Assembly (NCBI GenBank): GCA_007375675.1
Contig: VMEU01000004.1
Location: forward strand, 1 to 62,606
DNA: 62,606 bases
Reading direction: 5' to 3'
Source of the DNA: Parcubacteria group bacterium Greene0416_39
GTDB lineage: Bacteria; Patescibacteriota; Minisyncoccia; Minisyncoccales; UBA10102
Part shown: positions 1 through 62,606 of the stretch, in pieces
How positions within the stretch are numbered: position 1 is the stretch's first letter
Layout of the letters: each line of letters begins with the position of its first letter
Notes under the pieces: generated by a model
Told to the model about the DNA's origin: nothing
Database searches by the model: none
What the model saw: the letters and a program-made list of their open reading frames with translations, nothing else
Program-made: the position numbers and the translations under genes

Positions 1-32
1 GAAGATAGAGCCACTCTTTAAGAGTTTTTGGT

Positions 33-521
33 ATGCGTAAGCCCATTCTTTTATTTGGTATTGCTCTTTCTGTTTTCTTTGTTCTTTCTCAAGAAGGGGA
101 TAGGTCATTCGACTCCCTCGGGACTGAGTCCTCGGGACGAACGTCTGAGAGTCTCAGACTCGAAGAGACACAGGACCATGTCCTACCTCAAAATCAAGCC
201 CTTCGACAAAACTTAGGGCAAGCTCTTTTAAATACTACTCTTGGCTTTCCTGATGCCAAGTATGAAGTCTTTGTTCCAGTAGGAAGCACGGTCTATGACC
301 TAATGGACAAGGCGAGTAAACAATACGGCTTTTCCTTTTCAGGGGAAAGCTTTCCAGGAATGGGATTTTTCGTGGAGGAAATCAAAGGGGTAAGACAAAA
401 CCCCGGAAAAGGCCTGTACTGGATTTACTACATCAATGGTGAGAAGTCCCAGGTCGGCGTATCAAGTTACATTCTTAAACCTTATGACGTTATTTCGTGG
501 AAGTATGGAGATGAGGAATAG
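33..521 (+). CDS. Secreted DUF4430-like protein
   Basis: ATG at 33 and a hydrophobic signal (MRKPILLFGIALSVFFVL). The C-terminal GLYWIYYINGEKSQVGVSSYILKPYDVISWKY resembles the DUF4430 fold. The linker at 100-220 is built from small hairpins. Confidence 0.7.
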   Translation: MRKPILLFGIALSVFFVLSQEGDRSFDSLGTESSGRTSESLRLEETQDHVLPQNQALRQNLGQALLNTTLGFPDAKYEVFVPVGSTVYDLMDKASKQYGFSFSGESFPGMGFFVEEIKGVRQNPGKGLYWIYYINGEKSQVGVSSYILKPYDVISWKYGDEE

Positions 522-2316
522 TGTTGTCTGCGCAGTCATTCTTGCTGCAGCAACAGGTTTGTTTGTGCTCCCGGGAGCGGCGAGGGCGGCCTTGAACACT
601 ACGTTGTATATCCAAGGGCCGGGGGGATCTATACTCGTGAATACCCCACTTGTTGTTCCAGAAAGCTGCACCGTGGAGGACAATGTCGGAGCAACACATA
701 ATTTTTCTGGACACCGCGCCCCTTGCGCGATTAAGGCAGCAAAAGACACAGGGCTCATTTCAGATTTTCTGTTTAAGGATTTTGGAGGACTTGGACTTTT
801 CTTAGACCGCGTGAACAGCATTGCGTCAGGTCCAGCTCCAGATTACCCGTACTGGAACTTGTGGCGCAACAGCGTGGTTTCTGAAGTCGGTATCAGCCAG
901 ATTACCCTTTCCAATGGCGACGCTTTTCAGCTCACGTATGGGCCCGATAAGACAGCAATCATCCAGGGAGGCAGTGTGACGCAGTCAGCAGGAGGGCCTG
1001 TGGTTACGGATGTATATCCAAGAAAGTTTGACGTGGAAAGCGCCGTATCTTTTTTGGTGGCAAGCCAACAACAGAATGGTTCTTTTGGCCATCCCCTCTT
1101 TACTGATTGGGCAGCGGTAGCTCTGGGTGCGTACAAAGGAAAGAGCGCAACAGCGAGCGCTGCAAAAGAAGAGCTTCGAGAATGGCTCGTAGCAAACTCA
1201 GTTCCAGAGGGCAGTGTGCTCACCGATTACGAGAGGCGGGCAATGGCATTGATGTCTTTAGGTATTGACCCATATTCTGGAACCAGCCAAAACATCATTG
1301 AAACTATTGTTGCCGGGTTTGACGGCCAGCAGTTTGGAAACCCTGGTTTGGTGAATGATGATATCTTTGCTGTTCTGGTTCTGCAAAAGGCAGGATATGA
1401 GGCAAACGTGACCCCCTTACTAGAAACCCTTCCTTTTATTCTTTCGTGGCAAAGGGAAAGCGGTTCCTTTGGAAGTGTTGACCTTACCGCAGCTGCGGTG
1501 CAGACATTGTCATTGTTTCCTGGAAGCGAACAGAGAAACAAAGCTCTATTGAAAGCTCGTGACTATCTTGCGGGGCAACAGGAAAGCACTGGCGGATTTG
1601 GGAATGTGTATTCTACAGCTTGGGTCTTGCAGGCGATTGCCTCGCTCAATGAAGATGGTGACGGTTGGGCAATGGAGGTTGATAAGAGAACCCCTGAGCA
1701 TTTCCTTGCGCTCCGCCAGGCATTAGATGGAGGATTGCTGCAGGCAGAATCAAAGGAGAATCGTATCTGGGCAACTTCCTATGCAATTCCTGCCGCGCTT
1801 CAAAAAGGGTGGGGCAAAGTGCTGGTTGCATTTCCAAGACCAGTGCTTGTGCAGGCACCAATAATTGCAAGCACTCATTTGGAGCAGGCAGCGGCGCAAG
1901 AACTACAGGTTCAGCTGGACGCCATTGCAGAGGAAGCTCGTTTGCTTACTCTGCAGGTTGTGAGCTTGGAGCTTCAGAAGGTGCGTACACAGGTTGCGCT
2001 GCTGGAGCCCCGCGTGCTTGTGTACCTTCGGGACATCTCCCGTATGGAGACATTTGCGGAGTCTGCAGATGCAAGAAACTTAGTTTCCAAGAACGAAGAA
2101 ACTAAGTTTCTCAGTACGCTGCAAGAGTCTCTTGTAACTGTGGAGCCTATTGTTGGATCAGAGTTTTCTGCAGGCATAGGGGGAGCAACAAAACAACTTC
2201 CCTGGCAAAATGTCCTTCCCTACGTTGTGGCTGGAGGAGTACTGGCCTTCTTGCTTTTTGGGAATCCCAAAGGCATACTCTCATTTTTACAGGGCCGCTT
2301 GAGTAAAGTAGGTTAG
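505..2316 (+). CDS. Surface prenyltransferase/squalene-cyclase-repeat (alpha-alpha toroid) protein with coiled coil and C-terminal TM anchor
   Basis: The internal ATG at 505 gives a signal peptide (MEMRNSVVCAVILAAATGLFVLPGAARA). Repeated QxxxG(S/G)FG motifs are present (QQQNGSFG, WQRESGSFG, GQQESTGGFG). The C-terminal helix LPYVVAGGVLAFLLF is hydrophobic. Confidence 0.65.
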   Translation: MEMRNSVVCAVILAAATGLFVLPGAARAALNTTLYIQGPGGSILVNTPLVVPESCTVEDNVGATHNFSGHRAPCAIKAAKDTGLISDFLFKDFGGLGLFLDRVNSIASGPAPDYPYWNLWRNSVVSEVGISQITLSNGDAFQLTYGPDKTAIIQGGSVTQSAGGPVVTDVYPRKFDVESAVSFLVASQQQNGSFGHPLFTDWAAVALGAYKGKSATASAAKEELREWLVANSVPEGSVLTDYERRAMALMSLGIDPYSGTSQNIIETIVAGFDGQQFGNPGLVNDDIFAVLVLQKAGYEANVTPLLETLPFILSWQRESGSFGSVDLTAAAVQTLSLFPGSEQRNKALLKARDYLAGQQESTGGFGNVYSTAWVLQAIASLNEDGDGWAMEVDKRTPEHFLALRQALDGGLLQAESKENRIWATSYAIPAALQKGWGKVLVAFPRPVLVQAPIIASTHLEQAAAQELQVQLDAIAEEARLLTLQVVSLELQKVRTQVALLEPRVLVYLRDISRMETFAESADARNLVSKNEETKFLSTLQESLVTVEPIVGSEFSAGIGGATKQLPWQNVLPYVVAGGVLAFLLFGNPKGILSFLQGRLSKVG

Positions 2317-2326
2317 GTTGTATAAT
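2299..2326 (+). promoter_or_regulatory. Promoter TTGAGT-16-TATAAT, 7 nt upstream of rpiB ATG
   Basis: Hexamers at 2299-2304 and 2321-2326. ATG at 2334. Confidence 0.45.
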
Positions 2327-2333
2327 CAGGAGA

Positions 2334-2771
2334 ATGATATATCTGGGAGCGGATCACGCAGGCTTTGGATTGAAAGAGGAGATAAAAAAATATCTCAAAG
2401 AGCAAAGGAAAGAGGTTGAGGACCTGGGCGTTTTTGAGTTGAATGCAGATGATGATTATCCCGACTTCATTGCTCCTGTTGCGAAAAAGGTTGCTGAAAA
2501 CCTAGAACAAAACAAAGGGATCGTGCTTGGGGGATCTGGGCAGGGCGAGGCGATTGTTGCAAACAAAGTAAAAGGAATCAGGGCAGCCGTGTATTATGGC
2601 GGGCCGCTTGAAATTGTAGAATTGTCACGTCAGCACAACAACGCAAACATTCTCTCGCTTGGAGCACGATTTCTTACTGCGGACCAGGCAAAAGAAGCGG
2701 CTCTTGCATTTCTTGAAACCGCTTTTGATGGAGGTCGCCACAAGAGAAGAATAGAAAAAATTGATCCATGA
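2334..2771 (+). CDS. rpiB: Ribose-5-phosphate isomerase B
   Basis: MIYLGADHAGFGLKEEIKKYL... and GSGQGEAIVANK match the RpiB/LacAB family. Length is 145 aa. Confidence 0.9.
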   Translation: MIYLGADHAGFGLKEEIKKYLKEQRKEVEDLGVFELNADDDYPDFIAPVAKKVAENLEQNKGIVLGGSGQGEAIVANKVKGIRAAVYYGGPLEIVELSRQHNNANILSLGARFLTADQAKEAALAFLETAFDGGRHKRRIEKIDP

Positions 2772-3439
2772 CACAAAAAGTTATTCCAGCAATTCTCACT
2801 TCAGATCCTGAAGATTTGAGAGCAAAACTCCAGCTTTTCAAAGCGGAGTCTGAATGGATGCACATTGATATTATGGACGGAAAATTTGTTTCCAACGTTT
2901 CGGTTTCAGTGCGAGACCTCCTCGCCCCAGAGGGGCGGGGAAAAGATTTTCGTTTGGAGATTCACCTCATGGTGCAAAATCCCCAAGCATATCTTAAAGA
3001 TTGTCTCGCTACGCGAGATCCCGCGAAGCGGGACAAAGACCGAGGAGTAGGACGCATAATTGTCCACCAAGAAGCCACTGGAGATATAAGAAAGGCGCTT
3101 CGGGAAATGAAGGCATATGGTTTGGAGGTAGGCATTGCTTTAAATCCTGCAACCCCTATTAATGTGCTTGCCCTGCACGCTAACGACGTTGCCTCTGTGC
3201 TTATCATGGGAGTGACTCCGGGGCTTCAAGGCCAAGAGTTTATGCCCTCGGTGCTTGAGAAAATCCCAGCTATCAAAAAAGATTTCCCTCACCTGCAAAT
3301 TGGGGTTGACGGGGGAGTGGGGGAAGAAAATATCTCCACCATTTTTCAAGCTGGAGCAGACTATGCGGTCGTGGGAAGCAAGATTTTTGCCACCCAAGAT
3401 CCCGTAGAAGCTTTCAAGAAATTGGAAGAAATGTTATGA
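2768..3439 (+). CDS. rpe: Ribulose-phosphate 3-epimerase
   Basis: Contains the HIDIMDGKFVSN, HLMV and GVDGGV motifs. Its start overlaps the rpiB stop. It carries the 30-nt double-hairpin insert at 3004-3033. Confidence 0.9.
   Translation: MTQKVIPAILTSDPEDLRAKLQLFKAESEWMHIDIMDGKFVSNVSVSVRDLLAPEGRGKDFRLEIHLMVQNPQAYLKDCLATRDPAKRDKDRGVGRIIVHQEATGDIRKALREMKAYGLEVGIALNPATPINVLALHANDVASVLIMGVTPGLQGQEFMPSVLEKIPAIKKDFPHLQIGVDGGVGEENISTIFQAGADYAVVGSKIFATQDPVEAFKKLEEML
3004..3033. repeat. 30-nt tandem double hairpin inside rpe
   Basis: TCTCGC-TAC-GCGAGA followed directly by TCCCGC-GAA-GCGGGA. Confidence 0.85.
3398..3415 (+). repeat. Direct repeat (rpe 3' end), left copy
   Basis: GATCCCGTAGAAGCTTTC, identical to 3899-3916. 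Confidence 0.9.
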
Positions 3440-3441
3440 TT

Positions 3442-3493
3442 ACAAAACAAAAAGCAAAGCACCCAACTAAGCAAGATTCGTCGTTGGGTGCTT
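3442..3493 (-). terminator. Terminator of the minus-strand small membrane protein gene
   Basis: AAGCACCCAAC-15 nt-GTTGGGTGCTT. On the minus strand it is followed by TGCTTTTTGTTTTG. Confidence 0.6.
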
Positions 3494-3515
3494 ACGGAAG
3501 GTTTGTTGTAAAAGA

Positions 3516-3815
3516 TTACCTTCCCTTACCTCTGTGTTTCCACGGTTTTGTGAGTACCATTGTAGCAACTACAAATAATACTGCACTTACCGCTAACAAT
3601 ACTACGGATTTTTGGACATCAGGGTTGATGGGGAGTTCTCTGACGCCACTGGGGCCCGTTCGGAATCTGTCGTAATCGTTACCGATCATTGAGTAGATGC
3701 CCCAGATGAAGCCCGCGAGCACGCCTAGGCCGGCGATACTCATTACGCCGCCGAGAAGTTTCTCACGACTCGTCCACTTGGTCCACTGAGTCCTCATGAT
3801 CTTTCTGATCCTCAT
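3516..3815 (-). CDS. Small two-helix membrane protein (hypothetical)
   Basis: Two hydrophobic segments. GGAGGG lies ~8 nt upstream of the ATG on the minus strand, and a terminator hairpin follows downstream. The gene lies inside the ~500-bp insertion. Confidence 0.55.
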   Translation of the reverse strand: MRIRKIMRTQWTKWTSREKLLGGVMSIAGLGVLAGFIWGIYSMIGNDYDRFRTGPSGVRELPINPDVQKSVVLLAVSAVLFVVATMVLTKPWKHRGKGR

Positions 3816-3898
3816 TTTTTACCCTCCTGAGATATCCTATAAAGATTATACACTATAATATAAAAATGTCAAGTACGCTGGAAAAAGCTTATACGATA

Positions 3899-3943
3899 GA
3901 TCCCGTAGAAGCTTTCTGCAAGCTTCAAGAGATGGTATCCTAA
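3899..3943 (+). other. Relic duplicate of the rpe 3' end (DPVEAFCKLQEMVS*)
   Basis: An 18-nt perfect repeat plus a diverged tail, compared with the live tail DPVEAFKKLEEML*. Its TAA lies 8 nt before the tkt ATG. Confidence 0.7.
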
Positions 3944-3951
3944 TTCAACAT

Positions 3952-4833
3952 ATGCAAAAGCAGTATTCTCTGAAAGAACTGGAGAAAAAGGCGAACGAGA
4001 TACGGCAAGATATTATTAAAATGCTTGTCGTAGCAGGGTCTGGGCACTCGGCAGGCCCTTTGGGCATGGCAGATATTTTTACTGCTTTGTACTTTAAGGT
4101 ATTGAGGCATGACCCCAAACGCCCTAATTGGAAAGAGAGGGATCGTCTTATTCTTTCCAACGGCCACATCTGCCCTGTTCGATATACGGCAATGGCGCAT
4201 GCAGGATATTTCTCGAAGAATTGGCTTTCAACCTTTCGTACAATTGGTTCAAAACTAGAAGGGCATCCCTCTTTTAAGAAAATTTCCGCTTTAGAGACTA
4301 CATCAGGCCCCCTGGGAGAAGGACTCTCGGAGGCGTGTGGCTTTGCGTTAGCTGCAAAAATAGACAAAGCAACCTACCACATTTGGTGCTTACTGTCTGA
4401 CGGGGAACATCAAGAAGGCATGACCTGGGAAGCAGCAATGCTTGCCAGCAAGTACCGACTGAACAATCTCACCTGTATTATTGATCGGAACAACATTCAG
4501 ATTGATGGGTATACGGAAGATATTATGCCTTTGGAACCCTTGCGTGAAAAGTACGAGGCATTCGGCTGGCATGTTATTGATATGAACGGCCACGACATTC
4601 AAGAAATTATCTCAACCTTAGAAGAAGCAAAGGCAGTTGCAGAAAAACCCGTATGCATTATTGCCCACACCATTCCAGGGAAAGGAGTTTCTTTCATGGA
4701 AAAGGATTACAAGTGGCACGGCGTTCCTCCGGGAACCGATATTCCAGGCGAACCTCCAAAGGCGGAACAGGCAAAGATTGCGTTGCGCGAACTCCGCACT
4801 TTGCAAGGGAAAATCGAGTCAGAGTTGGATTAA
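3952..4833 (+). CDS. tkt: Transketolase, N-terminal (TPP-binding) subunit
   Basis: GSGHSAGPLGMADI and LSDGEHQEG motifs. This is the N-terminal half of a split transketolase. Confidence 0.9.
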   Translation: MQKQYSLKELEKKANEIRQDIIKMLVVAGSGHSAGPLGMADIFTALYFKVLRHDPKRPNWKERDRLILSNGHICPVRYTAMAHAGYFSKNWLSTFRTIGSKLEGHPSFKKISALETTSGPLGEGLSEACGFALAAKIDKATYHIWCLLSDGEHQEGMTWEAAMLASKYRLNNLTCIIDRNNIQIDGYTEDIMPLEPLREKYEAFGWHVIDMNGHDIQEIISTLEEAKAVAEKPVCIIAHTIPGKGVSFMEKDYKWHGVPPGTDIPGEPPKAEQAKIALRELRTLQGKIESELD

Positions 4834-4858
4834 TCCTTAGCTCGGTTAAGGAAACAGT

Positions 4859-5833
4859 ATGAATTACTATTTTGCAAAACATTATCTAAACGAAACAAAA
4901 GTGGAATGGAAACCCATGCGCGACGGGGCTGGCATTGGCATGGCAGAATTGGGAGAAACCAAGAAAGATATGGTGGTGTTGGGAGCAGATACCACAGAGT
5001 CTTCAAGGGCTCATTATTTTGCCCAAAAATTTCCAGAGCGCTTCATCCAGGTTGGGGTAGCAGAGCAGAACATGATTGGCATTGCTGCGGGGCTTTCTTA
5101 TCAAGGCAAGGTTCCCTACGCGGTCACATACGCCGCCTTTCTAATAGGAAGACCGTGGGAACCCATACGAACCACCATTGCATACCCTGAACGGCACGTG
5201 GTGTTTGTGTCTTCTCATGCAGGGCTTGCCACAGGTCCTGACGGCCCTACCCACCAAATGACAGAAGATATTGCCATTACGAGGTGCCTGCCCGGATTTA
5301 CCGTGATTGCTCCTTGTGATTTTGAGCAGGCGAGAAAGGCAGTGAAAGCAGCATATTCTTTGAAGGGGCCGGTCTATATAAGGAACTGCAGAGAAAAAAC
5401 GCCCGTGTTCACTACCGACAAAACGCCTTTTGAAGTAGGCAAAGCGCAGATATTGCGTGAAGGTAAAGATGTTACCGTCATTGGCCATGGGTATATGGTG
5501 TACTGGCTTTTGCAGATTGCAGAAGAACTAAAAAAGAAAATCTCCATTGAAGTTATTAACCTGCACACCATAAAGCCGTTGGACGGCAAGACGATTCTGC
5601 AATCAACAAAGAAAACAAAAAGGGTGTTTTGTGCAGAAGACCACAATGTCATAGGCGGCATGGGCAGCGCAGTTGCAGAGTTTCTCTCTGAAACATATCC
5701 AGTCCCCATGAAACTCCACGGCGTCTATGATACTTTTGCAGAATCGGGCTCTGTGAAAGATCTCTGGAAAAAGTATGGCCTCGACAAAGAAGGAACAAAG
5801 AAAGTTCTTTTAGAATTTCTAAAAAAGGTATGA
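4859..5833 (+). CDS. tkt: Transketolase, C-terminal (pyrimidine-binding) subunit
   Basis: GVAEQNMIGIAAGL and GPTHQMTEDIA motifs. It follows the N-terminal half directly. Confidence 0.9.
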   Translation: MNYYFAKHYLNETKVEWKPMRDGAGIGMAELGETKKDMVVLGADTTESSRAHYFAQKFPERFIQVGVAEQNMIGIAAGLSYQGKVPYAVTYAAFLIGRPWEPIRTTIAYPERHVVFVSSHAGLATGPDGPTHQMTEDIAITRCLPGFTVIAPCDFEQARKAVKAAYSLKGPVYIRNCREKTPVFTTDKTPFEVGKAQILREGKDVTVIGHGYMVYWLLQIAEELKKKISIEVINLHTIKPLDGKTILQSTKKTKRVFCAEDHNVIGGMGSAVAEFLSETYPVPMKLHGVYDTFAESGSVKDLWKKYGLDKEGTKKVLLEFLKKV

Positions 5834-6837
5834 AACCAAAGTTTGATCTTATATCGGTGGGGGATACGCAGTATGACGTGTTTCTTGAATTGGAAGAGGA
5901 AACAAAGATTCTCCGTGATGAACAGGAGCAGAGAGACTACTTAGGATTGGTGTTTGCTGAGAAAATCCCGGTACAATCATATACTGCAGTTCCTGCGGTG
6001 GGGAACTCGGTCAACGTTGCGATTGGAGCCTCTCGTCTTGGCCTGAAGACTGCCCTCTATACTGTCTTGGGAGATGATCGCGTGGGGAAAGAGGAACTTG
6101 AGATCTTTAAAAAAGAAAAGGTTTCCACAGACTACATTGCGTGGGACAAAAAGCGCGGGAGCAATTTTTCTGCAGTGCTCAATTACAAAGGAGAAAGAAC
6201 CATTCTGGTGTTTCACGAACCAAGAGATTACAACCTTCCCAAGTTAGCTCCTGCAAGGTTTTTGTACTACAGCTCGCTTGCTAAAGATCACGAGAAGCTC
6301 CATACGCAAATTCCTTCATACATCAAAAAATCTGGAGCAAAGCTTGTGTTTAATCCAGGAAGCCATCAGTTAAAAGAAGGTCTTTCAGTTCTCCAGCCCA
6401 TTTTACAGGTGACCTCTGTATTTTTGGTAAACAAAGAAGAAGCGCAAGAGCTTCTTGGCACAACAGAACAGGATGTGAAAATACTTTTGGAGCTTTTATC
6501 CCGCTGCGCGGGATCCCGCGAAGCGGGACAAGGGCCTGAAATTGTGGTAATCACAGATGATGGCAAGGGATCCCATTGTTTTGACGGCACGAATTTCTAT
6601 CACTTGGATATTTTTCGCGTTCCAGTGAAAGAAATGACAGGAGCGGGAGACGCGTATTCTACTGGATTTGTGAGCGCCCTCGCATATGGAAATAACGTTA
6701 AAGAGGCAATGCGTTGGGGAGCAGTGAACGGAGCGTCTGTTATTCAAAAGATTGGCGCTCGAGAGGGTCTCTTGAGAAAAGACGAGATGGAAAAGATGCT
6801 GCAAGAAAATCCTGGGTTTCAGCCCATTATCATATAA
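5830..6837 (+). CDS. PfkB-family carbohydrate kinase
   Basis: Ribokinase-like layout with a C-terminal TGAGDAY motif. It carries the 30-nt double-hairpin insert at 6499-6528. Confidence 0.8.
   Translation: MKPKFDLISVGDTQYDVFLELEEETKILRDEQEQRDYLGLVFAEKIPVQSYTAVPAVGNSVNVAIGASRLGLKTALYTVLGDDRVGKEELEIFKKEKVSTDYIAWDKKRGSNFSAVLNYKGERTILVFHEPRDYNLPKLAPARFLYYSSLAKDHEKLHTQIPSYIKKSGAKLVFNPGSHQLKEGLSVLQPILQVTSVFLVNKEEAQELLGTTEQDVKILLELLSRCAGSREAGQGPEIVVITDDGKGSHCFDGTNFYHLDIFRVPVKEMTGAGDAYSTGFVSALAYGNNVKEAMRWGAVNGASVIQKIGAREGLLRKDEMEKMLQENPGFQPIII
6499..6528. repeat. 30-nt tandem double hairpin inside pfkB-family gene
   Basis: TCCCGC-TGC-GCGGGA followed directly by TCCCGC-GAA-GCGGGA. Confidence 0.85.
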
Positions 6838-6840
6838 TCC

Positions 6841-7737
6841 ATGCCAAAAGTTTTTGTTACGAAAAATATACCAGAAAAGGGGATTGAGCTTTTACAAAAA
6901 GCAGGATACGAGGTTGCGATAGGTTCCAACGCAAAGGGAGCTCACGCCGTGTTGTCTTTGCTTACCGATCATATTGACGCACGGTTCATGGACTCAATTG
7001 GTTCTCAACTGAAGGTAATCTCAAACATGGCTGCTGGTTTGGACAACGTTGATCTTGATGTGGCAAAAGAGCGTGGTGTTGCCGTGAGAAATACCCCCGA
7101 CGTGTTGACTGAATCGGTTGCAGAGCACGCCGCAGCTCTGATTTTAGGAACTACACGGCGTGTTGCCGAGGGCGATCGGTTTGTGAGAGCAGGAAAATTC
7201 AAGGGGTGGGATCCCGCACTGCTCTTAGGAATAGAATTGAATGGAAAGACACTTGGCATAGTGGGCCACGGACGAATCGGATGCCGCCTCGCAGGTATTA
7301 TGCAGAAAGGATTTGGGATGCGAGCGGTCTATTACGATACGGCGCGCGACTCTGTAAAAGAAGAAACATGCGGTATTACGTATGCTTCTTTTGAAGATCT
7401 GTTGAAAGATTCAGACGTGGTGAGTTTGCACGTGCCTTTATTGCCAGGAACTCGCCACCTCATAGGGGAGAAGGAGTTGCGGCTGATGAAGCCGACTGCG
7501 TATCTTGTCAACACGGCTCGTGGCGCAATAGTTGATGAAAAGGCATTGGTCAAGGCGCTCAAAGAGCAATGGATTGCAGGAGCCGCTCTTGATGTGTTTG
7601 AGAATGAACCCAAGCTTGCACCAGGGCTTGCAAAGCTCCAGAACGTGATTCTTACCCCTCACATTGCCTCTGCTACCAAAGAAACCAGAGAAAAAATGGC
7701 AGAGCTTGCCGCACAAAATATTATTGCCGTTTTGTAA
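6841..7737 (+). CDS. D-isomer-specific 2-hydroxyacid dehydrogenase (glyoxylate/hydroxypyruvate reductase-like)
   Basis: NAD-binding site GKTLGIVGHGRIGCRLA, plus NTARGAIVDE and TPHIASAT catalytic-region motifs. Confidence 0.85.
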   Translation: MPKVFVTKNIPEKGIELLQKAGYEVAIGSNAKGAHAVLSLLTDHIDARFMDSIGSQLKVISNMAAGLDNVDLDVAKERGVAVRNTPDVLTESVAEHAAALILGTTRRVAEGDRFVRAGKFKGWDPALLLGIELNGKTLGIVGHGRIGCRLAGIMQKGFGMRAVYYDTARDSVKEETCGITYASFEDLLKDSDVVSLHVPLLPGTRHLIGEKELRLMKPTAYLVNTARGAIVDEKALVKALKEQWIAGAALDVFENEPKLAPGLAKLQNVILTPHIASATKETREKMAELAAQNIIAVL

Positions 7738-7743
7738 ATTTGT

Positions 7744-8121
7744 ATGGCAAAAACAAGCATACACATTCAAAAAGATTTTAATAAACCTTGGGGAGGGTAT
7801 TTAAAGTTTATCGAAAATGCGCCGTGCACGGTGAAAATCATTGTTGTAAAAAAGGACGCAGCGCTTTCTTTGCAGACTCATAAACTGCGAGCCGAGTTTT
7901 GGTATGTAATTTCAGGAAAGGTAGTAGCTACCATTGGCAAAGATAAAAAGCATCTAAAGAAAAGCGTGTTAAATCCAGGAGACACGATTAAATCTCCAGT
8001 AGGTTTTCTTCATCGTATAGAGGGGATTCAAGCTTCCAAAGTTCTTGAAATTTCTTTGGGAACTTTCAGAGAAAACGATATTGTGCGCCACGAAGACAAG
8101 TACGGGCGAGCACCAAAATAG
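7744..8121 (+). CDS. Cupin, type II phosphomannose isomerase C-terminal domain-like
   Basis: KPWGGY...SLQTHKLRAEFWYVISG...ENDIVRHEDKYGR matches the ManC-type cupin pattern. Confidence 0.75.
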   Translation: MAKTSIHIQKDFNKPWGGYLKFIENAPCTVKIIVVKKDAALSLQTHKLRAEFWYVISGKVVATIGKDKKHLKKSVLNPGDTIKSPVGFLHRIEGIQASKVLEISLGTFRENDIVRHEDKYGRAPK

Positions 8122-8233
8122 AAAGGTGAAAAGGAAGGTGTGGAGAACTTCTCTTTGCAAGCGTGTTTGCTCAACGTATAATACATAGAACAAGGTTGAA
8201 GAATAATTATCCATATAATTCGTATTATATAAT

Positions 8234-8497
8234 ATGAACCAATCAAAGCTCGTGTTTGCGCTTATTGCGCTTGTGGTAGGCTTGGCCGCAGGATTTTTCT
8301 ACGGCAACAGTGCAGGAGTGAAAAAAGGCGTAGCGCAAGAAAAAGCTGCGCAAGAGGCAAGCAAAGAGGCAAGCGAAAAAGCAGCAGAAGAAGAAGCGGC
8401 AAAGGCTGTCAATCCTTTCGAACAGACCACCACCAATCCTTTTGAAAAGTCTCCGGCCAATCCGTTTGAAAACGTGAATCTCAATCCTTTTAAGTAA
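8234..8497 (+). CDS. Membrane-anchored small protein with 4x NPF repeats
   Basis: N-terminal TM helix (LVFALIALVVGLAAGFFY), an acidic/Ala-rich linker, and a C-terminal NPFEQTTTNPFEKSPANPFENVNLNPFK. Confidence 0.5.
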   Translation: MNQSKLVFALIALVVGLAAGFFYGNSAGVKKGVAQEKAAQEASKEASEKAAEEEAAKAVNPFEQTTTNPFEKSPANPFENVNLNPFK

Positions 8498-8498
8498 C

Positions 8499-10643
8499 AT
8501 GAGAATACTACTCTTTGTAAGCTTAGTTGCGGCAAGTTTCTTTGGCTTTGCTTTTTTTGTTTCTGCAAGTTCTCCTTTTGATATCACCTTTCCAATCCCA
8601 GAGCTTGGCAACTGCCAAGATCAGGCAGGGTGCAAGGCCTTTTGTGATAACTTTGCCAATAAAGATGCGTGCATTGCCTTTGCCCAAAAACATGGGTTAG
8701 CAAGCGACGAACAGGTAGAAGAAGTAAGGAACCTGCCTGCCGTTGGGCCTGGCGGATGCCAGAGTGAATCAGAGTGCCGGGCCTACTGTGACGACTCAAA
8801 TAATGTGGAAGAATGCCTTGCTTTTGCCCAAGAGCATGGCCTTATTAGTAAAGAAAAAGTAGAGAAGACAAGAGAATTTATCAAAAGCGGCCCTGGCGGG
8901 TGCAAAGGGCCAAAGGAGTGCCGTGCATATTGCGAGGATGCGAGCAATCAAGATGAGTGTTTCGCGTTTGCAGAAGAACATAACTTAATCCCCAAAGAAG
9001 AGCTTGAGCGAGGCCGGGCACTTTCAAAACAAGGCGGGCCTGGAGGATGCAAGAGCGAGCAAGAGTGCCGCGCGTATTGCCAAGACCCTACCCATACAGA
9101 GGAATGCTTGGATTCTGCAGTAAAGCTTGGGATGCTGAGCGAAGAACAAGCAAAGAGAATTAAAAAAGCAGCGGTGTTAGGCGGCCCAGGAGGCTGCAAA
9201 GGAGAGGAGTGCCGCACATACTGTGAAGACCCTGCTCATCAGACAGAATGCATTGCGTTTGCAGAGGAGAATGGGTTTATGTCTCCAGAAGATGCTGCGC
9301 GAGCAAGGAAATTTGCAGGCAAAGAGGGTCCAGGAGGGTGTAAAGGAGAACAATGCCGAACGTTTTGTGAGAGTCCAGGCAATGAACAAGCATGTCTTGA
9401 ATTTGCAGAAAGAGAAGGATTAATGCCAGCTGAAGAAGTTGCAAGAGCAAGGAAGTTTCTCACGGTTTCTGAGCAAGGAGGGCCAGGGGGATGCAGAGGT
9501 ATTGAATGCCGGGGCTACTGTCAAGATCCTGCTCATCAGGATGAATGTTTTCAGTTTGCAAAAGGCAACGGACTTCTTCGCGCAGAAGACGAACAGAATT
9601 TTGAAGCAGGCAAGAAACTTCAAAAGGTGGTGCAGGAGTCTGGAGGCCCTGGAGGATGCAAGTCAGACCAAGAATGCCAGGCCTACTGTTCAGATCCTAG
9701 CCATGGAGAAGAATGTATAGCATTTGGTGCGACGCACGGAGGTATTCCAGAAGAAGAAGTACGCAAGATGCTCAAGGAGTTTACCGAGGAGAGACATTCA
9801 GGCCCTGGAGAGTTTCGTCCCTCAGGGGATTTCAGGCGCTTTGAAGAAGAATCCCAGAAACGATTTGAAGAGTTTAGGCAGTTGGAGCACCAGTTCCGCG
9901 GGAAAGAGTTTCCCGCCCAGGGCGGGCCCGCCTTTGGCGGGGGCCCAGGCCAACCAACAGGCCCCGCTAACTTTGCGGGTCCTGGCGGTTGCACTTCTCC
10001 TTCAGAATGTATCAAGTATTGTACCGAGCACAAAGAAGAATGCTTTAGTTTTGGTCCTCCTGGTAAGCCTGGCACTACGCCTCCAGAAGGTGGTATCCCC
10101 CCTGGCCGTGAGTTTGGGCCTCCCAAGCCAGAACAAACTCAACAGTTCCAGCAGTTCAAAAACGAAGGAGATAAGAGAGAATTGTTCAAACAAAAGTTTG
10201 AGGAGTTTAAGCCCCCAGAAGGATTCAAACCTCCAGAAGGTTTCCATCCTCCTGATAGGTCTCAGATAAAAGAATCTATTCCACAAGATAGTCGTGCAGC
10301 AGCCTGTACTGGAGAGGGAGGGGTTTGGGATGGAACCACGTGTCGGCCGCCCAAAGAACCTACTCAATTCTTCCCTGAAGGAGGATTCCCGCAACAACAA
10401 ACCGAGCGACAAGTCCAGCAACAAATGCTTGAACAGCAGATTCAACAGCAAGTACAGCAGGTGCAACAGCTTCAGCTGCAGCAACAACAGCAGCAGCAGA
10501 TTCAACCTCCTGCTCAGCAATTTTTCCCGAGTTCAGGAGGAACCTCTACTCCTCCACCTAGTTTTACCCCGCCACCGAGTACCCCTCCAGCAGGAGGTTC
10601 CATCATTGACGCAGTTCGCTCATTCCTCAGGCTCAAGCCTTAG
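8499..10643 (+). CDS. Secreted cysteine-rich repeat protein (9 x ~48-aa four-Cys units) with Gln/Pro-rich tail
   Basis: Signal/TM at the N-terminus. Nine GPGGCxxxxECxxYCxDxxxxxEC(I/L)xFAxxxG units. The tail is poly-Q (QQLQLQQQQQQQIQ) then Pro-rich. Confidence 0.75.
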   Translation: MRILLFVSLVAASFFGFAFFVSASSPFDITFPIPELGNCQDQAGCKAFCDNFANKDACIAFAQKHGLASDEQVEEVRNLPAVGPGGCQSESECRAYCDDSNNVEECLAFAQEHGLISKEKVEKTREFIKSGPGGCKGPKECRAYCEDASNQDECFAFAEEHNLIPKEELERGRALSKQGGPGGCKSEQECRAYCQDPTHTEECLDSAVKLGMLSEEQAKRIKKAAVLGGPGGCKGEECRTYCEDPAHQTECIAFAEENGFMSPEDAARARKFAGKEGPGGCKGEQCRTFCESPGNEQACLEFAEREGLMPAEEVARARKFLTVSEQGGPGGCRGIECRGYCQDPAHQDECFQFAKGNGLLRAEDEQNFEAGKKLQKVVQESGGPGGCKSDQECQAYCSDPSHGEECIAFGATHGGIPEEEVRKMLKEFTEERHSGPGEFRPSGDFRRFEEESQKRFEEFRQLEHQFRGKEFPAQGGPAFGGGPGQPTGPANFAGPGGCTSPSECIKYCTEHKEECFSFGPPGKPGTTPPEGGIPPGREFGPPKPEQTQQFQQFKNEGDKRELFKQKFEEFKPPEGFKPPEGFHPPDRSQIKESIPQDSRAAACTGEGGVWDGTTCRPPKEPTQFFPEGGFPQQQTERQVQQQMLEQQIQQQVQQVQQLQLQQQQQQQIQPPAQQFFPSSGGTSTPPPSFTPPPSTPPAGGSIIDAVRSFLRLKP
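8607..10089 (+). repeat. Coding tandem repeats (nine four-Cys units)
   Basis: GGCCC(T/A)GG(A/C)GG(A/G)TGC... recurs about every 140-150 nt. Confidence 0.8.
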
Positions 10644-10645
10644 TC

Positions 10646-11608
10646 ATGCCTTTTCAGCTTTTCTATCTTCTTTCGTTTCTCGCGCTTCCTGTATGGACGT
10701 TGAGTTTCGGTTCTCTGGTTTTTCAGTTTATTGAAAGAATGCTCCCGGATGCCTTGTCTTATGGGTACGGGGGAGGTTTTGCTTTCGGTGCCCTGAAAAA
10801 TGTTGTCGCTTCACTTATCATCGCGTTTCCCTTGTACCTATTTTTGATGTGGCAGCTTTGGAAAGGCGCCAAGGTGCATCCAGAACAACTCCAATCTCTG
10901 GTTCGGAAATGGTTCACCTATATTGTCCTTGTTGTGGTCGCAGGAGTCATTCTCGGAGATCTCATCGCGTTACTTACCAGTTTTTTGGGAGGAGAGTTGG
11001 CATTACGGTTTTCTCTCAAGGCGTTGAGCATTCTTGCAATCTCAGCAAGCATTTTTGGCTACTATTTTTTTGAACTCAAAAGGAGCGGCGTCTCTCTATT
11101 CCCAAGAGGACTAAAGGTTTTTGTTGGGGCCGTTATTCTCCTCGTTCTTCTTGCAACCGTGTACGCATTTTCTGTTATGGGAAGTCCAGGCAAACAGCGC
11201 GCCCTTCAGTTTGACCAGCGCCGTGCATCAGACATTCAGCAGATTTCCTATGCAATAGATAGCTACTGGGAGAGAAACAAAAAACTCCCCTTAAGCTTTG
11301 AAGAACTCAAGACTCAACCATATTTATACATTCAGTCAGTAAAAGATCCCAAAACCCAAGAGCTCTATGAGTACCAGGTCTTGGAAGACAAAAAGTATGA
11401 GCTTTGTGCGGTGTTTGAAACTGATTCAGGTGAATACAAACAGAGAGCAAAAGTTCAAACTCCGTTTTCTGAAGAAATATGGAACCATGGTATCGGGCGA
11501 ACCTGTTTTGAAAAAGAAGCGCAGTCTTCTCGAAACGATAAAGAGCTCCAGTTTCTGAACGCCCCTGTTCAAATTCCTGCAAGCCCTGTTCCAGCAAGAG
11601 CTTTTTGA
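10646..11608 (+). CDS. Multi-pass membrane protein, DUF5671-like N-terminus with pseudopilin-like C-terminal domain
   Basis: About 5 TM helices, then QRRASDIQQISYAIDSYWERNKKLP...YEYQVLEDKKYELCAVFE. Family assignment is from memory only. Confidence 0.55.
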   Translation: MPFQLFYLLSFLALPVWTLSFGSLVFQFIERMLPDALSYGYGGGFAFGALKNVVASLIIAFPLYLFLMWQLWKGAKVHPEQLQSLVRKWFTYIVLVVVAGVILGDLIALLTSFLGGELALRFSLKALSILAISASIFGYYFFELKRSGVSLFPRGLKVFVGAVILLVLLATVYAFSVMGSPGKQRALQFDQRRASDIQQISYAIDSYWERNKKLPLSFEELKTQPYLYIQSVKDPKTQELYEYQVLEDKKYELCAVFETDSGEYKQRAKVQTPFSEEIWNHGIGRTCFEKEAQSSRNDKELQFLNAPVQIPASPVPARAF

Positions 11609-11614
11609 TTCTTT

Positions 11615-12253
11615 GTGGTAGAGTCTTTTGAGATAAGGAAAAGGCGCGCAAACGCTATTGTCAGGAAGCTTAAGCAACTCTTCCCAAAGGCAAAGATTGT
11701 ACTCAAATACTCCAACAACTGGGAGCTTTTGGTTGCAGTTCAACTTTCGGCGCAGTGTACCGATAAAAAGGTGAACGAGGTTACAGCCAAGCTTTTCCAA
11801 AAATACAAGACGCTCGATAGCTACGTGAAGGCATCCCGCAGCCGGCTATCCATCAAAGCATTTGAAAAAGATATTCATTCGTGCGGATTTTTTCGCAACA
11901 AAACTAAGAATATTTTAGCAGCAGCAAAACTCATCAAAGAAAAGTTTTGCGGCACAATTCCCCGCACCATGAAAGAAATGCTTACCATTCCTGGGGTAGC
12001 GAGAAAAACCGCAAACGTGGTGTTGGGTAATGCCTATGGTGTGGTAGAGGGAATTGCGGTGGATACTCACGTAATGCGCCTTTCCCAGAAATTTGGCCTC
12101 ACCGACCACAAAGACCCAGTCAAAATTGAGCGAGACCTCATGGAATTGGTTCCCAGGGGAGACTGGTTTTTTCTCACTTATGGTCTTATTGAATACGGCC
12201 GTCAGATTTGTCCTGCGAGACCACACGATTGTAAAAAACATGTTGCCCTATAA
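11615..12253 (+). CDS. nth: Endonuclease III (HhH-GPD DNA glycosylase), C-terminally short
   Basis: GTG start. ELLVAVQLSAQCTDKKVN and LTIPGVARKTANVVL form the HhH motif. It ends ...ICPARPHDCKKHVAL, with only two of the four usual Fe-S cysteines. Confidence 0.85.
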   Translation: MVESFEIRKRRANAIVRKLKQLFPKAKIVLKYSNNWELLVAVQLSAQCTDKKVNEVTAKLFQKYKTLDSYVKASRSRLSIKAFEKDIHSCGFFRNKTKNILAAAKLIKEKFCGTIPRTMKEMLTIPGVARKTANVVLGNAYGVVEGIAVDTHVMRLSQKFGLTDHKDPVKIERDLMELVPRGDWFFLTYGLIEYGRQICPARPHDCKKHVAL

Positions 12254-12623
12254 ACTCATAGAGAAAAAGTGTGTGCCGTGCGAAGCCAGGCACAGTACTG
12301 TGCCTGGCGAAGGGGGAGCGCAACCCTTCACGGTTTCGCAAATCAGAGATTACTTAGTTCAGCTCAACCCTTCGACAAGCTCAGAGCAGGAGTGGGAAGT
12401 TTTAGATGACAAGAAAATCAAAAAGCAATTCAAATTCAAAAACTTCAAGGAAGCCATTGCTTTTGTGAACAAAGTTGCGGAACTCGCAGAACAGGAAGGA
12501 CATCATCCCGACGTTCGCATTTTTGGATACAAAAATGTAGAAATTGAGCTTTCAACCCACGCGATCAACGGCCTTTCAGAAAACGATTTTATCCTCGCAG
12601 CAAAAATTGAACAATTAGTTTAG
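12240..12623 (+). CDS. Pterin-4-alpha-carbinolamine dehydratase
   Basis: FKNFKEAIAFVNKVAELAEQEGHHPDV...ELSTH is the PCD signature. ATG 12240 overlaps the nth end by 14 nt. Confidence 0.85.
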   Translation: MLPYKLIEKKCVPCEARHSTVPGEGGAQPFTVSQIRDYLVQLNPSTSSEQEWEVLDDKKIKKQFKFKNFKEAIAFVNKVAELAEQEGHHPDVRIFGYKNVEIELSTHAINGLSENDFILAAKIEQLV

Positions 12624-12643
12624 TATGCATCTAACGAGGGCTA

Positions 12644-12664
12644 TACAAAGGTCCGTCCTTTGTA
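12644..12664. repeat. REP-like hairpin TACAAAGG-TCCGT-CCTTTGTA (copy 1)
   Basis: Perfect 8-bp stem with a 5-nt loop, directly downstream of the transposase stop. Confidence 0.85.
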
Positions 12665-12665
12665 G

Positions 12666-13319
12666 TTATTCGAGGAGGAGAGAGGCAATATCTTTTGGAT
12701 ATTCTTCTAGCTCTTCTACAAAAACTTTATATTCTTGTTGCGGAAATTTTTGAGAAAAGAAAGCAAATATTTCATTCGTATCTACCCAATCTTGTTTTCT
12801 CTTTCCTAGATAGTTTGGGTAGCTCGAGTACGGATAACTACACAAAGGTCCGTCCTTTGCAAGTAGTTCTTTGGGATTTTGGTGTATGTATTTTGATACA
12901 TATACAAATTGTTCATCTCTTTCTATTAAAACTGCTTTGTATCTTCCTTGGAAAAGCGGGCCTACCCGTTGATATGTTCTATTAAAATATCCTGAGTAAC
13001 TTGTTGCAAGAGCTCTCATAAATTTTTCCATCCCCCTCTCCACGAGATTTTTTATCAGCAGATGGAAGTGGTTTGGCATAAGGCAATATGCCAAAAGGTG
13101 TACTTGCTTATTGCAATTTAGTGGTTTTCTTCGAGGGATTATCTCTTTAGGATTTTTGAGATCCTGGTGTTCTGGCGGGAGCAAGTATTCTTTGAGAAAA
13201 TAAAGAAAGGTCCTATAGTCTTTTTCGGTAGGAAAGATGTTTTGCTTTGCTACTCCACGATTATAAATATGGTAGTACCCGCCCTCCACAAAGCTCTTTA
13301 TTACATTTTTTGCAGGCAT
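12666..13319 (-). CDS. IS200/RAYT-like Y1 (HuH) transposase
   Basis: HuH motif (MPNHFHLLI) and YIHQNP tyrosine motif. Start taken at MPAKN (13319). Flanked by CAAAGG-TCCGT-CCTTTG hairpins. Confidence 0.8.
   Translation of the reverse strand: MPAKNVIKSFVEGGYYHIYNRGVAKQNIFPTEKDYRTFLYFLKEYLLPPEHQDLKNPKEIIPRRKPLNCNKQVHLLAYCLMPNHFHLLIKNLVERGMEKFMRALATSYSGYFNRTYQRVGPLFQGRYKAVLIERDEQFVYVSKYIHQNPKELLAKDGPLCSYPYSSYPNYLGKRKQDWVDTNEIFAFFSQKFPQQEYKVFVEELEEYPKDIASLLLE
12836..12866. repeat. REP-like hairpin (copy 2, inside transposase CDS)
   Basis: AACTAC-A-CAAAGG-TCCGT-CCTTTG-CAA-GTAGTT. It encodes ...AKDGPLC... on the minus strand. Confidence 0.8.
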
Positions 13320-13376
13320 ATCTTGAGGTGAATATATGAACTCTGATATAATAATATAAGATATAAGAGGATTATG

Positions 13377-13393
13377 CAAAGGTCCGTCCTTTG
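13377..13393. repeat. REP-like hairpin CAAAGG-TCCGT-CCTTTG (copy 3)
   Basis: Identical 17-mer located between the transposase start and the ASCH gene. Confidence 0.85.
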
Positions 13394-13402
13394 TATTATG
13401 CT

Positions 13403-13888
13403 ATGGATCACGTGGCGATCATGAGAAAATCATGGAAGCTCACCGAGAAGATTCTCACGGGAGAAAAGAGTATTGAGTCTCGGTGGTACAAAACAAGGTA
13501 TGCTCCTTGGGCCAGAATACATAAGGGAGACTCCGTGTATTTTAAAGATTCAGGCGAGCCTGCGAGATTACAGGCAAGGGTACAAAAAGTGTTGCAGTTT
13601 CAAGACCTTACTCCAGCAAGAGTACAAGAACTTTTGCAAAAGTACGCAAGAGCCGATGGCATTGAGAAAAAAGATATCCCAGCATTCTTTGAAAGATTTA
13701 AAGATAAAAAGTATTGCATTCTCATATTTTTGAAAAATCCGAGGAACGTAGAACCGTTTGAAATCAATAAAAAAGGTTTTGGGGCAATGGCCTCGTGGAT
13801 AATCGTTAAGAATGCCAAAGAAATAAAACTCTACAAGCAGGAGACAAAAGAAAAAGGTCGCCACGGGAAACGTGTGGCGACCTATTGA
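13403..13888 (+). CDS. ASCH (PUA-like) domain protein
   Basis: MDHVAIMRKSWKLTEKILTGEKSIESRW...GDSVYFK resembles the ASCH fold. ATG 13403 is preferred over the TTG at 13391, which overlaps the hairpin. Confidence 0.6.
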   Translation: MDHVAIMRKSWKLTEKILTGEKSIESRWYKTRYAPWARIHKGDSVYFKDSGEPARLQARVQKVLQFQDLTPARVQELLQKYARADGIEKKDIPAFFERFKDKKYCILIFLKNPRNVEPFEINKKGFGAMASWIIVKNAKEIKLYKQETKEKGRHGKRVATY

Positions 13889-13916
13889 TCTTCTTGAATC
13901 CCAAGGTAGGGAATGT

Positions 13917-14297
13917 TCAAGGAGGGGTGCCTGTGGGAACGAAAAAGGTGCTTAGTCTCTGAATAACCTTTTCACTCCTGCGCAGTTCTCTGAGTGCTTC
14001 TATCCTTGTCCTAGTAACATACCGTGGAGAAATAGGCATCTGTGTTCCAATTTCTCTAGGCGTAAACCTTATCCCGTTCAAGCCATACGACTTATCGAGA
14101 ACTGTTTTCCGTCTTGCCCAGCGTCTATGATCATTCTTACCCTTTGTGAAAGGAAGAGTATCTAATGCGTTGTTGAGCGCGGCTTGGAGCGAGAGTGTTT
14201 CTCCATTCTCCTTGGTGATAGTAGTGCAGATGGGGGTATCAGCAGGCTTGTCTCGGAAAATCGCTCTGAGCAAGTTTTCTGGTCCACGGCTTGTCAT
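13917..14297 (-). CDS. Sigma-70 region-4-like HTH protein
   Basis: C-terminal TPREIGTQMPISPRYVTRTRIEALRELR resembles a sigma region 4 HTH. Confidence 0.5.
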   Translation of the reverse strand: MTSRGPENLLRAIFRDKPADTPICTTITKENGETLSLQAALNNALDTLPFTKGKNDHRRWARRKTVLDKSYGLNGIRFTPREIGTQMPISPRYVTRTRIEALRELRRSEKVIQRLSTFFVPTGTPP

Positions 14298-14431
14298 ATA
14301 AGCCCTACCTTTTCTAAAGATTTTCTGTGGAGGGTACCACCCGTATTATAATAACTGCCCTCCAATTGTCAAATTGCAAATGTTAATAAAGTAAAGTACA
14401 ATACGTAAATGCTACGCTAAGGGCAAAGTGT

Positions 14432-15202
14432 ATGTCTTCATACTATTCTGGAAAACGGACAAGGAATCTTTTTGACCCAAAATCAAAGGAGCCGTTTACA
14501 TTAAGCCGCAGCAAGCTTGATCTTTTTATAAAGTGCGCTCGGTGTTTTTATCTTGACGTACGCCTGGGAGTTGGCCAGCCGCCAGGATATCCCTTTACCC
14601 TCAACGCCGCCGTTGACAAATTACTGAAGAAAGAGTTTGACCTGCACAGGGTTGCCAACACCACTCATCCCCTCATGGAAGCGTATGGTATTGACGGGGT
14701 TCCTTTTCAGCACAAGGACATGGAGGCATGGAGAGATTCTCTTTCTCGAGGGATCAGGTTTTTCCATGAACCAACAAATCTTACATTACGAGGAGGCATT
14801 GATGACGTTTGGCAAAACTCTAAAGGCGAGTTGCACATTGTTGACTACAAGGCAACTGCAAAAAACAGCGAGGTTACTCTTGACGCTGAATGGCAGGACG
14901 GCTACAAGCGCCAGATGGAGATTTACCAGTGGCTGTTTTACGGGAACGGGTTTAAGGTTTCCCCTGTAGGGTATTTTGTGTACGTGAACGGAAAAACAGA
15001 CAAAGAAGCGTTTGACGGAAAGCTTGAATTTGATGTGAAGATTATTCCTTATGAGGGAGATTGTTCATGGGTAGACGATACACTGGTGAAGGCCAAGGAA
15101 TGTTTGATGCTAGACAAACTTCCCTCTGCTTCTGCAGACTGCGACTTTTGCACTTACCGCAAGGCAGTGCAAGACGCCTTGGAACCCTTTACCAAAAGTT
15201 GA
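14432..15202 (+). CDS. PD-(D/E)XK nuclease, Cas4/RecB-like with Cys cluster
   Basis: N-terminal KCARCFY, core GGIDDV...IVDYKAT...QMEIYQW, and C-terminal CDFCTY. Confidence 0.7.
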   Translation: MSSYYSGKRTRNLFDPKSKEPFTLSRSKLDLFIKCARCFYLDVRLGVGQPPGYPFTLNAAVDKLLKKEFDLHRVANTTHPLMEAYGIDGVPFQHKDMEAWRDSLSRGIRFFHEPTNLTLRGGIDDVWQNSKGELHIVDYKATAKNSEVTLDAEWQDGYKRQMEIYQWLFYGNGFKVSPVGYFVYVNGKTDKEAFDGKLEFDVKIIPYEGDCSWVDDTLVKAKECLMLDKLPSASADCDFCTYRKAVQDALEPFTKS

Positions 15203-15232
15203 CATCGGGCTTTGCAAGCGTAGAATAAAACT

Positions 15233-15448
15233 ATGGATAGAGAAGGAGTTACAATCGAAGATCTTGCGCGAATGGTTGCGAAGGGGTTTGAGGAGACGGC
15301 AAAGGCTCAGGTGGTTGAGGCTGAATTTCGTGTAGTGAATGAGAGGCTTGATCGGATTGAAAAGTTTCTTCTTGAAGAACATCGCAGAAGAATTGAACGT
15401 TTGGAAGATCAGGTGAAAGAAATCCGGGAGACGCTTGCGATGAAATAG
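15233..15448 (+). CDS. Small coiled-coil protein (hypothetical)
   Basis: 71 aa rich in heptad-like charged residues, followed by an intrinsic terminator. Confidence 0.45.
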   Translation: MDREGVTIEDLARMVAKGFEETAKAQVVEAEFRVVNERLDRIEKFLLEEHRRRIERLEDQVKEIRETLAMK

Positions 15449-15460
15449 TTAATGAACAGA

Positions 15461-15490
15461 AACAGTCTCGAAAAAAGACTGTTTTTTTAT
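15461..15490 (+). terminator. Intrinsic terminator
   Basis: AACAGTCT-CGAAAAA-AGACTGTT followed by TTTTTAT. Confidence 0.75.
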
Positions 15491-15550
15491 TTGTTGGGAT
15501 ACTTAAAAAGTCCACGGACGTGAAGATTTTATGTATCTGCGAGAATAAAT

Positions 15551-15576
15551 AAGCCCCGCTGTTGCCGGCGGGGCTT
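15551..15576 (-). terminator. Terminator hairpin for minus-strand gene 15623-16087 (possibly bidirectional)
   Basis: AAGCCCCGC-8 nt-GCGGGGCTT flanked by A/T runs on both sides. Confidence 0.65.
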
Positions 15577-15622
15577 TATTTGGGGGTGAGGTATTTCCGG
15601 AGTGGTCTTAGTGATTGGGGGT

Positions 15623-16087
15623 TTACTTAGTTTTGTCGTCGTCCCAACTGGCCCGAATCTTGCCGATTTTTGCCCAAAAAGCATCATGTTCTGCAGAATC
15701 TATCAGGATATCGATCCTGGTGTTGGAGAGGTAAAGGATGCCGAGGCCGAGATCAAAGTTGGCTTGACCCCGAGAGTCTGTCGTCGTCCGCTCCTCAAAA
15801 CAGATGTATTGTTTAACGCTTTCAGCGTTTGCATTGAATTGCGAACACTCCACAGGGATTCCTGCTATGGGTTTCCCAGTAGGACTTTCTAATGTGCAAG
15901 ACAATACATTGCCTGCAGCAGTGAAGCGAACTACTGCATTGAGCTTCGGTTTCTGAACCGGAATGGTTTGCTTTAGGTGGTGGGCGATATTATAGATCGC
16001 AACGACAAAGTTAGCACTATCGTCAATGGTAGGATGCCATCCTCGATCCGTCACCCAAAACATATCGTGAGGGTTTCTAGTGGTCAT
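15623..16087 (-). CDS. Hypothetical protein with carboxypeptidase-regulatory-like beta segment
   Basis: Start at MTTRNPH, with AGAGGGG upstream. Contains SPTGKPIAGIPVEC...TDSRGQANF. No signal peptide. Confidence 0.5.
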   Translation of the reverse strand: MTTRNPHDMFWVTDRGWHPTIDDSANFVVAIYNIAHHLKQTIPVQKPKLNAVVRFTAAGNVLSCTLESPTGKPIAGIPVECSQFNANAESVKQYICFEERTTTDSRGQANFDLGLGILYLSNTRIDILIDSAEHDAFWAKIGKIRASWDDDKTK

Positions 16088-16267
16088 TATTTTCCCCTCT
16101 TTGTACAGATTTGCTACTATCTTAGGTAGCTGTGATAATTTAAGCATAGGTATTCTTATTTGTCAAGTGGTCAGACAGTAGGGTATAGTAAAGATGATGA
16201 AACACGTGAGTTTTACGCAGCCGATGACCTAGTTTTACTTGTCCCCCAGAAGATATATAATAGAGGT

Positions 16268-16801
16268 ATGAAATGTGGATGGTGTAAAGTAAGAAAATAC
16301 CATGCATTTGGATTATGCCTTCGTTGTTATCATAGGGTTTATTATGGTATCAAGAGTGGGAGATGGAATTCGCATTTGAGAGAATGGACGATGCCAAAGG
16401 TGCAAGCAATAGAGAAAGCTTATATCGCAGGGATAATAGACGGGGAAGGATGTATTAAGCTTTACCCGCACGTAAAACCTCCTTGTCAGATTACAATAGC
16501 AAATAATGATAAAAGGATGCTTCTCTGGGTGCAGGAAAAATTGCAATGCGGGAATATCTATATCCATAAGCTTCCTCCAGAACGAAAACATAAAACTCAA
16601 TATCAATGGCGTATAGCGGCACGAGAACAGATAAAGAAGATACTCAATGCGGTAAAACCCTATCTCATTATTAAAAAAGATCAGGCAGAGAGAATGATTG
16701 AGTATATTCGATTAAAACCGTATCGTGGATATCGAATCTCAGATTGTCCGCCGCAGATACTTAAAACCATACAGAGAAAGTATGCAAATAAAACATACTA
16801 G
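16268..16801 (+). CDS. Free-standing LAGLIDADG-type endonuclease-like protein with N-terminal zinc ribbon
   Basis: CGWCKV...CLRCYH zinc ribbon, then YIAGIIDGEGC (a single LAGLIDADG motif). ATG at 16268 follows AGAGG. Confidence 0.65.
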   Translation: MKCGWCKVRKYHAFGLCLRCYHRVYYGIKSGRWNSHLREWTMPKVQAIEKAYIAGIIDGEGCIKLYPHVKPPCQITIANNDKRMLLWVQEKLQCGNIYIHKLPPERKHKTQYQWRIAAREQIKKILNAVKPYLIIKKDQAERMIEYIRLKPYRGYRISDCPPQILKTIQRKYANKTY

Positions 16802-17639
16802 TTTCACGCAAATAATGACTTACGTGAGATGCGCAGAACACTATCTGTTTCGCTATGCCTTGGGCATTAAGAGGCCTCCTGGGAAGGCCATGAAGCACGG
16901 GTTTGCCCTGCATGAGACTTTTGCGTACCACTTTGACCAAAAAAAGAAAGATTCCAAGGGGTTGAAAGTCCGCGACGCAAAAGAATTTTTTGTGGAGGTG
17001 TTTCGCAACGCGTTGGAAGAGTATGAGGGTGAAATGGAGGAGACAAAATCTCTCGTCACAAAAGAATTCCTTTTAAAAGAAAAGGAAATTGACGTGAATG
17101 AGCTTGTTGCTATGGGCTTGCGGGGCATTGACGTGTATTTTAAGGAAATGAATCCCAAGATGTTTCCGGACTTGGTTGAAGAACCCTTTGCGATTCCCGC
17201 GGGAAACAGTCTCCAGCTTGTGGGGAAGATAGACATGACCGATAAAAAAGGCGTCATCCACGAGTTAAAGACCACTCGACGTATGCCAAACGCGCAAGAT
17301 ATTAATCTTGACCAGCAGCTCGCGATCTATCAGCTGGCATATCAAATGTTAAAGGGCAAGCCTGCCAAAGGCATTACCAAAGACTATATAGTATTTTCCA
17401 GGCGTGATGCTAAAATTGTGCAGTTTAAGATAGATAAGCCCTTTTTTGACAAGAATGTCGTATTTCGGAACATTGATACGATTATGGAGGCCGTGAGAAG
17501 GAATATATTCTATTGCATCCACCCTGCAGAATCCTGGGTATGTTCAAAAGAGTGGTGCGGGTACTACAAACTCCATGCAGAATTGAGAAAGGCGGGGTTT
17601 GCAAAATTCATGGTTCGGTATATGATACAGCAGAAATGA
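16782..17639 (+). CDS. PD-(D/E)XK nuclease, Cas4/RecB-like
   Basis: FTQIMTYVRCAEHYLF, GKIDMTDKKGVIHELKTT (D..E.K), and C-terminal CIHPAESWVCSKEWCGYY. It overlaps the LAGLIDADG gene by 20 nt. Confidence 0.7.
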   Translation: MQIKHTSFTQIMTYVRCAEHYLFRYALGIKRPPGKAMKHGFALHETFAYHFDQKKKDSKGLKVRDAKEFFVEVFRNALEEYEGEMEETKSLVTKEFLLKEKEIDVNELVAMGLRGIDVYFKEMNPKMFPDLVEEPFAIPAGNSLQLVGKIDMTDKKGVIHELKTTRRMPNAQDINLDQQLAIYQLAYQMLKGKPAKGITKDYIVFSRRDAKIVQFKIDKPFFDKNVVFRNIDTIMEAVRRNIFYCIHPAESWVCSKEWCGYYKLHAELRKAGFAKFMVRYMIQQK

Positions 17640-18352
17640 AAGAGCGCTATATTGTTATCTCTCTCGGGGGGTCTCTCATTGTGCCGCATCTTTCAGATGA
17701 AGGAGGGATTAATGTTCAGTTTCTAAGAAAATTCCGGGCGTTCATTTTGCAACAAATTCAAAAAGGAAGATATTTCATTATTGTGCCCGGGGGCGGGAAA
17801 ACCTGCAGGTTTTACCAACAGGCAGGTAGGAAGATTGTGCGAATGTCGAATGATGATTTAGACTGGATTGGCATTCATTCTACAAGGCTTAACGCTCAGC
17901 TTTTGCGGACAATTTTTGTAAAAGAAGCGCACTTGGCAGTGATTGATCACGATCCCTCAAAAAAAGAAGTGGAGCAATTGCACGGTACCGTAAAAAAAGT
18001 TTTTATTGCATCCGGATGGAGGCCGGGACAGTCAACCGACCATGTGGCGGTGCGGCTTGCGCAAAAATTCGGAGCGCGAGAAGTAATCAACGCAAGCAAC
18101 ATCTCTTTTGTTTTCAATAAGGATCCAAAAAAACATAAAGACGCAAAATCTATCCGTGAGATTGCTTGGAAAGAATATAGAAAGTTAATTCCTCTAAAGT
18201 GGACGCCAGGGCTTTCTTCTCCTTTTGATCCGGTAGCTGCAAAGCTCGCAGAGAAAATAAATCTAAAGGTAAAAATCCTGCGGGGCGAAGACCTTGAGAA
18301 TTTCAAAAAAGCCATCGAAGGAAAACCTTTTGAGGGTACCCTAATTTCATGA
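17636..18352 (+). CDS. pyrH: UMP kinase (archaeal-type amino-acid-kinase fold)
   Basis: ATGA overlap with the upstream stop. Contains IVISLGGSLIVP, IIVPGGGKTCR and GIHSTRLNAQLL. Confidence 0.75.
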   Translation: MKERYIVISLGGSLIVPHLSDEGGINVQFLRKFRAFILQQIQKGRYFIIVPGGGKTCRFYQQAGRKIVRMSNDDLDWIGIHSTRLNAQLLRTIFVKEAHLAVIDHDPSKKEVEQLHGTVKKVFIASGWRPGQSTDHVAVRLAQKFGAREVINASNISFVFNKDPKKHKDAKSIREIAWKEYRKLIPLKWTPGLSSPFDPVAAKLAEKINLKVKILRGEDLENFKKAIEGKPFEGTLIS

Positions 18353-19293
18353 AACTATCCGTCGGTATCGTGGGGCTGCCCAATGTGGGGAAATCCACGC
18401 TGTTTCAGGCGCTCACGAAAAAAGAGGTAAATATTGCCAACTATCCTTTTGCAACCATTGATCCCAACGTGGGCGTGGTTGAGGTGCCAGACGAGCGTGT
18501 GCAAAAGCTTAGTGAGGCATTTCATTCTGAAAAAACAATTCCAACGGTTGTTGAATTTGTTGACATTGCAGGTCTTGTGAAAGGGGCAAACAAGGGCGAA
18601 GGATTGGGCAATAAGTTCTTGGCAAGCATAAGAGAGGTAGCGGCAATTGTGCAGGTGGTGCGCGGTTTTGAAAATGCAGATATCATACATGTGGAAAAAA
18701 GCGTTGATCCCTTGCGTGACATAGATACCATAAATACCGAGCTTCAGCTCAAAGATCTTGAGACCACAGAAAAAGGGAGCGAGATACCCGAGACTCAGCT
18801 TTTGGCAAAGAAGCCATTGATCTATTTGCTCAATGCGGATCCCAAAGAAGTTGCTCAAGAACTTTTGCAGAAGGTTAAAAATTTGGGCCTGCCCGCACCT
18901 GAGGTGGGAGGTTCGGTTGTTGTCGCAAATCTCAAAGATGAGCTTGAAATGCAGCAGCTTTCAGAAGAGGAGAGAAAAGAATTCGGATTTGTTTCGCATC
19001 TGCCAGAGCTCATCGCCAAAGCATACGAGATTTTAAACCTCATCACATTTTTCACCACAGGGCCCGACGAAACAAGGGCTTGGACCATTAAAAAAGGAAG
19101 CACTGCGCCGCAGGCAGGCGGAGCCATCCACTCTGATTTTGAGAAGAATTTCATCAAAGCTGAGGTGATCCAATGGGGAAAACTCTTAGAAGCAGGGGAC
19201 TGGTCAAAAGCGGCATCGCTCGGCTGGATTCGTACCGAAGGCAAAGAGTACATAGTCCAAGACGGCGACGTGATTGAAATCAAGCACGGGTAA
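18349..19293 (+). CDS. ychF: Ribosome-binding ATPase YchF (short form)
   Basis: [19 protein letters not shown]-loop, DIAGLVKGA, and a C-terminal TGS-like region [40 protein letters not shown]. Confidence 0.9.
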
Positions 19294-19302
19294 TAGTACA
19301 AT
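19274..19302 (+). promoter_or_regulatory. Promoter TTGAAA-17-TACAAT, 6 nt upstream of ATG 19309
   Basis: Hexamers at 19274-19279 and 19297-19302, located inside the end of ychF. Confidence 0.45.
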
Positions 19303-19308
19303 CTTTTC

Positions 19309-20076
19309 ATGAGAGTAACTCCCGTGAAGACCCATAAGATAATTCCGGGCAAAGACAGGGATATCTTTGCCGTCTTAGACAAGTATCTTCCTCTTCTCAA
19401 AGAGAGGACTGTTGTTGCCGTTACGTCAAAAATAGTGGCTATATGCGAAGGGAGGGTAGTTCCGATCCCCAAAAACGAGAAAGAAAAGGAAAAACTCAAA
19501 GACGCGCTGATTATCAAAGAGGCAGAACTGTATTTGCCCCGTTCTTCCAGCAGATACAATGTGCTGCTTACGGTTAAGGGAAGTTCCATTATCTTTTCTT
19601 CCGGGGTGGATGAGTCTAACGCAAGAGGATACTTTGTGTTATGGCCCAAAGATCCGCAGAAATCTGCAAATGCAATACGAGAGCATTTAGCGCAAAAATA
19701 TAAAAAGAAACATCTCGGCGTTATCATTACAGATACTACTTCTGTCCCTTTGAGGTGGGGCCAAAGGGGAGTATTTGTGCTGGCGCATAGCGGATTTTCT
19801 GCGCTCAACAGCTATATTGGCAAGCCCGATATTTTTGGTAGAAAGCTTAAAATGACATCAGCCGCTATTGCTGATGCACTAGGCACCGCAGCGGTACTTG
19901 TCATGGGAGAAGGGGCAGAGCAAACACCGCTCGCCGTGATAGAAGGTATTGCCTTTGTAAAGTTTCAGGAGCGTAATCCAACCAAAAGAGAACTAAAAAA
20001 ACTGCGCATGCCACTCGCCGATGATCTTTACGCCCCTTTGCTCAAAGCAGTAAAGTGGAGAAAAGGCGGATCATGA
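19309..20076 (+). CDS. CofE-like (F420-0:gamma-glutamyl ligase family) protein
   Basis: SKIVAICEGRVV and GVIITDTTSVPLRWGQRGVFVLAHSG resemble the PF01996-type ligase fold. Family assignment is from memory. Confidence 0.6.
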   Translation: MRVTPVKTHKIIPGKDRDIFAVLDKYLPLLKERTVVAVTSKIVAICEGRVVPIPKNEKEKEKLKDALIIKEAELYLPRSSSRYNVLLTVKGSSIIFSSGVDESNARGYFVLWPKDPQKSANAIREHLAQKYKKKHLGVIITDTTSVPLRWGQRGVFVLAHSGFSALNSYIGKPDIFGRKLKMTSAAIADALGTAAVLVMGEGAEQTPLAVIEGIAFVKFQERNPTKRELKKLRMPLADDLYAPLLKAVKWRKGGS

Positions 20077-20104
20077 TATATAATAGAGGGTAAGGAGGTG
20101 GGAT

Positions 20105-20311
20105 ATGTACTATCCTGCACAACGCAAACCCTTCACCGTTTTCTATCATAGAAAGCCCTGTAAAGGCGTGGCAGAAACAATGAACTGCCAAGACTGGCTC
20201 TGCACATCCTGTGGGGCTGAAGGGCATTTCTGGAGTTTAGGAGATGAGATATTCGAAATGGTTATCCCTACATGGTTTGTGAGGAATCCCGATGACATCC
20301 TCCAGGCCTAA
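20105..20311 (+). CDS. Small Cys-containing protein (hypothetical)
   Basis: Strong SD (TAAGGAGGTG, 5 nt before the ATG), a CKG...C...CTSCG pattern, and a terminator-like hairpin downstream. Confidence 0.5.
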   Translation: MYYPAQRKPFTVFYHRKPCKGVAETMNCQDWLCTSCGAEGHFWSLGDEIFEMVIPTWFVRNPDDILQA

Positions 20312-20331
20312 CGAGAATACCCTTCCAAGCT

Positions 20332-20370
20332 AAAGCCGCCTAGTAGGAAACGAACAGCGGCTTTCAATTT
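20332..20370 (+). terminator. Terminator-like hairpin
   Basis: AAAGCCGC-17 nt-GCGGCTTT followed by CAATTTCTT. Confidence 0.45.
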
Positions 20371-20380
20371 CTTCGCACAT

Positions 20381-20389
20381 TGGTAGAAT
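20381..20389 (+). promoter_or_regulatory. Extended -10 box TGgTAGAAT, 8 nt upstream of ATG 20398
   Basis: TAGAAT at 20384-20389. Confidence 0.4.
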
Positions 20390-20397
20390 AAAAGAAA

Positions 20398-20778
20398 ATG
20401 AGCAAGAAACGAGTTGTCGTTTTCGGTATATTTGACGGGGTGCACGAAGGGCACCGCGATTTTTTTAGGCAGGCGCGCCAGTACGGAGACGAACTTATTG
20501 TGATAGTGGGTCGCGACGAAATTTGCCGCAAACTCAAAAATAAAACTCCCAAATACTCTGAAGAAGAACGTTGTGAGTTGGTATCGCAAGAACCACTCGT
20601 AGATAAAGCATTGCTCGGCGACCAAGAGCTCTCAACGTATCAAGTTCTCGAAGAGTTGAAACCGGATGTGATTTGTTTTGGATATGACCAAGACGCTTTA
20701 GAAAAAGACGTGCAGGCATGGCTTTTAAACAACAAGCATACGGTAAAAACATACCATCTCCGCTACTTCTCTCGCTAA
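20398..20778 (+). CDS. Cytidylyltransferase-like nucleotidyltransferase (FAD synthase/RibL-like)
   Basis: VVVFGIFDGVHEGHRDFF contains the (H/T)xGH motif. Length is 126 aa. Confidence 0.7.
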   Translation: MSKKRVVVFGIFDGVHEGHRDFFRQARQYGDELIVIVGRDEICRKLKNKTPKYSEEERCELVSQEPLVDKALLGDQELSTYQVLEELKPDVICFGYDQDALEKDVQAWLLNNKHTVKTYHLRYFSR

Positions 20779-20787
20779 CCTTTTTCG

Positions 20788-20816
20788 TTGACAGATTTTC
20801 TTTTTGGGACTATACT
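20788..20816 (+). promoter_or_regulatory. atp operon promoter TTGACA-17-TATACT
   Basis: Hexamers at 20788-20793 and 20811-20816. atpB ATG is 11 nt downstream. Confidence 0.55.
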
Positions 20817-20827
20817 AAAATGTCACC

Positions 20828-21571
20828 ATGGAAATTAGCTTGAAGCCAGAAATCATAACGTCGTTCCTTGGAATTCCTATTTCCAATAGTTTAATACTTT
20901 CTCTCATAAGCGCTTTCTTGCTTGTGGCAGGCGGTTTTGTTGCGGTAAGGTCTTTGCAGATTGTGCCCCGTAAGGTTCAGAATGGAGCTGAAATGATCTT
21001 GGAAAGCCTTTTGAGTTTTATGGCAGGAGCTTTGGGAAGTGTGGAGAGGGCAAAAACTTTCTTCCCCCTTGTTGCCTCTATTTTTCTGTTCATTCTTTTC
21101 AACAACTGGCTCGGAGTTCTCCCAGGAACCGGGTCTCTGGGCGTTACAGAACTTCATCAAGGGAAAGAAGTTTTTGTCCCCTTTTTCCGTTCTGCCAACA
21201 GCGACTTAAATACCACTCTTGCCCTGGCTTTAATTTCCGTTCTTGCTATTCAGTTTTACGGCATCAGGAAATTAGGGTTCTTCTCGCATTTGTCAAAGTT
21301 CTTTGCTTTTCACAAAGGGCCTCTGCAGGCATTTGTGGGGCTGCTTGAATTGATTGGAGAGTTTGCAAAAGTACTGTCTTTTTCCTTCAGGTTATTCGGC
21401 AATATCTTTGCAGGAGAAGTGTTGCTTCTTATTGTGATGATGCTTGTTCCTTTGCTTGCCCCTTTCCCTTTTATTCTTCTGGAATTCTTCGTGGGCTTTA
21501 TCCAGGCGCTCGTTTTTGCTATGCTTACGTTGATATTCCTCAAGGTCGCAACCGAAACGGTCGAGCATTAA
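20828..21571 (+). CDS. atpB: F0F1 ATP synthase subunit a
   Basis: Multi-pass membrane protein with FSFRLFGNIFAGE (conserved Arg helix). First gene of the atp operon. Confidence 0.92.
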   Translation: MEISLKPEIITSFLGIPISNSLILSLISAFLLVAGGFVAVRSLQIVPRKVQNGAEMILESLLSFMAGALGSVERAKTFFPLVASIFLFILFNNWLGVLPGTGSLGVTELHQGKEVFVPFFRSANSDLNTTLALALISVLAIQFYGIRKLGFFSHLSKFFAFHKGPLQAFVGLLELIGEFAKVLSFSFRLFGNIFAGEVLLLIVMMLVPLLAPFPFILLEFFVGFIQALVFAMLTLIFLKVATETVEH

Positions 21572-21881
<310 letters not shown>

Positions 21882-21882
<1 letters not shown>

Positions 21883-22379
21883 TGCAAGAACTATTTAACA
21901 ACCTTGGTATTAACTGGAAACTGCTGTTTGCGCAGGCAGCAAATTTTCTTTTGGTGCTCTGGGTTTTCAAGCGCTACGTGTTTCCTCGGCTGTTTGCATT
22001 CATGGAGCAGAGGAAAAAGCGCATTGAACAAGGCCTTGAGTTCAGAGATAAAGTGGAGCAGGAACTCACGAGAATTAGGGAAGCCAGGCACAGAGAGATT
22101 GAAAACGCAAAACAACAAGGAGAAGTACTGCTTGCAGAGAGCAAAAACGTAGCTCAAGCAAAGACAAGAGAAGCGTTGCTTTTTGCAAAAGCAGAGGCAG
22201 AGAAGCTTATGGCAGCAGCTCAAGTACAAGGCAAGAGAGAAAAAGAAGATATGATACAAGGGGCAAGAGACGAAATAGCGAAAGCCTCTCTTTTCGTCAC
22301 AGAGAAACTTCTTGCCAAGAACCTTACTCAAAAAGACCAAGAGCGCCTTCTGAAAGAAGCCATGAATTACATTTCTTAA
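21882..22379 (+). CDS. atpF: F0F1 ATP synthase subunit b
   Basis: N-terminal TM helix followed by a long charged coiled coil. Position within the operon supports the call. Confidence 0.85.
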
Positions 22380-22382
22380 CAA

Positions 22383-22772
22383 ATGCAAAACAAAGTGAGA
22401 ATATATGGCGAAGTTCTAAAGGAAGTTCTAGAAAAGATACCCGAACAAAAGTACAGATCTGTGTTCCAGAACTTCAAGAATCTTCTCAAGAAAAGAGGAG
22501 ATTTGAGATTGTTGAGCAAAGCTGTTCAAGAATTTAAAACCGTATGGGAGAATCGCAAAGGCAAGAAGGGAACCGTTGTCTTTGCAAAAACCCCGTCTGG
22601 CGCAATGAGAAAGACTGTTGCAAAAGCTTTGAAGCGTAAAGGATTTATATATGAAGAAAAGATAGACCCTCGTCTTGTAGGAGGAGCTGAGATTTTTTTG
22701 GGAAACGACTATTTAATTGATAATAGTATCCAGGGGAAATTGGCTAGCATAGCGAAGCTAGTATCAGCGTAA
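22383..22772 (+). CDS. atpH: F0F1 ATP synthase subunit delta (short, 129 aa)
   Basis: Operon position and a C-terminal [26 protein letters not shown]-like motif. Confidence 0.7.
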
Positions 22773-22816
22773 ATCAGCAGGCAATCAGTAAATATCAGCG
22801 GTTTGCAACAGCAAAC

Positions 22817-24308
22817 ATGGCTAAAGAATACATAGTTGACATTTTAAAAAAAGAACTGGAGGGTGTTGACCTATCTCCAAAAGCACAAGAGATAGGGAAG
22901 GTTGTAAGCGTGGGAGATGGTATTGTTCAGATTGAAGGGCTTGCCAACGTAGTGGCCTCTGAAATGGTGGATATTAACGGGGTTTCCGCCCTTGTGTTGA
23001 ACTTGGAAGAATACACGGTTGGGGCCGTACTATTAGGAGACGATACTTTTGTGAAAGAAGGAGATTTGGTAAAGAGAACGGGCAAGATTCTTTCTGTTCC
23101 AGTGGGAGAGGCATTGCTGGGAAGGGTTGTGAACTCTCTGGGCGTGCCTTTAGACGGAAAAGGAAGCCTAGACAAAGAAGATCTTTTCTTCCTGCCTATT
23201 GAGCGGCCTGCTCCAGGGGTTATTGATCGAGAATCGGTGAACACTCCTTTGGCAACAGGTATCAAAGTCATTGACGCCACGATTCCCATTGGCCGAGGCC
23301 AGAGAGAACTCATTATTGGAGACAGGCAGGTTGGGAAAACCGCGCTCGTGTTAGACACAATTCTCAACCAGCTCAACGAACCCAAAGACAAAAGGCCTTT
23401 GTGCGTGTACGTTGCCATTGGCCAAAAGTCTTCTAAGGTTGCCCAACTAGTGAAAGAACTTGAAGACCGGGGAGCAATGGAATACACCATAGTTGTTGTA
23501 GCAGGAGCTTCAGATCCTGTGCCTTTGTGGTACATAGCTCCCTTTACAGGGTGCACCATGGGAGAATATTTCCGTGACAAAGGCAAAGATGCCCTTGTCA
23601 TTTATGACGACCTTTCCAAGCACGCCTGGGCATGGCGCCAAATAGCGCTTTTATTAAGAAGGCCGCCTGGCAGGGAAGCGTACCCAGGAGATATCTTTTA
23701 TCTTCATTCAAGACTGCTGGAGAGAGCTGCAAAGCTTGGGAAGGAAAAGGGAGGAGGTTCTCTGACTGCCCTTCCCATCGTGGAGACTCAGCTTGGAGAT
23801 GTTTCTTCGTACATTCCAACGAATGTCATCTCTATTACCGACGGGCAGATTTATCTTGAAACAGATCTGTTTAGCAAAGGGCAAAGGCCCGCCCTGAACA
23901 TTGGGTTATCGGTGTCTCGCGTGGGATCTGCGGCGCAGACCAAGGCAATGAAAAAGGTTGCCTCCAAACTGAAATTAGAATTGGCGCAATACCAAGAATT
24001 AGCCGCGTTTGTGCAATTTTCCCAGGATTTGGATGAGGCAACCAAAAAACGCATTGAGAGGGGAGCGCGTCTCACCGAAATTTTAAAGCAAGACCAGTAC
24101 AAAGTGCTCAAAATGGAGGAGCAGGTGTGCGTGTTGTTTGCAGGTATTGGGGGCTACCTTGATGGTATTGCCGAAGATAAGGTGAAAGAATGGGAAACAA
24201 AGTTTTTGGAAAAACTCCAAGACAGCCACGAGGATATCTTGCATACAATACGCGACACGAAAGATCTTGACGAGGCAACGCAAGAAAAACTCAAGAAGAT
24301 TCTCGACC

Positions 24309-24319
<11 letters not shown>
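22817..24319 (+). CDS. atpA: F0F1 ATP synthase subunit alpha
   Basis: [16 protein letters not shown]-loop and other typical alpha-subunit motifs. Confidence 0.95.
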
Positions 24320-26849
<2,530 letters not shown>

Positions 26850-26852
26850 AGC

Positions 26853-27254
26853 ATGGAACCAACGCACTCCTGCAAGGCTCTTGTTCTCCACTGCATTGAT
26901 TTTCGGTTTCAAGAGCAGATTTCAGAATTTCTGGGAAAGAAGTTTCCCCAAAGTTATGACCGTGTAGTTTTGGCTGGAGGAGTAAAGGAGCTTTTAGAGA
27001 ATGGAGAAAGGAGCATAACTTTAAAGAATTTGGAGATTTCTTCGCGACTGCACCAACCCAAAATTATTGTCCTTATCCAGCACGAAGACTGCGGAGCGTA
27101 TGGAGGGAGCAAGGCATTCGGAGACTTTTTCAAAGAGCAGGAGTTCCAAAACTCAGAACTTAAAAAGGCAGAAGCCCTGCTCAAACAGCAATTTTCTCAG
27201 CCCGTAGAAAAATACCTCGTCCGCCTTTCAGGAGAAATCACTTCTCTTTTTTGA
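26853..27254 (+). CDS. Small beta-carbonic-anhydrase-like protein (putative)
   Basis: CIDFR (CxDxR) and HEDCG (HxxC) spacing resembles beta-CA zinc ligands. Only 133 aa. Confidence 0.4.
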   Translation: MEPTHSCKALVLHCIDFRFQEQISEFLGKKFPQSYDRVVLAGGVKELLENGERSITLKNLEISSRLHQPKIIVLIQHEDCGAYGGSKAFGDFFKEQEFQNSELKKAEALLKQQFSQPVEKYLVRLSGEITSLF

Positions 27255-27260
27255 AACGTG

Positions 27261-27269
27261 TGATATACT
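27261..27269 (+). promoter_or_regulatory. Extended -10 box TGaTATACT, 6 nt upstream of grx ATG
   Basis: TATACT at 27264-27269 and ATG at 27276. Confidence 0.4.
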
Positions 27270-27275
27270 AAAATT

Positions 27276-27512
27276 ATGGCAAACGTAATTATTTATACAA
27301 CACCTACGTGCGTGTACTGCAAGGCAGCAAAAGAGTTTTTCAAGGAGCACAATGTCTCGTATGAGGAGAAAGACGTTGCAAAAGACGAGCAGGCGCGAGA
27401 AACCATGGTGAAGAAATCCGGGATGATGGCAGTTCCCGTCATAGACATTAATGGGAAAATTATCATTGGGTTTGACAGGGCAAAGGTATCGCAACTACTT
27501 GGGATAAAGTAA
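27276..27512 (+). CDS. Glutaredoxin-like protein (NrdH/YruB type)
   Basis: IYTTPTCVYCKAAKEFF contains CxxC, plus ...VPVIDINGKIIIGFD. Confidence 0.85.
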   Translation: MANVIIYTTPTCVYCKAAKEFFKEHNVSYEEKDVAKDEQARETMVKKSGMMAVPVIDINGKIIIGFDRAKVSQLLGIK

Positions 27513-27515
27513 AGA

Positions 27516-28652
27516 ATGCAAGAATTATACGATCAATGGGGGCCAGAGTATGTGGTCAAGGTGTATAAACCAGAGATAGGACTGGTTGGTTTTTTAGTTA
27601 TTGATAATACCGTGTTGGGACCTGGGAAAGGAGGCATTCGCATGACTCCAGACGTGACAGAGGAAGAAGTGAGGAGGTTAGCTAGAGCAATGACGTGGAA
27701 GAACGCTTTGGCCGGTATTCCTTTTGGAGGAGCAAAAGCAGGTATTGTATGGGAAGGCGGTTCAGAACAACAAAAGAAGTTATGCGTTCAGGAATTTGCC
27801 CGTGCTATAAAAATTTTTACCCCAAGGAAATACATTGCAGGGCCCGACGTGAATACCGGAGAAAAAGAAATGCAATGGTTTGTGGAAGAAACGGGAAACT
27901 GGAATTCAGCCACAGGGAAACCTGCAAATTTTTGCATACCTACATTTGGCAAGAAAGGAGAAAAATGCGGCATTCCCCATGAGTTTGGGAGTACCGGGTT
28001 TGGAGTAGCTCACTCCGCAAAAATTGCTGCCAGCATGGTTGGGCTTCCTATGAGAGGAGCAACCGTTGCCATTCACGGATTTGGTAATGTGGGAAGCTTT
28101 GCCGCAAAATACCTTGCTGAAATGGGGGCTATCATTGTTGCCTTGGCAGACAAGGAGGGAGCCATTTTCAGAAAAGAGGGCTTGGGTCAAAAAGAACTGA
28201 AAATTCTTTCTTTACAGCGAAAGTCTGTGGTTGCGTATCAAGGAGCAAAAAAGATTCGTTCTGAGGACTTTTGGAAGATTCCCGTTGATATTCTTATTCC
28301 TGCTTCCGTAACTGATGTCATTAATGAAAAAAACAAAAAGAGCATTCATGCGAGAATGATTGTGGAAGGCGCGAATATTCCCCTGTCTGAAAAAATTGAG
28401 GCTGAGCTGTGGAGGAAAGGCGTTGTGGTTGTACCGGATATTGTTGCAAACGCAGGCGGAGTCATCAGCTCATACGCAGAGTACCGAGGATATAATCCAA
28501 AGCGTATGTTTGAAATTGTGCAAAAAAAGATTGAAGAAAGCACGAGAAAGGTTATGGCAAGAAGCCTCAAAGAAAAAAAGAATCCGCGCGATATTGCAAT
28601 GCAAATTGCCAAAGAGCGAGTTCAACGCGCAATGGGAAAGCGTTATACGTAA
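27516..28652 (+). CDS. gdh: Glu/Leu/Phe/Val dehydrogenase (glutamate dehydrogenase-like)
   Basis: GPGKGGIRM, GGAKAG and IHGFGNVGS Rossmann motif. Confidence 0.9.
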   Translation: MQELYDQWGPEYVVKVYKPEIGLVGFLVIDNTVLGPGKGGIRMTPDVTEEEVRRLARAMTWKNALAGIPFGGAKAGIVWEGGSEQQKKLCVQEFARAIKIFTPRKYIAGPDVNTGEKEMQWFVEETGNWNSATGKPANFCIPTFGKKGEKCGIPHEFGSTGFGVAHSAKIAASMVGLPMRGATVAIHGFGNVGSFAAKYLAEMGAIIVALADKEGAIFRKEGLGQKELKILSLQRKSVVAYQGAKKIRSEDFWKIPVDILIPASVTDVINEKNKKSIHARMIVEGANIPLSEKIEAELWRKGVVVVPDIVANAGGVISSYAEYRGYNPKRMFEIVQKKIEESTRKVMARSLKEKKNPRDIAMQIAKERVQRAMGKRYT

Positions 28653-28655
28653 CCT

Positions 28656-29585
28656 ATGCCATACGATCTTGTTATTGTGGGCTCTGGAGCCGCCGGCTTA
28701 GCTGCCGGGCTCTACGCGAGAAGGTACCAAATGAAAACCCTTGTTTTTACAGGGGAGTTTGGGGGTGAAACCGCAACCGCAGGGAAAATAGAAAACTATC
28801 CTGGCATTCTTTCTATTGACGGTTATGACCTCATGAAAACCATGAAAGGGCAGGTGGAAACTATTGGAGGAGAGGTGAGAGAGGGCTGGGTAAAAGAAAT
28901 CAAAAAACAAGGACAATTTTTTTCTTTAACAACCGATACGGATACGGTTCAGGCCTTTACAGTGATTCTTGCAATCGGAGCAAAACGGCGGCACTTGGGC
29001 CTCTCAAACGAAAAAGAGTTAACCGGCAGGGGAGTTCACTATTGCACCACGTGTGACGGCCCATTATACGGAGGGAAAACCATCGCAATGGTGGGAGGAG
29101 GGGATTCGTCGGTAAAGGGAGTGAACTTTCTTGGAGAATATGCAAAGAAAATCTTTTTCATTGTGCGGGGCAAAGAAGTGGTTGCAGAACCTATCAACAT
29201 GGAACAGATGAAAAAACTTGGAGATAAAGTGGAGGTTCTTCTGGAAACAGAGGTAAAGGAAATTATCGGGGAGCAAAAACTTGAGAAAATCATTCTTTCC
29301 AAGCCCCATCAAGGGTTAAGCGAGCTTGCTCTTGACGGTTTGTTTGTTGAAATTGGGTTTGACCCTGACCAGACTTTTACAAAACAGCTGGGCCTAGAAA
29401 CAGACTCTCACGGGTATCTTACAGTAGACAATCTCATGAGAACAAATATTCCAGGGGTGTTTGGAGGAGGAGATGCCACTAACTTTTTTGGAAGATTCAA
29501 ACAAGACATTACTGCCGCGGCTTTGGGCTCGGTGGCGGCAACCTCTGCTTACGAGTACTACAAAACTTTAGACATCAAAAAATGA
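28656..29585 (+). CDS. trxB: Thioredoxin-disulfide reductase
   Basis: VIVGSGAAGLAAGLY FAD site, CTTCDG redox centre, and GGGDSS NADPH site. Confidence 0.92.
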   Translation: MPYDLVIVGSGAAGLAAGLYARRYQMKTLVFTGEFGGETATAGKIENYPGILSIDGYDLMKTMKGQVETIGGEVREGWVKEIKKQGQFFSLTTDTDTVQAFTVILAIGAKRRHLGLSNEKELTGRGVHYCTTCDGPLYGGKTIAMVGGGDSSVKGVNFLGEYAKKIFFIVRGKEVVAEPINMEQMKKLGDKVEVLLETEVKEIIGEQKLEKIILSKPHQGLSELALDGLFVEIGFDPDQTFTKQLGLETDSHGYLTVDNLMRTNIPGVFGGGDATNFFGRFKQDITAAALGSVAATSAYEYYKTLDIKK

Positions 29586-30208
29586 AACAGTACGTATGCC
29601 CCATGCATCCTGACGTTGTTTCAGACACGCCTGGGAGTTGCCCAAAGTGCGGTATGCAGCTTGTTCGTGCTGGTGCGTCAGAAACTGCAAGACAGACTCA
29701 CGGTGGAGGGTTAGGGGTATTAACGTGGAGAGATTACGTTCCGCTTATCGTCATCATTTCTTTGATTTTCATTGTATCGGCCGTACTTAGCTGGAATGAC
29801 GCTCAAGTAGGGAGATTTTCTATTTTTCAGTCAATCGCATACTTTATGGCGGGATTCTTCATTGTTTTTGCAGGTTTCAAGCTTATGGATATAAAAGGCT
29901 TTGCACAAGGATATTCCACGTATGACATCCTTGCTCAAAAGGTATTTTCGTATGGCTATGTCTATCCATTTATCGAACTTGGTTTTGGGCTTGCCATGGT
30001 AGCAGGTATCCAAAATCAACAACTCTTGTGGAGTGAGGTTCTGGTTATGGGCTTCAGTGGTTTGGGAGTTGCCCGCAAACTTATGAAAAGAGAACCTATT
30101 CAGTGCGTGTGCCTTGGAACTTTTCTCAAGGTTCCCCTTACCAACATTACGCTTATTGAAGATTTCGGCATGGCAATTTTAGCGTTGATGCTTTTGTTGG
30201 CACAATAA
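29582..30208 (+). CDS. Heavy-metal-binding-domain / MauE-like membrane protein fusion
   Basis: N-terminal YVCPMHPDVVSDTPGSCPKCGMQL (HMBD-type zinc ribbon), then four TM helices resembling MauE/DoxX proteins. Confidence 0.55.
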   Translation: MKQYVCPMHPDVVSDTPGSCPKCGMQLVRAGASETARQTHGGGLGVLTWRDYVPLIVIISLIFIVSAVLSWNDAQVGRFSIFQSIAYFMAGFFIVFAGFKLMDIKGFAQGYSTYDILAQKVFSYGYVYPFIELGFGLAMVAGIQNQQLLWSEVLVMGFSGLGVARKLMKREPIQCVCLGTFLKVPLTNITLIEDFGMAILALMLLLAQ

Positions 30209-30209
30209 C

Positions 30210-30815
30210 ATGCATCAGAGGGTAAAAAGCCACTTTAAAAAAGCGGATCCAAGGCTTTTTAAGGTGCTTCAGAGCATTGGCGATGTTGGCAAGGTATCTT
30301 CAATTCCTCCGAGACAATACTTTTCTCGTCTGTGCAGGGAAATCATTGCTCAACAGCTTTCTGGCAAGGTAGCAGATACGTTTATGGAAAGGTTTCGCGC
30401 GCTTTTCCCTAAAAAGTCAGTTAGTCCAAAACGTGTGCTTGGGTTATCAGACGGGACGCTTCGCAAGATAGGGATTTCCTGGGCAAAAGTAAAATATCTC
30501 AAAGACCTTGCCCAAAAGGTGCAAAAGGAAGAGGTTTCTCTTGAGAATTTACAGTATCTTGATGACAAAACGGTCATAGCGCAGTTAACAAAGGTGAAGG
30601 GCATTGGGGATTGGACCGCCGAGATGTTTTTGATGTTTTCTTTAGGTCGTGAAGACGTGTTTTCTTGTGGTGACCTGGGCCTACAAAAAGCGATTGAGGA
30701 GATTTACCAAATAAAGAATCTCACCAAGAGCAAAGCAGAGAAACTTTCTATGAGATGGTCTCCGTACCGCACCTATGCAAGTTTAATCCTTTGGCGTTCT
30801 CGTGACAGGGCTTGA
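30210..30815 (+). CDS. DNA-3-methyladenine glycosylase II-like (HhH-GPD)
   Basis: LTKVKGIGDWTAEMFLMFSLGREDVFSCGDLGLQKA is an AlkA-type HhH-GPD motif. Confidence 0.8.
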   Translation: MHQRVKSHFKKADPRLFKVLQSIGDVGKVSSIPPRQYFSRLCREIIAQQLSGKVADTFMERFRALFPKKSVSPKRVLGLSDGTLRKIGISWAKVKYLKDLAQKVQKEEVSLENLQYLDDKTVIAQLTKVKGIGDWTAEMFLMFSLGREDVFSCGDLGLQKAIEEIYQIKNLTKSKAEKLSMRWSPYRTYASLILWRSRDRA

Positions 30816-30868
30816 CCCTTCGACTATGCTCAGGGTCTTGACCCTTCGACTGTGCTTAGGGTCTTGAC
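30807..30868 (+). repeat. 2.4 x 25/26-nt tandem repeat, each unit a hairpin
   Basis: AGGGCTTGACCCTTCGACTATGCTC / AGGGTCTTGACCCTTCGACTGTGCTT / AGGGTCTTGAC. The hairpins are GACCCT-12 nt-AGGGTC. The first unit holds the glycosylase stop codon. Confidence 0.85.
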
Positions 30869-30958
30869 TTGCTTCCTTGCTTTATTTACGCTATACTTAC
30901 TTTAGGAAATAACGTACCAAAGGTCGGTTTTCAGACACGACTAAAATTTACATACGAT

Positions 30959-31129
30959 ATGGCAACAGCAACACAAGCATACTGCGTAAAGTGCAAAGCA
31001 AAAAGGGATATTACCAATCCCAAGGAAGTGCCAATGAAAGGAAAAGGAGGAAAGTCAAGAAGAGCAATGACTGGCACCTGCCCGAAGTGCGGCACAAAGA
31101 TGTTCCGCATCCTCGGAGCAGCAAAGTAG
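30959..31129 (+). CDS. DUF5679-like zinc-ribbon small protein
   Basis: AYCVKCKAKR...GTCPKCGTKMFRILG. Start taken at ATG 30959. Confidence 0.7.
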   Translation: MATATQAYCVKCKAKRDITNPKEVPMKGKGGKSRRAMTGTCPKCGTKMFRILGAAK

Positions 31130-31141
31130 TTTTTAGAACTG

Positions 31142-31204
31142 AAACCCGCCTATCCACAAGGTATGAAAAACCCAATCATTCATGCTTTGTGGATAGGCGG
31201 GTTT
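31142..31204 (+). promoter_or_regulatory. 18-bp perfect inverted repeat enclosing the comEC-like start codon
   Basis: AAACCCGCCTATCCACAA (31142-31159) and TTGTGGATAGGCGGGTTT (31187-31204). ATG 31163 lies in the 27-nt loop. Confidence 0.5.
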
Positions 31205-32011
31205 GTCTTTCTCAACCTTTTCTTGTGGCAAGAGGTTTTGAAGGGAAACGCTTTGAGTGTTTCATTTTTTGGCGTAGGCCAAGGAGATGCTTCCTTTATT
31301 GAGACACCGCAAAGAAAGCAAATTCTTATTGACGGCGGGCCGGACGCAACCGTTCTTGAAAAATTAGGCAAGGTAATGCCTTTCTGGGACAGGAGCATAG
31401 ACCTGGTTATTCTTTCCCACCCAGCGCAAGACCATGTGGCAGGGCTTCTAGACGTGCTCAAGGCATACAAGGTACAAAACATTCTCTGGACAGGGATTGA
31501 AAAAGAAACTTTAGTATTCAAGCAATGGAAAGAAATTCTTGCAAGAGAACAAGAAGAAGGCGCGCGTATCTTTCTTGCATATGCTGGGCAGAGACTAAAC
31601 CTTGGAGAAAACGCTCCGTGTCCTCAGCGCATTGATGTGTTATACCCAGATTCCATTGCAGGCACTCTTGTGAAAGGTGATGACAATGACACTTCCATTG
31701 TTGCAAGGCTTGAGTTTTGTGGGAGTTCCATTCTCTTTACCGGAGACCTCACAAAGAAAGGGGAGAAGATATTGCTTTCACAAAAAGCGTCTGTTGATTC
31801 AGACATCTTAAAAGTTGGCCACCACGGGAGCAAAACTTCCAGCTCCGCGCAGTTTGTGGAAGCTGTCAGCCCTGAAGTTGCCGTCATTTCAGCAGGAAGA
31901 GGGAATCGGTATGGGCATCCAAACCTGGAGACGCTTGAAACTCTTGCAAGATATGGTATAGAGATACGAAGAACAGACGAAGAAGGAGATATCGTTTTTC
32001 GTTTTCAGTAA
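31163..32011 (+). CDS. ComEC/Rec2-related MBL-fold hydrolase (lactamase domain only) with N-terminal TM
   Basis: GVGQGDASFIETP..ILIDGG, LSHPAQDHVAGL and GHHGSKTSS. Confidence 0.75.
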   Translation: MKNPIIHALWIGGFVFLNLFLWQEVLKGNALSVSFFGVGQGDASFIETPQRKQILIDGGPDATVLEKLGKVMPFWDRSIDLVILSHPAQDHVAGLLDVLKAYKVQNILWTGIEKETLVFKQWKEILAREQEEGARIFLAYAGQRLNLGENAPCPQRIDVLYPDSIAGTLVKGDDNDTSIVARLEFCGSSILFTGDLTKKGEKILLSQKASVDSDILKVGHHGSKTSSSAQFVEAVSPEVAVISAGRGNRYGHPNLETLETLARYGIEIRRTDEEGDIVFRFQ

Positions 32012-32013
32012 CC

Positions 32014-33084
32014 ATGGAGTTTCCTATTTTTAAAACAAGAATAGAAGGTGCAAAAAGAAGGTTTAACCTCACAGATCCTCAAGAGCAAAAGGACTATTTT
32101 TATTTTAAAGCAGGAGGAGAAATAGAAAAATTGCGAGAATATCTGAAAGAGAATACGTTTATCGCCTATTTCCTTGGGAAAAAAAATGCTGGGAAAGGAA
32201 CATATTCCAAAATGTTTACCGAAATAGTAAACAGGGATGCCATAGACCATTTGTCGGTAGGGGATATGGTGAGGAGTCTGGATACGATACTGCAGGATCC
32301 AGAGAAAAAGAAAGCGCTCGTTGCATTTTTAGAAAAGAATTATCGGGGTTGGGTTCCTCTGAAGGATATTCTTTCAAGTTTGGAGAAGAGAGATACCAAA
32401 ACCCTTCTGCCCAATGAACTTATCTTGGCGTTTGTGAAAGGGGAGATTATGAAGCGTAAAAAGAAGGCAATTTTTATTGACGGCTTTCCTCGTAATCTCG
32501 ATCAAATTTCTTATTCTTTGTTCTTTCGCGATTTGGTTGGATATCGTGATGATCCAGACTTCTTCATTTTAATTGACGTGCCAACCTCTGTTATTGATGA
32601 ACGAATCAAGTGGAGAAGAGTGTGCCCCTCATGCCAAACCTCAAGAAACCTCAAGCTTTTAACAACCTCAAAGATTGGCTATCGAGAAGAAACCAAAGAA
32701 TTTTATCTTATGTGCGATAACCCAGATTGTGCAAAACAAAACATTGCAATGGTTGTAAAAGAAGGAGACGAGTTGGGAACAGCGCCCATCAAGGAAAGAC
32801 TTGAGACAGACGCAAAACTTATTGAACAAGCATTCTCTCTTCATGGCATTCCAAAAATTCTTTTGAGGAATACGGTTCCCGCGGAAAAGGCTAAGGAGTA
32901 TATAGATGACTATGAAATCACCCCAGAATATGTCTTTGAATGGGATGAAAAAACGCAAAAGGTGGACGTAAAAGAAAAGCCATGGGTTGTTCTTGACGAC
33001 CAAGGAGTTCCTTCCTACAGCTTGTTGCCTCAAGCAGTAGTGGTTTCTTTGATCAAGCAGATGGTACAGGTTCTGGGGTTGTAA
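32014..33084 (+). CDS. Long adenylate-kinase-family paralog (356 aa)
   Basis: GKKNAGKGTYSKMF P-loop, IDGFPRNLDQ, and a Cys4 LID (CPSCQ...CDNPDC). N- and C-terminal extensions are present. Confidence 0.6.
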   Translation: MEFPIFKTRIEGAKRRFNLTDPQEQKDYFYFKAGGEIEKLREYLKENTFIAYFLGKKNAGKGTYSKMFTEIVNRDAIDHLSVGDMVRSLDTILQDPEKKKALVAFLEKNYRGWVPLKDILSSLEKRDTKTLLPNELILAFVKGEIMKRKKKAIFIDGFPRNLDQISYSLFFRDLVGYRDDPDFFILIDVPTSVIDERIKWRRVCPSCQTSRNLKLLTTSKIGYREETKEFYLMCDNPDCAKQNIAMVVKEGDELGTAPIKERLETDAKLIEQAFSLHGIPKILLRNTVPAEKAKEYIDDYEITPEYVFEWDEKTQKVDVKEKPWVVLDDQGVPSYSLLPQAVVVSLIKQMVQVLGL

Positions 33085-33093
33085 AGCAAAGCA

Positions 33094-33582
33094 ATGCCGT
33101 ACGAAAAGTCAGATAAACTGCATATCATCACCGCCGTCGCCGTGATTCGACGCAATGACGGCCGTATTCTTCTCCTCAAACGGCGAGACGACGAAACGGT
33201 ATACCCCGGTCACTATACGTTCCCTGGAGGGAAAGTTGAAGGAAACGACACTATTTCTCAGACCCTAAAAAAAGAAGTAAAAGAAGAATGCGGACTTGAG
33301 CTGGAGCCGGGATTTATTCTTATCAAAGAAAAGGCGATTGGACGGCCAGATGGCCAAACTTCAAAATCCCTGTCGTTTCTATGTTCAGCGAAAGATACAG
33401 ACGCGGTGTCTATCGATAAAAAAGATTTCACTGATTACGCTTGGGTAACCTTAGACGAGCTTCGTGCCTTACCTCACGTTGGCATCGAGGCAGAATTCAT
33501 CAAAGCAGCAGCGATTTACAGTTCTCATTGCGACCCCTCACCCTTTTTTACCGATACTGACCAGGTTGATTTTCGTCAGTAA
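33094..33582 (+). CDS. NUDIX hydrolase
   Basis: Nudix box GGKVEGNDTISQTLKKEVKEECGL. Confidence 0.85.
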   Translation: MPYEKSDKLHIITAVAVIRRNDGRILLLKRRDDETVYPGHYTFPGGKVEGNDTISQTLKKEVKEECGLELEPGFILIKEKAIGRPDGQTSKSLSFLCSAKDTDAVSIDKKDFTDYAWVTLDELRALPHVGIEAEFIKAAAIYSSHCDPSPFFTDTDQVDFRQ

Positions 33583-33589
33583 AAGGGGG

Positions 33590-33619
33590 TTGACTGGGTT
33601 GTTGGCAAAAAGGTACAAT
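33590..33619 (+). promoter_or_regulatory. Sigma-70-like promoter (TTGACT-18-TACAAT) with no downstream CDS
   Basis: TTGACT at 33590-33595 and TACAAT at 33614-33619. It lies between two convergent genes. Confidence 0.5.
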
Positions 33620-33625
33620 AAAGGT

Positions 33626-33766
33626 AGCCCTGTGCTCTCTTCATTAAGATTTCTGCTATACCTTTTTTCGGGAGCCAGAAATGACCCTGGGCTTAGGTTC
33701 AGGGCTGTGGCACCCACCTTAATTTTTGCAGGGACAATCTTATAGAAGCGACGCAGGGTTTCGTTT
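33626..33766 (+). ncRNA. Candidate structured ncRNA with 6S-RNA-like architecture
   Basis: Hand fold. The closing stem pairs 33628-33656 with 33728-33758 (CCCUG/CAGGG, CUUC/GAAG, AAGAUU/AAUCUU, CUGC/GCAG). A 12-13-nt U-rich bubble sits on each strand. The distal helix is GGGAGCCA/UGGCACCC, capped by a CCCUG..CAGGG hairpin. Confidence 0.4.
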
Positions 33767-33831
33767 TGAGCGAGCGACATCAGTTTTTTGACCGAGCCGA
33801 AGGCGAGAATATATATTGTCGTGAGGAGGTA

Positions 33832-34467
33832 CTATTCGTACGTTTTCCCGCCTCCCATGCCAGGAACATTCTCTGGCCCTTTGTTTTTGTAGCGGCGGAT
33901 GAAATCTTTAACTCTTTTTTCGTTGAGCGTTCCATCTGGGTTGAGATTAAACTTGTCCAATCTTGTCCAGGCAGTTAAGGAAATATCGGTATCGTTTTTG
34001 GAGCGAGGCAGGAGAATCACTGCGTTTTGTCCTGCAATGTCTTTCAACTTTTTAATCGTTTGAGAGGAAAGTGAAGGTTTGTAGGAGATGATCACTCTTC
34101 CGTGCTCCATGCTGTGCACTACTGCCTCGTCTGATTTTTCCTTGTCATAGATTCCATCTGTCAATGGTATTGGCCAGTGATTGCCTGAAGTCGGAGGGTT
34201 GGTGTTGTAGATGACCGAGGTTCCTTCTGCCACATGCGTCTGTCCCTCAAAGGGCATTGCTTGAGAGTAGTCTTGGCCCAAGGGGTCATACAAAGACCAG
34301 ACAAAAAATCCTGCTCCTCCAACAAAAAGAATGATGATTCCACCAACAAGAAAACTTTTAAAGGTTTTTTTCTGCTCAAGTTTTTTTCTCGTTTGTTCTT
34401 TGTCTCTTTCCTCACGCATTTTTCTTTCTTGATACGAAAGCTGTGGCGTTGGTTGATTTTGTTCCAT
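33832..34467 (-). CDS. DUF3105-like membrane-anchored protein
   Basis: N-terminal TM helix (FLVGGIIILFVGGAGFFVW) and an NPPTSGNHW motif. Confidence 0.7.
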   Translation of the reverse strand: MEQNQPTPQLSYQERKMREERDKEQTRKKLEQKKTFKSFLVGGIIILFVGGAGFFVWSLYDPLGQDYSQAMPFEGQTHVAEGTSVIYNTNPPTSGNHWPIPLTDGIYDKEKSDEAVVHSMEHGRVIISYKPSLSSQTIKKLKDIAGQNAVILLPRSKNDTDISLTAWTRLDKFNLNPDGTLNEKRVKDFIRRYKNKGPENVPGMGGGKTYE

Positions 34468-34489
34468 ATACTGGTATCATACCATACAT
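34468..34489. promoter_or_regulatory. 22-bp divergent promoter pair with overlapping extended -10 boxes
   Basis: The + strand has TGgTATCAT (34472-34480) 9 nt before ATG 34490. The - strand has TGgTATGAT (complement of 34476-34484) 8 nt before ATG 34467. Confidence 0.45.
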
Positions 34490-35185
34490 ATGCCGCTTTT
34501 AGAAGTAACAAATCTTTCTGTCCACTATGGGAAGGAGCCTGTACTTTCAGACATTTCGTTTTCTTTAGAGAAAGGAGAGACCATAGCAGTTATTGGCCCC
34601 AATGGTTCAGGCAAGACCACTCTCTTTCGAGCTCTGCTTCAGACTATTCCCTTTACGGGGGAGATTCGCTGGGGAGAAAAGGTAAAAATCGGGTATGTGC
34701 CCCAGAGGCTTGATCTGGAGCGAAATCTCCCCTTGACCATAAAAGAGTTTCTTTTGCTCCATCCTCTCTCTAGACAACAGGGCAGTTATTCTCCAAACGA
34801 AGTGCTGGGAATTGTGGGGTTAGATATTCAGTTTCTTGAGAAAAATCTTGGGTCTTTGTCTGCAGGCCAGTTTCAGAGAGCTCTCATTGCCTTTGCCTTG
34901 ATTGGGAAGCCTACCATTCTCTTGTTTGACGAGCCCACAGCGAGTATTGATACGAAAGGAGAAGAAACCCTGTATGACCTTCTGCATAGGTTGCAAGACG
35001 TTCATCACTTCGGCATGATTCTCATCTCTCACGATTTAACATTTGTGTACCGTTATGCAGACAAGGTGCTGTGTCTTAACAAAAAACAGCTGTGCTTTGG
35101 GATCCCTCAAGAAGTGCTTACGCCCCAGGAATTGGAACGGTTATATGGAACAGGAGGAAAGTTTTACCATCATATACACGGTTAA
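34490..35185 (+). CDS. ABC transporter ATP-binding protein (ZnuC/metal type)
   Basis: GPNGSGKTT Walker A, LSAGQFQR signature, and LLFDEP Walker B. Confidence 0.88.
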   Translation: MPLLEVTNLSVHYGKEPVLSDISFSLEKGETIAVIGPNGSGKTTLFRALLQTIPFTGEIRWGEKVKIGYVPQRLDLERNLPLTIKEFLLLHPLSRQQGSYSPNEVLGIVGLDIQFLEKNLGSLSAGQFQRALIAFALIGKPTILLFDEPTASIDTKGEETLYDLLHRLQDVHHFGMILISHDLTFVYRYADKVLCLNKKQLCFGIPQEVLTPQELERLYGTGGKFYHHIHG

Positions 35186-35186
35186 C

Positions 35187-35892
35187 ATGGACGTCACCTT
35201 ATTTCACATTTTAGGAGCAGGAGCAATATCTGCAGCAGCAGGAGGGTTATTGGGTTCTTTTGCGTTGCTACGCAGAATGGCTTTAGTAGGAGATGCTTTG
35301 TCTCACGTTGCGCTTCCTGGCATTGCGTTGGGTCTTTTATTCCATTTTAATCCGTTTGAACCTGCCGGTTGATACTTTGGTAGGCGTCTTGTTTGTGCTT
35401 GCACTTGCCTTTGGAGCTTTGTTAATGCCAGAGCACGAACTCTTGGAAGCCTTGTTTGGAGATATTTCTCAGCTTTCAGCAACTGGTTTCTGGACTTCCC
35501 TGTTGCTCGGGGGAGTTGTTATTGCCGCTCTTTTGGCGCTTTGGAGAAAACTTACCTTAACCATGATTTCTTCTGAACTTAGCAAATCAACAGGGATTCG
35601 CCCCCATGTCGTTGAGTTTTTATTCCTTATGTTGTTTGCTCTTGTCGTTGCGCTCGGCATTACCTTTACCGGAGTTCTTTTGATAGGCGCGCTTATCATT
35701 ATTCCTGCAGCCATTGCAAGAAATATTGCTTCGAGCATGGGAGTTTATATGTTTTTGAGCGCGTTGCTTGGAGTATTGGGAGCCATAGGAGGAATTCTTG
35801 CATCATATTTCTTTGGAATAGCTTCAGGGCCTGCATTTGTGATACTTCTTGGGACTCTCTTTTTTCTTTCGGTTATTAGGAAGCTGCGTTGA
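35187..35892 (+). pseudogene. ABC-3 (ZnuB-like) permease, frameshifted and internally shortened
   Basis: The N-terminal 61 codons (MDVTLF...DALSHVALPGIALGLLFHFNPF) stop at 35372. The rest (..VDTLVGVLFVLALAFG..) continues in the +1 frame from about 35355 to 35892. Confidence 0.6.
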
Positions 35893-36178
35893 GAATTCGT
35901 TTTGCTTCAGTTTCCACCAAAGTTCCTTCATATTCTCCCGAGTGGGCCGAACTCCCTTCATAGCTTGGCTGTTTTTGGTCCAGGTGCAAACTAAGGGTGA
36001 TCGTCTGGTTTCCAACTGGGGCGTTCACGTACAGATGAAACCGTGGATATCTTGCGCCTCGTAAGGGTCTCGCAAACCGAAACTCGCCAGTTTTTGGATC
36101 CTGTCCTTCCGGCGCATATCCGCAGCTCCTAAAAAAATTGAGCGGCGTCTCGCTTTTGAGTTCAACTAAAAACTTCAT
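35876..36178 (-). CDS. Hypothetical protein (100 aa)
   Basis: Uninterrupted ORF downstream of tRNA-Pro on the minus strand. No recognisable motif. Confidence 0.45.
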   Translation of the reverse strand: MKFLVELKSETPLNFFRSCGYAPEGQDPKTGEFRFARPLRGARYPRFHLYVNAPVGNQTITLSLHLDQKQPSYEGSSAHSGEYEGTLVETEAKRILNAAS

Positions 36179-36182
36179 CGTG

Positions 36183-36254
36183 TCGGGGCACTGGGAGTCG
36201 GACCCAGCGTTACATTCACCCCAAGAATGCGTGTTGCCGCTACACTATGCCCCG
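36183..36254 (-). tRNA. tRNA-Pro (anticodon GGG)
   Basis: Hand-folded cloverleaf: acceptor CGGGGCA/TGCCCCG, D stem GTGT/ACAC, anticodon arm CATTC-TTGGGGT-GAATG, T arm CTGGG-TCCGACT-CCCAG. CCA is not encoded. Confidence 0.85.
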
Positions 36255-36260
36255 TTTAAA

Positions 36261-36452
36261 TTACCCCGATTGTTTGGCAAGTGCTTTGATGCACTTGGTG
36301 CAGGCTTTTACTCTTTGACCCGAAGCTAACCTTGTCCACTGGAGATTGGGTTTTTGTCTTCGTTTTATTGTTGGGTTGTATTTCCCGCGAAGTTTTACCA
36401 GGCGCCATGCAAGGTTTGTTCCTTTTTCGCAGATTGTGCAGAGTTGTGCCAT
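36261..36452 (-). CDS. rpmB: 50S ribosomal protein L28
   Basis: MAQLCTICEKGTNLAWRLVKLRGKYNPTIKRRQKPNLQW... matches the L28 pattern. Start taken at MAQL. Confidence 0.85.
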   Translation of the reverse strand: MAQLCTICEKGTNLAWRLVKLRGKYNPTIKRRQKPNLQWTRLASGQRVKACTKCIKALAKQSG

Positions 36453-36464
36453 GTACCAGAACGA

Positions 36465-36535
36465 AGTTCGGTACATGGCTACCCCGTACCGAATCGCCGA
36501 AAGCGATTCTGGTACTGGGGTGGCATACCGACTTC
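36465..36535 (-). promoter_or_regulatory. Long imperfect palindrome just upstream of the rpmB start (rpmB 5' leader candidate)
   Basis: GTACCGAATCGC-CGAAA-GCGATTCTGGTAC core (36484-36513), with outer arms CGGTACATGGCTACCCC / TGGGGTGGCATACCG. Confidence 0.35.
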
Positions 36536-36572
36536 AATTAGTTATGAATATAATCACTCTACCACATCTTTT

Positions 36573-36601
36573 TTGGATTTGCAATACCCATATGCTATAA
36601 T
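36573..36601 (+). promoter_or_regulatory. Promoter TTGGAT-17-(TGc)TATAAT, 6 nt upstream of ATG 36608
   Basis: Hexamers at 36573-36578 and 36596-36601. Implies a leaderless M50 protease mRNA. Confidence 0.45.
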
Positions 36602-36607
36602 TTGTTT

Positions 36608-37219
36608 ATGGAATTTGTATTTCTTCTATTCGTTCTCGTCATTTCCGTGGTGGTCCACGAGGTTTCCCATGGGGCGGTTGCCAATTCTTTGGGCGACCCT
36701 ACGGCAAAAAACGCAGGCCGTTTAACCTTAAACCCCATTGGCCACGTTGATCCTGTGGGCTCTCTTTTGCTTCCATTTCTTTTGATTCTTTCTGGCGGGC
36801 CTGTGATTGGCTGGGCAAAGCCGGTTCCAATAAATCCTTTTATGCTCAAGAATCAGACTTGGGCTCCAGCCTTAGTGAGCCTGGCAGGGCCTGGTTCTAA
36901 TCTTGCATTGGCGCTTGTGTTTGGGCTTCTTGTGCGTTTCCTTCCATTGGAAACTTTAAGTCCTCTTTTTTCTGGCGCCCTTGTTTCTGTTGTTCAGCTT
37001 AACTTATACCTTGCGCTGTTTAACCTTGTTCCCATTCCGCCGCTTGACGGCTCCCACCTTTTGTTTGCGTTTCTCCCAAAATCTCTTGAGCCCCTCAAAA
37101 TGTTTTTGGCGCGGTACGGATTTTTCATCCTTCTCTTTCTCGTGTTTCTCTTCCCGCCCTTCTTGTCATTTCTCTCGTTCCTCGTGAGGACTCTTCTTGT
37201 TGTTTTTGTTGGAGCCTAA
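36608..37219 (+). CDS. Site-2 protease family (peptidase M50) membrane metalloprotease
   Basis: HEVSHG (HExxH) in a TM helix, and [18 protein letters not shown] at 36602 is an alternative start. Confidence 0.8.
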
Positions 37220-37224
37220 CTTTA

Positions 37225-37253
37225 TTGACAATACCCTGCATCTTTGCTACATT
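37225..37253 (+). promoter_or_regulatory. Promoter TTGACA-17-TACATT, 7 nt upstream of rpsL ATG
   Basis: Hexamers at 37225-37230 and 37248-37253. The ATG is at 37261. Confidence 0.5.
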
Positions 37254-37260
37254 TTTCTGT

Positions 37261-37671
37261 ATGCCTACAATTCATCAACTTCTGAAAAAAAAGAGAAAGC
37301 CGCTTGCAAGCAAGAGCAACACTCCTGCTTTGACTTTTGGGTTTAACGTGAAAAAGAACCAGCCCGTTGAATACCCGTCTCCTTTTAAAAGGGGAGTGTG
37401 CATTAAGGTATTTACGACAACTCCAAAAAAGCCAAACTCTGCTTTAAGAAAGGTTGCAAGGGTGCGATTGTCCAACGGCATGGAGGTAACGGCATATATT
37501 CCAGGAGTAGGCCATAATCTTCAAGAGCACTCTGTGGTGATATTGAGAGGGGGAAGGGTGAAGGATTTGCCTGGCGTGAGATACCACATTGTTCGAGGCA
37601 TGCTTGACGCCTCGGGCGTTGAAGGGAGAAAACAAGGGAGATCGCAATACGGAACAAAAAAGCCCAAGTAA
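37261..37671 (+). CDS. rpsL: 30S ribosomal protein S12
   Basis: [13 protein letters not shown]..., [30 protein letters not shown]. Confidence 0.95.
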
Positions 37672-37756
37672 AATGCAAATCCGCAAATGACTGCGAATGT
37701 ACAAATACGAGTATTCGCGGCATTCGCATAGATTTGTAGATTCGCATTATATTTTT
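37672..37756. repeat. Palindromic intergenic element, copy 2 (rpsL|rpsG)
   Basis: AAATGCAAATCCGCAAATGACTGCGAATGTACAAATACGAGTATTCGCGGCATTCGCATAGATTTGTAGATTCGCATTAT... It fills the whole spacer. Confidence 0.9.
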
Positions 37757-38224
37757 ATGCCAAAACTCAAATTCAAAAAGCATGTTCTTGCTCCAGATAC
37801 CGTGTATGGCAGCGTCATGGTAGCGCGGTTCATCAACAAAGTGATGCAAAAAGGCAAGAAAGCAACTGCAAGAAAAATCGTGTACGACGCGTTTGCATTG
37901 GTTCAAAAAGAATTGAAAAAAGAACCCATTGAAATATTTGAAAAAGCGATTGAAAACGTTGCTCCGCTTCTCGCCGTTAAATCAAAGAGAGTTGGAGGCG
38001 CAACCTACCAGGTTCCAGTGGAAGTGAAAGGAGACAGAAGGGTGGGATTAGCCATGCGCTGGATCTTAGAATCTTCCCGAAAAGGGAAAGGGAAGCCCAT
38101 GGCGCAAAAACTTGCCCAAGAGCTGCTGAATGCCTACAAGAACGAAGGGTCAGCAGTAAAGAAACGGGAAGAAACGCATCGCATGGCCGAAGCCAACCGT
38201 GCATTTGCACATTTCGCTTGGTAA
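37757..38224 (+). CDS. rpsG: 30S ribosomal protein S7
   Basis: Start at [21 protein letters not shown] and [12 protein letters not shown]-like C-terminus. Confidence 0.95.
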
Positions 38225-38230
38225 TACTGT

Positions 38231-40336
38231 ATGTCCCGCCTCTATCCCATAGAAAAATACCGAAATATTGGAATTATTGCCCACATCGATGCAGGGAAAA
38301 CCACAACCACCGAGCGCATTTTGTTTTACACGGGAGTTTCCCACAAGCTGGGAGACATTGACGAGGGAACTACCGTGATGGACTGGATGGCGCAAGAAAG
38401 AGAACGGGGGATCACCATTACTTCAGCAGCTATTACGTGTTTTTGGATTCGTACGAGAGACGTGGGCAACAAAGAAAAGGAACATCGCATTAATATTATT
38501 GATACTCCAGGCCACATTGACTTTACGGCCGAGGTTCAGCGATCTTTGCGAGTGTTAGACGGAGCAGTTGTGGTATTTGACGGAGTCGCGGGAGTAGAGC
38601 CCCAGTCTGAAACCGTGTGGCGCCAGGCAGATAAGTTTGGAGTTCCAAGGATATGCTTTATCAATAAGCTTGATAGAACCGGAGCTTCATTTGAAAAGGC
38701 TTTTCATTCTATTCAGAGTAAACTAACTCCCAACGCAGTAGCTCTTCAGTTTCCCATTGGCGAGGAAGATGCGTTTTCTTCCATTATTGATCTCTTGGCG
38801 ATGAAGGCTTACACCTTTGAAGGAGAACTGGGCTCTCAAGTAAAAGAAGCAGAGATTCCTGTCTCGATGCTTGCTAAAGCAAAGGAATGGAGGCAGAAAC
38901 TCGTGGAAAAAATTGCGGGAGAAGACCAGGGTTTGTTAGAAGCGTATATTGCGGGATCTGAGATTTCCACAGAAAAACTCCGGGCAGTGTTGAGAAAAGC
39001 TACCTTAAACAATACTCTTATTCCCGTGTTCACCGGTTCTTCTCTAAAAAATAAAGGAGTTCAGCTCGTGCTTGACGGCGTGTTGGATTATCTTCCAAGC
39101 CCCGCTGATTTGCCTTCAGTAAAAGGCATTGATGTAAAAACCTCCCAAGAGATTACCCGTTCTCCAAAAGACGAAGAGCATTTTTCAGCGCTCGCGTTTA
39201 AAATTGCGTCTGATCCTTATGTGGGAACTCTTACGTATTTTCGCGTGTATTCAGGTTCTCTGCAAAAAGGTTCGTATGTTTTAAACACAATAAGCGGAGA
39301 AACAGAGAGAATCAGCAGAATCTTTCGCATGCACGCCAACGACAGAGAAGAGGTGGACGATCTCTTTGCGGGAGACATTGCCGCAACCGTTGGTTTGAAA
39401 GATACGAGCACTGGGCATACCCTGTGCGATTCAGCTGCTCCCATAATCTTGGAACAGATTTCATTTCCAGACCCTGTTATTTCCATTCGCATTGAGCCAA
39501 AAACAAAGGCAGACCAGGAAAAGATGGGTCTTGCCTTGAAGCGTTTGTCTGATGAAGATCCGACATTCCATGTGAAAGGAAACCTTGAAACAGGCGATAC
39601 CCTGATAGCTGGCATGGGAGAGCTTCATCTCGAAATTATTGTTGACCGAATGAAACGGGAGTTTGGCGTCCAGGCAAACGTGGGAAGGCCCCAGGTTGCC
39701 TACAAGGAAACCATAAAGAAAGAAGCCACAGCCGAAGGGAAATACGTAAGGCAGTCAGGGGGTAAGGGGCAATACGGCCACGTGTTTTTGAAGGTACAAC
39801 CCAAGGCAAGAGGAGAAGGGTTTGAATTTGTAGACGAGATCAAGGGAGGCGCCATTCCCAAGGAGTTCATCTCTCCGGTGGAAAAAGGAATCAAAGAGGC
39901 AATGGACAAGGGGATCTTGGCAGGGTACCCTCTTGTGGATCTTCAAGCAACCTTGTTTGACGGTTCCTTTCACGAGGTTGACTCCTCTGAATTTGCTTTT
40001 AAGATTGCTGCTTCCATGGCCTTGCAAGATGCGGCAAAGAGGGCGGGTTTGGTGCTCTTGGAACCTGTGATGTCGCTTGAAGTTATGATCCCTGCTGATT
40101 TTTTGGGAGACGTGATTGGAGACATTTCTTCAAAACGAGGAAGGATTGAAGAAACAGAAGACAAGGTGAATTTAAAAATCATAAAGGCAAAAATTCCATT
40201 AGCTGAGATGTTTGGGTATGCAACCACTCTTCGCTCATTGACAGAAGGAAGAGGAACCTTTACTATGGAGTTTGACGCTTATGAGGAAGTTCCTGGCAAT
40301 GTTTCCCAGGAGATCATTGAAGGAAAAAGACGATGA
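38231..40336 (+). CDS. fusA: Elongation factor G
   Basis: NIGIIAHIDAGKTTTTERIL and DTPGHIDF. 701 aa. Confidence 0.97.
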   Translation: MSRLYPIEKYRNIGIIAHIDAGKTTTTERILFYTGVSHKLGDIDEGTTVMDWMAQERERGITITSAAITCFWIRTRDVGNKEKEHRINIIDTPGHIDFTAEVQRSLRVLDGAVVVFDGVAGVEPQSETVWRQADKFGVPRICFINKLDRTGASFEKAFHSIQSKLTPNAVALQFPIGEEDAFSSIIDLLAMKAYTFEGELGSQVKEAEIPVSMLAKAKEWRQKLVEKIAGEDQGLLEAYIAGSEISTEKLRAVLRKATLNNTLIPVFTGSSLKNKGVQLVLDGVLDYLPSPADLPSVKGIDVKTSQEITRSPKDEEHFSALAFKIASDPYVGTLTYFRVYSGSLQKGSYVLNTISGETERISRIFRMHANDREEVDDLFAGDIAATVGLKDTSTGHTLCDSAAPIILEQISFPDPVISIRIEPKTKADQEKMGLALKRLSDEDPTFHVKGNLETGDTLIAGMGELHLEIIVDRMKREFGVQANVGRPQVAYKETIKKEATAEGKYVRQSGGKGQYGHVFLKVQPKARGEGFEFVDEIKGGAIPKEFISPVEKGIKEAMDKGILAGYPLVDLQATLFDGSFHEVDSSEFAFKIAASMALQDAAKRAGLVLLEPVMSLEVMIPADFLGDVIGDISSKRGRIEETEDKVNLKIIKAKIPLAEMFGYATTLRSLTEGRGTFTMEFDAYEEVPGNVSQEIIEGKRR

Positions 40337-40497
40337 CTATCAAAGAACTAAAAACTTTACTTGACCAAGCAAGAGGGAAAATCATTGTGGTGGAAGACGA
40401 AAAACCCATCATGGTGATCACGCCATACGAGGAACAGAGCTTGTCTCCAATGCCTCAAGAAAAAGCGGGGTTGACACTTGATGATTTGCCGCTATAA
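40333..40497 (+). CDS. Small ORF (54 aa) between fusA and tuf, hypothetical
   Basis: ATGA overlap with the fusA stop. MTIKELKTLLDQARGKIIVVEDEKPIMVITPYEE... has a Phd/YefM-like flavour. Too short for the ORF track. Confidence 0.35.
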   Translation: MTIKELKTLLDQARGKIIVVEDEKPIMVITPYEEQSLSPMPQEKAGLTLDDLPL

Positions 40498-40498
40498 T
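40471..40498 (+). promoter_or_regulatory. Consensus promoter TTGACA-16-TATAAT upstream of tuf
   Basis: TTGACA at 40471-40476 and TATAAT at 40493-40498. It is embedded in the end of the 54-codon ORF. Confidence 0.55.
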
Positions 40499-40536
40499 AC
40501 AAATAACTAATAACAGATAACCAATAACAAAATACT

Positions 40537-41730
40537 ATGGCAGGAAAATTTGAGAGAACAAAACCTCACGTGAACGTTGGCACCATTGGCCATGTTGACC
40601 ACGGAAAAACAACCTTGACCGCCGCGATTCTTCACGTATTGCGGCTTAAGGGGTACAACGCATCAGAAAAGTCGGTTGACCAAATTGATTCAGCTCCAGA
40701 GGAAAAAGCGCGAGGCATCACCATTAATATCAGCCATTTGGAGTATGAAACCGAGAAGCGCCACTACGCGCACATTGACGCTCCAGGGCACGCAGACTAC
40801 ATTAAGAACATGATTACGGGAGCCGCCCAGATGGACGGCGCCATTCTTGTGGTTTCTGCTCCAGACGGCCCAATGCCCCAGACGAGAGAACACATTCTTT
40901 TGGCAAAACAGGTAGGATTGCCATCTATTGTCGTATTTTTGAATAAGTGCGACGCAGTTGATGATCCTGAAATCATTGACCTTGTGGAGTCTGAAGTGAG
41001 AGAACTTTTAAAGAAATACAACTTCCCAGGAGATACTGTTCCCGTGATTCGTGGATCCGCATTGAAAGCGTTGGAGGCAAAGTCTGCAGATGAGGAAGCG
41101 GCAAAGCCGATTGTTGAACTCATGAAAGCAGTGGATGAATATATTCCAGAGCCGCAAAGAGAAGTAGACAAACCCTTTTTGATGGCAGTGGAAGACGTGT
41201 TTTCTATTGAAGGGAGAGGAACAGTTGCAACAGGGAGAGTGGAACGAGGCGTAGTTAAGGCAAACGAGGAAGTGGAGCTCGTAGGATTGAGGCCTACCAC
41301 CAAAACCGTTGCAGTCTCTATGGAAATGTTTAACAAGACCCTAGACGAGGCAAGAGCAGGGGACAATGTTGGCATTCTATTGAGAGGTTCAAAGAAAGAA
41401 GACATTGAGAGAGGCCAGGTTTTGGCAAAGCCCGGAACGTCAACTCCCCACACTGAATTTGAGGCAGAAGTGTACGTTCTTGCCAAAGAAGAAGGAGGCC
41501 GCCACACTCCGTTCTTTACAGGATATAAGCCTCAGTTCTATTTCCGCACCACTGACGTGACAGGAGACGTTACCTTGCCCACAGGCACTGAAATGGTGAT
41601 GCCGGGAGACACCGTGAATGTAACGGTAAAGCTCATTCAGCCCATTGCAATGGAAGAAAAGCAGAGGTTCGCAATCCGCGAGGGAGGAAAAACCGTTGGA
41701 GCAGGCGTAGTTTCTAAAATAGCAGCGTAA
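40537..41730 (+). CDS. tuf: Elongation factor Tu
   Basis: [17 protein letters not shown] and DAPGHADY. 397 aa. Confidence 0.98.
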
Positions 41731-42077
41731 TGCCAAAGGCTAAGCACCAAGAAGAAACGCCAAAGGTAATGCCTCAACAAAAGGTGAGGATCCGTTTAGC
41801 TGCCTATGATCACAAGGTTATAGACGCCTCTGCAAAGCAGATCATTGACGCGGTGCTGCGCGAGGGATGCGAAATTATAGGGCCAGTGCCTCTTCCTACA
41901 GAAATCAGGAAGTACACGGTGAACCGTTCCTCGTTTATTCACAAGGATGCACGAGAGCAGTTTGAAAGCCGCGTCCACAAACGCCTCATTGACATTTTAA
42001 ACCCAACCCAGAAGGTCATTGAGTCCCTCTCAAGTCTCAACATGCCAGCTGGAGTTGATATTGAAATAAAGATGTAA
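41730..42077 (+). CDS. rpsJ: 30S ribosomal protein S10 (N-terminally extended)
   Basis: [21 protein letters not shown]...[21 protein letters not shown]. Confidence 0.93.
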
Positions 42078-42103
42078 TCCTTAATCTAGTTAAGGAACCA
42101 AAG

Positions 42104-42127
42104 AATCGCCAACGGGGCGATTTTTTG
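42104..42127 (+). terminator. Intrinsic terminator after rpsJ
   Basis: AATCGCC-AACGG-GGCGATT followed by TTTTTTG. A second hairpin, TCCTTAA-TCTAG-TTAAGGA, lies at 42078-42096. Confidence 0.65.
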
Positions 42128-42195
42128 TTCTACCTTGACATTTTTTGATATTGAAGGTATATCTATCCTACGTATCCAGATATCAGGAGGGAGTG

Positions 42196-42960
42196 ATGAG
42201 CGCCATGTCGTCCAACAGTACTCCCTCATGGCCGCAGTTGAGGGAGTTATTTCACGAAATGCTTTCTCAATTGTTTGAGGAGGCGAAAGTTGCTCGCGAG
42301 TACGCAGTGTCATATCGGGACTTCAGGGTAGGATGTGCCGGGCTGGCATACAACACGGAAACCGGAAAATGGGAAATCTTTCGGGGAGCGAACCTTAAGG
42401 TGTCGCGGAATGGGCGTCCGGTATGCGCAGAGTCAATTGTGGTACAGGCTGCGCGCGCTAGGGGTTATAATCTCATCATCGGCTTGGGAATTGTGGCAGA
42501 GACGCAACGCGACGATGACAGCGGAGTGGTTCTCGATACCTTGACGCCCTGTGCGGAGTGCCGAGAGACCCTTCTTGCTATCCCAGCCATGAGTCTACGG
42601 TCCCTTATTGCCACGGCAACCCCTGACCTGAGCACCCAAGAAGTTCGCTCTTTTGGTGAGGTCCTCAAGATACACGGCTCGGACGGAAGGTCGTATCCCC
42701 AGACGGCTGATTCTCCCATGTTGGCTGGAGACTTGGATCGGCTCCGTGCAATAGCAAGGGTACGACTCGTTAATTTACTGGAAGTTGCCAATGATCTTCT
42801 CGGCGTGCTCTTGCGTGATTCCGAGACTGCAACGAAGGAAAAAATTGAGCAGTGTAGGAGAAACGCCGAGAAAGAGATCGCAATTGCCCGTGGACTGGGG
42901 ATTGGTAACGATCCAGTGGTGGAGAAGTTGATAAGACGGCTTCATCTCGTGAAGCCATAG
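42196..42960 (+). CDS. Cytidine-deaminase-like protein with ~110-aa C-terminal helical extension
   Basis: SD GGAGGGAG 3 nt before the ATG. YRDFRVGCAG, VCAES (C-A-E) and TPCAECRE (PCxxC) align with tetrameric Cdd motifs. GC is higher than in neighbouring genes. Confidence 0.7.
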   Translation: MSAMSSNSTPSWPQLRELFHEMLSQLFEEAKVAREYAVSYRDFRVGCAGLAYNTETGKWEIFRGANLKVSRNGRPVCAESIVVQAARARGYNLIIGLGIVAETQRDDDSGVVLDTLTPCAECRETLLAIPAMSLRSLIATATPDLSTQEVRSFGEVLKIHGSDGRSYPQTADSPMLAGDLDRLRAIARVRLVNLLEVANDLLGVLLRDSETATKEKIEQCRRNAEKEIAIARGLGIGNDPVVEKLIRRLHLVKP

Positions 42961-42976
42961 GGCGAAATCGTTCGTC

Positions 42977-43016
42977 AAAGAGGCGTCGTCTTGTATGCGG
43001 CGCCTCTTTTATTTGA
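42977..43016 (+). terminator. Intrinsic terminator after deaminase-like gene
   Basis: AAAGAGGCG-15 nt-CGCCTCTTT followed by TATTTG. Confidence 0.6.
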
Positions 43017-43142
43017 ACTGCTAATTACGTTTATATCTCGCTTCGTTTGCGATCGCTAACCAAGCGAGATAGTGCGTATACTATATGCGAGAATAAAGCG
43101 TTTGTTGAAATCGGAGATCAACAACCAGAAGTTAAAAATATA

Positions 43143-43170
43143 GTTAAAACTTACGATCGTAGCTTTTAAC
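43143..43170. promoter_or_regulatory. 28-nt near-palindrome GTTAAAAcTTACGATCGTAgCTTTTAAC upstream of rplC promoter
   Basis: Inverted arms around a TACGATCGTA centre, ending 18 nt before the -35 hexamer. Possible operator. Confidence 0.3.
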
Positions 43171-43187
43171 GATTTTGCCAATTGATG

Positions 43188-43216
43188 TTGACATTTGGTA
43201 TTGGGTCATATATACT
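43188..43216 (+). promoter_or_regulatory. Promoter TTGACA-17-TATACT for rplC operon
   Basis: Hexamers at 43188-43193 and 43211-43216. Confidence 0.55.
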
Positions 43217-43222
43217 CAACCC

Positions 43223-43309
43223 ATGAGGTTCGTCATTGGAGCGTGACGGAAAATAGGAAAGTACTGCCCATGAAATTGATGAGGGGAGTACCCTCGTTTT
43301 TGTTAGAAT
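43223..43309 (+). promoter_or_regulatory. Structured rplC leader with terminator-like hairpin (possible r-protein attenuator)
   Basis: GAGGG-GAGTA-CCCTC plus GTTTTTGTT lies at 43281-43304. GGGGAGTAC can pair instead with GTACTGCCC (43261-43269). Confidence 0.4.
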
Positions 43310-43912
43310 ATGAAAGCTTTGTTAGGGAAAAAAATTGGAATGACGCAGGTCTTTAATGAGAAAGGAGCTACGGTTCCTGTAACCTTGGTGGAAGCAGGAC
43401 CCTGCAAAATCCTTCAGGTGAAGACCAAAGAAAAAGACGGATATGAAGCCGTTCAGTTAGGGTTTGAGTTATTGCCGCAAAGAAAGGTAGGAAAATCCAT
43501 GCGAGGCAAGGAATTCCGATTTATCCGCGAGTTTCGATCAAAAAAGCAGGGAGAAGTTTTTCCTCAACAAGGCGAGAGTGTTGACGCCGCCATTTTTCAA
43601 GAAGGGGATTTAATTGAGATCTCAGGAATTTCCAAAGGAAAAGGGTTTGCTGGAGGCGTGAAGCGATACGGATTTCATGGGAGAAATGCAACCCGCGGCA
43701 CCAAGCATGAACAGCGAACTATAGGTTCGGTGGGTACCTCAAGGCCTGCTCACGTGAGAAAAGGAAAGCGCATGCCAGGGCACTTGGGAGTAGACAGGGT
43801 AACGGTGAAGAACCTCAAGATTGTGAAAATTGACGCTGAAAAAAATGTTGTGGCAATTGAAGGAGCAGTCCCAGGAAGAAGAGGAACATTACTTGAGATA
43901 CGAAGTATTTAG
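43310..43912 (+). CDS. rplC: 50S ribosomal protein L3
   Basis: MKALLGKKIGMTQVF and GKGFAGGVKRYGFHG. Confidence 0.95.
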   Translation: MKALLGKKIGMTQVFNEKGATVPVTLVEAGPCKILQVKTKEKDGYEAVQLGFELLPQRKVGKSMRGKEFRFIREFRSKKQGEVFPQQGESVDAAIFQEGDLIEISGISKGKGFAGGVKRYGFHGRNATRGTKHEQRTIGSVGTSRPAHVRKGKRMPGHLGVDRVTVKNLKIVKIDAEKNVVAIEGAVPGRRGTLLEIRSI

Positions 43913-43916
43913 TATC

Positions 43917-44552
43917 ATGAAAATTTCATTATACAATCGAGAGGGGATTCAAACTGAAGAACTGGAACTTCCTTCCAAAATATTCGACGTTCCTTGGAAT
44001 GCAGATCTCGTGCATCAGGTAGTGGTTTCTCAAATGGCAAATAAAAGAAGGGTGATTGCCCATACAAAAGGAAGAGGAGCAGTTTCAGGAGGAGGAAGAA
44101 AACCCTGGGCCCAAAAGGGTTTAGGACGTGCCCGCCAGGGTTCCATACGATCGCCCCAGTGGAGAAAAGGAGGCGTGGTGTTTGGTCCAAGGAATACGAG
44201 AGTATTTAAGAAAACAATTCCAGAAAAAATGAAGCGAAAAGCGTTGTTTTCTGCTCTTTCAGAAAAGGCAAGAGGCAAGGAGATGATTCTTTTGGAAGAT
44301 TTGCCCCAAGAGTATTCAAAGACAAAAATGTTTCATTCTCTCTTGAGGAAACTCTCTTTACAAGAGAAAACCCTTCTTGTTGCGTACCCCGAGAAGGCAA
44401 AGTTTTTAGCAAGAGCAGCAAGAAATATTCCTTGCACGCTACCAGTTCCTGTAAAAGGGCTCAACGTTCTTGATTTGCTTTCTACAAAGTTTTTTCTCAC
44501 CACAAAAACCGGACTCGAAGAACTGGAAAAAACATTTGGAACAAAACCCTAA
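43917..44552 (+). CDS. rplD: 50S ribosomal protein L4
   Basis: Start at MKISLYN. TKGRGAVSGGGRKPWAQKGLGRARQGSIRSPQWRKGG. Confidence 0.95.
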   Translation: MKISLYNREGIQTEELELPSKIFDVPWNADLVHQVVVSQMANKRRVIAHTKGRGAVSGGGRKPWAQKGLGRARQGSIRSPQWRKGGVVFGPRNTRVFKKTIPEKMKRKALFSALSEKARGKEMILLEDLPQEYSKTKMFHSLLRKLSLQEKTLLVAYPEKAKFLARAARNIPCTLPVPVKGLNVLDLLSTKFFLTTKTGLEELEKTFGTKP

Positions 44553-44554
44553 CC

Positions 44555-44932
44555 ATGCCTTTCTTTAACCCTTTCCAAAAGAACAAAAAAGTTGCCGAAG
44601 CTCGGCTTCAACCAAAAGAAGCCGAGCTTCCACGCGAGAAGAAGCTGGTGAAAGATCCGTCAGGAGTTATCTTAAGGCCCCATGTGAGTGAAAAAGCAAG
44701 CCAGTCTCAAGAGAACAATGAATACGTGTTTGAGGTATTATCTTCTGCCACCAAGCTTATCGTACGAGACGCTGTGAAACGTACGTACGGAGTGGACGCC
44801 TCAAAAGTGAGGATTATTAACGTGAAACCAAGAAAGGTGAGACTAGGAAGATTTCAGGGAACAAAGCCTGGATTCAAAAAGGCCATTATAAAGCTTAAAA
44901 TCGGCCAGAAAATAGATTCCTTATCCGTATAA
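44555..44932 (+). CDS. rplW: 50S ribosomal protein L23 (N-terminally extended)
   Basis: ILRPHVSEKAS...YVFEV...KVRIINV...KKAIIKL. Confidence 0.9.
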   Translation: MPFFNPFQKNKKVAEARLQPKEAELPREKKLVKDPSGVILRPHVSEKASQSQENNEYVFEVLSSATKLIVRDAVKRTYGVDASKVRIINVKPRKVRLGRFQGTKPGFKKAIIKLKIGQKIDSLSV

Positions 44933-44934
44933 GC

Positions 44935-45714
44935 ATGGAACGAATAATCACAAAACATAGGCCCGAAAAAAGATTGCTTATTTCCCTCGCAAAAACCGGA
45001 GGGAGAAACGCAACAGGCCGCATCACCATACGTCATCATGGGGGAGGTTCTCGCATGCTTTATCGTATGGTTGACTTTGGGCAAGAATATCTTGGAGTTG
45101 AAGGGAAAGTGCTTGGGATTGAATACGATCCAAATCGAAACGCATATCTTGCGCTCGTAGATTATGGAGAAAAAGGCAGAGGGTATCTTCTGGCGCCTCA
45201 AGGGGTACACGTTAAAGATACGGTGCTGTGCGCGGAAAAAACAGAGGCAAAAACCGGCAACAGAATGAAACTAGAAAACATTCCAGTAGGAACCATGGTG
45301 TACAATGTGGAGTTAGAACCAGGGAGAGGAGGAAAGATTGTGCGAGGAGCAGGAACATCAGCAAAGCTGATGACCGTTGAAGGCGCGCTTGCTTTGATGC
45401 AACTTCCTTCGGGGGAAGTGAGAAAGGTTTCTTCTCAATGCTTTGCTTCTATTGGAATGGTTTCTAATCCAGAATTTAAAGACAGGGTTATAGGCAAGGC
45501 GGGAAGCAATAGAAACAAAGGATGGCGTCCAAGCGTTCGAGGGACTGCGATGAATCCGGTTGATCATCCTCATGGGGGCGGAGAGGGGAAAACGCCAAGA
45601 GGCATGAAGCATCCCAAGACTCCCTGGGGCAAACCAGCATTGGGGGTGAAGACTAGAAACAAGAAAAAGTGGACAACAAAACTCATTATTTCCCGCCGAC
45701 CAAAGAAAAAGTAA
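44935..45714 (+). CDS. rplB: 50S ribosomal protein L2 (short N-terminus)
   Basis: GGRNATGRITIRHHGGG and MNPVDHPHGGGEGK. Confidence 0.95.
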   Translation: MERIITKHRPEKRLLISLAKTGGRNATGRITIRHHGGGSRMLYRMVDFGQEYLGVEGKVLGIEYDPNRNAYLALVDYGEKGRGYLLAPQGVHVKDTVLCAEKTEAKTGNRMKLENIPVGTMVYNVELEPGRGGKIVRGAGTSAKLMTVEGALALMQLPSGEVRKVSSQCFASIGMVSNPEFKDRVIGKAGSNRNKGWRPSVRGTAMNPVDHPHGGGEGKTPRGMKHPKTPWGKPALGVKTRNKKKWTTKLIISRRPKKK

Positions 45715-45800
45715 AATGCAAATCAACAAATGACTGCGAATGTACAAATACGAGTATTCGCGGCATTCGCATATTATTCGTAAATTCGCATTATATTTAT
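45715..45800. repeat. Palindromic intergenic element, copy 3 (rplB|rpsS)
   Basis: AATGCAAATCAACAAATGACTGCGAATGTACAAATACGAGTATTCGCGGCATTCGCATATTATTCGTAAATTCGCATTAT... Confidence 0.9.
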
Positions 45801-46169
45801 ATGGCACGATCACTCAAAAAAGGACCATGTATTGACGAGAAACTGCTCAAAAAGATGCAGAAGACAAAACCAGGTTCAGGCCAAGCCGTGAAGACCTGGT
45901 CCAGGGACGCGACCATCACGCCCGAGATGATTGGTTTTATATTTGGCGTGCACAACGGGAAAGATTTTATTTCTGTAAGCGTGACAGAAGATATGGTAGG
46001 ACACAGGCTCGGAGAGTTTTCTCCTACGACTAAGTTTGTCAGGCACGGAGGAAGAATGCAAAAAGAATTGGAAGCAAAGGCGGCAGAGGTTCAAGCTCCT
46101 GCAGCTACATCTTCTGGAGTATCATCTCCTGCTCCAAAGTCTAAGAATCCCGCACCCAAGAAGAACTAA
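45801..46169 (+). CDS. rpsS: 30S ribosomal protein S19 (C-terminally extended)
   Basis: MARSLKKGPCIDEKLLKK..., GVHNGKDFISV and GHRLGEFSPT. Ala/Pro/Ser-rich tail. Confidence 0.93.
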   Translation: MARSLKKGPCIDEKLLKKMQKTKPGSGQAVKTWSRDATITPEMIGFIFGVHNGKDFISVSVTEDMVGHRLGEFSPTTKFVRHGGRMQKELEAKAAEVQAPAATSSGVSSPAPKSKNPAPKKN

Positions 46170-46178
46170 TGAAATCGT

Positions 46179-46673
46179 ATGCAGTCTAAAGCTTATCTAA
46201 GGTATTTGAGAATAGCTCCGAGAAAGGTGAGGCTTGTCGCAGATCTTATCCGGGGCAAATCAGTTGAGGAAGCTCAGATCGTTTTGCGTTTTGCAAACAA
46301 GGGTGGAACGACCCCGCTCTTGAAACTTTTAAATTCCGCGGTTGCTTCAGGCGTTCATAATTTTCAGCTTGACCCTGCGAATTTGTATATTGCCAGGATT
46401 CTTGTTGACGAAGGGCCTAAGCTAAAACGGGTGTTTCCGAGGGCAAGAGGAAAAGCAGACCAGATACAAAAGAAAACTTCGCACATCACTCTCGTGCTTG
46501 ACGAAAAAGTAAAGAAAGCTCCTGCGCAAGGGGGGAAAGAGGTGTCAACAACAAAAACGAAGGAAGTTTCTTTTCCTAAAACCGAGAGGCAAAAATTCCG
46601 ACCGCAGCAGGAGATAGAAAAGAAACCACAAGTTGGGAAGAGACTTAGAATGTTTAGAAGAAAAGTGATATAA
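46179..46673 (+). CDS. rplV: 50S ribosomal protein L22 (C-terminally extended)
   Basis: LRIAPRKVRLVADLIRGKSVEEA and RARGKADQIQKKTSHITLVL. Confidence 0.93.
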   Translation: MQSKAYLRYLRIAPRKVRLVADLIRGKSVEEAQIVLRFANKGGTTPLLKLLNSAVASGVHNFQLDPANLYIARILVDEGPKLKRVFPRARGKADQIQKKTSHITLVLDEKVKKAPAQGGKEVSTTKTKEVSFPKTERQKFRPQQEIEKKPQVGKRLRMFRRKVI

Positions 46674-46764
46674 ATTATAATGCAAATTTGCGAATGATAT
46701 GCGAATGCCGCAAATAGTTATTCGCATCATTCGCATAAAATTTGTAGATTAGCATTAGTATTGT
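46674..46764. repeat. Palindromic intergenic element, copy 4 (rplV|rpsC), variant core
   Basis: ...AATGCAAATTTGCGAATGATATGCGAATGCCGCAAATAGTTATTCGCATCATTCGCATAAAATTTGTAGATTAGCATTAG... Confidence 0.85.
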
Positions 46765-47400
46765 ATGGCACACAAGGTTCATCCAAAATCGTTTCGTATC
46801 AAAGAGACCAAAGACTGGAGCTCAAGGTGGTTTGTAAAGAAAAACGTTCCCCAATTGCTCAAAGAGGATTTTCTTATTCGTTCGTATGTAGACAAAAAGC
46901 TCAAAGAAGCCTCCATACAGAATATTGAGGTGGAGAGATTTCCCGGCAAGGTGAATGTAATTATTTTTTCTGCAAGGCCCGGGTTAATAATTGGAAGAGG
47001 AGGCGCGGGCATTGAGCTCTTGAGAAAGGAGATTCAAAAGATTGCGCATTTGGCAAAAGACGTGCGCATTGAAATACAGGAGATAAAGAACCCCTGGGAA
47101 TTTGCTTCTCTAATTGCGCAGTTTGTCGCTTTTCAGCTTGAAAAACGCATGCCCCACCGCAGAACTTTAAAGCAAACGTTGAGCAAGGTTATGGCGGTTA
47201 AGGGGATTGAGGGAGCTCGCATTGAGGTTGGTGGGCGTCTCGGAGGAGCTGAAATAGCAAGGCGAGAATGGCAGCAAAAAGGCAGGCTTCCCAGAGGAAC
47301 CTTGAGAGCCGACATTGACTATTCTTTGAAAGAAGCATATACCAGGTACGGAACCATTGGAGTGAAAGTTTGGTTGTACAAAGGGATGAAATTCGAGTAA
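46765..47400 (+). CDS. rpsC: 30S ribosomal protein S3
   Basis: MAHKVHPKSFRI, GLIIGRGGAGIE (KH domain) and GRLGGAEIAR. Confidence 0.95.
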   Translation: MAHKVHPKSFRIKETKDWSSRWFVKKNVPQLLKEDFLIRSYVDKKLKEASIQNIEVERFPGKVNVIIFSARPGLIIGRGGAGIELLRKEIQKIAHLAKDVRIEIQEIKNPWEFASLIAQFVAFQLEKRMPHRRTLKQTLSKVMAVKGIEGARIEVGGRLGGAEIARREWQQKGRLPRGTLRADIDYSLKEAYTRYGTIGVKVWLYKGMKFE

Positions 47401-47481
47401 TAATTCAAATCTACGAATGACTGCGAATGCCGCAAATAGTATTTGTACATTCGCATAGCATTTGTAGATTAGCATTATATT
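47401..47481. repeat. Palindromic intergenic element, copy 5 (rpsC|rplP), core inverted
   Basis: TAATTCAAATCTACGAATGACTGCGAATGCCGCAAATAGTATTTGTACATTCGCATAGCATTTGTAGATTAGCATTAT. The segment between GCGAATG and CATTCGC is the reverse complement of that in copies 1, 2, 3 and 6. Confidence 0.9.
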
Positions 47482-47886
47482 ATGTTAACACCAAGAAAGA
47501 TAAAATTTAGAAAGTGGCACAAAGGCCGCTCCAAAGGCAATGAAACGAGAGGAAAAGAATTGAATTTTGGAAGCTATGGCTTAAAATCCCTTGGGACTAA
47601 ATGGATTACTGCGCGCCAGCTGGAAGCGGCTCGCCGCGCCATTATGCGCTACCTTAAAAAGGGAGGAAAGGTGTGGACGAGAATTTTTCCCGATAAGCCC
47701 ATTACAACCAAAGGCGCAGAAACTCCAATGGGCGGAGGAAAGGGGGGAGTGGATCACTACGCTTTTCCCATTAAGCCAGGAAGAATTATATTTGAAGTGG
47801 AGGGAATTTCAGAAGGCCTTGCAAAGGAAGCGTTGCGGGAAGCTGCCTCCAAGATTCCTTTGAAGACAAAATTTGTTAAGAAGTAA
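47482..47886 (+). CDS. rplP: 50S ribosomal protein L16
   Basis: [16 protein letters not shown] and RMGGGKG-like PMGGGKGG. Confidence 0.95.
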
Positions 47887-47970
47887 AATGCAAATCCGCA
47901 AATGACTGCGAATGTACAAATACGAGTATTCGCGGCATTCGCATATTATTTGTAAATTCGCATTATATTT
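47887..47970. repeat. Palindromic intergenic element, copy 6 (rplP|rpsQ, where rpmC is expected)
   Basis: AAATGCAAATCCGCAAATGACTGCGAATGTACAAATACGAGTATTCGCGGCATTCGCATATTATTTGTAAATTCGCATTAT... Confidence 0.9.
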
Positions 47971-48204
47971 ATGGCAAAGAAACATCTCATTGGAATAGTG
48001 GTTGGAGACAAGATGGCAAAAACCGTTGTGGTTAAGGTTGAACATTTAAAAGAGCACCCAAAGTATCGCAGGCGATTTCGCGTTCACGAAAGATACAAAG
48101 CGCACGACGAGAAAGGGGAGTATCACGTGGGAGACAAGGTCGTTATTGAGGAAACCCGGCCCATTTCAAAAGATAAACACTGGAGAGTAACCCAAAAGGT
48201 ATGA
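47971..48204 (+). CDS. rpsQ: 30S ribosomal protein S17
   Basis: [17 protein letters not shown]...HPKYRR...[23 protein letters not shown]. Confidence 0.95.
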
Positions 48205-48569
48205 TACAGCCGCGATCCATGCTTAAAGTTGCAGATAATACCGGAGCAAAAATGATCCAGTGTTTTCACGTGTCAGGAGGAACGAGAAGGCGCTACGCGC
48301 AGTTGGGAGACATGATCGTTGCAACCGTGAAAGACGCAGAGCCAAGGAAACTCGTCAAAAAGCACGACGTGGTGCATGCAGTTGTGGTGCGCCAGAAAAA
48401 AGAATTCAGGAGGCAAGACGGCTCCTTTATCCGCTTTGACGAGAACGCCGCAGTCATTCTTGAGACAGGAAAGGAGCCAAAAGGAACAAGAGTGTTCGGC
48501 CCCATTCCAAGAGAAGTAAGAGAAAAGGGTTTTACAACCATAGCAAACCTCGCCCCCGAACTCGTATGA
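48201..48569 (+). CDS. rplN: 50S ribosomal protein L14
   Basis: [17 protein letters not shown]... and NAAVIL. Confidence 0.96.
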
Positions 48570-48871
48570 AGATAAAAAAAGGAGACAATGTGCTTGTGAT
48601 AAAAGGAAGGGACAGAGGGAAGAAAGGAAAGATACTGAAGGTATTTCCTGAAGAGGAAAAGGTTCAGATTGAAGGAGTGAATATACGCAAGAAACACGCA
48701 AAACCCAAAAGAGGAGGGCAGAAAGGCCAAACAGTGGAGCTGTTTGTTCCGCTTTCTGTTTCAAGCTGCCAGCTCCTGTGCCCCAAATGCGGAAAACCCG
48801 CGCGGATTGGGATGAGCGTCAAGGGAGTAAAAAAGTTTAGAATATGTAAGCGCTGTAAGAGCGAAATCTAA
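48566..48871 (+). CDS. rplX: 50S ribosomal protein L24 with C-terminal CxxC..CxxC zinc ribbon
   Basis: [26 protein letters not shown] (KOW domain). The tail is [11 protein letters not shown]...CKRCKSEI. Confidence 0.9.
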
Positions 48872-48873
48872 CC

Positions 48874-49437
48874 ATGGCGAAAATTGACGTAAAAGAAAAA
48901 TATATCAAAACAGCTGTGCCTCAAATGATGCAATTGTTTGGTTACAAAAACAAAATGGCAGTTCCTGGCATTCTCAAAGTGGTGCTCAACTCAGGATTTG
49001 GAAAACTTATTGCAGAAAAAGGCGGAGACGAACAGAAAAAAATCATAGAAGAAGCAAAAGAAGCTTTAACCCTCATTTCAGGCCAGAAAGCGGCATTAAC
49101 CATTGCAAAGAAATCCATTGCAGGATTTAAGGTACGAGAAGGTTCTCCGCAGGGCGTGAAGGTTACCTTGAGAGGCCAACGAATGTACGATTTTTTAGAA
49201 CGTCTGCTTTCCATTGTTTTTCCAAGAATGCGAGACTTTAAGGGGTTAGATCCCTCTCTCGTTGACGAAAAAGGAAGCTTGAGCATGGGAATGAAAGAAC
49301 ATACGTTTTTTCCTGAGGTTCCTGTTGAAAAAGTAAAGACTTCTCTTGGTTTGGAATTTACTGTGGTGACAAACGCTAAAACCAAGAAAGAAGGGTTGGA
49401 GTTATTGAAATTACTTGGATTTCCGTTTAAAGTATAA
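48874..49437 (+). CDS. rplE: 50S ribosomal protein L5
   Basis: [12 protein letters not shown] and [10 protein letters not shown]. Confidence 0.95.
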
Positions 49438-49439
49438 CC

Positions 49440-49625
49440 ATGGCAACAACCGCGCAAATTGAAAAAGCGTCAAAGAAGCCAAAGTATAAGTCTCAACTGA
49501 CAAGAAGGTGTTTTCGATGCGGCAGGAAACACGGATTTATGAGAGACTTTGGACTGTGCCGAATATGCTTTAGAGAAATGGCAAACCAAGGATTGATACC
49601 CGGCGTAAAAAAAAGCAGCTGGTAG
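49440..49625 (+). CDS. rpsN: 30S ribosomal protein S14 type Z (zinc-binding)
   Basis: 61 aa with [23 protein letters not shown]. Confidence 0.95.
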
Positions 49626-49628
49626 ACT

Positions 49629-50018
49629 ATGACAGATCCTATTGCAGACATGTTAACACGAATTATGAACGCGCAGAGGGTTCAAAAACCCTTTGTTGAG
49701 ATTCCATTTTCCAACCTCAAATTTGAGATTGCAAAGGTTCTTTTGAAGGAAGGTTTTTTGAAAGAGGCAGAACAAAAAGGAAGAAAAGAAAGAAAGGTGC
49801 TGGAACTCGCTCTCCAGTACGACGAGAAGACTCCTGTGATTTCTGGAATAAAGAAAATTTCAAAACCAGGCCAGAGAATCTATGCATCAAGGAGTGAGCT
49901 TTTGAAGACAAAACGGGCAGGAGGCACGCTTCTCGTGTCTACTTCAAAAGGAATTATGACAGACAAGGAAGCGAGAAAAAGTCGCATGGGGGGCGAAGTC
50001 ATCTGTGAAGTGTGGTAA
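49629..50018 (+). CDS. rpsH: 30S ribosomal protein S8
   Basis: MTDPIADMLTRIMNAQ and STSKGIMTDKEARK. Confidence 0.95.
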   Translation: MTDPIADMLTRIMNAQRVQKPFVEIPFSNLKFEIAKVLLKEGFLKEAEQKGRKERKVLELALQYDEKTPVISGIKKISKPGQRIYASRSELLKTKRAGGTLLVSTSKGIMTDKEARKSRMGGEVICEVW

Positions 50019-50022
50019 CCTT

Positions 50023-50583
50023 ATGAGCAGAATAGGGAGAAAACCAATTGAAATACCAGAGGGCGTAAAGGTTCTCATTCAAGGACAGAGAATTGTTGTG
50101 GAAGGCGTGAAAGGGAAGCTTGAAAAAGAGGTTCACCCTGACCTCGTATTAAGCCAGGAAGGGAACAAACTGTTTTTGCTTCCAAGAGAGACCGGAGAGC
50201 TTTTAAAAACAACTAGGTCTGTGTGGGGAACTTTCCGCCAGATCATTTTTAATATGATAGAGGGGGTGACCAAAGGATTTGAAAAAAAGCTGATAATTGA
50301 AGGAGTTGGATATCGCGCGGCAGTTTCTGGAGACAAGTTCACCGCGGAAGTAGGGCACACGAATCCTTCTGAACTGAAAATTCCCGAAGGCGTGCAGGTT
50401 ACAGTGGAGAAGAGTATAATTTCCGTTAAGGGTCAAGACAAAGAGATCGTGGGGCAGTTTGCCGCATCGGTTCGTGCATTTCGCGAAGTAGAACCTTACA
50501 AGGGCAAAGGGATTAAGTACGACAAAGAAGTGGTAAAAAGAAAATTAGGCAAGAGAGCTGCGACAACAACTGCAGGAGCATGA
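50023..50583 (+). CDS. rplF: 50S ribosomal protein L6
   Basis: Start at [22 protein letters not shown] and [10 protein letters not shown]. Confidence 0.95.
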
Positions 50584-50930
50584 CACTAACCATGACTATA
50601 AAGAAACTCCAACGAGAAAGAAGAAAAAAGAGAACAAGAGCAAAGGCGAAAGGGACTGTTCACATCCCTCGTCTTGCGGTATTCCGCTCCAATAAACATA
50701 CGTACCTTCAGTTGATTGACGATACGCAAGGGAAAATACTCGCTTCAGTTTCCGATTTTAAGATGAAATCACGCGGGAAAGAAGCTGCAAAGCAGATTGG
50801 AGCATTGCTTGGCAAGAAAGCTCTTACTCTTGGCATTGCGAGAGCGGCATTTGACAGGTCTGGGTACAAGTATCACGGGAATGTCAAAGCCGCAAGAGAA
50901 GGAGCAAGAGAAGCGGGCTTACAAGTGTAA
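50580..50930 (+). CDS. rplR: 50S ribosomal protein L18
   Basis: [19 protein letters not shown] and [24 protein letters not shown]. Confidence 0.94.
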
Positions 50931-50939
50931 CTATTGACC

Positions 50940-51470
50940 ATGCCCATACCAACAACACGAGAACGACGATTTATAAGAAGAGACAAAAGAGACGAGGTTC
51001 CCTCGAGAGTTCTTGAGATTACTCGGGTGACCAGGGTTGCCGCGGGAGGCAAGCACATGACGTTTCGCGTAACGGTGGCGGTTGGAGACCAAAAGGGGAA
51101 GGTGGGCGTTGGCATTGGAAAAGGATTAGATGTGGCTCAAGCAATAGAAAAGGCAACAAGAGCCGCAAAGAAAAACATGATTGTTGTTCCCATTGTAGAC
51201 GGTACCATTCCTCACCAGGTAAAAGTAAAATTTGGGCCTTCTGAGTTGCTCTTAAAACCTCAGAGGCAGGGGAGAGGGCTGGTTGCAGGAGGCGTGGTGC
51301 GTGTCATCTGTGAGTTAGCAGGCATTAAAGACATTTCTGCGAAATTCCTTTCGTCTACGAACAACAAAATGAACAATGCTAAGGTGACCATGGAAGCGTT
51401 ACAAATGCTAAGAATAAAAAACAAAGTTACTCAACAATATGCAACTCCACCAGCTGAAACCCAAGCATAA
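50940..51470 (+). CDS. rpsE: 30S ribosomal protein S5
   Basis: ITRVTRVAAGGKHMTFRVTVAVGDQKGKVGVGIGKG. ATG 50940 is preferred over TTG 50934. Confidence 0.94.
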   Translation: MPIPTTRERRFIRRDKRDEVPSRVLEITRVTRVAAGGKHMTFRVTVAVGDQKGKVGVGIGKGLDVAQAIEKATRAAKKNMIVVPIVDGTIPHQVKVKFGPSELLLKPQRQGRGLVAGGVVRVICELAGIKDISAKFLSSTNNKMNNAKVTMEALQMLRIKNKVTQQYATPPAETQA

Positions 51471-51606
51471 AAGAATACGATATAAACGCATTGGACGAGG
51501 CGGCAAAAAGGGCGGCTCGTCGGGTTGGGGCATTAAAAAGCGCGGAACTTCCCAGCCAAGAATTCGAGAGATTATTAAAAGATACCCAAAACTTCGAGGC
51601 ATATGA
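51439..51606 (+). CDS. rplO: 50S ribosomal protein L15, N-terminal extension only (55 aa)
   Basis: MQLHQLKPKHKRIRYKRIGRGGKKGGSSGWGIKKRGTSQPRIREIIKRYPKLRGI* matches the L15 N-terminus (M.L..LKP...KR.GRG). It stops at the secY start, and no globular domain is encoded. Too short for the ORF track. Confidence 0.6.
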   Translation: MQLHQLKPKHKRIRYKRIGRGGKKGGSSGWGIKKRGTSQPRIREIIKRYPKLRGI

Positions 51607-52886
51607 TGAGTTGGCTTCAAACATTTGTTCGCATATTCAAGATTCACGACCTAAGAACAAAGATTCTCTTTATCTTCGGCGTTTTTCTCATTTTCAGAGT
51701 AATGGCCAATATTCCAATTCCTGGGGTTCAGGCCGAGCGTTTGAAAGAATTTTTTGCGTCAAACCAGGTTTTTGGGCTTTTGAACGCGTTCACCGGAGGA
51801 GCATTAGACAATCTTTCTATTGTGATGCTCGGGTTGGGCCCCTACATTACAGCCACCATTGTGCTCCAGCTTCTCACTATGGTGTTTCCTCGCCTGAACC
51901 AAATGTACAAAGAAGAAGGAGAAGCGGGCCGAGCGAAGTTTAATCAGTATGGAAGAATGCTTACGATTCCTTTTGCTTTGATTCAAGGATACGGGCTTTT
52001 AACTTTACTTTCTCGTCAAGGGATCATTTCTGAACTGTCCCTTTTTGGCACCTTTGTTTCTTTGGTGGTGATGACAGCAGGCACACTCTTTTTAATGTGG
52101 TTAGGAGAGCTCATTTCTGAGAAAGGCCTTGGCAACGGAGTTTCCCTGCTCATTTTCGCCGGAATCATCGCAGAATTCCCAAACAGCATGCGCCAAATAT
52201 TCCTAACATTTGACGCTACCAAAACTCTTCCGTACCTTGCGTTCTTTGTCTCGGCGATTGCGATTATTGCAGGCGTTGTTCTCGTGACAGAGGCGCGGCG
52301 CAACATTCCGGTTTCCTACACCAAGAGAGTGAGAGGAAACAAACTCTATGGAGGCATTGCAACCTATTTGCCATTGTCTGTGAACCCCGCGGGAGTGATT
52401 CCCATCATATTTGCTTTGTCTATTCTCACGTTTCCTGGAATGATAGCTTCGTTTTTCCAAAATTCTCAAGGATTCCTCGGCTTTATTGCCTCGGGGGTTC
52501 AGAACTTTGTGCAGAATCAGTGGGCGTACGGCATTGCATACTTTGTGCTCGTCATCATCTTTACCTACTTTTATACCGCCGTTACCTTTGATCCAAAAGC
52601 AATTTCCTCCAATCTTCAAAAGTCAGGAGGATTTGTGCCAGGGGTGAGGCCTGGCCCTTCCACAGCTGGGTTTCTTTCAAGCATTTTAACCAGAGTTTTA
52701 ATTATTGGAGCGTTGTTCTTGGGTACAATCGCAGTTTTGCCTTCCGTGGTGGGGGGATTTACTGGCGTGCAGAGTTTTCAGTTTCTCGTGGGAGGAACTT
52801 CTTTGCTCATTGTTGTGAGCGTGGTGCTGGAAACCATTCGCCAGTTAAGATCCCAGCTTCAAATGCGAGACTATGAAAGCTTTTAA
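51603..52886 (+). CDS. secY: Preprotein translocase subunit SecY
   Basis: Ten-TM layout. DLRTKILFIFGVFLIFRVMANIPIPGV. Confidence 0.96.
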   Translation: MMSWLQTFVRIFKIHDLRTKILFIFGVFLIFRVMANIPIPGVQAERLKEFFASNQVFGLLNAFTGGALDNLSIVMLGLGPYITATIVLQLLTMVFPRLNQMYKEEGEAGRAKFNQYGRMLTIPFALIQGYGLLTLLSRQGIISELSLFGTFVSLVVMTAGTLFLMWLGELISEKGLGNGVSLLIFAGIIAEFPNSMRQIFLTFDATKTLPYLAFFVSAIAIIAGVVLVTEARRNIPVSYTKRVRGNKLYGGIATYLPLSVNPAGVIPIIFALSILTFPGMIASFFQNSQGFLGFIASGVQNFVQNQWAYGIAYFVLVIIFTYFYTAVTFDPKAISSNLQKSGGFVPGVRPGPSTAGFLSSILTRVLIIGALFLGTIAVLPSVVGGFTGVQSFQFLVGGTSLLIVVSVVLETIRQLRSQLQMRDYESF

Positions 52887-53583
52887 TACTCAAGTTGTGA
52901 TCTTGATGGGTCCTCCTGGGGCAGGGAAAGGAACTCAAGCAGAATTGTTGTCAGAAAAACTGAATCTTTCTTATATCGAAACCGCAAAATTGCTTGAGGC
53001 GAAATTTTGGAATGCAAAAGTCAACGAATCTATGGAAGGGGTAGATGGTAACGCATACGATCTTCTGCATGAGAAGAATCTGTGGGCGACAGGGATCCTT
53101 TGCAGTCCGCCTTTCGTGACTGCAGTATTGAATGAAAAGTTCAGAGAATTGCACAAAGAAGGAAAGGGTCTTTTGCTGGCTGGTTCTCCAAGAACTCTGT
53201 ACGAGGGGGAGAAAGAACTGCCCGTACTTGAAGAACTTTACGGGAAAGAGAATATCCATATCATTCTTCTTGAACTTTCAGAAGAGCAGACGCTCTATCG
53301 TAATTCTCATCGCAGAATCTGCGAATTGATGCGCCATCCCGTGTTGTATACAAAAGAAACTGAGAATCTTACGATTTGTCCGCTTGACGGCTCAAAACTT
53401 CTCAGACGGGAAGGATTAGATGATTCTGAAACAATCAAGGTGCGGATCAAAGAATACCAAGAGCGAACGCTCCCTGTAGTTTCGTATTTTGAGCAGTCGG
53501 GCTTTGAGGTGCAGAAAGTGAATGCAGATCAATCGGTTGCCGATGTGTTTAGCGACATCTTCAAAGCGCTCAACCTTGCATGA
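52873..53583 (+). CDS. adk: Adenylate kinase (with insertions)
   Basis: ILMGPPGAGKGTQAELL and a LID region with partial Cys ligands. Canonical position after secY. Confidence 0.85.
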   Translation: MKAFNTQVVILMGPPGAGKGTQAELLSEKLNLSYIETAKLLEAKFWNAKVNESMEGVDGNAYDLLHEKNLWATGILCSPPFVTAVLNEKFRELHKEGKGLLLAGSPRTLYEGEKELPVLEELYGKENIHIILLELSEEQTLYRNSHRRICELMRHPVLYTKETENLTICPLDGSKLLRREGLDDSETIKVRIKEYQERTLPVVSYFEQSGFEVQKVNADQSVADVFSDIFKALNLA

Positions 53584-54329
53584 TTTCCATCAAGACCCCA
53601 AAAGAGATTGAGACAATGAGGCAAGGGGGGAGAGTGCTGGCTGGGATTTTAGACAAGCTTCTCAAGCAGGTGAAACCTGGCGTTGTGACCAAAGACTTAG
53701 ACAGGGCTGCAGAGGCCCTGATTTTGAATTCTGGAGCTAAGATTGCGTTCAAAGGGTACGAAGGATTTCCTGCGACACTATGCGTGTCAGTAAACGAAGA
53801 GGTTGTCCACGCGGCTCCTTCAGAAAGGATACTCAAAGAAGGAGACATCGTAACACTTGACATCGGCCTCATATGGCTGGGTCTTTATTTGGATATGGCT
53901 CGCACCGTAGCAGTTGGAAAAGTTTCTCCTGAAACAGCGCGTCTCATTCGCGTAACCAAAAAGGCGTTGCATTATGGCCTAAAGAAAACAAAACCTGGGA
54001 ATACGGTTGGAGATATTGGAAATACAATTCAACGGTACGTGGAGAGCCAAGGGTACCAGGTGGTGCGCGAATTATGCGGCCACGGCATTGGCAAAGAGCT
54101 TCACGAGGATCCCCACGTTTTAAATTATGGAAAACGGGGGGATGGCTCCGAACTTGTTGAGGGAATGGTGATTTGCATTGAACCCATGATCACAGTAGGG
54201 GACTGGAAGTTAAAGAGATCAAAAGACGGCCATGGTTTTGAAACCAAAGATGGTTCCTTGTCGTGCCACTTTGAAGACACCATTGCAATTACCTCGAGGG
54301 GTTCTGAAGTGCTGACGAAAATTGAATGA
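53580..54329 (+). CDS. map: Type I methionine aminopeptidase
   Basis: HGIGKELHEDP, and the D/D/H/E/E metal-ligand context. Confidence 0.95.
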   Translation: MISIKTPKEIETMRQGGRVLAGILDKLLKQVKPGVVTKDLDRAAEALILNSGAKIAFKGYEGFPATLCVSVNEEVVHAAPSERILKEGDIVTLDIGLIWLGLYLDMARTVAVGKVSPETARLIRVTKKALHYGLKKTKPGNTVGDIGNTIQRYVESQGYQVVRELCGHGIGKELHEDPHVLNYGKRGDGSELVEGMVICIEPMITVGDWKLKRSKDGHGFETKDGSLSCHFEDTIAITSRGSEVLTKIE

Positions 54330-54331
54330 AG

Positions 54332-54340
54332 TGATATGAT
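54332..54340 (+). promoter_or_regulatory. Extended -10 box TGaTATGAT, 8 nt upstream of galT ATG
   Basis: TATGAT at 54335-54340 and ATG at 54349. Confidence 0.4.
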
Positions 54341-54348
54341 AGACCAAT

Positions 54349-55323
54349 ATGACGAGCTCAAAAAAAACTGCTTCTGAATTGAGACGGGATCCGGTATCGC
54401 AAGAGTGGGTTGTGATTGCAACCAGAAGGGCACGAAGGCCTAATTCTTTTGTAAAAGAGAAGAGAACAGACTGGAGGGTTTCAAAAAAAGACTGCCCTTT
54501 TGAACACTTGCAAGACGAGGGCGTCCCTGCAAACTGGACAACCATTTCAATTCCTAACAAGTATCCCGCATTCTCTGTTGGGAAGAAACTCAACACAAGG
54601 AACATTGGCCCCTACCAGGTGATGGACGGGATTGGATTCCATGAAGTGGTGATCACAAGAGACCACGAGAAAGACATTCCCCAGTTTAGTCTGTCTAAGG
54701 TAAAAGAACTCATTGACCTTTACCAGGAGCGGTACCTTGATTTAATGAACGAGCCTTTGGTGAACTATGTTGCCATTTTTAAGAACAAGGGGCCCTCGGC
54801 CGGCGCTTCTGTTGCCCACCCGCACTCCCAGATCATTGCCGTTCCCGTTACTGACCCCGACGTGGAGCAGAGCATCAAGGGTTCTTTGCATTTTTGGAAA
54901 ACGCACAAAAAATGCGCGCATTGCCTTATGATTGCGTGGGATAGGAAAGAGAAAAAGCGAGTCGTGTTTGAAAATGCTTGCTATATTGCTCTTTGCCCCT
55001 TTGCTTCCAGCGTTGCTTTTGAGATACGCATTTATCCTAAAAACCATTTTGCATATTTTGAGAGAGCAGATGATTTTGAAAAACAATGCTTGGCCGAAGT
55101 ATTTTTAAAAACCTTTCAAAAGCTTGAGAAAGGCCTCAATGATCCTGACTACAACTACTTTTTGCACACAGCCCCTGCTGACGGAAAAAACTATGATTAC
55201 TACCACTGGCATTTTGAGATTCTTCCTAAGACCGGAACATGGGGAGGTTTTGAGTTGGGCACCGGAGTGAAAATTTCTACCATTGAGCCAGAAACAGCAG
55301 CAGAGTTTTTACGAAAACAATGA
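54349..55323 (+). CDS. galT: Galactose-1-phosphate uridylyltransferase-like (HIT family)
   Basis: LRRDPVSQEWVVIATRRARRP and HPHSQII (HxHxQ). Confidence 0.85.
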   Translation: MTSSKKTASELRRDPVSQEWVVIATRRARRPNSFVKEKRTDWRVSKKDCPFEHLQDEGVPANWTTISIPNKYPAFSVGKKLNTRNIGPYQVMDGIGFHEVVITRDHEKDIPQFSLSKVKELIDLYQERYLDLMNEPLVNYVAIFKNKGPSAGASVAHPHSQIIAVPVTDPDVEQSIKGSLHFWKTHKKCAHCLMIAWDRKEKKRVVFENACYIALCPFASSVAFEIRIYPKNHFAYFERADDFEKQCLAEVFLKTFQKLEKGLNDPDYNYFLHTAPADGKNYDYYHWHFEILPKTGTWGGFELGTGVKISTIEPETAAEFLRKQ

Positions 55324-56096
55324 AAAGGCCACTTATTATTGCCAATTGGAAGATGCGTCCTGGAAATTCAAAGGAAGCGTTTGATTTGGCCAAGGCCGTT
55401 GCGAAGGGAGTAGAGGATCTTGAAGCAGACGTGGTATTGTGCCCGCCTTTTGTGTATATTTCAGACATCGTTAGAGCGTCCTCCTTCGCTCGTCAACAGA
55501 CGAGCTATGGAGGATCCTCCGTAGCCCTTCGGTCTGAGGCCTCAGGATCGAAGACCTTCGGCGTAGGAGGACAGGATTGTTTCTGGGAACAGGAAGGGCC
55601 GTATACAGGAGAGGTTTCTCCAGTGATGCTGCGCAACCTTGGATGCACCCATGTTATTCTTGGGCATTCGGAACGCAAACGGTATCTCAATGAAACCGCA
55701 GAAATGGTGAACGCAAAAATAAAAGCAGTTCTTCAGCAAGGGTTGATTCCGGTAGTATGCGTAGATGAGCCAGAACAGAATCTTGAGCTGCTTCTCAAAG
55801 GTATTTCGCAATCGGAATTGAAAAACAGCGTGTTGGTGTATGAACCTGCATGGGCAATCAGTACTTCCCATGGGCAGGCTGCAACACCAAAACTACTGAA
55901 AGAAACAGCTGCGTTTATGAAAAAATTTATTCCAGCCCAAACTCCTATTCTTTACGGTGGCAGCGTGGAGAGCAGGAATATCAAAAGCTTTCTCGGCCCT
56001 GAACTTGGTCAGGGAGTATTGGTTGGGGGAGCTTCGCTTCAGGCAAAGGAGTTTGTTACCCTTGTAAAGAATGCTTCTATTGCTCTTGCCCCGTAG
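55320..56096 (+). CDS. tpiA: Triose-phosphate isomerase with ~25-aa hairpin-encoded insertion
   Basis: IIANWKM, GHSERK and YEPAWAISTS. The insertion SFARQQTSYGGSSVALRSEASGSKT is encoded at about 55485-55560. Confidence 0.92.
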   Translation: MKRPLIIANWKMRPGNSKEAFDLAKAVAKGVEDLEADVVLCPPFVYISDIVRASSFARQQTSYGGSSVALRSEASGSKTFGVGGQDCFWEQEGPYTGEVSPVMLRNLGCTHVILGHSERKRYLNETAEMVNAKIKAVLQQGLIPVVCVDEPEQNLELLLKGISQSELKNSVLVYEPAWAISTSHGQAATPKLLKETAAFMKKFIPAQTPILYGGSVESRNIKSFLGPELGQGVLVGGASLQAKEFVTLVKNASIALAP

Positions 56097-56151
56097 TGAA
56101 ATTTGGACCAAACTTCGTTTGCTGAAAGCAGTCCAAATTCTACTACGGGGC
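56088..56151. repeat. TIR hairpin element, short copy (64 nt)
   Basis: GCCCCGTAGTGAAATTTGGAC - 22 nt - GTCCAAATTCTACTACGGGGC, with 19/21 complementary. The tpiA TAG stop lies in the left arm. Confidence 0.8.
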
Positions 56152-56189
56152 TTGTAAAAAACGCCGCGCTCGTGTAGAGTGGCTGAACG

Positions 56190-56699
56190 ATGGACCCATT
56201 TTTAAACGGTCAATTTTATAGTCCTACAAAAGGCCCTCTTTCTTTGGAAGCGGTGTTGGACGCGCTCAAAGAATACATGGAAGAGAAGCCGCATAATGCC
56301 TATGAGCTTGTGGTTGGGTGCGATTCAAGCCCGTCAGAAGAACCTACATTTCCTGTGGTTGTGGTGGCATTGCGCAAAGGAGAAGGAGGAAGGTTTTTCT
56401 TGAAACGCGTGCAGTACCCAAACAAGAAGTTCTATCACATGCAGGAACGTATTCTGCAAGAAGTGTATCTTTCCTGCCAGTTGGCCCTGTATCTTCGCGA
56501 CGCCTTTGGAACTTTAATGAAACAAAAACATCCTGAAATTTCCTACCAGTTTGAATACATTCATGCAGACATTGGAGAAAAGGGCCCAACAAAAGACATG
56601 ATTAAGGAGGTTACAGGTCTCATACGAGGAAACGGCTTTGAACCCAGAATCAAACCTTACTCTTTTGCCGCATCTACGGTTGCAGATAGGTACTCCTAA
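56190..56699 (+). CDS. YkuK/DUF458-like RNase-H-fold protein
   Basis: FYSPTKGPLSLEAVLDALKEYM...YELVVGCDS pattern. Family assignment is from memory. Confidence 0.65.
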   Translation: MDPFLNGQFYSPTKGPLSLEAVLDALKEYMEEKPHNAYELVVGCDSSPSEEPTFPVVVVALRKGEGGRFFLKRVQYPNKKFYHMQERILQEVYLSCQLALYLRDAFGTLMKQKHPEISYQFEYIHADIGEKGPTKDMIKEVTGLIRGNGFEPRIKPYSFAASTVADRYS

Positions 56700-56708
56700 T
56701 AAAATCGT

Positions 56709-57764
56709 ATGGTAAAGAAAAATCCTAAAGTATTTGTGGCAATGAGCGGGGGGGTTGATTCTTCGGTTGCTGCGGCTCTTTTGAAGAGGGATGGTTTTAG
56801 CGTTGTTGGCGTATACATGAAGTGTTGGATCGCAACCGATCCATTATATCAAGGTTGTACTTCTGTTGATGATGAACGCTCGGCAAGATTGGCGGCGGCA
56901 CATCTTAAAATCCCTTTTTATACTTGGAACTTTATCAAAGAGTACAAAAAGCGAGTGGTGGAGTATATGCTTGAGGGCTATGGAAAAGGAATTACTCCCA
57001 ACCCAGATATTATGTGCAACAAGGAGATTAAGTTTGGCTTGTTTTTTGACAAGGCAATGAAACTCGGCGCAGATTTTATCGCAACAGGCCACTATGCCAG
57101 GCTTGAGCGCGGGAAACTCTTGCAAGCAAAGGATAAAAACAAAGACCAGTCGTACTTTCTCTCGTTTATAAAACCAGAGGTGCTTTCGCGTACGCTTTTT
57201 CCGATTGGGAATTATACCAAGCCGGAGGTGCGTGAAATGGCACGAAAGCTCGGCCTGCCCAATGCAGAAAGAAAAGACAGCCAGGGGATCTGCTTTATCG
57301 GCAAAGTTGATTTTAACGAGTTTTTAAAACAGCATATTATTTCAGACCCCGGAGAAATTGTTGATACCGTAGGAACAGTGCTTGGAAAACACGACGGGCT
57401 TGCCCTCTACACCATTGGCCAAAGAAAGGGAATCGGCCTCTCTGGAGGCCCTTACTATGTAGTACGAAAGGATTTTGAAAAAAATCGGCTCATTGTGAGT
57501 AAGAATGAGAAAGATTTACAAGCAAATGAATTGCTTTTATCCAATGTAAATTGGTTTGAAAAGCCTGAATCCTTTCCGATGGAAAACATTCAGGCAAGAA
57601 TTCGTTATCGTCAGCCCACCTCGAAAGCGAGCGTAGTGCCAGTAGAGGGCGAGAAGGGGCTGTACCGTCTCGTTTTTTCAGAGCCTCAACGCGCAGTGAC
57701 CGCGGGCCAATTTGTTGTGTTGTACAAAGGAGAAGAACTCCTTGGTGGAGGCGTGATTGGGTAA
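56709..57764 (+). CDS. mnmA: tRNA 2-thiouridine(34) synthase MnmA
   Basis: VFVAMSGGVDSSVAA PP-loop, NPDIMCNKEIKF and DQSYFL. Confidence 0.93.
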   Translation: MVKKNPKVFVAMSGGVDSSVAAALLKRDGFSVVGVYMKCWIATDPLYQGCTSVDDERSARLAAAHLKIPFYTWNFIKEYKKRVVEYMLEGYGKGITPNPDIMCNKEIKFGLFFDKAMKLGADFIATGHYARLERGKLLQAKDKNKDQSYFLSFIKPEVLSRTLFPIGNYTKPEVREMARKLGLPNAERKDSQGICFIGKVDFNEFLKQHIISDPGEIVDTVGTVLGKHDGLALYTIGQRKGIGLSGGPYYVVRKDFEKNRLIVSKNEKDLQANELLLSNVNWFEKPESFPMENIQARIRYRQPTSKASVVPVEGEKGLYRLVFSEPQRAVTAGQFVVLYKGEELLGGGVIG

Positions 57765-57841
57765 AGGGGGATCTTCTCGTTTTCTCTTTGTTGTATATTT
57801 ATTGCCATGGCGCCATATTGTCGTTACAATAGATACAAGAT

Positions 57842-58426
57842 ATGGGTATAGCAAAGTATAAATATTATTTTTCCAAACCAAGATCTGAAATTGCTAAAGA
57901 CGTACTCGCCTGGCTTTTTGTGGCTGGCGCAATAACCATTGCTGCTACTTCTCCGTATTTTATTCAAAATGTGTTAAACGCAAATCAAAAGTTAAGAAAG
58001 TACCCAAAACGAAAAATTCAGGATACGTTTTCATCGTTTCGAAGAAGGGGATTGTTGGAAATTCGCCGTCGCAATAACCAGGTCTCTATTGCCCTCACAA
58101 GAGAGGGCAAGAAAAAGGCAGGACTTTTTCAGATAAACGACTTGCGTATTTCACGACCACGAAGGTGGGACGGTAAATGGCGTGTGCTTGTTTTTGATAT
58201 TGCCCACGAGAAAAGATTTTACCGAGAAGCTCTGCGGGGCAAACTCAAAGAACTTGGATTTTTCCTCTGGCAAAAAAGTGTATGGGTACATGCGTTTAAC
58301 TGTAAAGCCGAGATGGAACTTCTGCGAGATTTTTTTGGACTGAGTATGCAAGAAATGTGTTTAATTGTTGCAGAGCATATTGAAAATGATGGAAAACTAA
58401 GAGAATTTTTTGATGTCGATACCTAG
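57842..58426 (+). CDS. Membrane-anchored wHTH plus Cas2/PaaX-C-like ferredoxin-fold protein (hypothetical)
   Basis: TM helix (VLAWLFVAGAITIAA). The pattern WDGKWRVLVFDIAHEKRFYREALRGKLKELGFFLWQKSVWVH resembles PaaX C-terminal / Cas2-like folds. Confidence 0.45.
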   Translation: MGIAKYKYYFSKPRSEIAKDVLAWLFVAGAITIAATSPYFIQNVLNANQKLRKYPKRKIQDTFSSFRRRGLLEIRRRNNQVSIALTREGKKKAGLFQINDLRISRPRRWDGKWRVLVFDIAHEKRFYREALRGKLKELGFFLWQKSVWVHAFNCKAEMELLRDFFGLSMQEMCLIVAEHIENDGKLREFFDVDT

Positions 58427-58567
58427 GAGTTGTTGTCTATTTGTAGCCATGGCTTCAATTGGACGTTACCCCTCTCTACTTGCCATTTGAGGAGCTCAGA
58501 GTCCTTCTAAGGAATCCCCGCTCCGAGTCTGGAGGTGTGATTGCATAGCCAACAGAAGCCAAAGGAA

Positions 58568-58607
58568 GGGGGAGGAAGGAGTGATCCTTCCACCCCCCTT
58601 ATTTTTT
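58568..58607 (+). terminator. Strong hairpin plus T-run just upstream of alaS
   Basis: GGGGGAGGAAGG-AGTGAT-CCTTCCACCCCCC followed by TTATTTTTTT. Confidence 0.55.
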
Positions 58608-58616
58608 TGGTATAAT
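58608..58616 (+). promoter_or_regulatory. Extended -10 box TGgTATAAT, 7 nt upstream of alaS ATG
   Basis: TATAAT at 58611-58616 and ATG at 58624. Confidence 0.45.
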
Positions 58617-58623
58617 TTTTCAC

Positions 58624-60489
58624 ATGGGTTCTGGCGAATTACGCAAAAGATTTTTAGAGTTTTTCAAGGAGAGAGGACATAGTGTTATTCCCTCCTCTTC
58701 TTTGGTTCCAGGGAATGATCCAACAACATTGTTTACCGGATCTGGCATGCAGCCTTTGATTCCTTACCTCTTGGGGCAAAAGCATCCTATGGGGACGAGA
58801 TTGGTAGACTCCCAAAAGTGTTTTCGGGCAGACGACATTGAAGAAGTGGGAGATAATCGTCACACCACCTTTTTTGAGATGCTGGGGAACTGGTCTCTGG
58901 GGGACTATTTCAAGGAAGAACAGCTTCCCTGGTTTTTTTCTTTTTTGGTAGATGAACTTGGTTTGGATCCGCAGAAGCTGTATGTTACGGTGTTTGCGGG
59001 GGATCCCAAAAACAACATTCCCAAAGATGAGGAGTCTATTGCCATTTGGAAGCGTCTGTTCGCGGAGAAAGGCATTGAGGCAAAGGATGTTGTTCTGGAC
59101 ACGTCAGAAAAGGGGAGTGAGCTTGGCATGCAGGGTGCTCGCATTTTCGCCTACAATGCAAAAAAGAACTGGTGGAGCAGGGCAGGAGCGCCAGAGAATA
59201 TGCCCCCAGGGGAGCCGGGAGGGCCTGATTCTGAGGTGTTCTTTGAGTTCACGCAGGTTGAGCATAACCTTGCCTTTGGCCAGAACTGCCACCCCAACTG
59301 CGACTGCGGCAGGTTCTTGGAAATTGGAAACTCAGTCTTCATGGAATACAAGAAACAAGAGAACGGGGGCTTTGAAAAATTAGTACAGCGCAACGTGGAC
59401 TTTGGCGGGGGATTGGAGCGCATTACGGCAGCCTCCAACGCAGATGGCGATGTCTTCAAAATCGACACTCTGCACGCGGTTATTCAAAAAATCGAAGAGT
59501 TGTCGGGTGCCCGCTACGAAAGTGCGTTCCAGCAGTCGTTCCGAGTGGTTGCCGATCATATTCGGGGCGCCGCATTTATGATTGCAGACGGAGTTCTGCC
59601 TTCCAATACCGAGCGCGGGTACTTTGTGCGCAGGCTGCTGCGCAGAGCCGTTAGGCACGCAGATAAACTTGGTATGAAGCAAGGCGTGTTTGCTGAACTT
59701 GTTTCACCAGCCATTGAGAACTACGGGGAACAGTATCCAGAGATAAAAGAACAAGAACAGCTTATCAAAGAAACAATCCAAAAAGAGGAAGTCAGGTTCC
59801 GCGAAACGTTAGCTAAGGGTTTGAAAGAGTTTGAAAAGCTGAGCGGTAAGGGAATTTCAGGGTACGAAGCCTTTAACCTGTACCAAAGCTATGGGTTTCC
59901 TTTGGATGTTACCCTGGAACTGGCAAAGGAAAAAAACATTGAGGTTGACCGGGATGGGTTCCAGCAAGAGTTCCAAAAACATCAGGAAGTCTCCAGGACT
60001 GGGGCAGCAGGAAGATTTAAGGGCGGCTTGGCTGACGCTTCTGTTGAAACCACAAGGTTGCACACGGCAAACCACCTTTTGCTCGCCGCTTTGAGGCAGG
60101 TGCTAGGAGAACACGTGCACCAGAGGGGCAGCAACATTACCGCAGAGCGGATACGCCTGGATTTTTCTCATCCGCAGAAAGCGGCTCCCGAAGAACTCAA
60201 AAAAGTAGAGGAGTTGGTGAATGAAAAGATTCAAGAAGGGCTTGGTATGATAAAAAGAGAGATGTCAAAAGAGGAAGCACAAAAACTCGGGGCTGAAATG
60301 GAGTTTGGGATAAAATACGGAGACGTTGTCTCTGTGTACTTTGCAGAGGATGAGAAAGGGAATGTGTTTTCCAAGGAGTTTTGCGGAGGGCCGCACGTAA
60401 AGAATACTTCCGAGCTTGGCAAGTTCAAAATTCTCAAAGAAGAAGCAGTGTCAGCCGGCATCCGCAGAATCCGAGCAGTTCTTGATTAG
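58624..60489 (+). CDS. alaS: Alanine--tRNA ligase, short form lacking C-Ala domain
   Basis: FTGSGMQP and FFEMLGNWSLGDYFK class II motifs. Editing-domain HTANHLL and CGGPHV. 621 aa. Confidence 0.94.
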   Translation: MGSGELRKRFLEFFKERGHSVIPSSSLVPGNDPTTLFTGSGMQPLIPYLLGQKHPMGTRLVDSQKCFRADDIEEVGDNRHTTFFEMLGNWSLGDYFKEEQLPWFFSFLVDELGLDPQKLYVTVFAGDPKNNIPKDEESIAIWKRLFAEKGIEAKDVVLDTSEKGSELGMQGARIFAYNAKKNWWSRAGAPENMPPGEPGGPDSEVFFEFTQVEHNLAFGQNCHPNCDCGRFLEIGNSVFMEYKKQENGGFEKLVQRNVDFGGGLERITAASNADGDVFKIDTLHAVIQKIEELSGARYESAFQQSFRVVADHIRGAAFMIADGVLPSNTERGYFVRRLLRRAVRHADKLGMKQGVFAELVSPAIENYGEQYPEIKEQEQLIKETIQKEEVRFRETLAKGLKEFEKLSGKGISGYEAFNLYQSYGFPLDVTLELAKEKNIEVDRDGFQQEFQKHQEVSRTGAAGRFKGGLADASVETTRLHTANHLLLAALRQVLGEHVHQRGSNITAERIRLDFSHPQKAAPEELKKVEELVNEKIQEGLGMIKREMSKEEAQKLGAEMEFGIKYGDVVSVYFAEDEKGNVFSKEFCGGPHVKNTSELGKFKILKEEAVSAGIRRIRAVLD

Positions 60490-60541
60490 ATCAAGTATTT
60501 TGATAGAATGAAGATAGCATAAGAGCCGGGTACATTACCTT

Positions 60542-60772
60542 ATGCGGGGAGGGAAAGTGGCTACTCAAGGGCAAACTTCAACCGGGAAGCGGTGGAGAAA
60601 CGACAAGATTCCAATACCCAGCAAAGATGAGCTTCGTGCCCTTCTTGCGCGTTATACAATTGGTCAGATAGCTATACAGAAATCCACGAGTCGTCAGACT
60701 GTAACTAAGTGGGTCCATGACTACGGACTTCAAGCGGGAAGAGGCCGTTGGGGAGGAGGGGCCCACACATAG
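60542..60772 (+). CDS. Small HTH DNA-binding protein (hypothetical)
   Basis: IGQIAIQKSTSRQTVTKWVHDYGL resembles an HTH. A terminator follows. Confidence 0.45.
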   Translation: MRGGKVATQGQTSTGKRWRNDKIPIPSKDELRALLARYTIGQIAIQKSTSRQTVTKWVHDYGLQAGRGRWGGGAHT

Positions 60773-60793
60773 AAGCGCCCGTTGTTGAACGAA

Positions 60794-60837
60794 AATCCCC
60801 GGCCAAGGGAACACAAAACGGCCGGGGATTTATTTTT
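60794..60837 (+). terminator. Intrinsic terminator
   Basis: AATCCCCGGC-17 nt-GCCGGGGATT followed by TATTTTT. Confidence 0.7.
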
Positions 60838-60887
60838 GGCATTCGCCGCCTGCGCGCAGTTGTAGAATAATAGTGAGGTAAATTTTT

Positions 60888-60916
60888 TTGACAAAACGGG
60901 TTTTATCCGGTAAGAT
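60888..60916 (+). promoter_or_regulatory. Promoter TTGACA-17-TAAGAT
   Basis: Hexamers at 60888-60893 and 60911-60916. AAGGAG SD at 60940. Confidence 0.5.
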
Positions 60917-60953
60917 AAATTGAGCAAATTTCATGGCGTAAGGAGACCTCCTA

Positions 60954-61211
60954 ATGAGAGCAAAGGGAGAAGAACAGGTACTGGAAGACCTCAAGCAATG
61001 GATTGATCGAGCTTTCTACCATGAGGACTGGACTACGGTTGCTAGTCTTGCAGAAAAAGCGCTGCGGGACTACCCTCAGTGGTTTGAGGCAGCAATCTGG
61101 CTTCAAGCTGCTCGGGTTGAAATCCTCGCTTTGAAGTATCCAGAAGATCCCGACGTCCAGCGAGTCGTACAAGCGAATCGTTTCGTACGCAAGCTAGCCA
61201 AAAAGGGTTAG
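60954..61211 (+). CDS. Small helical protein (hypothetical, 85 aa)
   Basis: Has its own promoter, SD and terminator. TPR-like helical composition. Confidence 0.45.
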   Translation: MRAKGEEQVLEDLKQWIDRAFYHEDWTTVASLAEKALRDYPQWFEAAIWLQAARVEILALKYPEDPDVQRVVQANRFVRKLAKKG

Positions 61212-61241
61212 GGTCGTGAGTGTCTCTCGACTCTACCCAAG

Positions 61242-61279
61242 ATCCCCAGCCGGTGGCCATCGGTTGGGGATTTATTTTT
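61242..61279 (+). terminator. Intrinsic terminator
   Basis: ATCCCCAGCCG-8 nt-CGGTTGGGGAT followed by TTATTTTTG. It shares GGGGATTTATTTTTG with the terminator at 60794. Confidence 0.7.
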
Positions 61280-61319
61280 GCAAAATAATAGGTTCAGTGT
61301 ACAATGAACAGGAACCCAT

Positions 61320-61745
61320 ATGAAAATTATGATTTTAGGAAGCATGACCTTTGCTAAGGAAATGCTTGAAACAGAACAGCAGTTAAAGGAGCTTGGCTTG
61401 GAAGCGATAGCTCCTTTTGACGCAAAAGAGCATGCAGAAGATGATGCCCTTATTAATGACTTTGCACGGAATCTGGAATATTGCATCAAAGATGATGTTA
61501 TTCGCAAGGGTTTCCAGCAGGTGGCAGACGCAGATGCCGTGTTGGTGTTGAACTATCCAAAGAACGGCATTGAAGGATACATTGGCACCTCAGCCTTAAT
61601 GGAACTTGGAATTGCTCATTGGCTTGGGAAAAAGATATTTCTTCTCCATAATATTCCAGCGCCAGAGCAGTGCCGCTGGGCGCATGAGGTACAGATTATG
61701 CAGCCAGTAATTCTTCGAGGAGACCTTACGAGAATCTCTGTTTGA
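61320..61745 (+). CDS. Nucleoside 2-deoxyribosyltransferase-like Rossmann protein (putative)
   Basis: MKIMILGSM..., ADAVLVLNYPKNGIEGYIGTSALMELGIAHWLGKKIFLL pattern. Confidence 0.45.
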   Translation: MKIMILGSMTFAKEMLETEQQLKELGLEAIAPFDAKEHAEDDALINDFARNLEYCIKDDVIRKGFQQVADADAVLVLNYPKNGIEGYIGTSALMELGIAHWLGKKIFLLHNIPAPEQCRWAHEVQIMQPVILRGDLTRISV

Positions 61746-61746
61746 T

Positions 61747-62319
61747 ATGAAGATTATTCTTGGGTCTGCGTCAAAACAGAGAAAAAGGGTTTTGGAAAGA
61801 GCAGGGTACCGTTTTGAAGTCATGGCAGCTGATATTGATGAAAAGGCGATTCGGCTTGACGACCCCAAAGAACTTACCATGGCTTTAGCCAAGGCAAAGG
61901 CAGAAGTGTTGCTGCCTCAGATCAAGGAGCCTGCTCTGCTCATTACCGCAGATCAGGTGGTGGTATGGAACGGACAGATTTTAGAGAAGCCGGAAAACGC
62001 AGAGGAAGCGCGGCAATTTCTCAGAGGATACGCACAGTATCCAGCCCAGCCCGTCAATGCCACTGTTGTGACCAACACGGAAACAGGAAAACAGATAGGG
62101 GAGAATGACATCAATACAGTCTACTTTAAACCCTTCCCAGATGAGGTCATCGAACAGCTTATCCACGAAGGCAATATCTTTTCCCAGGCAGGCGCATTTT
62201 CTCTAGAAGATCCTCTGGTCGCGCCGTATGTTGACCATATTGAGGGAACCCTCGATAGCATTGAGGGGTTACCTTTTGAATTAACCCAACGACTGCTCAA
62301 AGAGGTGAGGACACATTGA
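61747..62319 (+). CDS. maf: Maf-like nucleoside triphosphate pyrophosphatase
   Basis: IILGSASKQRKRVLERAGYRFEVMAADIDE... and GAFSLED. Confidence 0.88.
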   Translation: MKIILGSASKQRKRVLERAGYRFEVMAADIDEKAIRLDDPKELTMALAKAKAEVLLPQIKEPALLITADQVVVWNGQILEKPENAEEARQFLRGYAQYPAQPVNATVVTNTETGKQIGENDINTVYFKPFPDEVIEQLIHEGNIFSQAGAFSLEDPLVAPYVDHIEGTLDSIEGLPFELTQRLLKEVRTH

Positions 62320-62355
62320 GTTTCTATCGTTGCATGGTATCATAGAAAGGAACAT

Positions 62356-62498
62356 GCCCCGTAGTGAAAATTTGAAATGATTTCAGTAATGCCTACAGGG
62401 CAAGGTTATGAAAATAAATCATCACACAACAAAAAAGGTTTTGCTCAAGAATAAAGCCAGAAATCATAAGGGCATTATTCAAATTTCTACTACGGGGC
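62356..62498. repeat. TIR element, long copy (143 nt)
   Basis: GCCCCGTAGTGAAAATTTGAA ... TTCAAATTTCTACTACGGGGC. The termini match those of the 56088 copy. Confidence 0.75.
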
Positions 62499-62606
62499 AT
62501 GGAAAAGAATAAACGTCTTATTGATATTCTTCCTCCGAAGAAAAAATCCCTGCCTGCCTCGCCGGCAGGCGGGCCAGCCGAGGCTTCAGTGAAGGCGGGC
62601 AAACCT
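62499..62606 (+). CDS. Partial CDS (5' end), hypothetical
   Basis: The ATG abuts the TIR. MEKNKRLIDILPPKKKSLPASPAGGPAEASVKAGKP... runs off the window and contains a GCCTGCC-TCGCC-GGCAGGC hairpin. Confidence 0.4.
   Translation, partial: MEKNKRLIDILPPKKKSLPASPAGGPAEASVKAGKP

Follow-up and report, generated by a model that had tools for sequence, protein, structure and literature searches.

Thirty-nucleotide inverted hairpin doublets within rpe and pfkB of a Parcubacteria bacterium, probable copies of a family of miniature palindromic repeats

How did almost the same 30-nt palindromic sequence come to lie within the reading frames of two unrelated genes? In the stretch of 62,606 nt analysed here (the window), which comes from an uncultured groundwater bacterium, one copy, TCTCGC-TAC-GCGAGA / TCCCGC-GAA-GCGGGA, was located on the plus strand at 3004–3033 with TTG and CAA as its flanks, inside rpe (2768–3439, plus strand), which encodes a ribulose-phosphate 3-epimerase of 223 aa (Pfam PF00834, E = 2.5e-46). 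The other, TCCCGC-TGC-GCGGGA / TCCCGC-GAA-GCGGGA, lies on the same strand at 6499–6528, inside the gene of a PfkB-family sugar kinase of 335 aa (pfkB, 5830–6837, plus strand; Pfam PF00294, E = 2.9e-33). Both sequences and their coordinates agree with the original prediction, and no match to the cassette pattern was obtained in dinucleotide-preserving shuffles. As had also been noted, the two copies have the same second hairpin and differ in the first by a paired change (T3-A13 versus C3-G13) that keeps the pairing. The cassettes are read in different frames, as CLATRDPAKRD (rpe) and SRCAGSREAG (pfkB). The similarity between the two sites spans 38 nt (3001–3038 and 6496–6533, with 5 mismatches), taking in TT(G/A) 5′ and CAA 3′ of the cassette.

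Insertions in rpe and pfkB and other palindromes of the window

Compared with the DNA of two close relatives (L001 and L003), the rpe cassette is a clean addition of 30 nt, exactly 10 codons, with no target duplication at the insertion site, and the extra 10 aa were absent from all 19 aligned Rpe homologues. In pfkB, 30 nt stand in place of 6 nt (CGAAAA in L001), and ten residues in the window correspond to two in the relatives, RK in L001 and KS in L123. As the 10-codon cassette replaces 2 ancestral codons, the net gain is 8 codons; thus, the predicted insert of exactly 10 codons holds for rpe but not, as a gain, for pfkB. L001, a syntenic relative with ~88% nucleotide identity in rpe and pfkB, has the empty site for both cassettes, and L123 has it for pfkB too. 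Judged from these alignments, both cassettes are derived insertions relative to their homologues and to the syntenic relative. Hairpins of the form CCGC-N3-9-GCGG numbered 11 in the window versus none in 30 kb of L001 and L003. No filled/empty polymorphism of a cassette was seen within one species, the contig of the sister strain ending just before the rpe site.

In the AF2 model of Rpe (mean pLDDT 93), the insert is a coil of residues 82–92 between H72–81 and E93–100, in other words the alpha3-beta4 loop, and it is where the confidence of the model, high elsewhere, is lowest, in line with the proposals that it sits at a short loop and is tolerated by the protein. By PDB alignment, the pfkB insert falls in a loop ahead of the VVIT strand.

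Four cassette-type copies are present in the window. A variant double hairpin, CCCGCC-CAG-GGCGGG / CCCGCC-TTT-GGCGGG, was identified at 9912–9941 (plus strand) in the gene of a 714-aa repeat protein, and it has the 15+15 geometry and the CCCGC/GCGGG arms of the rpe and pfkB cassettes. At this site L001 carries the non-palindromic GGGGAGCAGGGAGAGTTTGGA, the gain in the window being 8 aa; the loop triplets CAG and TTT are already present in this L001 allele, which hints at in-situ conversion. A decayed cassette, TGTACC-TTC-GGGACA / TCTCCC-GTA-TGGAGA, at 2021–2050 (plus strand) in a 626-aa gene is read as an older insertion, because it is common to L001 and pairs better there. In addition, a single GC-rich hairpin, CCTCGCCCC-AGA-GGGGCGGGG, is located inside rpe at 2920–2940 (plus strand); it adds 3 aa, is common to the closest relatives only and coincides with the second-lowest pLDDT block.

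The cassette family, its architecture and its flanks

A search for the cassette pattern across GTDB species genomes revealed further copies: it gave at least 119 matching stretches, mostly from Patescibacteria/CPR, where ~0.02 were expected. The identical 30-mer of the rpe copy was found in mnmA (L021) and rpoC (L081), both from other CPR classes, and in a further locus (L099), and near-identical 30-mers occur in uvrC (L008) and in a GH3 gene of the relative L123. Single MAGs of Lentisphaeria and Kiritimatiellae contributed many loci. Of the 81 CPR copies, 50 are contained in open frames 150 aa or longer, with all three phases represented, and ~60% are in frame inside housekeeping genes; the hosts include UvrA, UvrB, UvrC, RadA, RpoC, MetK, TsaD, KsgA and NuoF. 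Stop codons were absent from every one of the six frames in 100/129 cassettes versus 42% of random 30-mers. The absence of the rpe and pfkB cassettes from the empty-site relative, together with the same 30-mer or close variants in unrelated genes elsewhere and in intergenic DNA, upholds the view of the cassette as a mobile or templated insert.

The unit is a 15-nt GC-rich stem-loop, TCnnnC-NNN-GnnnGA, with a 6-bp stem (TCnnnC/GnnnGA) and a 3-nt loop. Units occur nearly always in an inverted doublet, head-to-head or tail-to-tail, with zero spacer (258 of 296 units, in a scan seeded on doublets), and it is for this arrangement that we liken the cassette to a 30-nt miniature of a REP dimer, BIME or REPIN. 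The loops follow a pairing rule, since among 129 cassettes the classes RNA+TNY (45) and TNY+RNA (28) together account for 73, while RNA+RNA was never found and TNY+TNY was found once. At the stem position left free by the search pattern, C-G was counted 86 times, T-A 35 times and a mispair 3 times, and by-catch variants have other compensated stems (CGC, CGG, TGG, CAG and CTG). Since the stems are compensated, a folded strand or a cruciform may be what the inserting machinery recognises. The predicted conservation of nucleotides or structure rather than of protein is borne out by these changes and by the presence of cassettes in three frames, in either orientation relative to the gene and in intergenic DNA.

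Pairing was kept in 99% of the cells in the two-hairpin fold versus 87% in the long-hairpin fold. When the 30-mer was folded by itself, the MFE structure had two hairpins for rpe but not for pfkB; adding the TTG/CAA flanks made one long hairpin thermodynamically preferable to two small ones. The predicted double hairpin is better described as a dyad-symmetric inverted doublet, in the manner of a REP dimer, than as two independent RNA hairpins. The hairpins are stable both as DNA (−11.5 to −15.7 kcal/mol) and as RNA (−22 to −23 kcal/mol), with z ~ −5, and GCGNAGC hairpins are described as exceptionally stable as DNA (PMC13037366). No bias was detected in cassette orientation versus GC skew (20 versus 25).

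Regarding the flanks, TG was present at 77 of 258 cassette sides versus 6% in the background, which makes it five times commoner. Most cassettes have TG on one side only, and TG|..|CA on both sides was seen in 12/129, rpe among them; YTG|CAA is the best-defined flank context and TTG the commonest outer flank. Direct repeats of at least 6 nt abut the cassette in 46 of the 129 copies, and many cassettes of other lineages are bordered by direct repeats of 7-8 nt. As the rpe site is without any, more than one mode of insertion, or a longer form of the element, may exist.

Origin and spread of the cassettes

The most probable explanation, in our opinion, is that rpe and pfkB each received a copy of a miniature selfish palindromic repeat that exists as a family. 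This family spreads by copying into new sites and not by local mutation, and those copies that land in protein surface loops or N-termini, rpe and pfkB included, survive as 10-residue inserts. The stable hairpins, the covarying stems and the many copies at domain linkers or loops of conserved proteins could instead suggest a functional structured element selected in place, such as an mRNA hairpin pair acting in ribosome pausing or RNA decay, or a useful peptide, for example SRxAG repeats. We regard this as very unlikely, given the copies on either strand, in three frames and between genes; moreover, the dyad-symmetry rule of the loops makes the two strands equivalent, which is not expected of an RNA signal, and the insert is absent from close relatives and all homologues. 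When 18 cassette-bearing loci were searched against Rfam 15, tRNAs were detected and no other structured RNA family.

It is even harder to credit that the palindromes are of local origin (template-switch or quasi-palindrome mutation, or fold-back repair) or are assembly artefacts, rather than copies of one element. The loop triplets at 9912–9941 that pre-exist in the L001 allele would fit a local origin, and scaffold gaps and a contig end next to cassettes indicate that palindromes disturb assemblies. Nevertheless, identical 30-mers were recovered from unrelated genes, from distant lineages and from assemblies made by different groups with different programs, the sequences that flank the empty sites in rpe and pfkB are unrelated to the cassette, the reading frame is preserved, good models were obtained for the proteins, and an isolate genome, that of Aquincola, also has cassettes.

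The family appears to have a constant home locus in Patescibacteria, made of truncated tRNA-Cys copies, a small GIY-YIG gene and an intact tRNA-Cys. In all nine such loci examined, a cassette is present inside a truncated tRNA-Cys copy, within ~200 nt of the small GIY-YIG nuclease gene, and an intact tRNA-Cys then follows in 8/8 loci. The site of insertion in the tRNA-Cys fragments is the D-loop or, at CTG|CAAA, the anticodon loop, and one cassette is nested in another. The GIY-YIG protein has 80-85 aa and no DNA-binding domain, and its locus looks resident rather than invasive, as it is syntenic across CPR (infB-rbfA-...-tRNA-Cys-tRNA-Leu). Neither a GIY-YIG gene nor a tRNA-Cys was found in the window or in 20 kb of its flanks.

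GIY-YIG nucleases cut DNA and do not join it. Tentatively, the nuclease might make the breaks, with homing-like repair then copying the cassette of the home locus into TG|CA-like sites. More speculative is a resident and previously undescribed system of Patescibacteria, in which a mini GIY-YIG nuclease, with decoy tRNA-Cys fragments holding master 30-nt nested palindromes, would cut TG|CA-type sites in DNA hairpin loops and lead to homing-like copying. If it were true, mini mobile elements would include a class driven by a nuclease, one that continually writes 10-residue loops into essential proteins throughout the CPR radiation, and part of the many lineage-specific protein insertions in CPR bacteria could be explained.

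The window also encodes a RAYT (Y1 HUH) transposase (12668–13321, minus strand; Y1_Tnp, PF01797, E = 1.6e-10), homologues of which are annotated RayT by some sources. Such a transposase, for example the window's own, could then mobilise the cassette in single-stranded form as an element of the REPIN type, as the inverted hairpin doublet with head-to-head or tail-to-tail arrangements only, the rpe site without target duplication and the one-sided preference for TG, as in the IS200/IS605 family, would suggest; the relative L123 has both a RAYT 83% identical to that of the window and an rpe-type cassette. We consider this rather unlikely, however, since the window's RAYT is flanked by another hairpin, CAAAGG-TCCGT-CCTTTG, and neither this gene nor its 80 relatives was flanked by cassette units. 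Beside the gene in 80 metagenomic loci of this one RAYT family, from partial genomes, the hairpins were mostly of the form ..AGG-TCNGA/AGACT-CCT.., shared by both sides in ~30, and TCCCGC hairpins were never seen. Cassette density is low and patchy, only one GC-rich cassette being present in 478 kb of those RAYT loci, on unrelated CPR contigs, and no RAYT gene was detected in 920 kb around the 119 cassette hits, though few were expected. The units start with TC and end with GA, without a GTAG or CGTC tag (GTAG arises by accident when the loop is GTA), and the lack of orientation bias versus GC skew also speaks against a RAYT. What probability remains would go to an inserting agent other than a GIY-YIG nuclease or a single-stranded DNA transposase.

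Comparison with known systems

Free-standing GIY-YIG genes take part in collaborative or intronless homing, as in T4-like phages. The home locus resembles this in that a small nuclease gene adjoins an insert interrupting its apparent natural target, the tRNA-Cys anticodon loop, and in that the dispersed cassettes occupy target-like sites (TG|CAA). On the other hand, the CPR locus is syntenic and resident-looking, the protein of 80-85 aa is without a DNA-binding domain, and its cutting specificity is putative. Like IS200/IS605-derived PATEs and other MITEs, the cassettes are non-autonomous, with hairpins at both ends, a short specific flank and no duplication at rpe. However, 30 nt leave no room for guide or cleavage sequences, and the 7-8-nt repeats flanking many copies are unexpected for IS200/IS605. 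Classic MITEs have terminal inverted repeats plus a TSD, an arrangement that the cassettes do not clearly show: the element is palindromic over its full length, and direct repeats are missing at rpe yet abut 46 of the 129 copies.

By analogy only, mitochondrial double-hairpin elements, GC clusters and repetitive hairpin-forming elements (e.g. PMC2800124, PMC4478555) are also small mobile GC-rich double hairpins of AT-richer genomes, sometimes in coding or rRNA sequence, although their sequences are unrelated and they belong to fungal, sponge and algal organelles. Rickettsia RPEs (Ogata et al. 2000, cited in PMC3733652) are selfish palindromes of a reduced genome that sit within the reading frame of housekeeping genes, where the protein fold tolerates them; likewise, the cassettes keep the frame of conserved genes, occupy positions that the protein structure tolerates and are missing from orthologues. 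RPEs differ in being confined to Rickettsia and in sequence. They are also much longer than the 30-nt cassette (~100-150 bp for RPE-1) and are not known to be linked to a tRNA or nuclease locus.

With REPs, BIMEs and REPINs (Di Nocera et al. 2013, PMC3733652; Bertels & Rainey 2011, PMC3116915) the cassettes share dispersed, short GC-rich stem-loops in inverted doublets. REP dimers, whether homo- or heterodimers, are head-to-head or tail-to-tail only, with head-to-tail avoided (PMC3733652), a rule that the loop-pairing rule of the cassettes matches. Each REP partner can fold by itself, or the two can form one long hairpin, and in O. terrae and Wolbachia they are just 1-2 bp apart (PMC3733652). 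Cassettes differ from REPs in their unit of 15 nt versus 20-40 nt, zero spacer, lack of the GTAG/CGTC tag and of a cognate RAYT among those found, and mostly intragenic position in CPR; their stems, even as identical 30-mers, cross phylum-level lineages, whereas REPs are usually lineage-specific. Some intragenic REPs are nonetheless in frame, often in DNA-repair genes (uvrA, uvrB), where they add 20-30 aa, and in-frame palindromic elements are already known as a class through RPEs and intragenic REPs (PMC3733652).

In-frame double hairpins in rpe and pfkB

The 30-nt double hairpins of the original prediction lie at 3004-3033 in rpe (ribulose-phosphate 3-epimerase gene, 2768-3439, plus strand) and at 6499-6528 in pfkB (PfkB-family sugar kinase gene, 5830-6837, plus strand), with exactly the sequences claimed. 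Both copies indeed share the second hairpin, TCCCGC-GAA-GCGGGA; their first hairpins differ in one compensated pair (T-A in rpe, C-G in pfkB), and the cassettes are read in different frames, giving CLATRDPAKRD in Rpe and SRCAGSREAG in the kinase. The likeness between the two sites reaches 38 nt, with TT(G/A) at the 5′ side of the cassette and CAA at its 3′ side. A degenerate pattern covering both 30-mers had no other match in the window and none in 100 dinucleotide-preserving shuffles. Hairpins of the form CCGC-N3-9-GCGG were found 11 times in the window versus none in 30 kb of the close relatives L001 and L003.

A ten-codon insertion had been expected in both genes, and in each the cassette is a derived insertion. 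In Rpe this was confirmed, as the ten residues are absent from all 19 aligned homologues and also from rice Rpe (1H1Y). The empty site in L001 and L003 reads GATTGT|AAAG, compared with GATTGT-[30 nt]-AAAG in the window, which is a clean gain of 30 nt with no target duplication. In pfkB, on the other hand, the net gain is 8 codons, since L001 and the further relative L123 each have two residues at the site (RK and KS); in L001, whose syntenic contig shows ~88% nucleotide identity to the window in both genes, CGAAAA stands in place of the 30 nt. In an AlphaFold2 model of Rpe (mean pLDDT 93.2) the insert falls in the coil joining helix 72-81 to strand 93-100, in agreement with the loop position suggested earlier; model confidence is lowest in two blocks, the cassette insert and the residues contributed by a second palindrome at 2920-2940.

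The latter is a single hairpin with a 9-bp stem, CCTCGCCCC-AGA-GGGGCGGGG, which adds three residues (LAPEGR replacing KEV). The window shares it with L001 and L003 alone, more distant homologues lacking it, and it has the look of a separate palindrome that entered rpe at an earlier time. The six codons directly 3′ of the rpe cassette (3034-3051) encode KDRGVG, compared with KAVGA(S/G/A) in all homologues, a divergence far above that of the rest of the gene. L001 has a PhdYeFM/PIN antitoxin-toxin pair (10681-11398 of L001) between its rpe and transketolase genes, while the matching interval of the window (3440-3950) has only a 99-aa minus-strand ORF. Further along, the 714-aa product of the gene at 8499-10643 has no Pfam match; it starts with a signal-like segment and contains some nine GPGGC-x-EC-x-YC cysteine repeats and Q/P-rich tails. 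This gene carries a variant double hairpin (9912-9941) and a further hairpin (9962-9984).

A MITE-like repeat, in which terminal inverted repeats GCCCCGTAGTGAAATTTGGAC enclose a centre that varies between copies, was also identified in the window (56088-56151 and 62356-62498), in L210 of the same strain (9865-9945) and in L211 of a sister strain (363-438). In two copies the centre, GTCTCGC-NNN-GCGAGAC, is the same hairpin as the first hairpin of the rpe cassette. One copy in L211 is missing at the same place in L210 (around position 1636), and thus the repeat moved recently.

Anatomy, spread and gene context of the cassette family

The interpretation offered originally, a mobile or templated structured insert that proteins tolerate, was supported. 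The finding is real, and the cassette, a miniature selfish element resembling a REP dimer, writes loops of 10 residues into proteins. In GTDB contigs (one genome per species), at least 119 stretches fit the pattern TCYCGC-N3-GCGRGA-TCCCGC-N3-GCGGGA, where we estimate a chance expectation of ~0.02. The majority of the listed matches belong to Patescibacteria, with Saccharibacteria, Paceibacterota and Jorgensen-, Doudna-, Magasanik-, Staskawicz-, Kuenen-, Collier-, Azam- and Gribaldobacteria represented among the Candidate Phyla Radiation (CPR); other matches come from multi-copy Lentisphaeria and Kiritimatiellae MAGs, Ignavibacteria, some MAGs labelled Gammaproteobacteria and the isolate Aquincola. 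The exact rpe 30-mer recurs in mnmA of a Jorgensenbacterium, in rpoC of an Azambacterium and in locus L099, a near-identical one in uvrC of another Parcubacterium (L008), and a one-mismatch copy in a GH3 gene of L123. In Lentisphaeria loci (L020, L087, L113 and others) a longer intergenic repeat is built around the cassette, with tandem GGATATT heptamers on both sides and sometimes arranged in tandem with an 80-nt period, and CPR copies often have analogous A/T-rich heptamers ending in TTG.

Each unit has the form TCnnnC-NNN-GnnnGA, and by-catch from the fetched loci keeps this geometry while its stems vary in a compensated manner (TCCGCC, TCCGGC, TCTGGC, TCCAGC and TCCTGC). Over 94 distinct cassettes, 99.3% of cells pair in the two-hairpin fold versus 87.2% in a single long hairpin, the long fold being broken by the heterodimers; as the alignment was selected for pairing, such covariation counts are partly circular, and the only unbiased test is the stem position left free by the search pattern (Y3/R13), at which C-G was found 86 times, T-A 35 times and a mispair 3 times. 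The two-hairpin fold was the DNA MFE in 87 of 129 cassettes. For the 30-mers alone it was the MFE of the rpe copy and not of the pfkB copy, and with flanks included both window copies preferred the long hairpin. One purine-type loop (pattern RNA, often GNA) is combined with one TNY loop in 73/129 cassettes, and two RNA loops never occur in one cassette (n=129), so that both strands look alike and the cassette consists of a single asymmetric unit doubled in inverted orientation. The middle loop base is free, being complementary in 31/129, as expected by chance. DNA mini-hairpins formed by GCGNAGC are exceptionally stable (PMC13037366).

Of the 81 cassettes from CPR and unclassified genomes, 50 lie in open frames of 150 aa or longer, as do 8 of the 38 from the PVC group. 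Host proteins include UvrA, UvrB, UvrC, RadA, RpoC, MnmA, MetK, TsaD, KsgA, NuoF and LepA, and the cassettes are read in each of the three phases (SRxAGSRxAG, PAxRDPAxRD and xPxxGIPxxG). A stop codon is absent from all six frames in 100/129 cassettes, compared with 42% of random 30-mers of the same composition. At the flanks, TG adjoins 77 of 258 cassette sides (background 6%), and TG|..|CA brackets 12/129 cassettes, including that of rpe (GATTG|CAAAG). In contrast to the clean rpe site, 46/129 copies are bordered directly by direct repeats of 6 nt or more (e.g. GAAATTG|..|GAAATTG). TTG-oriented cassettes showed no replication-strand bias by GC skew (20 versus 25). Scaffold gaps of 100 N occur near cassettes in several MAGs (L011, L015, L079, L103, L119 and L122), and the sister-strain contig (L211) ends inside rpe, ~100 nt short of the cassette site; the palindromes may cause breaks in assemblies.

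A GIY-YIG and tRNA-Cys locus and other candidate sources

In four loci (L048, L053, L109 and L111) a cassette lies 15-50 nt upstream of an ORF encoding an 81-85-aa GIY-YIG nuclease (PF01541), and five more fetched members of this CPR-wide protein family all had cassettes within ~200 nt. The GIY-YIG ORF runs into an intact tRNA-Cys(GCA), which its 3′ end overlaps, in all 8 loci having sequence available. The arrangement shared among Patescibacteria (L048, L053, L109, L215-L217, L220 and L221) is a truncated, cassette-bearing tRNA-Cys fragment, the 80-85-aa GIY-YIG ORF and the intact tRNA-Cys(GCA), often in the syntenic order infB-rbfA-...-tRNA-Cys-tRNA-Leu(taa). The truncated copies are interrupted by cassettes either in the anticodon loop (after nucleotide 34 and before 35, CTG|CAAA) or in the D-loop. 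Both cassette orientations occur, one cassette is nested within another, and in L053 a unit of ~420 nt is bounded by identical GGTCTG-cassette-CAAAAC repeats. The rpe site (TTG|CAAA) resembles the anticodon-loop site. Judging from these features, such a home locus may supply both template and nuclease for rare ectopic cassette insertions. Neither the GIY-YIG gene nor tRNA-Cys was found in the window or its 20-kb flanks.

Another candidate driver is the RAYT-like Y1 transposase (PF01797) encoded in the window itself (12668-13321, minus strand). Its ORF is flanked by a 17-nt hairpin, CAAAGGTCCGTCCTTTG, at 12646 and 13377 (region 12646-13393), of which a third copy lies in frame within the gene at 12843, and L001 and the window diverge just before this region. 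In addition, one 114-kb contig (L165/L216) has a RAYT gene at a distance of ~2 kb from its cassette locus with GIY-YIG and tRNA-Cys, which may be coincidence. The window's RAYT is nonetheless not the evident driver, because its family's hairpins differ from the cassette and no co-occurrence was seen in the loci compared: the flanking hairpin is CAAAGG-TCCGT-CCTTTG, the gene-side hairpins in 80 loci of the same family are mostly of the ..AGG-TCNGA/AGACT-CCT.. type and never TCCCGC, and only one GC-rich cassette was found in the 478 kb of those loci.

A tRNA intron was rejected: removal of the cassettes from all loci gave no new ARAGORN tRNA, and the cassette-bearing tRNA-Cys pieces are truncated. 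A tRNA-Cys donor flank carried along with the rpe cassette was considered as the source of the diverged codons on its 3′ side, but only ~4-6 nt are alike, which is unconvincing. A phage origin was rejected, as none of 2.9 million IMG/VR viral contigs matched the pattern, and so was a known RNA family, the Rfam search of 18 cassette-bearing loci having returned tRNAs only.

Relation to known palindromic elements

In the literature searched we found no cassette sequence, nothing relevant on palindromic insertions in CPR, and no description of the GIY-YIG and tRNA-Cys locus. Within these searches, the 30-nt zero-spacer form, its cross-phylum conservation, the CPR host range and the invariable company of tRNA-Cys fragments and a tiny GIY-YIG nuclease appear to be new. 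In-frame selfish palindromes were earlier known chiefly from Rickettsia and a few REP-rich bacteria, and the finding carries them over to CPR; to our knowledge, 30 nt is the smallest. Since the cassette lies within core genes (rpoC, uvrABC, radA, metK, tsaD and rpe), it affects annotation, alignment-based phylogeny and structure prediction of CPR proteins. How REP-like elements move without an evident dedicated transposase is a long-standing question, for which the conserved pairing of cassette, tiny GIY-YIG nuclease and tRNA-Cys fragments offers a concrete, testable candidate. If site- or structure-specific, the nuclease could also be a compact tool enzyme.

As a class, such elements are already known from REPs and RPEs. 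Earlier work reported REPs and REP dimers inside genes, repair genes being frequent hosts (PMC3733652), and REP dimers obey an HH/TT-only rule (PMC3733652), which the inverted doublet of the cassette follows as well.

Follow-up and report, generated by a model that had tools for sequence, protein, structure and literature searches.

Roughly 80-base palindromes at stop/start junctions in Patescibacteria: a probable family of small non-autonomous mobile repeats

Copies of the element in the window

The window, a stretch of 62,606 nucleotides from Parcubacteria group bacterium Greene0416_39, contains a ribosomal-protein gene cluster in which five intercistronic gaps are filled completely, from stop to start, by copies of one palindromic element. 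A first-pass annotation had placed five copies at these positions, and we confirmed both their coordinates and, by Pfam, the names of the flanking genes (S12/S7, L2/S19, L22/S3, S3/L16 and L16/S17). Scanning with a covariance model yielded exactly six copies in the window (Table 1). The five in the ribosomal cluster scored about 81–98 bits (E 1e-13 to 1e-16) and are 77–96% identical to each other, with copies 1, 2 and 5 reaching 92–96%. On folding, they gave hairpins of ~32 bp with −20 to −34 kcal/mol and z-values of −2.3 to −6.4, in agreement with the hairpin potential proposed earlier; the highest symmetry of all copies is found in copy 3 (−34.1 kcal/mol, z −6.0). Their palindrome cores start 0–5 nt past the stop codon and end 5–9 nt ahead of the ATG.

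The sixth copy, detected by repeat search between genes matching PF00119 and PF00137, folds with −24.7 kcal/mol (z −4.4). Its location at the atpB/atpE junction indicates that the family is not confined to the ribosomal cluster, contrary to the earlier description, as do neighbours such as GroEL, DnaK, DnaJ, PNPase and RNase III elsewhere. The statement that all other junctions measure less than about 10 nt was correct for the run from L3 to S5, but not across the whole cluster, where five long gaps are free of the element. GGAGG is indeed absent from all five cluster copies, which is uninformative because an SD-like motif of any kind is associated with only ~4 of the 32 genes of the region.

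Table 1. Element copies, element-free long gaps of the cluster and the RAYT gene in the window
Feature	Position	Strand	Flanking genes or match	Gap	Score (bits)
Copy 1	37672-37749	+	rpsL (S12)/rpsG (S7)	37672-37756, 85 nt	83
Copy 2	45715-45793	+	rplB (L2)/rpsS (S19)	45715-45800, 86 nt	85.8
Copy 3	46679-46757	+	rplV (L22)/rpsC (S3)	46674-46764, 91 nt	97.6
Copy 4	47402-47477	+	rpsC (S3)/rplP (L16)	47401-47481, 81 nt	80.8
Copy 5	47887-47965	+	rplP (L16)/rpsQ (S17)	47887-47970, 84 nt	86.6
Copy 6	21573-21648	+	atpB (20828-21571)/atpE (21655-21882)	83 nt	81.1
Element-free long gap			S10/deaminase	118 nt	
Element-free long gap			deaminase/L3	379 nt	
Element-free long gap			S5/SecY	132 nt	
Element-free long gap			orf54/EF-Tu	39 nt	
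Element-free long gap			TIM/RNaseH-like	93 nt	
RAYT	12666-13379	minus	PF01797		

Modular anatomy and folding

As a palindrome the element is nested and combines four CRAAT modules with an inverted partner for each: four direct modules of the type (T/A)GC(G/A)AAT, about 8–10 nt apart, are followed by a short apex and four inverted modules, with AT-rich tails (AAATATA...TATATTT). The central stem consists of TGCGAATG/CATTCGCA, and its invariance in the alignment is no independent evidence because the search pattern used to collect the copies fixed that stem; likewise, part of the close agreement of a 25-nt core between lineages may stem from the exact-match pattern. As in MITEs, the ends are inverted repeats, reading TAATGC...GCATTA, CGATGC...GCATCG or TGATGC...GCATCA, and the two termini co-vary. 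In most copies the right arm contains an internal GTAG, in others GTAA or GTAT, the arms being arrays of direct modules and not REP hairpins. Outside the elements, CRAAT shows no enrichment. The apex reads TACAAATAC followed by CCGCGAATAC in copy 1 and is inverted in copy 4 relative to copies 1, 2, 5 and 6; such flip/flop inversion between copies within one genome was seen in two unrelated genomes.

With the four stems in register, 86% of the cells are paired, compared with 24–45% when the arms are slid. Compensatory changes occur at the base of the palindrome (UA15/CG7; AU15/GC10), and mismatches lie at conserved positions (pairs 15–97, 20–92 and 41–72). RNase III sites call for an imperfect duplex of 20 bp or more in the RNA, which the predicted folds provide. 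No terminator-like site was detected on the plus strand at any copy and the base of the stem is A/U-rich, so that the copies do not qualify as intrinsic terminators. The sense strand gave the better fold for 12 copies and the antisense strand for 14 (mean difference 0, p=0.98), with 72 versus 63 G·U pairs. Because both strands fold equally well, we regard the palindrome as a property of the DNA; covariation is present but strand-symmetric, and together with the equal folding it provides no evidence for selection at the RNA level.

Distribution of the family and state of the sites in relatives

A strict sequence pattern search recovered 7 loci in CPR genomes and 31 metagenome loci, and the covariance model identified 45 distinct sites in all. 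The family is also present in Buchananbacteria, Nealsonbacteria, Moranbacteria and other CPR MAGs, at junctions that differ by lineage: among 17 occupied ribosomal junctions, there was no coincidence between lineages. Copies within a genome are 84% identical, those of different genomes 74%. The genes downstream mostly code for ribosomal proteins, RpoA, PNPase, RNase III, GroEL, DnaK, DnaJ and AtpE, with TrmD as a further case. Ribosomal-protein genes account for 10 of the 21 downstream genes outside the window (p ~5e-7 against a 7% baseline), and essential, highly expressed operons are enriched 6- to 8-fold. This bias requires either an effect on the mRNA or targeted insertion.

The copies are flush with coding sequence, lying 0–8 nt past a stop codon, 5–10 nt ahead of a start codon or both. 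In ~21 copies the distance from stop to stem is −2 to 8 nt and that from stem to ATG 5–10 nt, the stop codon nearly always being TAA. All five cluster insertions hit spacers that are at most 17 nt long in relatives, while long spacers make up ~90% of the intergenic bases (p ~4e-6). The copies share the orientation of the gene in 23 of 26 cases (p ~9e-5); RNA-level selection and insertion mechanism cannot be separated as causes because transcription in the window coincides with the probable direction of replication. At locus L008, the element represents the entire spacer between two divergent start codons, and the copies at L024, L019 and L001 have no adjacent upstream gene, that at L024 being combined with another hairpin family into a BIME-like mosaic.

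The sites in related genomes differ in occupancy, as expected for MITEs: they are empty in L039, L040-42, L046 and L047, with a remnant in L040. In the closest relative, whose S3 is 92% identical, they are empty and compact (TAATG; TAATATG), and they are also empty in five more distant relatives. The site of copy 2 is a TAATG overlap in L039 and 4–6 nt long in L040-42, that of copy 3 holds an unrelated 17-nt spacer in L039, and that of copy 4 reads GAG TAA T ATG there. Copy 5 occupies the place of rpmC (L29), since the relatives have the order L16-L29-S17 with overlaps. At S12/S7, L040 retains just 15 nt of the right end together with the S7 gene, which would be explained by a deletion across a GTA microhomology. 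At all tested sites, the genes of the closest relatives without the element are intact. Variation extends to strains, as one (L043) carries a 24-nt tandem duplication of the copy 5 apex, and of the four indels that separate strains in 20.6 kb, three fall within or at copies, although some strain differences may represent MAG assembly errors. Copies are gained and lost at the DNA level, and the compact junctions of the sister genomes correspond to what the first-pass annotation had named as the sign of recent selfish spread. From presence and absence we infer that the element behaves as a small, recently inserted mobile element and not as a conserved regulatory RNA.

Relation to known repeats, mobility and alternative readings

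The whole window gave no Rfam hits at gathering thresholds, nor did 45600-48100 at E<=1. No match was found in plasmids or phages, and no description of the family in the literature. The family is apparently undescribed, and its preference for the stop/start junctions of highly expressed operons is unusual. REP units are characterised by GTAG at the end of a palindrome of 20–40 nt, and REPINs consist of two inverted units. The element shares with these RAYT- (Y1/HUH-) dependent repeats the extragenic palindromes, an apparent lack of target duplication, hairpins in single-stranded DNA, an orientation bias, mosaics with other hairpins (L024), GTAG in the right arm of most copies and a RAYT gene in the window. 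However, this RAYT is accompanied by hairpins of its own (TACAAAGG-tccg-CCTTTGTAG at 12636, 12833 and 13367), which have only a TTTGTAG heptamer in common with the element, and the GTAG of the element is non-terminal and in several lineages gives way to GTAA or GTAT. The earlier view that this gene is no obvious source of the family stands.

The inverted termini of the Correia elements form hairpins that are cut by RNase III, which changes mRNA levels. Correia elements resemble the element as palindromic, non-autonomous repeats of ~100 nt adjoining genes, but are unrelated in sequence, occur in another host clade and have 26-bp terminal repeats, a TA duplication, an IHF site and functional promoters, whereas the element shows no visible duplication, is as a whole a nested palindrome of octamer modules and is concentrated in ribosomal-protein operons. 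These Neisseria elements (CREE/NEMIS) are likewise co-transcribed and likewise differ in presence between close strains (PMC3184786). ERIC/IRU sequences of Enterobacteriaceae are imperfect palindromes of ~127 bp in transcribed intergenic regions that fold in the mRNA (PMC3184786), and their effect on mRNA stability depends on orientation (PMC3184786, citing De Gregorio 2005). They are unrelated in sequence, have TA flanks, lie mostly at 3′ ends and have not been described as enriched in ribosomal operons. MIRUs of Mycobacterium tuberculosis occupy intercistronic operon gaps in a single orientation and abut the stop and start codons on either side. They are tandem direct repeats encoding small ORFs that overlap these codons, whereas the element is present as a single palindromic copy per site, has lengths that are not multiples of three and has no conserved reading frame, its internal ATG...stop frames varying from copy to copy. 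Neisseria REP2 and Borrelia IR repeats lie directly upstream of the start codons of several genes (PMC3184786); these supply promoter, RBS and ATG, while the element has no supported promoter and no RBS.

Taken together, we consider it rather likely that the palindromes are a family of small non-autonomous, MITE/REPIN-like DNA repeats of CPR/Patescibacteria that are moved in trans and kept by stop/start coupling. A trans-acting enzyme recognising the conserved modules would move the element, probably inserting it directly 3′ of TAA without target duplication, as HUH/Y1-type enzymes do on single-stranded DNA. Where copy boundaries could be defined, with empty sites taken from non-ancestral relatives, there was no consistent direct repeat and the left flank was usually TAA. 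We found no transposase, target-site duplication or autonomous parent element for the family, and no autonomous IS with the same termini was seen in ~480 kb of loci. In the mRNA, the geometry suggests that the ~32-bp hairpin would bring the upstream stop and the downstream start within about 10–15 nt of each other, and that a ribosome terminating at the stop would melt the outer stem. Termination-reinitiation coupling, seemingly needed by a host nearly devoid of SD motifs, would then survive the insertion, and we propose that copies therefore persist exactly at stop/start junctions. Other bacteria show 'repeat deserts' over essential genes (PMC3184786), and one would expect a purely selfish element to stay away from essential operons with high expression; without a coupling of insertion to transcription or a benefit from the hairpin, the enrichment has no explanation. 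Of the three options left unranked by the annotation, a selfish element targeting gene gaps fits best over RNA stability or processing and translation decoupling, and the hairpin may still act in the mRNA by bridging stop and start or through stability or processing.

A selected cis-acting RNA module copied around the genome, acting as RNase III-type processing site, segment-specific mRNA stabiliser or factor-binding site, is an unlikely alternative. Phage T7 has such RNase III sites, long imperfect hairpins with internal loops between the cistrons of polycistronic mRNA, and the element resembles them in its long duplex with mismatches at conserved positions. The strong bias to the genes listed above, the constant flush placement, the orientation bias and the eight repeated modules, which suggest a sequence-specific partner, are also consistent with it; with one trans-acting factor, ribosomal proteins, chaperones, ATP synthase and RNA enzymes would make up a single growth regulon. 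However, T7 sites have fixed, conserved positions and act as one-strand RNA, while the element varies in position by lineage and is strand-symmetric. The sense strand has no advantage in folding or wobble pairs, the apex orientation is free, no junction is filled in two or more lineages, the element is missing from every tested site of the closest relatives, whose genes are intact, L040 lost the hairpin at S12/S7 and retained S7, and Rfam gave no match even at E<=1.

We give a lower chance to a horizontally spreading 'expression cassette' for SD-less CPR, in which ribosomes cross the base of the hairpin to the next AUG or a single factor binds and co-regulates the genes. If true, the pre-start hairpin would let terminating or standby ribosomes transfer, as a bacterial counterpart of ribosome shunting; the single-factor variant would co-regulate translation apparatus, chaperones and ATP synthase, and transposition would wire a growth regulon in organisms that have hardly any regulators.

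It is quite improbable that the element acts as double-stranded or cruciform DNA that a nucleoid protein or a topoisomerase binds or cleaves in operons under heavy transcription. The BIME/REP elements of E. coli bind gyrase, IHF and Pol I, and the strand-symmetric palindrome, the module spacing of 8–10 bp, the enrichment in highly transcribed operons and the mosaic at L024 would suit such a site; the apex flip/flop also implies that a cruciform or hairpin forms in the DNA. Against it, sister genomes manage without copies, the element has no known protein partner, the copies are flush with codons instead of spread along operons, and CRAAT is not enriched beyond them.

A portable promoter giving internal starts just upstream of the next gene, from TATAAT- or TAAAAT-like hexamers in the tails, has very little probability. 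Correia elements and Neisseria REP2 carry promoters (PMC3184786), the L008 copy between divergent starts and those lacking an adjacent upstream gene would fit, and copies 3, 4 and 5 have promoter-like hits overlapping their left ends. However, such hits are at chance level in the region (22 found versus 16.5±4.2 expected), −35 boxes would fall outside the element, the distance from hexamer to ATG varies from 3 to 6 nt, and at L008 a good TTGACA-17-TAACAT promoter can be read just outside the element. In the E. coli str operon, the S7 operator lies in the S12-S7 intercistronic region, the position of copy 1, but the idea that each copy would be a gene-specific autoregulatory operator of this kind is effectively refuted by the distribution of the copies, because the same sequence occurs at six unrelated junctions of the window and ~20 elsewhere, non-ribosomal genes included, and is absent from relatives.

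The repeat in the window and its fold

The five stretches reported by the first-pass annotation proved to be whole stop-to-start gaps with the boundaries it had assigned, flanked by genes that agree with Pfam, and their alignment showed 77-96% identity over a core of 76-79 nt. A repeat search together with a covariance model retrieved one sixth copy, and no others, in the window; because this copy lies between atpB and atpE, the element is not specific for ribosomal genes. The annotation had also described all other junctions as compact, which holds within the run from L3 to S5 only; the wider ribosomal cluster contains five element-free gaps of 118, 379, 132, 39 and 93 nt, which hold, for example, a truncated L15 and a terminator and a promoter flanking an inserted deaminase-like gene. 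The reported lack of Shine-Dalgarno sites was uninformative, as just about 4 of the 32 genes of the region carry one; since almost no gene of the cluster has such a site, a role of the element as its substitute cannot be judged from this absence. Gene calling was misled by the copies: S7 was given an extension reaching into the element, a single fused ORF was called for L2 and S19, and some starts were mis-called.

The element is a nested palindrome: four direct modules of the (T/A)GC(G/A)AAT type, with starts spaced by 8, 10 and 8 nt, are followed by a short apex and four inverted partners. Its full consensus reaches into AT-rich tails (AAAATATAATGC...GCATTATATTT), so the apparent spacer preceding the ATG belongs to the element. 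The central stem TGCGAATG/CATTCGCA is invariant across the alignment, which is no independent evidence because all aligned copies were gathered by a pattern demanding exactly this stem. RNAalifold on a MAFFT alignment gave just the stem already fixed by the search pattern; therefore, we used a hand-drawn structure for the pairing statistics. In this four-stem, 34-pair structure, 86% of the cells were paired over 30 sequences, compared to 24-45% with the partners slid, and compensatory changes (UA/CG and AU/GC) occur at the stem base, while three positions are mostly unpaired. Fold energies range from -20 to -34 kcal/mol, and both strands fold well. A K-turn in the internal loop was rejected, as the loop differs between subfamilies.

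Positions of repeat copies, element-free sites and neighbouring features (positions without a locus handle refer to the window)
Feature	Position	Description
Copy 1, S12/S7 gap		85 nt, filled by the element
Copy 2, L2/S19 gap		86 nt, filled by the element
Copy 3, L22/S3 gap		91 nt, filled by the element
Copy 4, S3/L16 gap		81 nt, filled by the element
Copy 5, L16/S17 gap	47887-47970	84 nt, filled by the element; exactly at the expected place of L29
Copy 6	21573-21648	between ATP synthase a and c subunit genes
L2/S19 junction of L039		TAATG, no element
L22/S3 junction of L039		unrelated 17-nt spacer, no element
S3/L16 junction of L039		GAGTAATATG, no element
S12/S7 junction of L040		AAG TAG ATTCGCATTATTATAT ATG, final ~15 nt of the element
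10-nt deletion in L043	L043:929-940 (window 37663-37672)	S12 stop removed; ends at left edge of copy 1
26-nt deletion in L043	L043:8945-8952 (window 45690-45715)	L2 stop removed; ends at left edge of copy 2
24-nt tandem duplication in L043	L043:11150-11175 (window 47911)	apex of copy 5
Substitution cluster, L043 vs window	37199-37278	just 5' of rpsL and rpsL 5' end
Diverged relative of the element	L020:6662	four TACGAA and four TTCGTA modules
Repeat copy with coupling ATPase gene downstream	L034:265-1464	nearly identical to copies 1 and 5
Half-elements joined to second hairpin	L024:8283-8330; L024:1525-1570 (minus strand); L009:3740-3810	second hairpin repeat CCCGCCAAAGTTTTG...CAAAATTTAGGCGGG
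RAYT gene with its hairpins	12636-13395, minus strand	IS200-like Y1 transposase; PF01797, E 1.5e-10
L29 gene in L16-L29-S17 of relatives	L040:11040-11225; L041:8696-8884; L042:11040-11237; L047:8846-9034	
rplO (L15) remnant	51439-51602	~54 N-terminal codons, between S5 and SecY
Deaminase-like gene	42196-42960	inserted between rpsJ and rplC (42078-43339)
Unrelated ~100-nt palindrome	L042:13277-13379	CCTTCGAC..GCTCAGG / CCTGAGC..GTCGAAGG, fills S8/L6
Half-copies of this palindrome	L042:9440-9466; L047:7242-7272	S19/L22
74-nt direct repeats, four	8742-9715	within long ORF 8499-10643
G+C-rich double hairpin, two copies	3001-3041; 6496-6536	TCCCGCGAAGCGGGA

Distribution, gain and loss, and placement

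As far as seen, the element is confined to CPR bacteria. A strict pattern matched CPR MAGs labelled (as deposited) Buchananbacteria, Nealsonbacteria, Moranbacteria and 'Saccharibacteria', as well as 31 metagenome contigs; this exact 25-nt pattern, by which the external copies were located, makes them look more conserved than they are and fixes one asymmetry. Many duplicate metagenome loci were collapsed, and the covariance model gave 45 distinct sites across the window and the fetched loci. Diverged relatives among these sites keep the modular plan, as in L020. We obtained no blastn match to the element in phage and plasmid collections and no match in IMG/VR with the strict pattern; two viral contigs hit by a looser pattern were dismissed as simple GCATTT repeats scoring only ~22 bits. 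No description of the family was found in the literature, and an element from Bacteroidota in a 2026 gLM2 preprint is distinct from it. One copy, on the 2.2-kb metagenome contig L034, lies immediately 5' of a gene for a TrwB/TraD-like type IV coupling ATPase, which hints that the family may also live on conjugative or competence-related DNA. In L024 and L009, half-elements 5' of trmD and rplJ are joined to a second hairpin repeat, forming a BIME-like mosaic.

All five ribosomal copies are present in three assemblies of the same species, which is closest to Candidatus Wildermuthbacteria. Empty gaps in sister genomes had been proposed in the first-pass annotation as the sign of recent selfish spread, and the nearest other relative (L039, S3 92% identical) is indeed compact where the window carries copies. 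Five further relatives with S3 identities of 69-74% are compact at every junction within the fetched sequence, in which the covariance model found no match. Copies are 84% identical within a genome vs 74% between genomes, and the 17 distinct ribosomal junctions occupied include none shared between lineages. This family of palindromic repeats has been inserted recently and repeatedly, and it is structurally unstable. The more distant relative L040 retains the end of an element at S12/S7, the sole intergenic remnant found in a search for further ones; a deletion across a GTA microhomology explains the remnant and also created the new stop codon. Between the window and the same-species strain L043 (GCA_007378945.1), 3 of 4 indels in 20.6 kb fall in or at copies, and the 26-nt deletion turns L2, element and S19 into a single-frame ORF of 402 aa. 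These indels may reflect real hypervariability or MAG assembly errors at repeats. Of the 18 substitutions between both strains, 17 are packed into 80 nt at rpsL, in a pattern resembling either a variable leader or a patch of recombination.

The placement of the element is non-random: it sits flush with stop and start codons and is strongly biased to highly expressed operons. Of 36 strong copies, about 21 separate two co-directional genes, their 5' base lying -2 to 8 nt from the stop and their 3' base 5-10 nt from the ATG; the others follow a stop without a near start or precede a start without an upstream gene, and one (in L008) forms the entire spacer between the divergent starts of orf63 and L27. 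Gene contexts beyond the window were assigned by simple ORF logic and Pfam. The genes downstream of external copies code for ribosomal proteins (L22, L6, S8, L14, L11, L24, L10, L4, L28, L27), RpoA, PNPase, RNase III and TrmD, chaperones (GroEL, DnaK, DnaJ), a TraD-like ATPase and one unknown protein, with GatB and LigA recognised by eye only. Ribosomal proteins make up 10 of these 21 genes (p ~5e-7 at a 7% baseline). In 23 of 26 copies, the outer arms are co-oriented with the gene (p ~9e-5). The five insertions within the cluster all occupy spacers that are <=17 nt in relatives (p ~4e-6), although ~90% of the intergenic bases lie in long spacers. No sense-strand terminator was found at the copies, and promoter-like matches were no commoner than chance in their region. 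DNA-uptake-sequence behaviour was also rejected, the module showing no enrichment outside elements.

Nature and spread of the element

To compare the strands, 26 copies were oriented by their adjoining genes. The sense strand folded better in 12 and the antisense strand in 14 (mean difference zero, Wilcoxon p=0.98), and G·U pairs numbered 72 vs 63, respectively; selection on the sense-strand RNA was rejected on this symmetry of MFE and G·U pairs. Moreover, in the window species as well as in the genome comprising L003, L005 and L036, the apex is inverted between copies sharing the same outer-arm direction, as would be expected if the arms of a DNA hairpin recombined or templates were switched between them. 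Because folding is strand-symmetric and the apex orientation is free, the palindrome is a DNA-level property, unshaped by selection on one RNA strand.

The element resembles Correia/NEMIS and ERIC repeats as co-transcribed palindromic MITEs that work similarly, MIRUs in its intercistronic position flush with codons, and REP/REPINs in its hairpin, orientation bias and apparent lack of duplication; its sequence is unrelated to each of them. Unlike MIRUs, it is neither tandem nor coding, and unlike REP/REPINs, it has no cognate RAYT in the window. No target-site duplication, including the TA duplication of MITE type, appeared at copies with clear boundaries, the boundary walk having stopped at internal loops in many others. 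No Rfam family matched, either over the whole window at gathering thresholds or over 45600-48100 with a cut-off of E<=1. We file the element as a new family among the known "small palindromic mobile repeats", with an unusual distribution.

CPR/Patescibacteria genomes are tiny and streamlined and thought to be poor in mobile or repetitive DNA. Nevertheless, one repeat family common to several CPR lineages repeatedly colonises the most conserved, essential operon, where other bacteria usually exclude repeats. This enrichment runs counter to the "repeat deserts" described for other bacteria (PMC3184786). A trans-acting enzyme recognising the conserved modules would mobilise the element, with an insertion point that is probably immediately 3' of TAA and no duplication. 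The hairpin would then return stop and start codon to proximity with termination-reinitiation still working, which may be why the element persists at junctions. Its enrichment in essential operons calls for either transcription-coupled targeting or a host benefit. The latter is the main rival reading, in which, for example, mRNA stabilisation, processing or shared regulation would explain the enrichment and the element would be a portable post-transcriptional module. If it is purely selfish, translational coupling in these nearly Shine-Dalgarno-less hosts has to cope with an 80-nt hairpin separating the stop from the start, which is informative on translation initiation in such organisms. In practice, strain variation or mis-assembly concentrates at the copies, and these sit within the block of ribosomal-protein genes on which CPR phylogenomics and MAG quality control draw.

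The RAYT of the window was rejected as mobiliser, its flanking hairpins being different from the element, as the first-pass annotation had remarked; the RAYT region contains three REP-like hairpins of its own (TACAAAGG-tccg-CCTTTGTAG), one of them within the ORF towards its 3' end. A 549-aa ORF of L008, flanked by diverged palindromes, was not retained as a candidate transposase, as its N-terminus lacks obvious transposase features.

Further irregularities of the cluster and window

The rpmC gene for L29 is missing between rplP and rpsQ in the window species, and tblastn over the whole 62.6-kb window found no L29; relatives with S3 identities of 69-73% contain L16-L29-S17 with overlaps. The rplO gene is truncated in all three assemblies of the species, compared to 137-138 aa in relatives; the species has either lost L15 or encodes it at another locus. 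The cytidine/dCMP-deaminase-like gene has its own terminator-like hairpin, TTGACA promoter and GGAGG site. Because relatives carry different cargo between S10 and L3 (Zeta toxin, Fic, unknown ORFs), this position represents a variable islet. In the Wildermuthbacteria relative L042, a further ribosomal junction is occupied by an unrelated palindrome (-26 kcal/mol, z -3.5), with half-copies at S19/L22 in L042 and in L047; more than one family of hairpin inserts therefore occurs at such junctions. Elsewhere in the window, a G+C-rich double hairpin occurs twice, and the 74-nt direct repeats suggest a repeated, possibly Cys-rich, protein module.

Follow-up and report, generated by a model that had tools for sequence, protein, structure and literature searches.

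The spacer between rpsJ and rplC in Parcubacteria group bacterium Greene0416_39, an ultra-small groundwater bacterium of the Patescibacteria, carries a gene whose product has a cytidine deaminase fold with an intact active site. We consider it probable (roughly 60%) that this product is a zinc-dependent cytosine-ring deaminase of a Patescibacteria clade, probably serving pyrimidine salvage, and that the gene was brought in on a cassette of ~1.05 kb that inserted into a pre-existing spacer. The clade is related to homotetrameric Cdd, and the enzyme would act hydrolytically, turning cytidine, deoxycytidine or one of their phosphorylated forms into the uridine counterpart. The gene would have arrived, by horizontal transfer or relocation, as a monocistronic unit made up of a weak promoter, a strong Shine-Dalgarno sequence, the coding sequence, a terminator and a short dispersed palindrome. 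Its proposed point of entry lies between the rpsJ terminator, at the end of a str-type operon, and the native promoter and leader of rplC, so that both ribosomal transcription units would be left intact. Patescibacteria have been reported to be without known nucleotide biosynthesis pathways (PMC12455944), and the real substrate of the clade bears on pyrimidine salvage in such organisms. The DNA analysed, referred to here as the window, is a 62,606-nt stretch of assembly GCA_007375675.1 (contig VMEU01000004.1); features of the locus are collected in Table 1.

Table 1. Features of the rpsJ-rplC region (window coordinates).
Feature	Position	Strand	Basis
rpsJ (S10)	41730-42077	+	ORF list; PF00338 on identical contigs
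Small 7-bp hairpin	42079-42095	+	Fold; precedes rpsJ terminator
Native rpsJ terminator (12-bp stem and T6 run)	42099-42127	+	Fold; relatives
Inserted cassette (edges approximate)	42134-43181	+	Contig matches from other runs
Candidate deaminase promoter (TTGACA 42135-42140, 17 nt, TATATC 42158-42163)	42135-42163	+	Sequence; alignment with rplC promoters
Shine-Dalgarno sequence AGGAGGGAG	42185-42193	+	Sequence, upstream of deaminase ATG
Deaminase-fold ORF (254 aa, stop included)	42196-42960	+	PF00383; exact protein on 8 contigs
Catalytic domain (residues 10-165)	42223-42690	+	Alignments, profile search, AlphaFold2, Foldseek
Orphan tail (residues 166-254)	42691-42957	+	AlphaFold2, profile searches, read depth
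Deaminase terminator (13-bp stem 42977-43009 and U-rich tail)	42977-43016	+	Fold, z = −3.6
First palindrome (dispersed short repeat in related metagenomes)	~43031-43073	.	Fold, read depth
Second palindrome (AT-rich spacer)	43143-43170	.	Fold
Native rplC promoter (TTGACA-17-TATACT)	43188-43216	+	Consensus scan, 11/12 match
Native rplC leader	43217-43309	+	Covariance model
rplC (L3), first gene of downstream ribosomal-protein operon	43310-43912	+	ORF list; PF00297

In the window, rpsJ is the last gene of a str-type operon, and its start overlaps the tuf stop. As had been noted in an earlier interpretation of the letters alone (the sequence-only reading), two hairpins follow rpsJ, one of them a terminator with a T-run. 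The 118-nt stretch after rpsJ has a folding z of −3.5 relative to shuffled sequences, and a GC hairpin with a T-run directly 3′ of rpsJ was also found in nine relatives. The 254-aa gene that comes next, with its strong Shine-Dalgarno sequence and cytidine deaminase motifs (SYRDFRVGCAG, VCAES and TPCAECRE), was likewise present as described, except that its ATG is at 42196 and not 42197; this start is backed by N-terminal similarity to the homologue P0002, and the stop is a TAG at 42958-42960. With its own ribosome-binding site and terminator the gene forms a self-contained unit, as had been proposed, and the two palindromes placed before the rplC promoter are both there. The insertion is not an assembly artefact, since 7 further contigs (from 2 NCBI genome assemblies, 2 ENA assemblies and 3 sequencing runs) match a 2183-nt stretch at 100% identity. 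Promoter-like and terminator-like matches as a class were not commoner in 40000-46000 than in shuffled sequence, and the case for these particular sites comes from their conservation in relatives.

The sequence-only reading had taken the locus to be a break in the most conserved operon junction. This did not hold up: rpsJ is coupled to tuf (tuf-to-rpsJ gap of −1 to ~100 nt in relatives), and rpsJ and rplC were never contiguous in 68 relatives, in which the gap between them spans 60-3439 nt (median 169) and, as scored by a crude script, contains a terminator-like hairpin in 39. A survey of the junction, which that reading had recommended, found the deaminase in 0/68, the nearest of these having 70-82% S10 identity. 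In the nearest relatives, which are free of the cassette, an rpsJ terminator, a TTGACA-17-TATACT promoter and a conserved leader already stand before rplC. Because of this, the cassette appears to have landed in a pre-existing inter-operon spacer, as a modest accessory-gene insertion and not as the breaking of an operon. The rplC promoter had been correctly located but described as 'fresh', which it is not, as the nearest relatives have the same one; its hexamers and spacing recur 111-143 nt upstream of rplC in five relatives, and nearly so in a sixth. Other lineages have a RelB/YafQ pair (toxin-antitoxin) at the junction, or else genes for NYN and TauE; in Parcubacteria, accessory genes have repeatedly landed in the S10|L3 spacer. 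The operon break is in itself of minor importance, since the gap between operons that the cassette occupies was already present in the lineage.

In S10 operons of the E. coli type, rpsJ and rplC are contiguous and an L4-controlled leader lies upstream of rpsJ. The gene order from rplC onward is the same here, and a leader with a terminator hairpin and U-run likewise precedes the operon encoding L4. However, rpsJ groups with tuf in the window and in the 68 relatives, a spacer with a terminator and a promoter comes before rplC, and the leader in the window precedes rplC instead of rpsJ.

The edges of the cassette were placed approximately, using contigs from other sequencing runs. On the left, the match of these contigs to the window either ends at 42127-42133 or starts at 42134; in run X11 the module at 42134-42178 follows another terminator. 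On the right, contigs of runs X13 and X4 match from 43182/43184 on and have different sequence upstream, with a terminator hairpin in X13. The first palindrome, a single copy in the window, showed high read depth and several different flanks in runs X11, X12 and X13, and a second copy was found in run X1 on another contig of the same depth. A near-copy of 42095-42127 was also present in X1, again on another contig of the same depth. The second palindrome recurred neither in the window nor in any of the fetched loci. Direct repeats, an integrase or a transposase were not found as marks of insertion, leaving transfer and relocation both as candidate routes. A promoter or target-site duplication, in which TTGACATTT at 42135 and 43188 would be the two copies, was considered and rejected as weak: the two have little in common beyond the −35 consensus, the left edge has no counterpart of the ATTGATG that precedes the rplC −35, and the 42134-42178 module was found on its own in another run. 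Integron attC sites were also rejected as an identity for the palindromes, the core sites being a misfit by eye and no integrase appearing in the domain annotation ~10 kb either side.

Composition sets the gene apart from its surroundings. Its GC content is 53.6% (GC3 56.5%), whereas the window averages 45.3% (sd 2.6); no other 765-nt block of the entire 62.6-kb window is as GC-rich, and its synonymous codon usage is the most atypical of 71 window ORFs (z = −2.8). The elevated GC noticed earlier from hand counts was thus borne out by windowed GC and codon usage, although the 42% quoted for rplC came from one block and the full gene stands at 45.6%. As family genes were GC-richer than the host locus in 3 of 4 other genomes checked, part of the excess could belong to the family itself instead of pointing to recent transfer. 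The candidate promoter of the gene is weak, with a −10 hexamer that is without the final T, and the consensus scan did not report it. A 97.6%-identical contig of 164 nt, in a run only guessed to be RNA, gives a weak hint of transcription.

The catalytic domain matched PF00383 (dCMP_cyt_deam_1) over residues 24-128 at 33.2 bits (E 5e-8), above the 25-bit gathering cut-off, and the zinc and catalytic residues are intact (C77-A78-E79 and P118-C119-A-E-C122). Among 31 family members A78, E79, P118, C119 and C122 are invariant, and the C/H-A-E and P-C-x-x-C motifs are invariant or nearly so in sets of 31 and 137 members. When the family profile was compared with the PDB, strong matches were obtained to tetrameric cytidine deaminases only (E 6e-16 to 1e-12). 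A single-sequence AlphaFold2 run was discarded (pLDDT 53) and replaced by one with a 137-sequence alignment, which predicted residues 10-165 at pLDDT >95. The top 38 Foldseek matches in the PDB were all cytidine deaminases, with target-normalised TM-scores of 0.73-0.84; superposition on solved tetrameric CDA structures covers the whole domain (0.75-0.84, probability 1.00, 135-140 aligned columns). The deaminase fold first recognised from motifs is therefore confirmed by Pfam, PDB profile and Foldseek matches alike; the accompanying hint of a nucleic-acid deaminase was not, every top match, by sequence or by structure, being a free-nucleoside cytidine deaminase.

Homotetrameric Cdd/CDA enzymes (B. 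subtilis 1JTK, human 1MQ0, mouse 2FR5 and yeast CDD1 1R5T) have the same fold across a core of ~135 aa and share with the window protein the three-ligand zinc site and catalytic Glu (C-A-E ... P-C-x-x-C), the F-x-V-G stacking motif and a C-terminal 'ELL..H'-like segment. Identity to these enzymes is 21-28%, however, and in the window protein the N-terminal helix pair is longer and an orphan helical tail of 89 aa comes in addition. It missed the curated Cdd equivalogs (NCBIfam TIGR01354 / NF004064), scoring 33.9 against a cut-off of 113.65, 33.7 against 74 and 32.6 against 216 bits, and at 254 aa with a C-terminal tail it does not match the single-domain Cdd format of ~130-145 aa. Differences extend to the substrate contacts. 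The ribose-contact N-x-E of Cdd (human N54/E56) is replaced by N66-L-K68, with K68 aligned to the Glu of 'NIEN' in 1MQ0 and 1ZAB, and the canonical Ser preceding the stacking Phe is replaced by R41 in at least 90% of the clade; K68 is invariant in the 31 and present in at least 90% of the 137 clade members. With Glu replaced by Lys68 and Ser by Arg41, the substrate may not be a plain nucleoside.

The clade comprises at least 463 cluster representatives at E<=1e-3, and its organisms, where the source names one, belong to the Patescibacteria group or Saccharibacteria. It is uncurated, with members such as P0002 (a Ca. Yanofskybacteria assembly), P0008 ('Patescibacteria group bacterium') and P0167 ('Ca. 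Saccharibacteria') that carry no annotation beyond 'hypothetical' or a generic 'cytidine deaminase'. Its signature residues are R41 and N66-x-K68, and the window protein, in which all clade-invariant residues are present, is a member. The nearest homologue, P0002, has 58% identity over residues 5-165; its gene lies upstream of pheS, and the S10|L3 gap of the same genome holds different genes. Family loci carry one copy each in varied, non-mobile contexts, one of them near nucleoside 2-deoxyribosyltransferase, NUDIX and AA_kinase-domain genes, and S10 or L3 stood beside the family gene in 0/32. A word-indexed protein search with the full protein matched only the protein itself; in JGI metagenomes a first scan gave no relative, and a scan for conserved motifs gave only homologues of <=42% identity. 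Our literature search found nothing that links Patescibacteria to this deaminase or to an rplC leader.

The C-terminal part had been called unassignable from the letters alone, and our searches agree, although it is somewhat shorter (residues 166-254, ~90 aa) than the ~110 aa then estimated. The tail had no match in Pfam, PHROGs or the PDB, and nothing at E<=10 among 5.8 billion proteins. AlphaFold2 predicts a disordered linker at 166-178 followed by helices at 178-206, 214-233 and 240-251, with pLDDT of 74-88 reached without alignment depth. Relatives that are 83-90% identical in the domain at the DNA level, seen in runs X6 and X11-X13, diverge after 42702 (residue 169), and read depth over the tail is zero; GC content is 50.9% in the tail and 55.2% in the domain. 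Other clade members have different N- or C-terminal extensions, or none. Homology to the C-terminal extensions of ~250-aa Saccharibacteria members was rejected, as BLASTP extends only via gapped, low-identity stretches. The best explanation is that the tail is a strain- or lineage-specific appendage, which might act as an oligomerisation or docking module or be a recently born extension; as an 89-aa helical extension on a conserved enzyme, it is a candidate case of very recent domain gain. The contigs bearing the gene are all identical and therefore give no within-population evidence for selection on the tail. A more far-reaching proposal, to which we give little credence, is that the clade, with its conserved R41 and N-x-K68 at the ribose contacts, acts on CMP, dCMP, (d)CTP or polynucleotides and not on nucleosides, and that a newly born three-helix domain alters assembly or targeting in this strain. 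The tetrameric CDA fold would then have gained a new substrate class, in organisms living on scavenged nucleotides.

Other functions for the protein have to be weighed against pyrimidine salvage. The enzyme might act on a different cytosine-bearing small molecule, either a blasticidin-S-type antibiotic, with resistance as the outcome, or a modified cytidine, and the cassette would then be an adaptive accessory and not part of core salvage. This is unlikely, although after the cytidine deaminases it is blasticidin-S deaminases, likewise of the tetrameric cytidine-deaminase-type fold and with that zinc site, that come closest in structure and sequence, the changes to R41 and K68 at the ribose contacts are conserved clade-wide, and the gene behaves as a mobile accessory unit of atypical composition. 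The profile E-value for blasticidin-S deaminase is 2e-3, as opposed to 6e-16 for cytidine deaminase; its fold matches rank 39th or lower, with lower target-normalised TM-scores (0.64-0.71 against 0.75-0.84) and higher rmsd (~5.8 Å); and members of the clade occur widely in Patescibacteria, in ordinary chromosomal settings. We regard it as very improbable that the protein is a DNA or RNA deaminase (a mutator, editor or toxin) with a helical tail that targets nucleic acid or the translation machinery, even though such a role might explain the location among ribosomal genes. The deaminase fold is common to editing enzymes, the best structural match, yeast CDD1, carries the depositors' title 'orphan C to U editase', the basic R41 and K68 could contact phosphate, and the orphan tail could be a targeting module. 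Yet APOBEC, TadA, DddA and other toxin deaminases were absent from the 23 PDB profile matches and the top 50 fold matches, and the whole protein had no match at E<=1 among the defence and phage models of PADLOC or PHROGs. Its neighbours are rpsJ and rplC, with no adjacent immunity gene and no secretion, delivery or targeting domain; on the + strand of the interval between the deaminase gene and rplC, the sole ORF of at least 50 aa runs from the rplC leader into rplC. Homologues occur in unrelated housekeeping contexts, never with S10 or L3, and even the closest relatives are without the tail. A role as a toxin, in editing or in defence is unsupported.

The gene could also be a functionless passenger, a recent transfer tolerated in a neutral spacer, its tail the result of read-through into formerly non-coding or scrambled sequence. 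The missing homologues and lower GC of the tail, the divergence of close relatives exactly after residue 169 and the weak candidate promoter would fit such an origin, but we judge it improbable: the ORF is uninterrupted and retains all catalytic residues, the Shine-Dalgarno sequence is strong and the terminator clean, the chance of an 89-codon open tail in random sequence is ~(61/64)^89 = 0.014, and the tail helices are predicted to be well packed from a single sequence. Least probable of all is that the gene is ancestral at the junction and was lost from all sampled relatives. A 96%-identical contig in run X6 reaches from the last part of rpsJ through the terminator into the 5′ region of the deaminase (42051-42193), which indicates that at least one sister strain has the same left junction. 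Against ancestry stand the absence from all 68 relatives, down to the nearest, the nearest homologue, which precedes pheS in a genome with different genes in its S10|L3 gap, the outlying composition and codon usage, and the fact that relatives ~88-97% identical in the promoter and leader differ immediately upstream of 43182-43184.

The S10|L3 landing site, where by the reading we prefer a salvage-type deaminase cassette was inserted, adjoins a conserved and apparently undescribed rplC leader attenuator. Within the leader, the element GTACTGCCC (43261-43269) lies upstream of a hairpin resembling a terminator (43279-43297), with a U-run at 43297-43301. Pairing between this element and 43283-43291 can form an antiterminator, and the minimum-free-energy fold of the window leader is the antiterminator form. 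At gathering score or at E<=10, an Rfam search of 41900-43500 returned nothing beyond chance-level matches. A covariance model gave a match at 43237-43305 that was the sole one in the window. In 740 kb it gave 47 matches, of which 45 are on the + strand in the gap downstream of S10, with rplC following in 42/45; the other 2 are on the reverse strand of the same hairpins. Twelve of the + strand matches come from loci outside the seed alignment. The leader is thus a conserved, operon-specific 5′-UTR structure with mutually exclusive terminator and antiterminator helices, likely a regulatory RNA. The terminator helix is 91.9% paired and the antiterminator helix 74.8%, both with compensatory changes, as compared with 15-60% when the partner columns were slid.

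The window derives from a small-genome Patescibacteria bacterium of the Parcubacteria type, whose S10 is closest to that of a Candidatus Wildermuthbacteria genome assembly (82% identity). The arrangement tuf, S10, spacer, L3 is present in 80/80 best S10 matches in the genome collection, which are labelled mostly as Patescibacteria, a few labels being evidently wrong. Gene order here is rpsG, fusA, a 54-aa ORF, tuf, rpsJ, the deaminase gene, rplC, rplD, rplW and rplB onward. Every element listed for this junction by a sequence-only reading was found: the hairpins and terminators, the Shine-Dalgarno sequence, the 254-aa ORF with motifs SYRDFRVGCAG, VCAES and TPCAECRE, two palindromes between the deaminase gene terminator and the rplC promoter, and that promoter itself. 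Seven further contigs, taken from independent assemblies, match a 2183-nt region at 100% identity, which is therefore no assembly artefact; these contigs and the window represent a single population.

Coordinates of features at the rpsJ-rplC junction and of related elements (window positions unless a locus of a relative, L0xx, is named)
Feature	Position	Remark
rpsJ	41730-42077	
rpsJ terminator	42099-42127	12-bp stem and T6; a small hairpin is also present after rpsJ
Shine-Dalgarno sequence AGGAGGGAG	upstream of ATG 42196	
deaminase gene	42196-42960	254-aa ORF
deaminase gene terminator	42977-43009	13-bp stem, then U-rich tail
rplC promoter TTGACA-17-TATACT	43188-43216	
rplC	43310-43912	
GCGAAT/ATTCGC palindromes	21573-21648, 37663-37757, 45706-45800, 46670-46764, 47400-47477, 47878-47972	
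rplC leader, examples in relatives	L068:527-602, L015:4439-4511, L033:5844-5915	same position upstream of rplC (40+ loci)

Eighty loci were fetched by S10 similarity, and the S10-to-L3 gap was measured in the 68 that contain both genes. The median gap is 169 nt (minimum 60, interquartile range 101-264; at least 450 nt in 8), and a deaminase occupies it in 0/68. rpsJ overlaps the tuf stop in the window and lies within ~100 nt of it in most relatives. A GC-rich hairpin with a T-run directly follows rpsJ in the nearest relatives (L008, L010, L011, L013, L015, L016, L033, L052 and L062), and TTGACA-17-TATACT, with hexamers as in the window, stands 111-143 nt upstream of rplC in L008, L011, L015, L016 and L062, and nearly so in L013. 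As both elements recur among the nearest relatives, the rpsJ terminator and rplC promoter of the window are native. The cassette had been thought to split rpsJ from rplC and to require a fresh promoter; the gaps in cassette-free relatives, and the same promoter in the nearest of them, show that the operon break is older than the cassette and that rplC did not need a fresh promoter.

The edges of the cassette were delineated with contigs from other sequencing runs. On the left, the match of such contigs to the rpsJ terminator ends at 42127-42133, and a separate module in the read data matches from 42134. On the right, a contig of run X13 matches from 43182 onward, with a terminator hairpin (GAACCGCCGATGAGGCGGTTTTTGGT) directly before, and a contig of run X4 matches from 43184, its upstream sequence being different. 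The cassette thus spans ~42134-43181, and the spacer without it would be ~180 nt, typical for the clade. Other accessory genes occupy the same spacer elsewhere: a RelB/YafQ toxin-antitoxin pair with a coiled-coil ORF in a Nealsonbacteria locus (L033:4395-5297), NYN-domain and TauE genes within 3.4 kb in a Yanofskybacteria locus (L010:4337-7775), and, in the nearest relative, a 141-aa ORF that encodes two Cys-x-x-Cys pairs and lacks a Pfam match (L008:1820-2245). The S10-L3 spacer is a recurrent insertion site.

The composition of the deaminase gene bears out the elevated GC reported from hand counts. Its GC content is 53.6%, where the window averages 45.3% (sd 2.6), and no other 765-nt block of the whole 62.6 kb is as GC-rich; its synonymous codon usage is the most atypical of 71 non-overlapping ORFs (z = -2.8). 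Raised GC seems, however, to recur in this family across hosts; family genes exceed the GC of their host loci in 3/4 other genomes checked, which makes GC alone weaker as proof of recent transfer.

The catalytic domain matches Pfam PF00383 at residues 24-128 (33.2 bits, cut-off 25) and scores ~33 bits with curated NCBIfam cytidine deaminase equivalogs, against cut-offs of 74-216. HMMER, run exhaustively against 1.84 billion cluster representatives, yielded 463 relatives at E<=1e-3, the best 150 of which all match residues 5-165 only; the top relative, P0002, has 165 aa and 58% identity. Where names are given, the sources are 'Patescibacteria group' and 'Candidatus Saccharibacteria' bacteria, and the relatives are annotated as hypothetical or generic cytidine deaminases. 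In alignments of 31 and 137 members, F43, V45, G46, G64, N66, K68, A78, E79, P118, C119 and C122 vary hardly or not at all, and either C or H serves as first zinc ligand; the zinc site and catalytic glutamate are therefore intact. Strong matches of the family profile in the PDB are exclusively homotetrameric cytidine deaminases (human 1MQ0 at 6e-16, then mouse, yeast and Bacillus), with Blasticidin-S deaminase at 2e-3 and no TadA, APOBEC, dCMP deaminase or toxin deaminase. AlphaFold2 with the 137-sequence alignment gave pLDDT above 95 for residues 10-165, and the top 38 Foldseek matches in the PDB are all cytidine deaminases (target-normalised TM-score 0.73-0.84), followed by Blasticidin-S deaminases. 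The proposed deaminase identity thus stands, and the option of a nucleic-acid deaminase finds no counterpart among the profile matches. The clade differs from canonical Cdd in having Lys68 where the N-x-E motif has Glu, and Arg41 where Ser precedes the stacking Phe. Both align with substrate-contact residues of Cdd, which act in ribose binding, and the substrate could therefore be other than plain cytidine or deoxycytidine. That it is phosphorylated would be no more than a reasonable guess.

The C-terminal tail (residues 166-254) is predicted, without alignment depth, to form a disordered linker and three helices (AlphaFold2, pLDDT 74-88). It has no match in Pfam, PHROGs or the PDB, and 5.8 billion proteins yielded none at a threshold as loose as E<=10, in agreement with its earlier description as helical and unassignable. 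Saccharibacteria members of ~250 aa carry C-terminal extensions that align with it only through gapped, low-identity stretches. In four runs from other studies (X6, X11, X12 and X13), contigs share 83-90% identity with the catalytic domain (42169-42702); those of X11 and X12 reach 42702 and diverge at once, after Gln169. Read depth over the tail is nil in all four, and the tail is thus specific to this population. GC is 50.9% in the tail vs 55.2% in the domain, and chance would seldom leave a frame of 89 codons open (~0.014, (61/64)^89).

The best-supported reading is that the gene would encode a catalytically active zinc deaminase from a Cdd-like clade specific to Patescibacteria, probably serving pyrimidine salvage and carried on an autonomous unit inserted into an inter-operon gap. 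Patescibacteria are reported to lack known nucleotide biosynthesis pathways and to gain nucleotide-metabolism genes by transfer (PMC12455944). Deamination of another cytosine-bearing compound is a rival to which the Blasticidin-S deaminases lend some weight as next relatives, although their match is much weaker. A nucleic-acid editor or toxin is made unlikely by the lack of such relatives among PDB profile matches and top Foldseek matches, of an immunity or delivery partner, and of any PADLOC match to the whole protein.

That the gene is a functionless passenger is difficult to reconcile with the integrity of its reading frame, active site, Shine-Dalgarno sequence and terminator. The sole hint of expression comes from a run guessed to be RNA, which has a 164-nt contig of 97.6% identity. 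Ancestral presence at the junction with loss elsewhere would accommodate the recurrence of the left junction at 96% identity in one run, which indicates that at least one sister strain shares it, but is opposed by the 0/68 count in relatives and by the atypical composition. Overall, the gene encodes a divergent enzyme of Cdd-like type to which an orphan tail is attached, and it was inserted as an accessory cassette into a recurrently invaded spacer. The sequence-only reading was sound in its observations and partly so in its interpretation: the deaminase fold and unassigned tail hold, the splitting of an operon does not.

Family genes occur in various settings elsewhere. P0002 is located upstream of pheS, in the Yanofskybacteria assembly that has the NYN and TauE genes in its S10-L3 gap. 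A second clade member, P0008 (L088:3825-4415; 58.9% GC and GC3 69.5%, whereas its locus has 48.3% GC), is near L10/L12 genes and genes for nucleoside 2-deoxyribosyltransferase, NUDIX and AA_kinase-domain proteins, and two Saccharibacteria members have unrelated housekeeping neighbourhoods. S10 or L3 adjoins the family gene in 0/32 family loci, and the window holds no second deaminase copy. The insertion showed neither a transposase or integrase gene nor flanking direct repeats. Shortly after the deaminase gene comes a 42-nt palindrome (43031-43072) that recurs as a dispersed, variously flanked repeat in related metagenomes, and near-copies of it and of the rpsJ terminator hairpin (42095-42127) occur at equal depth on other contigs of the source metagenome; both behave as dispersed short palindromic repeats. 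The dispersal of the 42-nt palindrome suggests, speculatively, that the insertion may have come about by recombination between short repeats.

Upstream of rplC, most of these genomes carry a conserved short element, ACUAGUC or GUACUAACC (GUACUGCCC in the window; leader 43217-43309, model match 43237-43305); 15-35 nt beyond it stand a GC hairpin, the loop of which is conserved, and a U-run. In a fold incompatible with the terminator, the element can instead base-pair with the 5′ arm and the loop of this hairpin, and the minimum-free-energy fold of the window leader is the antiterminator. Both helices show compensatory changes: 91.9% of cells are paired in the terminator (pair 73:87, UA 16 / CG 13 / GC 6) and 74.8% in the antiterminator (pair 46:77, GC 21 / AU 7 / GU 3 / CG 2). 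Sliding the partner columns as a control gives 15-60%. With a covariance model, 740 kb searched on both strands yielded 47 matches; in the window the leader is the only match. On the + strand, 45/47 lie in the gap downstream of S10, with rplC found after 42/45 and 12 lying in loci absent from the seed alignment; the other two are on the reverse strand at the same hairpins. The leader matches no Rfam family, and a literature search found no description of it. The S10 leader of E. coli is an attenuator controlled by L4, and the rplC leader is a putative attenuator of that kind; it is a candidate undescribed ribosomal-protein leader/attenuator across Parcubacteria-type genomes.

Imperfect palindromes of ~40-95 nt rich in GCGAAT/ATTCGC occupy several intergenic spacers of the ribosomal-protein cluster, standing before rpsG, rpsS, rpsC, rplP and rpsQ and folding as long hairpins (z -3.2 to -4.7). 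One fills the 84-nt rplP-rpsQ spacer (47887-47970), which contains no ORF able to encode L29 (rpmC). Similar AT-rich repeats fill S10-L3 spacers of other loci (e.g. L049, L051, L083). The 54-aa ORF (40333-40497; no Pfam match) overlaps the fusA stop with its start, and a perfect TTGACA-16-TATAAT (12/12) lies in its 3′ end at 40471-40498, just upstream of tuf. Elsewhere in the window, a 714-aa ORF (8499-10643) contains four copies of a 74-nt unit (8742-9715) with a Cys-rich module, GPGGC...ECR.YC; a hairpin-like repeat, GAGGGCTATACAAAGGTCCGTCCTTTGTA, is present in three copies (12636-12664, 12833-12861 and 13367-13395), and a 41-nt GC-rich hairpin-like repeat forms a pair at 3001-3041 and 6496-6536.
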